Source: Gemmatimonadota bacterium
GTDB lineage: Bacteria > Gemmatimonadota > Gemmatimonadetes > Longimicrobiales > Gaopeijiaceae
DNA: 29,815 nucleotides
Reading direction: 5' to 3'
NCBI GenBank assembly: GCA_039589315.1
Contig: JBDHHQ010000061.1
Coordinates: 1 to 29,815, forward strand
In this document: one piece after another, positions 1-29,815 of the stretch
Numbering within the stretch: position 1 is the first letter of the stretch
Layout: every line of letters starts with the position of its first letter
Position numbers and translations under genes: made by a program
Notes under the pieces: generated by a model
The model's input: the letters and a program-made list of their open reading frames with translations, nothing else
Database searches by the model: none
What the model was told of the DNA's origin: nothing

Positions 1-399
1 GTCATAGTCGAGGACGTGCGAGGTGATGCCGTTCAGCAGCGCGGCGTGCATGATGTCGAGGCGCTCCCTCCTTCCGAGCACGGTCGCCTCCGGTCTGCCC
101 GAGAATTCGGCCAGGGCGGCCAGGGCGCGATCGGTCGTGACGTGGCGCGCGCCGCCCAGGCAGCAACCGACCCAGTTGAACACCGAACGCACCGCTTCAT
201 AGCGCGCGCCCTCTGGAACGTCTTCCCATCTCGAGCCCACGACGTAGGCTGCGAGCTGCCGCGTGGCGTCTGGCGGAGTCGGCTCCTGCGCTCTCGAGGT
301 CGCGGCGCCGGCCACCATCGGCGTGATCGGCAGAGCGGTGCTGCCCAGCGCGATGCCGGACGCCTTGATGAAATTGCGTCGTGAGACGGAGTCGTTCAT
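1..399 (-). CDS. MmgE/PrpD family protein with twin-arginine (Tat) signal, 3' end runs off the window
   Basis: Not in the ORF track. Translated by hand from ATG 399: MNDSVSRRNFIKASGIALGSTALP...TRQLAAYVVGSRWEDVPE...NWVGCCLGG...AALLNGITSHVLDYD. NGxxSHxLDYD is the MmgE/PrpD signature; SRRNFIK is a Tat motif. Confidence 0.88.
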   Translation of the reverse strand, partial: MNDSVSRRNFIKASGIALGSTALPITPMVAGAATSRAQEPTPPDATRQLAAYVVGSRWEDVPEGARYEAVRSVFNWVGCCLGGARHVTTDRALAALAEFSGRPEATVLGRRERLDIMHAALLNGITSHVLDYD

Positions 400-602
400 G
401 TCGTAATCGCTCCGGGTTCAGTTGGCCGGGCACGAGGGGCATCTTCTTCCCGCACGAAGTGACTGCGCAAGGACTTCGCGTTGCGCGTGTACCGATCGGC
501 GATCCAAGCGGGCTCTCGTGCCTACGTCCCAACGCAGCATGTTCTCGCACAGGACCGCGCCCTAGATTGCTCTTCTGATCCCTTCGACAGCTCCATGGCC
601 CC

Positions 603-995
603 GTGACGAACGACCAATTCGCCGAATTGAAATCGCTGATTCTCCGGAATTCCGCGGCCATCGATCGCAACTACGAGCTGATCGGTCGAAACTCCGAGAT
701 GATCGGCCGGAACTACGAGCTGATCGGTCGAAACTCCGAGATGATCGGTCGGAACTCCGAGATGATCGGTCGGAACTACGAGATGATCGGCCGAGTCTAC
801 GAGGAACACTCAGCCAGATTCGACCAGGTGGAGGGGCGATTCTCAGGCGTCGAGGACCGACTGACCGGTGTCGAGGACGGACTGACCCGTGTCGAGCGCA
901 GGCTGGACAACGTCGAGCGCGAATCAGCGGACTTCCGAGCCGAGTGGCGCAGCGCGTACGGTCGGTTCGAAGACCGAAGGGCGCTGGAGGACTGA
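603..995 (+). CDS. Small heptad-repeat coiled-coil protein (hypothetical)
   Basis: 130 aa ORF, GTG start. IGRN(S/Y)E(M/L) heptads are followed by VExR(L/F)xx heptads in continuous register. Confidence 0.75.
   Translation: MTNDQFAELKSLILRNSAAIDRNYELIGRNSEMIGRNYELIGRNSEMIGRNSEMIGRNYEMIGRVYEEHSARFDQVEGRFSGVEDRLTGVEDGLTRVERRLDNVERESADFRAEWRSAYGRFEDRRALED
660..806 (+). repeat. Seven 21-bp in-frame tandem repeats, consensus ATCGGYCGRAACTMCGAGMTG
   Basis: Read directly; units encode IDRNYEL IGRNSEM IGRNYEL IGRNSEM IGRNSEM IGRNYEM IGRVYEE. Confidence 0.95.
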
Positions 996-1116
996 AGGCT
1001 GGTCCAGCTTCGAGTCGAGATCAAGACCCGCCCCTGATCATTGGGATTGGTCCGATTGGTGCCAGAGGAGCTCCACGACCATCACGAGCGAGGGCGCGTT
1101 CGCCATGCTACGCGTC

Positions 1117-1716
1117 TCATGACGCGGCAAAGGCCGCGATGGCGATCCCCATGGCGAGTGCGCCCAAGACGGACGCGACGAGGCCCGACCACCGGCCGAT
1201 CTTGCCCCCAAACAGAACAACGGCCTCGGAATATTGGTCAACCTGGCTTCCCTGGTGCCAGAAGTCTTCGAAGCGAAGGGTCTCGAGCCGTACGGACGCG
1301 CCGAACCAGTCCTCATGGAGCACGGTGACGTCACCCACCAAGCTCGGCACTTTCATCGGGATGTTCATCTCGCCCGCGAGCGGGCTGCCGAGACCGACAT
1401 CGATCACCCAGCCCCGCTCGAGGAATCGTCGATATCGCCCTTGCACCCCCACGGATAGGCCTTCGTGTACCATCGCGTAGACCGATAGCCCGAGGGCGGA
1501 CCGCTCCCCAACGCTACGTGCCGCCCCGAGGTTGGTGCCGAGGCGATATCCCGCGATGGCTGGCTCCTCTGCACTTCCCAATTGGAAGTATCCAAAGAAC
1601 TCGGTGAGCCATCTTGTCCCGCACCACTCGGCATCCACCGGCGGCTCCGGCAATCCCCGGCCGCGCCCGGAACGAGGGCGCGCGCCTCCGACAGTTCCGT
1701 CATCCCTCGCCGTCAC
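1117..1716 (-). CDS. Hypothetical protein, beta-strand rich with C-terminal hydrophobic segment; start uncertain
   Basis: 199 aa ORF with amphipathic strand-like segments (SALGLSVYA, WVIDVGLG, WFGASVRLE) and a hydrophobic tail. The N-terminus looks atypical and no signal peptide is visible. Confidence 0.55.
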   Translation of the reverse strand: MTARDDGTVGGARPRSGRGRGLPEPPVDAEWCGTRWLTEFFGYFQLGSAEEPAIAGYRLGTNLGAARSVGERSALGLSVYAMVHEGLSVGVQGRYRRFLERGWVIDVGLGSPLAGEMNIPMKVPSLVGDVTVLHEDWFGASVRLETLRFEDFWHQGSQVDQYSEAVVLFGGKIGRWSGLVASVLGALAMGIAIAAFAAS

Positions 1717-2262
1717 TGAGCAGCAGACCGACCTCCCCTCGTGACGCCAGCCTCGCGGGACCCGACGCGGCGACGAGCCCCACGAGAGCTAGGACGGCTG
1801 AGACGGCGCCGATCGTCTGAAGGTCGACAGGCGCGACTTCCCGTAGAGGAAGCTCTGGATGATGTGCACGAAGAAGACTGCGACGATCAGGCCGACAATC
1901 AATCCGCTTCCCACGGACGCCAATCCGTCCACCAGCACCATCCGCCCGAGGGCTCCAGGCGAAGCGCCCACCGCCTGTCTGATCGCGAACTCGCCCCGAC
2001 GCCTCCGGCCGTTGTACAGCAGCATTCCGTAGAGCCCGAGCCCGGCCATGGCCAGCGCGAGTCCGGCGAACACTCCGGTCCGGGTGGCCCCCCGACCGAC
2101 CCCCACCACCTCGTTGCCCATGACCACGTCCAGGCGCTCGACCCAGTGGATGGCCGCGGCAGGATCGACGGAGCCCAGGGCCCGGCGCAGGCCGGGGAAC
2201 ATCCCGTACAGGTCCCCGTCGCCGTACTCGATGAGGACCGAGTAGAAGGTCGAGCTCCACAA
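1700..2262 (-). pseudogene. Truncated, frameshifted C-terminal fragment of an FtsX/ADOP-type permease
   Basis: ORF 1789..2262 has GLYGMLLY...RRRGEFAIRQAVGA...SFLYG. The expected ending EVAPVDLQTIGAVSAVLALVGLVAASGPARLASR is in the frame of ORF 1700..2278, with a shift near 1840. An in-frame stop lies upstream near 2311. Confidence 0.75.
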
Positions 2263-2418
2263 GCGGAGGCGGTAACACGGGTCAAGGGGTGCCTGGGGCC
2301 GTCGACGACCTCAGCGATTGGGGCGGGGCTCGACTGCTGGCGAGCGCCCTGTACGGCGTCGAGTCCTGGAACCCCTGGATCCACGGGACCGTAGCGATCC
2401 TGCTTCCCGTCGTCGCCC

Positions 2419-5136
2419 TCAGCGACCCACCCTCTCTTCGAGCACGCTGAAAAAGTTCTGGACCACGATGAGCTCACTCACGTCTTCGTCGGCTGCACCC
2501 CCGACCTGGAGCATCATGAAACGCTGGTCGTCCGGCCCCACGTCCCAACTCGCGTAGTTCGGAGCTCCGTCGAGGAAGCGCTCAGTCATCGAGAAGAGGG
2601 TCCTGCGCTGTCCGACGGCGAAGCGGGGCTCTGTCTGGACCTGAGCCGCGACCAGATCGCCGTCACCATTGATGAAGAAGATCTCGTCTTCGCTGTGCGC
2701 CCACTTCGGATTGATCCCGCCCGACGTCGAGATCTGCCACTTCCCTTCGTCGGAGTCGGGGAAGGGGCGGACGTAGACCTCGTCCCGCCCGGTCTCCGTC
2801 GACTCGTACGCGATCCAACGTCCACTGGGCGACAGCGCGACGCCCTTCTCGTCGTACGGCTCCGTTGCGACCGGGAAGGCCTCGGCCTCCCCGACGCGGA
2901 GTCCGACGAGGTCCCGCACTCCGACCGCGCCGCTGAGCCCCCCGAGGCGCAGGACGTACATCGATTGGTCTGGCGTCAAACGCGCCTCGAGAATCGACGC
3001 CTCCAGGTCGAGGAGCTTCTCCGGGGTGCCTGTGCCGTCGGCCGGCTGCGACCAGAGATCGTAGTGGCTGCTACCCTCACCGGCGCGATCGGAAGTGTAG
3101 AAGATTCGCTCCCCGTCGGTCGACCAGCGCGGACGTCGATCGATTCCGTCGTCGAAGGTGAGGCGCGAGAGCGGGCCGTCGGGCAGCTCCTTAACCCAGA
3201 TGTCTTCACCGGCGTCCGTGCTGATCTTGGCCGCCAGCCGGGTGCCATCCGGCGACAGGACAAGCGCCGCCTCCGGCATCCCGGGGTCGAACTCCCAGGT
3301 GGAATCGACTGGGGTGACGTTGCCCGAGCGGTCGACCCACACAGCACGGCCGAGCGCAGACGTGAGCGAGCCCGCCATGTAGAGGAGCGTGCCGTCCTCG
3401 CCGATGGCGAAGTCTGCCGAGCCGAACTGTCCGACCGCGACCCCGTCGGTGAGCACGGCCGGTGGGCCGAGCTCCCCGTCGCCGGGATCGAATCGGGCGG
3501 CCAGGAGCTGCCCGTCAGGCGTCACGTACACCAGGTGCCCGGAGGGCGAGTACCGCGCCATCGCGGCTGCCGCGATGATCCGCTTTTCTCCCGATTCAAG
3601 ATCGAAGAGCGCGATCCGGTAGGCGTCCACGTCCGAGGGTGGCTCGTACCCGATCGTCGCGAGCATCTTCCTGCTCCCCGGAAGGACCTGTTGCCAGGCG
3701 TGGAAAACCTCACGGGTCACCGTGTCCGGTTGCGTGATCGCCTCGAGCTGTCCTCCCGCCTCCGGGACCCGCGCAATCCCGCCTCCGTCGGCCTGTGACC
3801 GATCGGTATAGAGAAACCCGTCATCGCCCCAGGACAGCGAGTTGGCCGCGACACCCTCCGTCGCGACCGTGAGTGGGGGGGCGCCGGAAAGCGACACGAC
3901 CTTGATCTCGTTCGGCGCTTGGTTGTGGAAGGCGACTTGGGAGCCATCGGGTGAGAACACCGGATTGAGAGCCCCCTCGGTTCCGTTCAAGGAAACGGGC
4001 CCCAACTGGTCGCGGGGGCGCACCCAGAGCTGTTGAGCGACGCCCGCCTCGTCGGACGGCCCGACGTACACGATCGTTGCCCCGTCGGGCGAGATCGTGA
4101 CGTTCGCGCCGTACGAACGGGCGGGGTCGTGGCCCTCGGGAAGCATGACGCCGTACCGCGTGACCGGCACATCGCCGCCACCTGACATCACCGCCCACGC
4201 CGCCACCCCACCGAAGAGCACCGCCGCGACCGACGCCACGATCGCGAGACCCCTCCACGGGCCTGGCGCCACTACGTCCGCCGCGACGTCTCCATGGCGG
4301 AAACCGGCGTCCTGCAGGGCCTTCGAGAACTCCTCAGCAGTCGCGAAGCGGTCCGCCGAGATCTTCTCGAGCCCCTTCCGCACCGCGGCGTCCACGTTGG
4401 GCGCGACGGAGGGGCGCTGTCGGGTGACCGGCGCGTACTCGCCCGAGATGATGCGGCCGAGCACCGCCTGCGCCGTCTGCCCCGGGAACGGCGGCTCGCC
4501 GACGAGCATCTCGTAGAGCACACAGGTGAGCGCGTAGATGTCACTCTGAGGGCCGATGTGCTGGTCACCCGTCGCCTGCTCCGGGCTCATGTAGTACGGC
4601 GTGCCCACGCTGAGACCGGTCTCGGTGAGCCGCGCGCCTCCTGCGGCGCCGACCGCCAGCGCGATGCCGAAGTCCGCGATGACCGGCTGGCCGTCCTGCA
4701 GCAGGATGTTCGCCGGCTTGATGTCGCGGTGGATGATGCCCTTGCGGTGCGCGTGGTCGAGCGCCCCCGCCAGCGAGACCGCGACGGCTACGGCCTCGTG
4801 CACCGGCAGCTGCCGCTCTCGGTCCAGTCGGTCGCGTAGCGTCTCTCCGTCCACGTACGGCATGACGTAGAAGAGGAAGCTGTCGGCCTCGCCCGAGTCG
4901 AAGAGCGGCAAGATATGTGGATGCTGTAGATTCGCCGTCGTCTCGATCTCGGTCAGGAACCGATCGGCGCCGACCACGGCGGCGAGCTCGGGTTTCAGGA
5001 CCTTGAGCGCGACCTTGCGGCTGTGCTTCACGTCCTGCGCGAGGTAGACGGTGGCCATGCCACCCTCGCCGAGCTTCTTTTCGATCTCGTAACGGCCCTG
5101 CAGGGCAGCGCTCAGCCGCTCGATTGTGTCGGACAT
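2419..5136 (-). CDS. Hanks-type Ser/Thr protein kinase with TM helix and C-terminal TolB/PD40-like beta-propeller repeats
   Basis: Motifs GEGGMATV, VALK, HRDIKPAN, DFG, GTPYYMSPEQ; TM segment LAIVASVAAVLFGGVAAWAV; repeated SPDG-type motifs. Confidence 0.95.
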   Translation of the reverse strand: MSDTIERLSAALQGRYEIEKKLGEGGMATVYLAQDVKHSRKVALKVLKPELAAVVGADRFLTEIETTANLQHPHILPLFDSGEADSFLFYVMPYVDGETLRDRLDRERQLPVHEAVAVAVSLAGALDHAHRKGIIHRDIKPANILLQDGQPVIADFGIALAVGAAGGARLTETGLSVGTPYYMSPEQATGDQHIGPQSDIYALTCVLYEMLVGEPPFPGQTAQAVLGRIISGEYAPVTRQRPSVAPNVDAAVRKGLEKISADRFATAEEFSKALQDAGFRHGDVAADVVAPGPWRGLAIVASVAAVLFGGVAAWAVMSGGGDVPVTRYGVMLPEGHDPARSYGANVTISPDGATIVYVGPSDEAGVAQQLWVRPRDQLGPVSLNGTEGALNPVFSPDGSQVAFHNQAPNEIKVVSLSGAPPLTVATEGVAANSLSWGDDGFLYTDRSQADGGGIARVPEAGGQLEAITQPDTVTREVFHAWQQVLPGSRKMLATIGYEPPSDVDAYRIALFDLESGEKRIIAAAAMARYSPSGHLVYVTPDGQLLAARFDPGDGELGPPAVLTDGVAVGQFGSADFAIGEDGTLLYMAGSLTSALGRAVWVDRSGNVTPVDSTWEFDPGMPEAALVLSPDGTRLAAKISTDAGEDIWVKELPDGPLSRLTFDDGIDRRPRWSTDGERIFYTSDRAGEGSSHYDLWSQPADGTGTPEKLLDLEASILEARLTPDQSMYVLRLGGLSGAVGVRDLVGLRVGEAEAFPVATEPYDEKGVALSPSGRWIAYESTETGRDEVYVRPFPDSDEGKWQISTSGGINPKWAHSEDEIFFINGDGDLVAAQVQTEPRFAVGQRRTLFSMTERFLDGAPNYASWDVGPDDQRFMMLQVGGAADEDVSELIVVQNFFSVLEERVGR

Positions 5137-5388
5137 TGCGGGCTCTGTTGGAGGGACCCGGGAGGATCAGGCGATCGACGTCATGGCAGCCAAGATGCGG
5201 CAGAGGCGCAACGTCGTACAGGGCCCAGGCCCTCAGCCCTGTCGACGGACGTAGGACTTCTGGAGTAGACCAGCGCCCCCGCACTTCGGCCGGTACGACA
5301 TCCTGAATGGCGCCGCAAGCAAGGAGGGCCTATGCTGAGTAGCCCACGGGCGCGGCAGTCGCCCAACCTTCCGGCAAGAGCACCTCCA

Positions 5389-5868
5389 ATGGTCACACCC
5401 ATTCCTGCAGCTCTTCACCACACATGCTTCGTCGTCCGGGATCTAGAAGAGGCGGCTCGCAAGCTGTCGGCCTCTTTGCGTATCGGGCCCTGGAATGTCT
5501 GGACGATTGAGCCTGCGGAGTCCGAGGTCCGTGGCGTCGCCCAGCGGTTTTCCTTCCGCGTTGCCCTGACCGAGATCGGTGGGGGTTCGTACGAGTTGAT
5601 CACCCCCCACACTGGCAGGAGCGTCTACAACGAGCACCTAGAGCAGCACGGTGACGGGTTCCATCACACCTGCCTCGTCTATCCTACACTGGAAGCCGTG
5701 CGAGAAGCCAAGGCCGCGCTGCTTCAGGAAGGGCGTGAGATGCTCCAGCAAGGCAGCGGAGGAGACGTGTTCGACTTCGCGTACTTCGAGTTTCCCGAAA
5801 TCGGGTCACCCGTCGAAGTGCTCTTCCTCGACGCAGATCAACTTCCGCCCCCGGAAGCAGTCGTCTGA
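5389..5868 (+). CDS. VOC family protein (glyoxalase / methylmalonyl-CoA epimerase-like)
   Basis: LHHTCFVVRDLEEA, GPW, YELITP, GDGFHHTC and a C-terminal VEVL give the paired His/Glu metal-ligand pattern. ATG 5389 chosen over 5332. Confidence 0.85.
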   Translation: MVTPIPAALHHTCFVVRDLEEAARKLSASLRIGPWNVWTIEPAESEVRGVAQRFSFRVALTEIGGGSYELITPHTGRSVYNEHLEQHGDGFHHTCLVYPTLEAVREAKAALLQEGREMLQQGSGGDVFDFAYFEFPEIGSPVEVLFLDADQLPPPEAVV

Positions 5869-5882
5869 CGAGCCGTCCGGCT

Positions 5883-5975
5883 GGTTGTTGGCGGTGTTGC
5901 AGGCGGCTGATGTGCGGCCGCCGATACAGCCGAGCCGAACCGGCACGCGTGGATACCCGCTGCAAGCTAATCGCG
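5883..5975. other. Long imperfect hairpin between convergent genes (terminator-like or degenerate attC-like)
   Basis: TTGCAG(G)CGG 5897-5906 pairs with CCGCTGCAA 5957-5965 with one bulge; no U-tract and no canonical core. Confidence 0.3.
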
Positions 5976-5995
5976 GGTCGGTCGGTGCGGCCGAC

Positions 5996-8704
5996 TCACT
6001 CCGCTCTCAAGGCCCCCACAGGATCGATTCGGGTCACACGCCTTGCCGGAATCCAGGCGGCGGCCAGGGCAATGACGCCCAGCACGACCGGCACGGTCAA
6101 GAAGGTCGCAGGATCGAGCGGAGGCACGCCATATAGCAGTCGTGACAGCAGCTGTGAGAGCCCGGCAGCAACCAACAAACCCACGACCCCGCCCACCGCG
6201 ACCAGCTTCATGCCATTCCCGGTCAGCATGCGGATCACCGAGCCGGTATCGGCGCCGAGCGACAGCCGAATGCCGACCTCTTTCGCCCGCCGCGATACGG
6301 CGTAGCTCACGACTCCGTACAAGCCGATGCTCGCCAGCAGCAGGGCCAGCAGGGCGAAGCTGGTCACCACCATCGCGCCAAGCTCACGTGCGATCAGCAT
6401 GCTGGCCAGATGGCGCTCCATGGTCTTGCTCTCGACAACCATGATCTCCGGATCGAGCTCGCGCGCTGCGGTGAGCATCTCGAGCGCGACCCGGTCGGCG
6501 TCGCGGCCGGTCCGTGCCAGGATCGTTACGAATCTCGTGTACGTCTGCCGGTGGAACCGGTACACGAAGGGGCGCGTCTCCTCGCCCAAATGGCGGACCT
6601 TGTGGTCCCCGGTGATCCCGACGACCTGCGTTTCCACATCGTTGATGACGATCGTTCGGCCCAGAGCATCGCCCGTCGGGAAGAACCGGCGCGCGAACTC
6701 CTCGCTGATCAGGACCGCTGGCTCCCCGTCCTCCACGTCGCTCGTGTTGAATCCTCGTCCGGAGACGACCGGCACGCCCGCAGCGTCCAGGAAGCCCTCG
6801 TCGATGACTCCGTAGTCGACCCGGTGGAAGTCCTCTCCCGGTGGCGGCTCGACGCCGGCACCGACCACGCGCACGTGCTGCGTGCTAAGCGGGTTGAGGT
6901 GGAGGTTGTCGATGAAGCCAACGGCCGACACGCCCTGGATCTGCCCGATCCGCTCCGTGAGGGACGCGATGTAGACGCGCCCTTCCTCCGTCGGGTATCG
7001 ATCCGTGGGCAGGTTGATCTGCAGGATGCCGGTCGGCGCGTCACCGAAGCCCGGATCGATGAGCCGCGAAGCGTCGAGGCTCCGTAGGAACAGCCCCGCG
7101 CCCACCAACAGCACGACCGAGACCGCGACCTGCCCGACGACAAGAAAGCTCCTCAGCCTGGCGCGCTTGCCCCGGCCCCCGCCGGCGGTCTCGTCACGCA
7201 GTGTCGGTGCGAGGTCCGGATTGGTGCTCTGGAGTGCTGGCGCGAGGCCGAACAGCACGCCGGCTCCCAGCGTGAGGAGTACGCTGAAGGCCAGAACCGT
7301 GTTGTCCAACGACAGGTCGAGCGTGATCGGAAGCGGCAAGGGGAGGTCTGCGGCGACCAGCGCATCGAGGGATTTCGTGGCGAGAACCACACCCACGAGG
7401 CCGCCCAGCCCCGACAGCATCACCGTCTCGGTCAGGAGCTGTCCGATCAGAGTCTTGCGCGTTGCCCCCATCGCGAGCCGAACGGCGATCTCCTTCCTCC
7501 GATCGGCGGCCCGCGCCAGAAGGAAGCTCGCGAGATTCGCACACGCGATGAGCAGCACGAGGGCCACGACGCCCATCAACATCCCGGCAGCAGGGACGAT
7601 CACGCGATCGAGCATCGGGTTCATGATCACGTCGGCGGTGGGGACGAGGACCAACGCCTTGGACTGCGTCCAATTCTCTGGGTGCTCCTCACGGAGCGTG
7701 ACCGAGATGCGGTCGACCGTGGCCTCGGCCTGGGCGAGGGTGGCCCCCGGCGCGAGCCGGGCCTTGCCGAAGAAGCTCTGCCGCCCCCGGGCCTCGAGAA
7801 GGCCCGATGTGGAACCCTGGAGCTCGTCGTACATCATGATCGGCACGAACGCCGATGGCTCGATTCCCCGAAGCGTCCCCCTGTAGCCCTCTGGTGCGAC
7901 GCCAATCACGGTGTAGGGCCGTCCGGCGAGCCGGAGCTCCGTGCCGACCACGCCGGGATCGCCCGCGAAACGGCTGGTGAAGTAGGAATGGCTGAGCACG
8001 ACCACCGGATGGGCGCCTGGAGCGACGTGGTCTTCGTCCGTCAGGAGTCGACCCAGGGCAGGCTTCACGCCGAGCAGCGAGAAGTAGTTGCCCGTGACGG
8101 CCTCTGCGGGGATCACCTCTACGCCGACGTCGACATCGAGCTGGATCAGTGTGAGCTGAGAGCCACCGACCTGCGTGAACACATCGGGAGTGCCCTCGAT
8201 CACGTCCAGGTAGTCGGGATAGGAGAGGGTTCCGTGCGAGAAGCCCTCCGAGGCCACGTACACGTCGACCAACGTCTCGGGATCCTCGAACGGTTGCTCC
8301 CGGATGATCACGGCGTTGACCAGGCTGAAGATCGCCGTGTTCGCGCCGATGCCCAGGCCGAGCGACCCGATGGCTGTGAGCGTGAAGACCGGCGCCTTCG
8401 CGAGCCGTCGTATTGCGTAGCGGACGTTGCGGACCCACCCCTCCACGACTCCCTCCCATGTCGTCTGTCCACCAGCGTCGAGCCGCTTCGGTCGACGGCC
8501 CCGTTTCCTTCGCTGCCCCAGGTAGCGCAGGGCGACGCCCATCGCGTCTCGCACGTAGAAGAGCCGAGCCCGAAGGGGACTCCTCGCGGCACGCGTCAAG
8601 AACTCCTCGTGCAGGTCGCCCAGGATGGCTGCCGAACGGGGAGTAGGCGGGAGCGCGGCCTGCAGGAGCCGCGTCACGAGGCGAGGCGGTTCGATGCGCT
8701 TCAT
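5996..8704 (-). CDS. ADOP-type duplicated ABC permease (2x MacB periplasmic + FtsX) with N-terminal permease-prefix extension
   Basis: NVRYAIRRL, LGIGANTAIFSLVN, LLIACANLA, EIAVRLAMGA, GLYGVVSY, EVGIRLSLGA, DPVGALRAE. ATG 8704 overlaps the PadR stop (ATGA). Confidence 0.93.
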   Translation of the reverse strand: MKRIEPPRLVTRLLQAALPPTPRSAAILGDLHEEFLTRAARSPLRARLFYVRDAMGVALRYLGQRRKRGRRPKRLDAGGQTTWEGVVEGWVRNVRYAIRRLAKAPVFTLTAIGSLGLGIGANTAIFSLVNAVIIREQPFEDPETLVDVYVASEGFSHGTLSYPDYLDVIEGTPDVFTQVGGSQLTLIQLDVDVGVEVIPAEAVTGNYFSLLGVKPALGRLLTDEDHVAPGAHPVVVLSHSYFTSRFAGDPGVVGTELRLAGRPYTVIGVAPEGYRGTLRGIEPSAFVPIMMYDELQGSTSGLLEARGRQSFFGKARLAPGATLAQAEATVDRISVTLREEHPENWTQSKALVLVPTADVIMNPMLDRVIVPAAGMLMGVVALVLLIACANLASFLLARAADRRKEIAVRLAMGATRKTLIGQLLTETVMLSGLGGLVGVVLATKSLDALVAADLPLPLPITLDLSLDNTVLAFSVLLTLGAGVLFGLAPALQSTNPDLAPTLRDETAGGGRGKRARLRSFLVVGQVAVSVVLLVGAGLFLRSLDASRLIDPGFGDAPTGILQINLPTDRYPTEEGRVYIASLTERIGQIQGVSAVGFIDNLHLNPLSTQHVRVVGAGVEPPPGEDFHRVDYGVIDEGFLDAAGVPVVSGRGFNTSDVEDGEPAVLISEEFARRFFPTGDALGRTIVINDVETQVVGITGDHKVRHLGEETRPFVYRFHRQTYTRFVTILARTGRDADRVALEMLTAARELDPEIMVVESKTMERHLASMLIARELGAMVVTSFALLALLLASIGLYGVVSYAVSRRAKEVGIRLSLGADTGSVIRMLTGNGMKLVAVGGVVGLLVAAGLSQLLSRLLYGVPPLDPATFLTVPVVLGVIALAAAWIPARRVTRIDPVGALRAE

Positions 8705-9033
8705 CCGGCGTCCAGCGCTTCCTCGAGCCCGTCCCACAGGGTCATGAGCGCGAGCCGCGATTTGCGGAGCTCGGCCATGCCCTCGGCCGTGACACGCACG
8801 ATGCGGCGTGGCCGCCCGCCCCGGTGGGGGCTCGATTGCGACATCTCAGACGCGATCCAGCCCTTCGTCTCCATCCGGTCGAGGGTCACGTAGACCGAGC
8901 CTCGGGAGACCCTTCGCCCGATCCGACCCTCCAGCTCCTCCATCAGCCGCACGCCGTAGGCCTCCCCGCCCAGTCTCAGCGCCGCGAGTAGCAGCATCTG
9001 CTCGAACTCTCCGACGTAGCCTTGGCGACCCAT
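8701..9033 (-). CDS. PadR family transcriptional regulator
   Basis: MGRQGYVGEFEQMLLLA...AYG...GSVYVTLDRMETKG...RGGRPRR. It is the last 110 aa of track ORF 8701..9504. Confidence 0.92.
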   Translation of the reverse strand: MGRQGYVGEFEQMLLLAALRLGGEAYGVRLMEELEGRIGRRVSRGSVYVTLDRMETKGWIASEMSQSSPHRGGRPRRIVRVTAEGMAELRKSRLALMTLWDGLEEALDAG

Positions 9034-9352
9034 GACGTGATCCCGGTTAGAGGAGTTTTCCGACTTTGTATGATAAATACGGAAAGGTGAGGGGGCGAGT
9101 TTCAGGTGCGGCTGTTCCGGGCAAGGAGCCTTTAGACGCTGGACGAGGGGTTGGCCCCGTACGTCCAATGCCCTCGCGCCCAACCACGTTGAGACGGTCA
9201 CGTTCTCCGATCCCTCCAATCCCATTTCCCTACCGCCAACGCCGTGCGTTGATCGACCAGCGGGAGCGAAACGGCGGTGGCCGGTCGGCTCGTCGCCTGT
9301 GCTCCCGTCGGGATCGCCTGAAACCTCTCCTGAACTGTACTCGTAGAGTCTC

Positions 9353-9382
9353 TTGAGATATCCTCGCATTTGAAGCAATAAT
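9353..9382 (+). promoter_or_regulatory. Putative sigma70 promoter for the plus-strand padR-permease operon
   Basis: TTGAGA (9353-9358), 17-18 nt spacer, CAATAAT (9376-9382), in an AT-rich patch about 50 bp upstream of the start. Confidence 0.45.
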
Positions 9383-9428
9383 CGTGGAAGTGGAGTGGGA
9401 AACGCACCCCCAACGACGGAAGAGCCAC

Positions 9429-9767
9429 GTGGCCAAAGGTGATTACCTCGGTGAGTTCGAGCAGGTAGTTCTTCTAGCCCTGGCCCGACTGGGCGAAGAC
9501 GCACACGGCACCTTGATCCGGGGCGAGATCGCGGACCGCACGGGCCGGGAAGTCACCATCGGTTCGTTGTACAGCGCCCTGGACCGGATGGAGCGCAAGG
9601 GATACGTGAGCTCGCGTCTGGGCGATCCAACCCCCGAGCGGGGCGGCCGGGCCAAGCGCCACTACCGGCTCGAGTTGCCCGGCCTCCATGCCCTGAACCG
9701 CTCTCGCGAGATGCATGAGAGGCTCTGGGAGGGACTCGAGCTGGACCCCGAGCGGTTCGTCACATGA
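9429..9767 (+). CDS. PadR family transcriptional regulator
   Basis: GTG start; AKGDYLGEFEQVVLLA...GSLYSALDRMERKG...RGGRAKRHY; paralogous to 8701..9033. Confidence 0.92.
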   Translation: MAKGDYLGEFEQVVLLALARLGEDAHGTLIRGEIADRTGREVTIGSLYSALDRMERKGYVSSRLGDPTPERGGRAKRHYRLELPGLHALNRSREMHERLWEGLELDPERFVT

Positions 9768-12421
9768 GCACCCCGCCCCTCTCCCGCCGGCTTCTGCAGC
9801 TGACGCTGCCCCCCGACTACCGGGAGCAGCAGCTCGGCGATCTGGAGGAGGAGTTCCGGCACCGCTCGAAACGAGATGGGCCGGCGGCCGCGGCCCGCTG
9901 GTATCGCCGGCAGGCCCTGGGGTCCGTCGCCCCCGCGCTTCAGACGAGGTTCCGGCCTCGACCCAGACATGCCCGGCCCACACATACACGAGGAAGCAAC
10001 ACCATGGAGACCGTTCTCCAGGACTTCCGATACGGTGTTCGTTCGCTGATGAAGAGCCCGTCGTTCGCAGCCGTCTCCACCATCACGCTGGCGCTCGCCA
10101 TCGGTGTGAATACCGCCATCTTCAGCCTGGTCAGCGTGGTGATCTTCTCGGATCTCCCCATGGGCGACGCGGAGACCGTGGCGCTCATCCGAAGCTCGAA
10201 CCCCTACGTCGGGCACGAACGGGAGCCGCTGTCCTATCCGGACTTCGTCGATCTCCAGCAACAGGCTTCGAGCTTCGAGGCCCTGACGGCCATGGAGGGC
10301 GCCGGGTGGATCCTCACGGGGGACGGCGCGCCCCAGCGAGTCCAGGGGAACCGCGTCACCGCGAACCTCATGGAAGTGTGGAGGCTGCCACCAGCGGCTG
10401 GCCGTGCATTTCTGCCAGAGGAGGGCGCGCCCGGCGGCCCGAACGTGGTCATGCTCAGCTCCGGATTCTGGCGCCGCCGCTACGGGTCCAGTCCCGACGC
10501 CATCGGCTCGTCGATCCGCCTGGACGGCATCGAGCACACGATCATCGGCGTCGCCTCGCCCAAGATCGAGTTCGCCGACTTGGCCGAGGCCGATGTCTGG
10601 GCGCCGCTCCAGCTCGGCACGGGGGACCGGACCCGGGATGAGCGCACCCTCTTCGTGGCGGGCCGCCTGGCGCCCGGCGTAAGCGGCGGGGCGGCAGCCG
10701 AGGAGATCGCCCGCCTGGGTCAGCGCCTCTCCGAGGCCTACCCGGAGAACGAGGACTGGGAATACCGGTCCCAGCTGGTCCGGGAGGGGCTGATCGACGA
10801 CGAAGCCAAGTTGATCCTCACGCTCTTGGTCCTCAGCGTCGGGTTCGTACTTCTCATCGCGTGCGCCAACGTGGCCAACATGCTGCTGGCGCGCGCTACG
10901 ACGCGAAGCCGGGAGATGGCAGTTCGTTCGGCACTTGGCGCCAGGCGCGTCCGGCTGGTCCGCCAGCTTCTGACTGAGAGCTTCATCGTGGCGGCAGTTT
11001 CCGCCCTTGCAGGGCTCTTCCTGGCCCGGGCCATCCTGAACCTCATGGTCTGGATCACGGCGGGTCGGGAGGAGTTCTTCATCATGGCCGAGATGGACGA
11101 GCACGTCCTCGCCTTCACGCTGATCGTGACCATCCTGGCGCCGATCATCTTCGGGCTACTCCCGGCATTGCGCACCTCGGGGGACGACGTGGCCAGCACC
11201 ATCAAGGAGGGCAGTGTCCGGTCCGGCGGCGGGCGGAAGTCGGCCAGGCTCCGGAGCTTCCTCGCAGCCGGACAAGTCTCACTGGCGTTGATGGCGATGG
11301 TTCTGGCCGTGCTGTTCGTCCGCACGGTCATGGTGACGGAGCAGGAAGAGTGGGGCATGGACATCGAAGGAGTGATGACCGTTCAGGTGGAGCTCCCGGA
11401 GTCCGACTACGGGGACGACGGAGCGATCCGCCAGTTCTATCTGGACGCGGCGTCGCGATTCTCGAGTGTCGCTGGCGTCCAGGCCGCCGGCTTCGCCACC
11501 GGCCGGCCGTCGGTCGAGAATGGTCCAGTCCGGGAGTTCGAGATCGAGGGGCGGGTGGCAGGACACGACCTCGAGCGATCCATGGCGGATCTGTATTCCG
11601 TGAGCCCGGGATTCCTGGAGTTGATGGGAGTCCCGCTGATGCGGGGCAGGGACATCGGTGTGCAGGACACCGAAGCCGCGGTGCCGGTCGTGCTGGTCTC
11701 GGACGAGGCGGCAACGAGGTTCTGGGGCGACGACGACCCCATCGGGCAGCGACTCAGGGTGGGTGCTGCCGAGACCGATCCGTGGCTCCAGGTAGTGGGG
11801 ATCGTGGCCGATGTTCGCTCCAGCGGTGATGATCTGCGACCCGAGCCAACGCTCTACGTGCCCTTCTCTCAACGCCCGGCTCGTCAGGCCATCCTGTTCG
11901 CCCGGACATCCACCGAGCCCACCGGCGTGGCGCCGGCCCTGTCCGCCGCCATATGGGAGGTCGACCCCAACCTGCCCATCGACGACAGTCGGACCATGGA
12001 GCGGGTCTACCGGGACGGACAGGGGACTACGTTTGCGCTGTTGACCCTGTTCGTCACATTCGCGCTCTTCGCTCTGCTCATGTCGGCCATCGGGATCTAC
12101 GGTGTCATGTCATACATGGTGTCGCAGCGCACCGGCGAGATCAGCATCCGCATGGCGCTTGGCGCCGAGATCGGAAAGGTCCAACGCATGGTGCTGTGGC
12201 AGGGCGGCAGGATCGTCTTGCTGGGCGGGCTGCTGGGGCTTGCTGGGGCGGCGCTGCTGGCCCGGGCCGTCCGCAGCCTGATGTTCGGGATCAGCACCCT
12301 GGATCCGGTGACCTTCCTCGGGGTGCCGGCGGTGCTGATCGTGGTGGCGCTGATCGCCAACTACGTGCCCGCTCGGAGAGCCACGCGGATCGATCCCATG
12401 AGGGCGTTGCGGCAGGAGTGA
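9764..12421 (+). CDS. ADOP-type duplicated ABC permease with N-terminal permease-prefix extension
   Basis: GDLEEEF...WYRRQ prefix, then QDFRYGVRSL, IGVNTAIFS, LLIACANVAN, EMAVRSALGA, GIYGVMSY, DPMRALRQE. ATGA overlap with the PadR stop. Confidence 0.94.
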   Translation: MSTPPLSRRLLQLTLPPDYREQQLGDLEEEFRHRSKRDGPAAAARWYRRQALGSVAPALQTRFRPRPRHARPTHTRGSNTMETVLQDFRYGVRSLMKSPSFAAVSTITLALAIGVNTAIFSLVSVVIFSDLPMGDAETVALIRSSNPYVGHEREPLSYPDFVDLQQQASSFEALTAMEGAGWILTGDGAPQRVQGNRVTANLMEVWRLPPAAGRAFLPEEGAPGGPNVVMLSSGFWRRRYGSSPDAIGSSIRLDGIEHTIIGVASPKIEFADLAEADVWAPLQLGTGDRTRDERTLFVAGRLAPGVSGGAAAEEIARLGQRLSEAYPENEDWEYRSQLVREGLIDDEAKLILTLLVLSVGFVLLIACANVANMLLARATTRSREMAVRSALGARRVRLVRQLLTESFIVAAVSALAGLFLARAILNLMVWITAGREEFFIMAEMDEHVLAFTLIVTILAPIIFGLLPALRTSGDDVASTIKEGSVRSGGGRKSARLRSFLAAGQVSLALMAMVLAVLFVRTVMVTEQEEWGMDIEGVMTVQVELPESDYGDDGAIRQFYLDAASRFSSVAGVQAAGFATGRPSVENGPVREFEIEGRVAGHDLERSMADLYSVSPGFLELMGVPLMRGRDIGVQDTEAAVPVVLVSDEAATRFWGDDDPIGQRLRVGAAETDPWLQVVGIVADVRSSGDDLRPEPTLYVPFSQRPARQAILFARTSTEPTGVAPALSAAIWEVDPNLPIDDSRTMERVYRDGQGTTFALLTLFVTFALFALLMSAIGIYGVMSYMVSQRTGEISIRMALGAEIGKVQRMVLWQGGRIVLLGGLLGLAGAALLARAVRSLMFGISTLDPVTFLGVPAVLIVVALIANYVPARRATRIDPMRALRQE

Positions 12422-12498
12422 TTCGCTCCCGGGTCGTCGGGGAGCCGGTGTCGACCCTTCGCGTTGCCATCTTGGACCCGGTGCTCTTCACGCGGCGT

Positions 12499-12891
12499 TC
12501 ACCGCAGCCCGACTGCGAACTTGACCCAGTCCCGCGCCCGGCTGCGCGACGCGTCGTGATTTCGGGGCTCCACCTCGGCGAGCGCACCACCGGCGTACAC
12601 GAGACTGTAGTGATCCACGTGATCGTGCCGGTCGATCAAGAACCGGTCGTCCTCCGGGTAGAACACCGCGCGGTCCGGCCGGTCGCCGGCGAAGCCACGC
12701 ACTGCCTCGATACCCTCCCAGATCGAGATGACCAGGAAGTGGGAACGATCTTCGTGCTCCCGCACGAGCGTTAGAGCTGCCACGTTACCGGGTTCGTCTC
12801 TGAAGCTCTTCAACCCGGTCTTTTCGAGATACGCCAAGTAGGCAGAGGCGTTCTCGGTCTTCGTCCATCCGTGCCAGGTACGAGCGATCAT
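12499..12891 (-). CDS. Antibiotic biosynthesis monooxygenase (ABM)-like protein
   Basis: MIARTWHG...PGN...ISIWEGIEAVRGFAG...AVFYPEDDRFL. Confidence 0.85.
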   Translation of the reverse strand: MIARTWHGWTKTENASAYLAYLEKTGLKSFRDEPGNVAALTLVREHEDRSHFLVISIWEGIEAVRGFAGDRPDRAVFYPEDDRFLIDRHDHVDHYSLVYAGGALAEVEPRNHDASRSRARDWVKFAVGLR

Positions 12892-13218
12892 GATGCGATT
12901 CCTTCAGACAAGGATCTGGGGGCGTTGCGGGGCACTCCCGGCCCCCTCACACTGTACAACGTCCATCCCAGCCGCCCGTGAAAGGGTCTTGTCGATGCAG
13001 TCCAACGGTCACCGTGATCGCCGATCCTGCTTGGCTGGACAGCCTGTGCGACCATAACCGAGATCGCCCGAAAAGCGGTACTCAACACCCCATCATGCCG
13101 TGTTCTGCCGGAGTTGACCGAGGGAAGAACCGAGGAACAGTCCCATGTCCCTCTTCGGCTCCGGCTGTGGCCTAAGAGTTCGTGGCGACCTTCAATGTCC
13201 GCTGCATGGAGGACTCGG

Positions 13219-13458
13219 TTGGAGCGACCGCCGTTCACGCGCGCGATTGGCTACATCTGGGCCGAGGCCTCACAACCGGACGCGACGGAGAAGGAGCATG
13301 AAAGGATCGAGGGGTGGTGCAGAGAACGGGACATCGAGCTTGTCCGCGTTGCGGTAGAGCCATCTCCGCCGCCTCTCGGAGAGCTTCGACCGGCTCTCAT
13401 GGAAGTGCTTCATGGGCCCGCATGCGTGCGGAGGTCAATGCCCATCACGAGCTCATGA
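13219..13458 (+). CDS. Small resolvase-N-terminal-like protein or remnant, no catalytic Ser
   Basis: SD GGAGGA 13208-13213 then in-frame TTG 13219. RAIGYI...IEGWC...IELV...RPALMEVL follows the serine recombinase N-terminal pattern. Its stop overlaps the sulfatase ATG. Confidence 0.4.
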   Translation: MERPPFTRAIGYIWAEASQPDATEKEHERIEGWCRERDIELVRVAVEPSPPPLGELRPALMEVLHGPACVRRSMPITSS

Positions 13459-15926
13459 TCCAGCCTCGGATCGCCCGTAGCAAGCGCTCTGCCTTCTGGA
13501 TCGTGCTCGCGGTCGCAACGATCCTCGCTCTCGCGAGCCTCGGTTGTGCCGACGTTGATTCACGCCCGGCACTCCTCTCGGCCCACATGCCGCTTCACCT
13601 TGAGGAGCATCTCGATGACGCCACCATCGTGGGCTCCGAGGTGCCGACGGACCTGCTCCAACCCGTGGAGTGGCGCTTCGACGAACCACAGCCGGGCTGG
13701 AGGGCCACCACGCCCCGACCCTTTCCAGTAGGGACCCGGCCGGCCGCGGTCTCCCAAACGAACGATGCCTTGCAGATCACCCTGAGACGGTCCAACGAAG
13801 ACCCCAGCAGTGACTTGGGGGCGGGCGTCTACGTGGCCGTCCCTGAGTGGGATCACCGGGATTGGTCGCATGTATTGATCCGGGCCCGAAGCTCTGGTCC
13901 AGGCGATATCGCCCTCGGATTCAACTTGGATCGCGATCTTTACAGCATGGTGGGGACGCGGAGCGCTCCTCTGGTCGATGACGGCACGGTACAGACCTAC
14001 CAGTTGCCGTTCGAGCCCAGATTCACGTTTGAGCGGGCCATCAAGCGACTCCGCTTCTCGGCCCATGCCCACGAACCGCTCGAGGTCGAGATCCTCTCCA
14101 TCACCGTGGTGCCGATGGATGCTGCCTACGCCGAGGTACCGGTGGGGGTACGGCACGTGCAACGTGACAACCGGTACCGGCGCTCCATCTTCGTACATGC
14201 TCCGGCTCAGATCGAGTACCGTGTGCGGGTGCCTGAAGAAGCACGTCTCGACGTGGGCCTCGGCACCCAGTGGTCCGAGCCGCCCACCACCTTCCGGGTC
14301 ATGGTGAGGGCGGATGGTGAGCCAGCCGAGACCCTGCTCGAGGAGAGTCACGGCGACCGCGGGATCTGGGCCCAGCGCTCCATCGACCTCGGCGCGTATG
14401 CCGGGCAACTCGTCACCCTCTCCCTGGGAGCCGAATCGGAACGGGCCGGAAGCGTCGCCCTCTGGGGCGCGCCCACCCTCACTGGGCTGCGTGCCACGGA
14501 CAAGCCCAACGTCATCTTCTACATCATCGATGGAGCCGGAGCGGAGTACATGAGCGCCTACGGCTACAACCGTCGTACGACACCGAACATCGAGCGCCTC
14601 GCCGCCGAGGGAGCCCTCTTCGAGCGAGCCTACAGCAACTCCGAATGGACTCTACCCTCCACGGCGTCCTTCATGACCTCACTGCAACACAGCGTGCTGG
14701 GCGGTTTCAAGAACGGGGGCACTGTTGTCCCGGACAACGCGGTGACGATGGCTCAGCATATGCACGCGGGTGGATACCAGACCGCCGTCTTCACGGCCAA
14801 CCCCAACGCCGGGAGGAGGAGCGGCCTGGAACGCAGTGTGGACGTTTTCCGCGAGGGCTGGACGGAGTTCCGCTACCTCGGTGCCGGACCACGACAACGG
14901 AGGGAATCCTCCAAGTACCTGCATGAGGGGTTCTGGAATTGGCGGGAGGAATATCCAGGAGAGCCGTACTGGGTGCACTTCCAGACCGTCGACATCCACG
15001 GGGACTTCCCCACCGTGGCGCCGTTCGGCGGCCTCTTTGTCAGTGCCGATGAGGTAAGGACGTGGGAGGAGTGGGGCGAGCGGCTCCGTGAGGAGGGCGG
15101 TTGGGGCCTGTACTCGGAGTCCTGGGAGAAGACGGGCATCAATCGGCCCGCTTTTTGGTCGGCAGCGCAGGGCATGTACGATGAGGCCATGGCCCACAAC
15201 GACTACCAGCTCGGGCGGTTGGTAGAGCGACTGAAGGCCGAAGGGGAATGGGAGAACACGCTGCTGATCGTCGCGGCCGACCACAGCGTCGAGGCAGCAG
15301 CAGGAGATATGGGTATTGCTGTCCAGGATTCCCTGCCACCACGCTGGAGTCGTCCGATGTTTCGGCCTTCTATCAGCAGGGTCCCGCTTCTGTTCGTATG
15401 GCCGGACCACATCGCGGGAGGGCAACGATTCAGCCAGCCGGCCGTCTCCATGATCGATGCCCCGCCTACCATCCTGGAGCTGGTGGGCTTGCCGCTACCC
15501 GAGGTCATGCAAGGGCAATCGCTAGCTCCTCTGTTATTGGGCGAGGGGAACGTGGAGCCCCGGCCCGTGATCCTGGACCATGTCTTTGAAGTTCTCGACA
15601 CGGTCCAGGGGACACGGGAGCTCGGGGGCCGGATCGAGGTGGTCGACGGCCGTTGGGGCGCGTCGCTCGAGATCAACCCCGATCCGGACGTTCCGGAAGA
15701 AGAGCGTCGCCCCGTCCCCCTGCTCCTTTACGATCTGTGGGACGACCCCATGTGTCTGCACAGCGTGCACGAGGAGCGCCCCGACCTGGTGGAGAAATAC
15801 ACTGCGTTTCTCGAGGCGCAGTTCGAGGCACACCGGGCGCTAGGCCAATACTTCACGCCGGCCGAAGACGTCGTGCTAACACCAGAACAGCTCGAGATGC
15901 TACGAACGCTGGGGTACATCAACTGA
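13455..15926 (+). CDS. Sulfatase-like hydrolase/transferase (alkaline phosphatase superfamily), probable lipoprotein with N-terminal beta-sandwich domains
   Basis: Signal peptide with lipobox LASLGC; KPNVIFYIIDG, YGYNRRTTPNI, WTLPSTASFMT, ADH, VPL, MQGQSL, LYDLWDDP, LRTLGYI. Confidence 0.9.
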   Translation: MIQPRIARSKRSAFWIVLAVATILALASLGCADVDSRPALLSAHMPLHLEEHLDDATIVGSEVPTDLLQPVEWRFDEPQPGWRATTPRPFPVGTRPAAVSQTNDALQITLRRSNEDPSSDLGAGVYVAVPEWDHRDWSHVLIRARSSGPGDIALGFNLDRDLYSMVGTRSAPLVDDGTVQTYQLPFEPRFTFERAIKRLRFSAHAHEPLEVEILSITVVPMDAAYAEVPVGVRHVQRDNRYRRSIFVHAPAQIEYRVRVPEEARLDVGLGTQWSEPPTTFRVMVRADGEPAETLLEESHGDRGIWAQRSIDLGAYAGQLVTLSLGAESERAGSVALWGAPTLTGLRATDKPNVIFYIIDGAGAEYMSAYGYNRRTTPNIERLAAEGALFERAYSNSEWTLPSTASFMTSLQHSVLGGFKNGGTVVPDNAVTMAQHMHAGGYQTAVFTANPNAGRRSGLERSVDVFREGWTEFRYLGAGPRQRRESSKYLHEGFWNWREEYPGEPYWVHFQTVDIHGDFPTVAPFGGLFVSADEVRTWEEWGERLREEGGWGLYSESWEKTGINRPAFWSAAQGMYDEAMAHNDYQLGRLVERLKAEGEWENTLLIVAADHSVEAAAGDMGIAVQDSLPPRWSRPMFRPSISRVPLLFVWPDHIAGGQRFSQPAVSMIDAPPTILELVGLPLPEVMQGQSLAPLLLGEGNVEPRPVILDHVFEVLDTVQGTRELGGRIEVVDGRWGASLEINPDPDVPEEERRPVPLLLYDLWDDPMCLHSVHEERPDLVEKYTAFLEAQFEAHRALGQYFTPAEDVVLTPEQLEMLRTLGYIN

Positions 15927-16114
15927 CATGAAGGGCCAACGTCAAATTGGATGAGGCTCCCGCCAGGGCCGCCCAGCCCGCTCCGGCAGCACGTCCATCA
16001 CCTAAGCTCTCGAGGCGGGTCAGGAGGGACATCGGTCAGTTCTGGCTGGCGTGCTTCGCCAGGAGCGCCCGGGATGTGGCGATGAGGGAGCGACAAGGCG
16101 GGGAGGAAGACTGG

Positions 16115-16906
16115 TCAATTGGCGAGCCCCAGGCGCCGGGCAATGGCCCGACCGCCGCGACTCTTGAGGCCAAAGGAAGCGCCACGGGATTCGGTGCCAC
16201 GGTAGACGATCACGTTCTCCGATTCCTCCAATCCCCAGTGCCGGGCGGCGCGTCCGACGACCACCGTCGCCTGATCCGCCTTCGCGCGAGGTACAAGCAC
16301 CTCTCGGGCGTAGCTCACAGCGAGCCCAGCCGACTGGAGGCGTGGGCGCTCCTTCCCTTTCAACCCAGACACCGAGGAGTGATAAGGTACGAGTTGCACC
16401 GCAGCCACGCGGCTGCCCAGCCACACCAGGGCTTCGGCGTAGGAGCATCCCCGCTGGCGTTCTGCCTCCTTCGCCAACTCCCTAAGCTTGCCGTTCCAGT
16501 AGCTGAAGCCCGGATGCCAGGCGAAGTCTGGCGCCAAGATGAAGAAGTCAGGGAGACCTTCGGGTGTCTCCTGACGGAGATTCGCGCCAAGAGCCTCGCG
16601 ATACCCTGGATTGCGCTCCTCCGCCAGATAGTCCATCGGCGTAAGGCCAGGGTTCAGGAGCAGGATGAAGACATCCGCTGTCCCCAAGTTTCCAAGGAAG
16701 GGAATGGGCAGGAGTCCGAGATGGACGCGCGGGTCGCCATGGAAATCGAACTCCGGGTGTGAACGGAACTCATGGAATGACGAGAGCACGACCGCACTCC
16801 CTGGGGAGCCCTCGAACAGTGGGCGGTCTGCCGGAAGCCAGAACGGAGGCGCCACCAAGGGACACAGGCGCCACGCGGCGATCAGCGGGTGGGAGGCCGG
16901 ATCCAT
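16115..16906 (-). CDS. Uncharacterised protein, probable uracil-DNA-glycosylase-like fold
   Basis: 263 aa; LLPIPFLGNL...VFILLLNPG...HPGFSYW...QLVPYHS...VVVGR resembles UDG-superfamily motifs. Confidence 0.65.
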   Translation of the reverse strand: MDPASHPLIAAWRLCPLVAPPFWLPADRPLFEGSPGSAVVLSSFHEFRSHPEFDFHGDPRVHLGLLPIPFLGNLGTADVFILLLNPGLTPMDYLAEERNPGYREALGANLRQETPEGLPDFFILAPDFAWHPGFSYWNGKLRELAKEAERQRGCSYAEALVWLGSRVAAVQLVPYHSSVSGLKGKERPRLQSAGLAVSYAREVLVPRAKADQATVVVGRAARHWGLEESENVIVYRGTESRGASFGLKSRGGRAIARRLGLAN

Positions 16907-17030
16907 TGTCAGAGGATGGGTGCATCTCGAGCATCCGGCAACCGTTGCTCAGTGAGACTTGCCTGCCGCCAAAGCCTGCTGGGCAGGGCGGTCATCGACT
17001 GGAGCAGCCGCTGTTGCCAATCGAACTGGC

Positions 17031-17143
17031 CGCCCACGAGGTCGACACAGCCTGCGCCGAGTATCGATTTGCCCTTGCGCCGGGCCTGCGGCGCATCTCC
17101 TGGCACAGGCCCGCACTGCCGTCCGCGCAGAACCCGGCTAAGT
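17031..17143 (-). mobile_element. Degenerate attC-like site G
   Basis: Minus strand: R''-like ACTTAGC contains the TAG stop of the upstream gene; CTGCGC/GCGCAG arms; inner GGGCCTG/CAGGCCC stem; R'-like GTGGGCG. Confidence 0.4.
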
Positions 17144-17410
17144 GAGGATGTTGTACGTTTCGTGTATCTCAGGCTCTGCGACCTGGGCACCGACGTCTTG
17201 GATGATCGGCATCAACACCTGACCAAACGCCTCGAAGTCTGCGAGGGATTCCCAGACATCGACCACCCCCACGGCGGACGGATCACCCCAACACGTGTGG
17301 AAAGTACGGCCGGTCGGAGCTCCAAACCCGGCCTCGTCAAGGCGGCGAATGATCTCGTCGTACTGTTCAGCGGAAGTCCCGTAGGGCTTGAAGATCACGG
17401 TGACGGACAT
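17138..17410 (-). CDS. Hypothetical protein, dimeric alpha+beta barrel (ABM-like)
   Basis: SD GGAGG before ATG 17410; QYDEI...FH...VVDVWESLADFEAF...LMP. Confidence 0.8.
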   Translation of the reverse strand: MSVTVIFKPYGTSAEQYDEIIRRLDEAGFGAPTGRTFHTCWGDPSAVGVVDVWESLADFEAFGQVLMPIIQDVGAQVAEPEIHETYNILT

Positions 17411-17494
17411 GGGGTCCTCCATGAGTCGGGGTTTCACTCGAAAGGCCGGCGCGCAACTCGGCTTCCGAGTGATTCGCCAACTCGGAAGGCGTCA

Positions 17495-17595
17495 CCTTGA
17501 CCTCTCTGCGATCCCGCGGCGCGGCTGAGATGGTGACCGCAAGCTCAGCGCGCGAGCCGGATACCTACCGCGACTGCAGCAATCGGTTATTAGAA
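17495..17595 (-). mobile_element. Degenerate attC-like site F
   Basis: Minus strand: TTCTAAT AAC CGATTGCTGCAGTCGCGG ... CCGCGCCGCGGGATCGC AGAGAG GTCAAGG. The arms pair with bulges; both cores are non-canonical. Confidence 0.6.
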
Positions 17596-17719
17596 GCGCG
17601 TCATGGTTCCCGCGCGACGCAGGAGCGGCATGTTTCACCACCCAGACCAAGCACGGAGTATCGATGGGAAGGGACCTGGCCCTGGTGGAAACTGCCTGCG
17701 TGGTGAGTTCGGGGGCCGG

Positions 17720-18244
17720 TTACCCTGTTGTCACACCCAACTGCTCTCGGAAGTCCCATAGATCGAGGTAGAAGCGCTCGCGTATGATCTGACCGCCCTG
17801 GAAGTGGATGAAGGACACACCGGCCAGAGAGATCCCGCGGCCCGTAGCGGGCAAGTCAGAATAGCCGCCCGTGTGCGTTCCGGTCATTGACCATTCGGCG
17901 GCTGCCCAACTGCCCTGCTGGATGAACCGCCGAAGCTGGAACCTCAGATCTGGAAACGCCGCTCGCTCTTCGATAACGAGATCCCTGAAGCGATCTCTGC
18001 CTACGACCGGAGAAGCGGAAGCTCCGTCGCCGGTTGGTTCCTCGAAGATGAACCCGTCTGCGAGGATTTCGTCGAGCTTGGCCGCGTCCCCACCCGACCA
18101 CACGGCCAACAACTCCTCGTAAGTCCGCTGCTCTTCAGTGATTGAATCGCGACTGCCCACTTCCTCCGTCTTCGTACCCGAAACACACGAAGTACATGCG
18201 ACAAGGGTAAGGGCGTAGATGAAGCTGTATCCTCGACTCGTCAC
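17720..18244 (-). CDS. SnoaL-like ester cyclase family protein, probable lipoprotein
   Basis: GTG start after AAAGGGGG; hydrophobic leader with Cys; AFPDLRF, MTGTHTG, PATGR. Confidence 0.85.
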   Translation of the reverse strand: MTSRGYSFIYALTLVACTSCVSGTKTEEVGSRDSITEEQRTYEELLAVWSGGDAAKLDEILADGFIFEEPTGDGASASPVVGRDRFRDLVIEERAAFPDLRFQLRRFIQQGSWAAAEWSMTGTHTGGYSDLPATGRGISLAGVSFIHFQGGQIIRERFYLDLWDFREQLGVTTG

Positions 18245-18294
18245 GATGGCCCCCTTTCGCTGTGCGCTACTAGAGCTGATCGGTGTTCCGCGCC

Positions 18295-18469
18295 TCCTCA
18301 CGACTTTGCGATTCCGCCACGCGACCTACCTGCTCGACCGCGCAGCGACGTGAACACGTGGGTCTGATCGGAGCTAGCGATCAAGGCTCATCGCTCCGAG
18401 GAGCGCCGGCGACGAGAGGCCTCCTGAGCCCATTCCCGGTCGGCGCGTCAGCAGCAACCGCTGTCAGGG
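18295..18469 (-). mobile_element. attC-like site A (repeat family A/B/C/D/E)
   Basis: Minus strand: R'' CCCTGAC (contains the TGA stop of the upstream gene), L'' GCGGTTGCTGC, L' GCGGAATCGC, R' GTGAGGA. Shares AGCGATCAAGGCTCATCGCTCCGAGGAGC (18376-18404) with B and C. Confidence 0.72.
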
Positions 18470-18898
18470 TGCGGGAGGATCGGATTGGCTGTGCCGTTTC
18501 CGGTAACCGCGCCTGACGAACAGAATGCCGAGAACGAAGAGAGGGAACCCCATGGCGATGCCGCCTCCCGCGTCTCCGCCCTTGATAGGAGCAACGACGA
18601 GGATCTCCATGCACCACATCGCGGCCCACCACAGGAGAAAGACGGCCCCTCCGATCAACTCGTTCTTCCACACCACGAGATAGCCGGCGAGGAACAGCAG
18701 AAACAGCAGCTTGACCAAGATCTGCTCCAAGTCGAACGGATCGAACGGGACTGTGGTACTGATCCAGTTTCCCTCAGGGGCTGGGATGAAGCTGACGACT
18801 ACGAACCAGAGGTATAGCAGACCATAGACCGAGGTCGCCATCAACAGTGACATGGAGCGTTTCCTTGGCTGCCGAGAGTTGTCGATTCGATTGGTCAT
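18464..18898 (-). CDS. Hypothetical membrane protein (about 4 TM)
   Basis: SD GGAGGTG before ATG 18898; four hydrophobic segments. Confidence 0.8.
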   Translation of the reverse strand: MTNRIDNSRQPRKRSMSLLMATSVYGLLYLWFVVVSFIPAPEGNWISTTVPFDPFDLEQILVKLLFLLFLAGYLVVWKNELIGGAVFLLWWAAMWCMEILVVAPIKGGDAGGGIAMGFPLFVLGILFVRRGYRKRHSQSDPPAP

Positions 18899-18954
18899 TG
18901 TCACCTCCCCTGGCATCACTCTGTCGATCTTCGGCCCACCACGAAGAGCCCGCG

Positions 18955-19064
18955 CTCCGACGACTCTACGGCTCTGCCCGGCGATCCACTAGCCGACTGC
19001 GTAGCGGCGGGAGCCTCCCGGGCCGATCCTAGTCCGCCGCGTCTGTGGCGATCGCTTGATTGCC
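18955..19064 (-). mobile_element. attC-like site D (shorter, diverged family member)
   Basis: Plus strand GGAGCCTCCCGGGCCG...GTCCGCCGCGTCTGTGGCGATCGCTTGAT matches the right half of B; minus-strand cores GGCAATC and GTCGGAG. Confidence 0.6.
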
Positions 19065-19072
19065 CCTTGGTC

Positions 19073-19109
19073 TTGACCCAATCCTATGCGTCTTAGCATA
19101 TTAGCTAAT
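19073..19109 (+). promoter_or_regulatory. Promoter and palindromic operator of the ArsR gene
   Basis: TTGACC 19073-19078, CATATT 19097-19102; inverted repeat TATGC-N6-GCATA 19085-19100; palindrome ATTAGCTAAT 19100-19109. Confidence 0.6.
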
Positions 19110-19110
19110 C

Positions 19111-19437
19111 ATGCAACCCCAAGATGATACCACTCGGATTCTCGGTGCACTTGCCAACGGCAGTCGACTGAAGATCCTGCGGTGGCTGCAGGAGCCGGAG
19201 AAGCACTTTCCCCCGCAGCGTGACGGAGATTTCGCCGAGGACGGCGTCTGTAGCGTCTATCTCGCCGACAAGCTCGGCGTTACGCAGCCGACCACGTCCA
19301 GGCATATGCGCCTCCTCGTCGACGCGGGACTGGTTCGTGCCAAGCGGAAGAAGGGCTGGACATTCTATCGCCGGGACGAGGTTGGATTACGCAAGGCGCA
19401 GGGACTCATCGCGGCGTCCATGGGAGTGCCAGCTTAG
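19111..19437 (+). CDS. ArsR/SmtB family transcriptional regulator
   Basis: ALANGSRLKILRWL...GVC...QPTTSRHMRLLVDAGLV...GWTFYRR. Confidence 0.92.
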   Translation: MQPQDDTTRILGALANGSRLKILRWLQEPEKHFPPQRDGDFAEDGVCSVYLADKLGVTQPTTSRHMRLLVDAGLVRAKRKKGWTFYRRDEVGLRKAQGLIAASMGVPA

Positions 19438-19508
19438 ATCGTCCTACCGGACGGCGAGCTTGGCGCGAAGTGGGCGATACTCGGTATCAATCGGAGGAGG
19501 AAGTGGGG

Positions 19509-19988
19509 ATGAAGACGACGACACGTACCCTGACCTTGTTCGGGACGATCTTGGCTTCTGTTCTGCTAGGCGCTCCAGCCGCAGCGCAGTCAAGCGCGTC
19601 GGAGAGCGAGGAAGACGCCATCACCGAGGAAGACGCCATCACCAGCGTTGCCCTGGACTACATCGAGGGATTCTACGAAGCCGACGCGGAACGAATGGCG
19701 CGCGCAGTGCATGCGGACCTCGCCAAGCGGATCGCCAGCCCAGGACCTGACGGTCGAAGGCGCCTCAGGCACATGGGCAAGTGGACCTTGGTCGAGAACA
19801 CCCGTCTGAATCCGCGACCGCGCCAGGTCGAGCTCAGAGATCGTGTGAAGATCCTTGACGTCTTTGGGGGTGCGGCCGTGGTCAGGGTTGATGCAGACAC
19901 ATGGGTCGATTTCCTGCAGATGGCGCGCATTGACGACAGTTGGGTCATCGTGAACGTGCTCTGGGAACTGCGGTCTTCAGAACGCTGA
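19509..19988 (+). CDS. Secreted NTF2-like (putative lumazine-binding family) protein
   Basis: SD GGAGGAGG; signal peptide ending PAAAQ; LDYIEGFYEADAERMARAVH, VDFLQMAR, WVIVNVLW. Confidence 0.85.
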   Translation: MKTTTRTLTLFGTILASVLLGAPAAAQSSASESEEDAITEEDAITSVALDYIEGFYEADAERMARAVHADLAKRIASPGPDGRRRLRHMGKWTLVENTRLNPRPRQVELRDRVKILDVFGGAAVVRVDADTWVDFLQMARIDDSWVIVNVLWELRSSER

Positions 19989-20099
19989 GGCACCGCGCTG
20001 TAGATCCGCGCGTTCTGCTTCCTGCCACACGGCGAGCAGAGGTCATTCGGCAGACGACCTCGTCATCGTCGGTGCCCGAAGCCCTCAGGACGGCTCTGC

Positions 20100-21278
20100 T
20101 CAGGGACGGTCTCCCCCAGGCGACAGCCGGATGATCCGTCCCGGATCGGGCGGATTCGGACTCCCTGCATCCACCGAGATCAGCAACCTGCCGCCCGGAA
20201 GTTGCGCAACATCGCGGACTCGCCCGACCCTCGCTAGCACGATCTCCGTCTCGTCGGTGGCCGGGTCGTAGCGGAGCAGGTGCTGAGGGTTGAGGGCACC
20301 CAACAGGAACGAACCGTTCCAGGACGGGAACTGGCTGCCCTCGACGAGGAGCAGCCCCGACGGTGCTACGCGGAAGTCGGGACCCCAGACCTTGGTCGGA
20401 AGGATCGAGAAGGCGGCGGCTTCCTCTTCCGTCATGTGGGAGACGGGTGTTTCGTCGTAGTTCAGCCCGTAGGAGAACAATGGCCAGCCATAGTTACCTC
20501 CTGCGGTGATGATGTTCAGCTCGTCGCCGCCCAAGGGACCGTGCTCGTTCTCGTAGAGCGTCCGCTGCGTGGCATCGTAGTGGAGCCCCTGTGGGTTCCG
20601 ATGACCGTACGACCAGATGGTCGAGGGTTCGGATGCTCCGGGGAGCAGCGGATTGTCCGACGGGATCTGCCCATCGGCCGTGAGTCGGTGGATCTTCCCC
20701 CGGTCGGAACTGAGGTCCTGGGGGCCCGGCTCAGGGTAGGGAGTGCCTCCCACACCGAACGACAGGAAGAAGCGGGATCCGTCCTCCCAGGCAATCCTCG
20801 AGCCGATTGAGAACTCGTTCGACTCGTAGATCACTTCCAGATTCCGGGCTCGGTTGTCTCGGAGCTCGAAGCGCGCCACCGCCAGATCGAACGCCGCGTC
20901 GTTGTACGCGATGTAGACGAGCCGGTTGTCCTCGAAATCGGGATGAAGGCTGACGTCGAGAAGGCCACCGAACACGTCGACGGTCTTGGACTCCGGGATA
21001 CCCTCGACCTCGGTCACCTCGCCGCCCACATAGTGATGGAGCGCCCCGCGTCGCTCCGCGAAGAGGAACTCTTCCTCGCCGATCACGGTGATCGCGTCGG
21101 GAATCCCGTACCCGGACGCGAGGATCTCGGGTCGCGTGATCCCGACGTCAGGGACGATGAGCTCGTCCGCCTGACAGGACGGAAGCAGCAACAGCGCGAC
21201 GGCGATCGGCCCCAGACGCTTGGGGATCACGCCCGTGATTCCCCTCAGTCCGTCGGCCGATACCGATTGACCACGCAT
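20100..21278 (-). CDS. PQQ-dependent sugar dehydrogenase (glucose/sorbosone dehydrogenase family), probable lipoprotein
   Basis: GGLLDVSLHPDF, GKIHRL, YGHRNPQG, EHGPLGGDELN, GNYGWP, APSG, GRVRDV; leader LLLLPSC. Confidence 0.9.
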   Translation of the reverse strand: MRGQSVSADGLRGITGVIPKRLGPIAVALLLLPSCQADELIVPDVGITRPEILASGYGIPDAITVIGEEEFLFAERRGALHHYVGGEVTEVEGIPESKTVDVFGGLLDVSLHPDFEDNRLVYIAYNDAAFDLAVARFELRDNRARNLEVIYESNEFSIGSRIAWEDGSRFFLSFGVGGTPYPEPGPQDLSSDRGKIHRLTADGQIPSDNPLLPGASEPSTIWSYGHRNPQGLHYDATQRTLYENEHGPLGGDELNIITAGGNYGWPLFSYGLNYDETPVSHMTEEEAAAFSILPTKVWGPDFRVAPSGLLLVEGSQFPSWNGSFLLGALNPQHLLRYDPATDETEIVLARVGRVRDVAQLPGGRLLISVDAGSPNPPDPGRIIRLSPGGDRP

Positions 21279-21823
21279 TTCTCTGTGTCCTTCGATCAAC
21301 GCCACATCCTCGAACGCCTAGAGCATCCGAGCGCCTACGGAGATGTCCCGCTTGCGATCAGCCAGGCGAGCATCCAGAAGCTCGCTCATCTGGACCCACT
21401 CCTGAAACGCTCAGCCGTTGTTTCTTCTGACACCGGGTGCGGCTTGAAGGGCCAGCGGCCTGAACCGGATCGCCTGCCAGCCAAGACCAAGAGCAGATCA
21501 AGAGCTGCGGGGTCGTGGGCGAGAGAGAAAGGACCGCATGAACGCTGGTTGCCCCACGCGTTACGAGCCTCTACGGTCACTGATCTGGGAGCTTCGCGAC
21601 CCGATCGTCGAGTGCCGGTGGCCCCTAGTCGCGCAAGAGGACTGCGGTGATTGACGATCTGGTCGCACTCACACGACTGGCCCAGGACTGCCGATCCAAC
21701 TCGGCGCGGGTTCAGGCGTACGCGGCAGCCGACGATGGTCCGGGCGCCCTCCAGAATGTACCGCGGAGTCTAGACCCCCGTCGGAACCACCAGCGCCGCG
21801 ACTCGGAATCCACCGTCCTCATC

Positions 21824-22852
21824 TCAACAGCGAACCACGACCTGCTGGAAAGCCCCCTGGCGACGCCGGGTAGCGTCCAGGGCCTCTCCAACATCGGCTA
21901 GTGGGTATTCGTCGACTTCGATGGTTGAGAGATCCAGTGTTCCCGCCGCAATCATGCTTAGCAGCTCAACGGTCTGGTGTCGTTCGAACCAAAGAGAGCC
22001 TCGGATCGTCAGGTCCATGCCAACGATGAGATCGGTGGCTACTGCCAGAGGTTCTTCGGTAACTCCTACCGCCACGAGACGGCCCGAGCGGTTCAGAGTT
22101 GTGAGCGCTGCCTGGATCGCCGAGGCGTCCCGGGCCTCAATCGCACTGAGGACGACGTCGAACGTTTGACCATTGGGCAGCGTCGTTCCGGCTTGAACAC
22201 GTGAGTTCAGACCGGCGATTTCTTCAAGGGCGTCCTTCCGGCGCCCCAACGCAAAGACGCTTCTGGCCCCCATCGCCAAGGCTACCAGAACGGCGCTCAC
22301 TCCGACGAGACCGGTCCCTCCAAGTACGGCAACCGCTTCGCCGGGTGCCAAACCGACCTTGGTGAAGGCGCCGTAGGCAGTACCCAGCCACCCCAGTCGG
22401 CAGAGGATCGCGTCTGAGACCGTGACGGCTTCCGGAATCGGTATGACGCATTCGGCGGGCAGCAACATTTGCTCCGCGAGAGCCCCATCGTGCCAACGGC
22501 GGAGCATTTCCGGGGAACGTTCACCAATCCCGAAGTTTCCGATGAAGCCGAAATCTTCGCCCCCCCCTCGCGTGGGGGATTGGTAGTAGCAGTCGCAGTA
22601 AACCCGCTGTCCTGCTTCGAGTCCGGTGACGTCAGAGCCAAGGAGCTGCACCGTGCCGACAGCATCCATGCCAGGAGTAAATGGCCTCGGTGGAGTCAAG
22701 TACTCGTCGGAACCATCAACGAGACCAGCTGCGAACGGCGCCAGGAATACTGTCTGTACGCCGACAAGTACGGTGCCGGGCTGTACCTCAGGCGTATCGA
22801 CTTCCTCGATGCGCACAGCAGTTTCACCCTCGTGCAGTCGGGCCGCTTTCAT
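21824..22852 (-). CDS. Medium-chain dehydrogenase/reductase (alcohol dehydrogenase-like)
   Basis: GroES-like N-domain (PFTPGMDAVG...GQRV), Rossmann GGTGLVG, LTIRGS. Confidence 0.88.
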   Translation of the reverse strand: MKAARLHEGETAVRIEEVDTPEVQPGTVLVGVQTVFLAPFAAGLVDGSDEYLTPPRPFTPGMDAVGTVQLLGSDVTGLEAGQRVYCDCYYQSPTRGGGEDFGFIGNFGIGERSPEMLRRWHDGALAEQMLLPAECVIPIPEAVTVSDAILCRLGWLGTAYGAFTKVGLAPGEAVAVLGGTGLVGVSAVLVALAMGARSVFALGRRKDALEEIAGLNSRVQAGTTLPNGQTFDVVLSAIEARDASAIQAALTTLNRSGRLVAVGVTEEPLAVATDLIVGMDLTIRGSLWFERHQTVELLSMIAAGTLDLSTIEVDEYPLADVGEALDATRRRQGAFQQVVVRC

Positions 22853-23191
22853 GGGGACCGTCCTAGATCGGCGAAGGGAGCGCTCATGTCGTCACTGTTC
22901 CCAATCTGCGGTCGAGGTATCCAGCCTTCAATTGTCCTTCAGGTCGCTCCATCCTGCCCTTCTCCACTCGGCGGCCAGCTCGGTGCGCGGGGCCTTGACC
23001 GCCCCCCTTGCGTGTAGCGGCAGGTGTGGCTCGAGGTCGTCATTGTTCGATCTCCTCGCGGTGTTCGGGGGGAGCTCGGTGTCTCTGGGCCTGTGACACT
23101 CGCCTGACACTCACCTTCGGACCACCCACGCTCGGACCACAGAGGTCTATTCGGTCTGAATCGCCCTAGCGAGCCGTGTCGGGCGGGGGAG

Positions 23192-23684
23192 TCAAATGCG
23201 AAGCAAGACGGTCAGCAACGCGGTCGCGGTCAGGCAAGCGAAGACGGTCCGCAGCCCGTTCCACCAGTTCCATCGGGCCTCGAACGCGTCGCGCCGTACG
23301 TAAGGGAGCTTGGTCCAGGACGTCGAGGTCGAGCGCCTGGAGCCGATTGTTCAGCGGCACGTTGATCGCGAACGTCGGGACTTGCACGCCCACCACGTAC
23401 GTGACCGCAGCGCCCAGTAGAAGCCATCGGTCGGCGCCGGCGAGCGAGCCGAAGGCCAGGGCGAGGGCCGCCACCACGGTCAGCACCGAGCCGACCCACA
23501 CCAAGAGGAACAGAGGATCGTTCTCCTGGATTACGCGGTCCATGACCTGGAACGCGCGGAGGAAGTCCCCGTCCGGAAGGCTCCGAATCCCGGGCATCAC
23601 GACGACGGCGAACGCGAACACGAGCCCCGCCGAGAGTGAGCAGAGGAGCGCGGCGGCGACCAGAGCGGCGTGAAGGAGATCCAT
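23192..23684 (-). pseudogene. DUF1772 / anthrone oxygenase-like membrane protein, frameshifted near 23292
   Basis: AGLVFAFAVVVMPG...FQVMDR...NVPLNNRL. The conserved tail DAFEARWNWWNGLRTVFACL...LRI* is in another frame, ending at TGA 23194-23192. Confidence 0.8.
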
Positions 23685-23698
23685 GATTCGGTTCACTC

Positions 23699-23810
23699 GC
23701 GGCTGCGGAGTGCGCCCTGTGAGGCGGAGCGCCGACTCCTCCTCGATTCATACGCGCAGACGAGGAAGGCAGCCCTAAGGAACCACGCTCCTCACACTCC
23801 TGCATACCGC
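23699..23810 (-). other. Long imperfect hairpin filling the intergenic space (attC-like arms, no recognisable cores)
   Basis: GCGGCTGCGGAGTG 23699-23712 pairs with CACTCCTGCATACCGC 23795-23810 with bulges; inner TGTGAGG..AGCG/CGCTCCTCACA stem; abuts the stop of the upstream gene. Confidence 0.5.
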
Positions 23811-24400
23811 TATGATGGGGAGCTAGGCTTGACCTGAATATTGCCGTTGTCGGGTTCCCTGAAGAAGCCGAGCACAAAGGGCGGCAAGCTAATGGCCTCA
23901 CAGCTTCCGGCAGCATCGCCGGGCACCCCACCAGGGTATGCCTCCGCAGGCGGGAAATCAGGGAGTATCTTGTCAGGAGAGGCGTTGGCTCCTTCGCCAC
24001 CATCAATCAGGAACATCAGCGCGTAGGGTCCAGCCCCCTCGGGAACGGTGGGCATGGGGAAGTCAGTACCGATAGCTAAGACGTCTGTACCAGCAACTTG
24101 AATCCAGGCCATGCAGACGATGTTTCCGCGAAATGTGCGGTCAAAAAAACTACTCATGAACATTGCGGTGCCCTTTACGGAGCCGTCTGCGCGCTGTTTC
24201 GCATTAAAGGAGAATTGGTCCTGACCGAATGGGAGGGTGATTTGACCGGCACCCGAGGCCATTTGTACGTATGGTCCGCCGTTTCCGATGTGGAAGCTGG
24301 GCCTCTGTGCGTCATCCAACGGCGAAAAGGGCCCCTCACCACAGGCAGCGACGGCAAGTGCGATCACCAACGACAGGGGGACGGGGAGAAACTGTCTCAT
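23810..24400 (-). CDS. Hypothetical lipoprotein
   Basis: SD AAGGAGG before ATG 24400; MRQFLPVPLSLVIALAVAAC lipobox; visibly lower GC than the left half. Confidence 0.8.
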   Translation of the reverse strand: MRQFLPVPLSLVIALAVAACGEGPFSPLDDAQRPSFHIGNGGPYVQMASGAGQITLPFGQDQFSFNAKQRADGSVKGTAMFMSSFFDRTFRGNIVCMAWIQVAGTDVLAIGTDFPMPTVPEGAGPYALMFLIDGGEGANASPDKILPDFPPAEAYPGGVPGDAAGSCEAISLPPFVLGFFREPDNGNIQVKPSSPS

Positions 24401-24929
24401 GGATGCCTCCTTGAACATGAGCGTAACTGCTCTTGCCGTCGGTGGCTCAGGAGTGGCGTTGGAGGCTGGCGTCCGAGGGGGGCGCGTCAGTCGCACAGCG
24501 TCGCTGGTGAGTCATCGGCGGGCGCGGGAGAGTCCCGTCGACCACCGCGACCATGCGGTGGCGCATCTAGGTTGTCAAGAAGTGGCGTGAACGCAACAGT
24601 GCTTGCAGGCACTCAAGGTCACCCGGCCGGTTCGCGCCGTCCAGAGGCCTGGCCCTCGTACGATCGCGATCATGGAACGCTTCGCCCGATCAGCCAAATG
24701 CAACGTGGGGATAGAATGGAACAAGCCGCTCCGATCGCCTGCCGAGTAGCCGCGTGCCGCGAGTGGTTGCGTCCAGGGAAGTTTGTGGCGCTGCGTGCGC
24801 AGCGGCGTCAGAAGGTCGCGGTGGGAAGCGTTGGATGGTAGAGAACGCCGGTGGCGAACAGCCGAAGCAACTCGTTCGACCGTGCGGTCGAACGGTAAGG
24901 ACCATCGGGGTCGGGACTGGGGTGTGAAG

Positions 24930-25622
24930 ATGGGCAAGTCATGGTGGGGAGCAGTCCCGTTCGGTCTGGCGGTCATCTTCGGTGGCGGGTGCGAGACAAT
25001 CGTCACGCCCGAGGATCCGAGTCGGCAGTCCAGGGTCTTCGGGTCGGGCGTCGTCGTGATGGAGAGCCGCGCCCTCGAGAGCTTCACAGCGGTCGAAGCC
25101 CGAGGTGGTGGGTATGAAGTCGTGCTGGAGCTGGCCCCGACACACGCCGTCGAGATCACCGCGGACGACAACCTCGTCCCGCTCCTGCGGACTGACGTCC
25201 GCGAGGGCAGGCTCGTCATTTCTGTGGATCCACAGCTGCGACTCGTCCCGACCGAGCCGATCGTCGTCCGAGTATCCGTTGCCGAAGTCTCCGAGCTACT
25301 CGCAAGCGGGGGGGTGTTGCTGAACGCCGAAGTGGGCGTCGTGCCCCGGCTGGCCATCGCCGCGAGCGGCGCGTCGCTGGTGGACGTCAACGGATCGGCA
25401 GAGCGGCAGGTCCTGACCATCAGCGGGGCGAGCGTTTACCGGGGACTCGATCTCGAGACCAGCGAGAGCGTGGTCATCGCGTCGGGTGTGAGTCTGGTCG
25501 AGCTGTGGGCGCACGACCACCTCGAGGTCGATGGCAGCGGTGTGTCCACGATTCGCTACCGGGGGCAGCCCACCGTGATCGCACGCGTGAGCGGAAGCTC
25601 CACCGTTAGCCCCATCCGGTGA
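24930..25622 (+). CDS. GIN-domain (DUF2807-like) lipoprotein
   Basis: Leader ending FGGGC; GSGVVVMESR, VEITADDNL, repeated SGAS/SGVS motifs, IRYRGQP. Confidence 0.85.
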   Translation: MGKSWWGAVPFGLAVIFGGGCETIVTPEDPSRQSRVFGSGVVVMESRALESFTAVEARGGGYEVVLELAPTHAVEITADDNLVPLLRTDVREGRLVISVDPQLRLVPTEPIVVRVSVAEVSELLASGGVLLNAEVGVVPRLAIAASGASLVDVNGSAERQVLTISGASVYRGLDLETSESVVIASGVSLVELWAHDHLEVDGSGVSTIRYRGQPTVIARVSGSSTVSPIR

Positions 25623-25650
25623 TGGGTGCGGTCGTTACCGCCTCCAGCGC

Positions 25651-25714
25651 CAGCGACGAGGAGCCTCCTGAGCCGAGTCCCGCTCACCGCGTCTCCAGCA
25701 GTCGCTTTCTAGAG
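25651..25714 (-). mobile_element. attC-like site E (R''/L'' half of the family repeat)
   Basis: GCGACGAGGAGCCTCCTGAGCCG...CACCGCGTCTCCAGCAGTCGCTTTCTAGAG aligns with the right half of B. Confidence 0.65.
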
Positions 25715-25842
25715 CGCATCGGCGGTCCCGTGGGAAAGGTCTCCAGCGGGGAGGTCGGTGGCTCTCAGCAGCTGATCCACACTCAGAGACATCCCAGCAG
25801 GTCCTCCCGTCCTATCCAAGGTGAGCAGGCTGACGCTGTGCG

Positions 25843-26241
25843 TCAGCCACCCGGCGGAGCGTCCCAGTTGAAGCATGCGGCGGACACGAGCCATTCTCCG
25901 CCCTGGTTCGTCGCGGTGGCCAGGAACTTCCCGTGGCCGGACACCTCCTGCCCCTCGTGCTGAAACGTCAAATCAAAGCTACCGCGGAGAGCGGCGAGAC
26001 CGGTGTCTCCGGTGGCCGCGTCAAGCGACTGTTTGAAGCTCACCATGGTCGGAAAAGCATCGAGGAATGCCTTGGCCTCCTCCCTCCCACTGAGCAGGGG
26101 ATGATCCTGCGGCATGTATGCGAAGTCCTCGGTGCACAACGCCATCGAAGCGTCCCAGTTCTGGGCGAGAGCCGCATCAACCCAATCCTTTTCGATCATC
26201 TCACGCAGTCGGGCTCGATCTGCATCGGTCAGTGCCGCCAT
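25843..26241 (-). CDS. NTF2-like DUF4440/YybH family protein
   Basis: SD GAGGAGG; CTEDFAYMP...GREE...GKFL...QGGEWLV. Confidence 0.85.
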   Translation of the reverse strand: MAALTDADRARLREMIEKDWVDAALAQNWDASMALCTEDFAYMPQDHPLLSGREEAKAFLDAFPTMVSFKQSLDAATGDTGLAALRGSFDLTFQHEGQEVSGHGKFLATATNQGGEWLVSAACFNWDAPPGG

Positions 26242-26292
26242 GGTCTTCCTCCTCGTATTTGGGGTTCGCTCGGACCCAGTGTGACGGGTGCG

Positions 26293-26466
26293 CTCTCACG
26301 GACCTGCGGTTCTGCTTGCGACCTACCTTCTCACAGCGTAGCGACGTGAACACCGTAGGTGCGAACACGGCAAGCGATCAAGGCTCATCGCTCCGAGGAG
26401 CAGGGGCGACGAGGAGCCTCCTGAGCCGTTCCCGTCCACCGCGTCCGCAGCAATCGCTTGATAGAG
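26293..26466 (-). mobile_element. attC-like site B (best preserved)
   Basis: Minus strand: R'' CTCTATC, L'' GCGATTGCTGC, L' GCAGAACCGC, R' GTGAGAG. On the plus (bottom) strand GCGGTTCTGC pairs with GCAGCAATCGC with one extrahelical C and one G-T pair. Confidence 0.78.
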
Positions 26467-26573
26467 CGCAGCGCGGTTCGGGATTCTGGGGCTAATGCGA
26501 CAACGCGTGTCCAGCTCGGGACTGCTGGTGGCGCCTCCCGCCTCCCTCAGCTCGGAGTGACCCGCTAATGGAT

Positions 26574-27599
26574 TCACGCAGGCCAGGTGTCCGCCAAACG
26601 ATAGCCCTCCGGCCACGGGTCTTCCGGATCCAGCATGTGCTGGTGTGTCCCGGTGATCCACGCGCGCCCGGTGATCGAGGGAATGACCGCCGGTTTCTCG
26701 CCGACCGCGGCCTCGGCTTCGATCTGACACTGGAACTCGGAACCGATGATCGAGCGCGCGATGTATCGGTCGCCGATGCCCATCTCGCCACGCGCGTGGA
26801 GCGCGGCCATGCGCGCCGAGCAGCCGGTACCGGTCGGTGATCGGTCGATCTTCCCCGGCCGGATGGCGACCGCGTTGCGCCCACTGAGTACTCCGCCTTC
26901 TCTGACCAACGGCTGCGTGAACTGGCAGAACGAGACGTGGTCCCAATCCGGATTCTCAGGGTGGCGGAACCCGAGTTGCTCGTTCGCCGCAGCCGTGATC
27001 CTCACCCCGAGCTCTGCCAGCTCGCGCGCATTGTCAGGAGCGATCTCGAGCCCCGATGCGGTAACATCCACGATCACAAAACTATCGCCTCCGTAAGCGG
27101 TATCGACCGTCAGCAGACCAAGCCCCGCGACCTCGAGCGGCGCAGCAAGTCTGTCCGCAAATGAGGGCACGTTGGTGATGGTGATGCGCTCGACTCTACC
27201 ATCCTTACAAACGGCCCGCGCCTCGACGAGCCCGCCGGGAGCCTCGAGTACTAGCTGTGTCTCGGGCTCTTCCATCGGGATGATGCCGGTCTCGAGCAAC
27301 ACATTCACGACACAGATTGAATTCGATCCTGACATCGGCGGAGTATCGGCCGGCTCCATGATGATAAAGCCCATCTGCGCGCGCGGATTGATTGGCGGCA
27401 CGAGCAAGTTCACGTGGCGAAAGACGCCACCGCGCGGCTCGTTGAGGACGAAATTGCGCAGAGTCTCGTCGGATTCGATCGAGGCACGCTGTTCCCAGAG
27501 CGTCTCCCCGGAGGGAGGCGCAACGCCGCCGACAATGACATCGCCGACCTCGCCTTCGGCGTGGCAACTGACAACGTGGATGGTCTGGGAGCTACGCAT
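26574..27599 (-). CDS. Proline racemase superfamily protein, Ser/Thr-dyad type (probable trans-3-hydroxy-L-proline dehydratase)
   Basis: HAEGE, EPRG, MSGSN and DRSPTGTG replace the MCGH / DRSPCGTG of Cys-Cys racemases and epimerases. Confidence 0.88.
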
Positions 27600-27650
27600 C
27601 GGGATTCTGAGCTAGGTAGATGACACCGCGTGCGGAAGCTATAAGCTGCG

Positions 27651-27801
27651 CTCTAACGGCCTGCGACTCTGACTTCCTTCGCCTTATAGATGCTGCGCGA
27701 CCTATGGGCTGACACCGCGCAGCGACGTGAACACCGTAGGTGCGAACAGAGTAAGCGATCAAGGCTCGTCGCTCCGAGGAGCACCGCGACGAGGAACTTC
27801 C
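27651..27801 (-). mobile_element. attC-like site C (R' and central part; R'' half not found)
   Basis: Minus strand ends CAGAGTCGCAGGCC GTTAGAG, the only intact GTT core found. Shares AGCGACGTGAACAC and the 29-bp block (27754-27782, one mismatch) with A and B. Confidence 0.7.
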
Positions 27802-27908
27802 ATTCAGACGCCTATTCGGGTGTGGCACCGCCGGATTGCATCACCTCGAAACGCCGTGTGCACCCCGCTCGTAGGAGGATCTAACAGCTTGGACCGAGGC
27901 GATGCTCC

Positions 27909-29529
27909 ATGAGTACCCTTCGAATCGCGTTGTCCTTTGCCGCCGTGCCGCTCATGGTGCTGGCGTGTGGTCCAGCGTCGTCACAGGACGAGCGCTCCAC
28001 GTCCCTATTCGAGCTCGCCCTCGTCGGCCGGCTCACCACCGACGGAGGAGCGACCCGCGGAGTCGCTTGGGGCGACTACGACCAGGATGGCGACCCGGAC
28101 CTTGCCCTGTCGAACACTGCTGACCAATGGAACGCGCTGCACCGAAACGATGCCGGTGCGTTCATCAAGCTGACGGACCGGGGCCGGTCGTCGTGGGCTG
28201 CTTACGTGGCTGCGGCAGGCCGGGCGGAGGGCGTCAGCTGGGTCGACTTCGACGGTGACCGAGACCTGGACCTCTTCGTCGCGACTCGCGGCCCCCAGGC
28301 GAACATGATGTTTCGAAACGAAGGTCCCGATTCTCTGGTCAGAGTGACCGAGGCCGACTTCGCTCGGGGTGCCCTGGGCGCGTCCATGGCGTGCTGGGCC
28401 GATATCGATGGCGACGGCTGGCTCGACGTCTTTCTGGCAGGTTACGGGGGCGACCCGAATCGGCTGTTCAGGAATCAGGGCGGCACACTCGTCGAGCTCG
28501 TGAGCCACCCCCTCGCCTACACGAGCGCGGCGCGATCCTGTGCATGGGGAGATCCCGACGATGACGGGCTCCCCGACCTTTACGTGGGCAATGCGCGGGA
28601 GCCGAACGACCTGTTCCGGAACCGCGGAGCATGGCGTTTCGACCGCCAGACGGAGGGACACGTCGTCACGGACGTGGGTTACTCGTACGGTCTGTCGTGG
28701 GCCGACTTCGACGGCGACGGGGCGCAGGATTTGTTCGTCGCCAACTTCGATACCCTCAACCGTATCTACCGGAACGACGGTTCGGGAAGCCTTCAGCCGG
28801 TCCTCGACGGTGTGCTGGCGACGGAGGAGGGAGGTGCTTCGAAAGGCCACACCTGGGGAGACTTCGATCTGGACGGCCGGCTCGACCTGTTCGTCGCGAA
28901 CGGCACCTACGGGCCGGATATGCGCAACTTCGTATATCGGGGACTCGGCGGGGGCCGCTACGTACGGGAGTTGAGCGGGGCCTTCACCGAGCATGCGGAC
29001 ACGTCCGCGGGTGCGGCTTGGGCCGACTACGATCGGGATGGCGACCTGGACGTCTTCGTCGCGAACTGGGGCAGCAGTGATCAGATCAACCGCCTATACC
29101 GAAACTCGACCTCCGAGAACCTCGGGAGAGGTTGGCTGGGCCTTTACCTCCACGGCCTCGGTGCGAACACTCACGCGTGGGGCGCAAAGGTCGTGGTCGT
29201 GGCGAATCCCGGCACGGGCTCCCGACGGATGATGCGATGGCACAACCCCGTCACGGGATACGCGAGCCGTCGTGGTCGTGGCGAATCCCGGCACGGGCTC
29301 CCGACGGATGATGCGATGGCACAACCCCGTCACTGGATACGCGAGCCAGAATGAACCGCTCCTGCACTTCGGGCTGGGATCGGCCACTGCTGCTGACAGC
29401 CTGATCGTTCACTGGCCATCCGGCTCGATCGACGTTCATACCGACGTGCCAAGTCGGGCTTTCTGGGATCTCTTCGAAGGCGGTGAGCTTCGTTCGAGAG
29501 GCTCAGATCCGAGCGGCGGCCCGACCTGA
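27909..29529 (+). CDS. CRTAC1-like FG-GAP repeat protein with C-terminal ASPIC/UnbV domain, frameshifted by a 79-bp duplication
   Basis: Lipobox-like VLAC; seven W(G/A/V)DxDxDGxxD(L/V)-type repeats. The ASPIC tail GYASQN...LHFGLG...VHWPSG is in ORF 29272..29529. Confidence 0.88.
29190..29347 (+). repeat. 79-bp tandem direct duplication with one mismatch
   Basis: 29190-29268 equals 29269-29347 except G29255 vs T29334. Confidence 0.97.
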
Positions 29530-29722
29530 CGTCTGGGTGAGATGGAACGGGATGCGATTGGTATCGATCAGCTCCTCGCCCGGCTAGGCGTACTTGCCAC
29601 CATCTGTCTTCGAAACTCAGGCGGATACGGCGGTCTCGTTCGTGGCATCGTGGACTCCTCCTCTTTCCCAAGAGGTGTGGTGTCCACGAAACCGGCTCAA
29701 ATCCAGTAGAAAGGAGATTCCA

Positions 29723-29815
29723 ATGATGTCTGAAGTCCGAAACCGAATCCGGTGGAGCCGCCTTTCGTCGGTGCCCTTGGTGCTTGTGCTGGCCTTGTTC
29801 GTCGGCTCCGGCTGC
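29723..29815 (+). CDS. 5' end of a probable lipoprotein (runs off the window)
   Basis: SD AAGGAG, then MMSEVRNRIRWSRLSSVPLVLVLALFVGSGC to the window end. Confidence 0.65.
   Translation, partial: MMSEVRNRIRWSRLSSVPLVLVLALFVGSGC

Follow-up and report, generated by a model that had tools for sequence, protein, structure and literature searches.

Evidence for a decaying, integrase-less cluster of attC sites in a Gemmatimonadota genome

The window, the whole 29,815-nucleotide stretch of DNA analyzed here, holds eroded attC sites in two small clusters, H-G-F and D-C-B, the latter perhaps with A (the eight candidate sites are lettered A to H from low to high coordinate). The four or five gene cassettes that they bound were probably acquired long ago through the integron integrase (IntI) of the genome itself and are predicted to be locked in place. 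Sequence comparisons support this reading as a decaying attC cluster without an integrase: a covariance model trained outside the window, the complementarity of cassette ends, intact homologous sites that adjoin intI in relatives, and an IntI encoded on another contig of the genome. An earlier note on this DNA is partly confirmed, in that its observation largely holds on a smaller scale than claimed. It had about 12 kb built from cassettes, but the DNA enclosed by sites amounts to only about 4 kb and falls into two clusters with 6.6 kb between them. Below, G000 denotes the analyzed Gemmatimonadota genome, G001 its sister genome and G010 the complete genome of a relative; in G000, contig C61 carries the window and contig C97 carries intI.

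Sites in the window

We built a covariance model, R1, from 23 training sites, all outside the window; it is our own build, not that of IntegronFinder, and scores family sequence and structure alike. R1 returned four full-length sites (G, B, C and D) and part of a fifth (H), all on the plus (bottom) strand, and the best R1 match apart from these was 11.8 bits. The attC core consensus is AAC and GTT. Site G (26293–26466, minus strand; 61.2 bits) is a full-length, 174-nt attC site of a genus-specific long family, with both cores mutated, to ATC and GTG. Both cores are also mutated in site C (18295–18469, minus; 43.8 bits), a full-length 175-nt member of the long family, in the 101-nt site B (17495–17595, minus; R1 match 17500–17595, 58.7 bits) and in the eroded 110-nt site D (18955–19064, minus; 26.0 bits). 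Sites of the B type occur at about 28 places in G010, eight of them downstream of the G010 intI, with 83–85% identity. Site H (27651–27801, minus; R1 match 27695–27790, 18.1 bits) is the right part of a long-family site; its R′ GTT is intact, its left arm (R″ and L″) is gone and additional bases lie between the stem and R′. Site F (25646–25718, minus) is a half site, truncated at a DUF2807 gene; nhmmer aligns it to the C/G/H family over the left 72 positions (E = 2.8e-9).

The claim of attC-like repeats is not confirmed at the two remaining candidates, to which no model gives a score. Site E (23699–23810, no strand assigned) is an intergenic inverted repeat and not an attC site; in G001 its left arm is retained on the 3′ side of the same gene, without attC. 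Site A (17031–17143, minus) is at best a relic left arm, and its right part is a relic fragment of a multi-copy protein-coding gene family. All that speaks for site A is a stop codon on an R″-like box and a B-to-A cassette-end match of 5/8 (null mean 3.6; one pair, weak taken alone), and its standing as attC is doubtful. A search of 19065–25645 with the models returned no site, and near 20000, downstream of the GSDH gene, a suspected hidden site obtained no model score. An Rfam scan gave nothing relevant (two matches, at chance level).

The site alignment bears out two structural features that had been described: the R″-5 nt-L″...L′-8/9 nt-R′ spacing and a bulged C in the L stem. On the L″ arm the extrahelical base is C in 22 of the 23 training sites, and seven columns from it stands A or T; PMC3053210 counts both T-N6-C and A-N6-C as excisable attC types. 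The training sites show covariation, both partners varying at 10 of 23 pairs; when 92 sites of relatives were aligned to the model, 92% of cells were paired. A third feature, a bias toward G-T pairs on the bottom strand, is not seen in the 23-site alignment (26 G-T versus 29 A-C cells). Plain hairpin folding of A, B and D was no better than that of shuffled sequences (z −0.2 to +1.1), a comparison of minimum free energies that is uninformative, as even for an intact site of G010 the value is no lower than z −1.6. The pairing probability of the R boxes was at most 0.01 in the window versus 0.45–0.99 in six of seven G010 sites.

Cassette ends and genes

As an assessment of cassette structure, the bases after the GTT of R′ were compared with the R″ end of the adjacent site over eight positions. 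R′ matched the next R″ at 4.9/8 on average (n = 31), whereas the match within sites (3.1, n = 35) was close to random (3.0). None of 20000 permutations reached the observed match in G000 (n = 10) or G010 (n = 13). With hand-placed anchors, the window cassettes H-G, G-F, D-C and C-B matched at 8, 7, 6 and 7 of 8 positions (null mean 3.6), although off-diagonal matches are also high through a common GCGC motif (H to F, 7; G to G, 7). Insertion of the integrase type leaves complementary cassette ends across the GTT crossover, as seen in these cassettes. Because the bases after GTT pair with the left end of the next site and not with their own, the repeats behave as attC sites, not as MITE or REP elements, and on their sequence we regard the window sites as decayed attC.

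The H-G cassette carries a trans-3-hydroxy-L-proline dehydratase gene (26574–27599, minus; NF047722, 634.5 bits against a cut-off of 550), and its ends can pair at 12 of 13 nt. The dN/dS of this gene against G001 is 0.11. Its closest homologues, in five other genera, have no adjoining attC, and the cassette is a possible case for studying how a chromosomal gene becomes a cassette, where the direction of change may be either. The G-F cassette carries a SnoaL-like/DUF4440 gene (25843–26241, minus). The DUF2807 gene (24783–25622, plus), oriented opposite to the array, has an 89% copy on contig C11 with the identical broken-attC junction. In the other cluster, the cassette genes encode a DUF7670-like membrane protein (18464–18919, minus; family match below cut-off), a SnoaL-like cyclase (17720–18301, minus; the C-B cassette), whose true start is likely downstream of 18301, and probably a protein of 94–99 aa without a family (17138–17437, minus). 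Stop codons that overlap R″, claimed for sites A and G, are seen at A (TAG of the last gene, on the R″-like box) and also at C (TGA of the DUF7670-like gene), but at G the gene ends 108 nt earlier. Beyond the last site, a gene of no known family with low GC3 (16115–16906, minus) is a candidate cassette at most.

Five genes between the clusters have no site. No attC accompanies the genes for a glucose/sorbosone dehydrogenase family protein (20100–21305, minus), a Zn-dependent alcohol dehydrogenase (21824–22852, minus) or an anthrone oxygenase (DUF1772-like; 23166–23696, minus), the last being frameshifted near its 3′ end in the assembly, and none lies on either side of a gene of no known family (23810–24496, minus). 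Frameshifts in the region could be assembly errors. A block at 19073–19988 with an ArsR-type regulator gene (19111–19437) and a lumazine-binding-2 gene (19470–19988), both plus, runs opposite to the array and abuts site D; the promoter-like site before the ArsR-type gene is a match at chance frequency. Against anti-phage families, nine array proteins yielded no more than a generic match to ArsR/Csa3. In GC3, every one of the 12 called genes of at least 300 nt in the region lies at or below the 17th percentile of the genome, and dN/dS values of 0.11–0.25 for five genes against G001 indicate purifying selection. Fixed gene order, a refuting outcome named in the earlier note, is not what is seen, but this does not discriminate: non-cassette window genes have also relocated in G001, and the change is therefore unspecific as proof of cassette mobility.

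The integrase of the host and its relatives

The suggested search for an IntI elsewhere in the genome found one, intact, on C97 (322 aa, stop-free frame; TIGR02249, 342.6 bits against a cut-off of 265). Contamination was ruled out because G001 carries IntI at the same locus; its absence there in one search is explained by a contig break. The protein aligns across its length with the solved integrase 2a3v and has what we take to be the catalytic residue set. Among the residues that contact extrahelical bases, K209, Y210, W219, P232, H240 and H241 (PMC3053210), this alignment shows K, W and P kept, Y210 replaced with D and H240-H241 with R-S. Most IntIs of the host's family are without Y210 and H240-H241, yet adjoin intact arrays; loss of HH/KY through decay of the C97 copy was ruled out, the trait being family-wide. 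The integrase belongs to a little-studied lineage that is without some of the residues thought to read attC sites.

IntI matches were found in 75 of 300 searched genomes of the host's family. In relatives, 91 of 92 sites lie downstream of intI in the same direction, and intI points toward the array. A GTT box about 190 nt after the C97 intI stop is a candidate attI. Other arrays of G000 are spread over about 15 contigs. Two IS110-family elements lie antisense in the attC family of G000, one at R′ and one replacing R″; none is in the window.

As far as the literature was searched, Gemmatimonadota integrons are mentioned only in lists, and a search for 'inverse integrase' found no paper; none of the 11 taxon models in PMC8352920 is for Gemmatimonadota. 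Tentatively, the cluster may be the fossil satellite of a Gemmatimonadota integron type that is family-wide and has intI facing the array; its IntI would recombine long, bulged-C attC sites without the tyrosine and the histidine pair, the presumed clamp on the extrahelical bases. If true, this would mean a different way of reading attC structure and a platform retired by loss of sites, not of the enzyme. The value of the window lies in its being an entry to the integrons of a little-covered phylum. Natural IntIs lacking Y210 and H240-H241 beside intact-core arrays are ready variants for testing extrahelical-base recognition.

Origin, decay and relation to known elements

We propose either that IntI acted on circular cassettes, recombining their folded bottom strands at a site other than attI, or that a rearrangement separated the block from the main array. 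Point mutations, deletions and unrelated genes inserted in either orientation would afterwards have eroded the window; elsewhere in the genome, IS110-family elements targeting attC may have eroded sites. The 6.6 kb between the clusters may represent fully eroded cassettes or ordinary inserted genes. Neither attI nor an insertion scar was found at the start of either cluster.

The earlier description of an eroded array without intI in the window stands: both cores are intact in none of the four full-length sites, compared with 7 of 28 in G000 and 82 of 92 in intI-adjacent arrays of relatives, and a search of C61 for tyrosine recombinases returned none. Because the cores of all full-length sites are mutated, mobilization in trans is unlikely, and the window sites can probably no longer be cut. 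The decay looks neutral. That selection, not drift, knocked out the cores to fix useful cassettes is unlikely, even though the genes are conserved while 10 of 11 scorable core triplets (A included) are mutated and, among 19 long sites, the A columns of AAC have survived in only 11 (one column) and 10 (the other). Core columns are conserved in 81 of 114 cases (71%) versus 78% (A/T) and 85% (G/C) in the interior, a small excess of loss, and AAC both overlaps stop codons and consists of A/T bases that erode in a 67% GC genome.

Also rather improbable is a reading in which the complete chromosomal integron reaches as far as this cluster and nothing but an assembly break separates the cluster from intI. 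The intI stop does lie 385 nt from the end of C97, on the side that holds the arrays in relatives, and C61 ends 2.0 kb upstream of H with its neighbor contig not found; the right end of C61 overlaps no contig, so that a physical distance from intI is presumed. However, C97 and C61 share neither end overlap nor similarity, C61 on its right truncates a gene at its start, and a better candidate is the larger array on C75+C73, which begins at an IS end and is matched by a counterpart in G001. Moreover, the window sites are more eroded than the G000 average, and in G010, whose genome is complete, clusters of sites lie far from intI. That the repeats are an attC-resembling, MITE- or REP-like family inserted between unrelated genes (43 matches on 16 contigs, some solo copies, and, at 5 of 23 sites, an upstream gene on the other strand) is largely refuted and very improbable, as ends pair across genes and not inside the repeat, copies are co-oriented within clusters, intact copies form arrays beside intI and several interior families have only the attC ends in common.

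We return to the preferred reading, insertion by the genome's own IntI followed by decay. The cluster is a decayed CALIN, an ordinary and known kind of element. As CALINs are characterized in the portion of PMC4889954 (2016) used here, it has at least two co-oriented attC sites on a contig without intI and an IntI elsewhere in the genome, and both origins proposed there, secondary-site insertion and rearrangement, fit the window. It differs in that all full-length sites are core-mutated, and its clusters, 6.6 kb apart, are separated by more than the 4-kb clustering distance, so that the window would count as two CALINs. Insertion points aside, the IS110-family elements of G000 recall the IS1111-attC elements summarized in PMC11187229, which belong to the IS110 family as well.

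According to the available parts of PMC3607928 and PMC9668308, intI of Treponema is transcribed toward attI, as in the host's family, and archaeal integrons have attI downstream of intI, like the candidate attI on C97. Those systems belong to different phyla, and the host-family IntIs mostly lack the equivalents of Y210 and H240-H241. The sedentary chromosomal integrons of Xanthomonas, in the sections of PMC12444791 consulted, are alike in their fixed intI locus, lineage-specific attC family, satellite CALINs at other loci and stabilized arrays. There, stabilization is put down to intI inactivation, whereas in G000 the intI reading frame is intact and the sites have decayed.

attC sites of the window

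The window is contig C61, in full, of a 6.67-Mb draft genome (G000; 67.5% GC, 288 contigs, 95% complete, 5.07% contaminated). An earlier note had proposed eight inverted repeats, here lettered A to H in order of increasing coordinate, as attC sites, five of them homologous. Sites C, G, H and F proved to be members of one repeat family of ~175 nt, with 43 nhmmer matches (E < 0.1) over 16 contigs of this genome, the copies being co-oriented and clustered (10 on contig C75, 7 on C73 and 4 in the window). Site B, of 101 nt, is of a type with 28 matches in the complete genome of relative G010, the best of them 83–85% identical. We trained a covariance model on 23 sites, all outside the window (14 from relatives and 9 from other G000 contigs). 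Both-side changes occurred in 10 of the 23 model pairs, a number reached in none of 500 shuffles, this value being inflated by the relatedness of the sites. In the window, the model scored G at 61.2 bits, B at 58.7, C at 43.8 and D at 26.0, and it matched part of H at 18.1 bits, every one on the plus strand, with the next-best match at 11.8 bits. Sites A and E received no score from this model or from end-weight matrices, and we regard A as doubtful and E as not an attC: the right arm of A is a fragment of a multi-copy gene, and the left arm of E corresponds to conserved 3′-flanking DNA of the gene at 23810, which carries no attC in the sister genome G001. Stop codons overlapping R″, claimed for A and G, were present at A and C and absent at G, and the alleged G-T pairs favouring the bottom strand were not in excess (26 G-T against 29 A-C cells).

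A cassette that has entered at the GTT crossover begins with its own R′ and ends with its own R″, so that the bases following GTT should pair with the left flank of the next site. We scored positions 6–13 (8 positions) in consecutive pairs less than 3 kb apart. Consecutive ends matched at 4.9 of 8 positions (n = 31), as compared with 3.1 within sites (n = 35) and 3.0 at random; for G000 (n = 10) and G010 (n = 13), 0 of 20000 permutations did as well as the real pairing, p was 0.043 in G001 (n = 6 pairs), and another relative, G016, provided 2 pairs only. The window pairs, with anchors set by hand and a one-base shift permitted, gave 8 (H-G), 7 (G-F), 6 (D-C), 7 (C-B) and 5 (B-A) matches against a null mean of 3.6; their sum was equalled in 0 of 200000 draws, and a common GCGC motif also raised some wrong pairings. 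The alternative named by the earlier note, a MITE or REP, is thus rejected, as the ends are complementary between consecutive sites and not within a site.

Extent and erosion of the array

The window array is real but eroded, and is most likely a CALIN, a known kind of attC cluster without a nearby integrase, in two clusters (definition and 4-kb clustering distance from PMC4889954). The upper site-bounded stretch (27657 to 25646) contains dehydratase and SnoaL cassettes, and the lower one (19064 to ~17138) DUF7670-like and SnoaL genes, probably also a gene of 94–99 aa. Only ~4 kb is therefore site-bounded, not the ~12 kb that the earlier note held to be built from cassettes; the 6.6 kb between the clusters holds seven genes, and neither the covariance model nor the end-weight matrices found an attC within it. 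GC3 is low (≤ 17th percentile) in all 12 called genes of at least 300 nt in the region, and equally low in the flanking sulfatase and FG-GAP genes. Gene order, as the earlier note expected, is not fixed: five genes of the region lie at five unrelated loci in G001, where the lower-cluster genes have no DNA match. It does not, however, single out cassettes, since the non-cassette PadR-permease module of the left flank is also relocated in G001.

The decay of the array was borne out. Both cores (AAC and GTT) are kept in none of the four full-length window sites, versus 82 of 92 intI-adjacent sites of relatives; the figure for G000 is 7 of 28 full-length matches (31 model matches minus 3 partial; 150 of 5821 candidates scored). 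Site H retains GTT but is missing its left arm. The predicted pairing of the R box does not exceed 0.01 in the window, against 0.45–0.99 for 6 of the 7 G010 sites free of IS elements. Across 19 long sites, conservation is 71% in core columns versus 78–85% in the interior, so relaxed selection fits the core erosion better than targeted knock-out. Measured against G001, dN/dS is 0.11–0.25 in five genes, as compared with 0.06–0.13 in a pair of neighbouring genes on C15. The reading frame of the anthrone oxygenase gene is broken in this assembly.

The FG-GAP repeat gene (27909–29529) is frame-broken by a 79-nt tandem duplication (29190–29347). The two ends of contig C166 carry pieces that are 96–98% identical to it, pointing to a recent duplicate, a strain variant or an assembly artefact. 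The window also encodes a 130-aa ORF (603–995) with a 21-nt (7-residue) tandem repeat and no Pfam or NCBIfam match, and a cluster (1789–12421) that combines PadR plus ABC-permease modules with a Ser/Thr kinase bearing a predicted beta-propeller, its members belonging to large paralog families.

Integrase and probable main array of the genome

The integrase sought outside the window is an intact ORF on contig C97 (385–1353), encoding a 322-aa IntI without stops and above the TIGR02249 cut-off. Because G001 has a counterpart at the same locus (first 91 residues, 79% identical; remainder lost to the contig end), this IntI is, on sequence comparison, native and sedentary. A GTT box ~190 nt beyond the intI stop is a candidate attI. 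A 114-nt overlap joins contigs C75 and C73 into an array of ~39 kb with its sites in one orientation, the likelier candidate for the main array; its counterpart in G001 is reshuffled. The window CALIN probably goes back to the chromosomal integron of its own lineage. Off-site insertion, at attG, is described in 10.1101/2022.09.11.507474.

The C75/C73 array (loci L019 and L020) includes many half sites, sites split by 115–125 nt inserts, and a TonB-dependent receptor cassette (722 aa) under purifying selection. Many cassettes (L021, L022, L019, L024) are occupied by members of a recurring protein family of 220–280 aa, which has a membrane segment at the N-terminus and lacks a Pfam match. Beyond gyrA-like and saccharopine dehydrogenase-like genes, attC remnants occur in both G001 (L064:4514–5714) and G000 (C15:12155–15148) with different genes, the G001 version holding the window's dehydratase gene.

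Integrons and insertion sequences in relatives

An IntI match was found in 75 of 300 family genomes. At 34 intI loci searched (20 hand-chosen with extra downstream DNA, 14 with 1.5-kb flanks), 20 had attC model matches, and 91 of the 92 matches lay on the downstream side of intI, pointing the same way. In G010, a tyrosine recombinase and Y2 (IS91-like) transposase pair (L031:1742–3805) lies between intI and the first attC, with more copies near 650 kb.

According to PMC3053210, the extrahelical bases are contacted by K209, Y210, W219, P232, H240 and H241. The C97 IntI has D at Y210 and R-S at H240-H241. Matches in 76 genomes yielded 44 distinct IntIs of the family, of which 5 keep K-Y, 10 keep H-H and 2 keep both, as compared with 62/83 and 70/83 for K-Y and H-H in IntIs mostly of other phyla. 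Family IntIs lacking Y210 and H240-H241 include some with arrays of fully intact cores beside them (L194, 14/14; L192, 13/13; L208, 11/11), from which we infer that these enzymes are active. These family-level integrase traits are a more interesting lead than the window CALIN.

Ten attC sites of G010 bear, at the R′ GTT and antisense to attC, the start of one IS110-family element (L031:4723–6294; four compared copies identical over 1572 nt), with G000 counterparts at C240:2321–3514 and C154:1307 (transposase 70% identical, plus ends). The end of a second element (L060:9567–10711), IS110-like as judged by sequence, replaces R″; its G000 end (C75:22211–22313 and C11:13672–13705) is 94% identical and lies at the C75 contig break. 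The window has neither element nor their ends, the G000 ends being on other contigs. A DUF2807 paralog (C11:13590–14653, L025) is placed antisense, with a broken attC on one side and an IS end on the other; the window copy has the same broken-site junction, and dN/dS between the two copies is 0.60.

In the open-access literature covered, Gemmatimonadota integrons appear only as a list name (PMC8618304); the genome tables of surveys may already include the arrays described here. IS1111 elements targeting attC are already known (PMC11187229). The layout of the Gemmatimonadota family, in which the array follows intI and shares its direction, is the same as that described for Treponema (PMC3607928) and archaea (PMC9668308).
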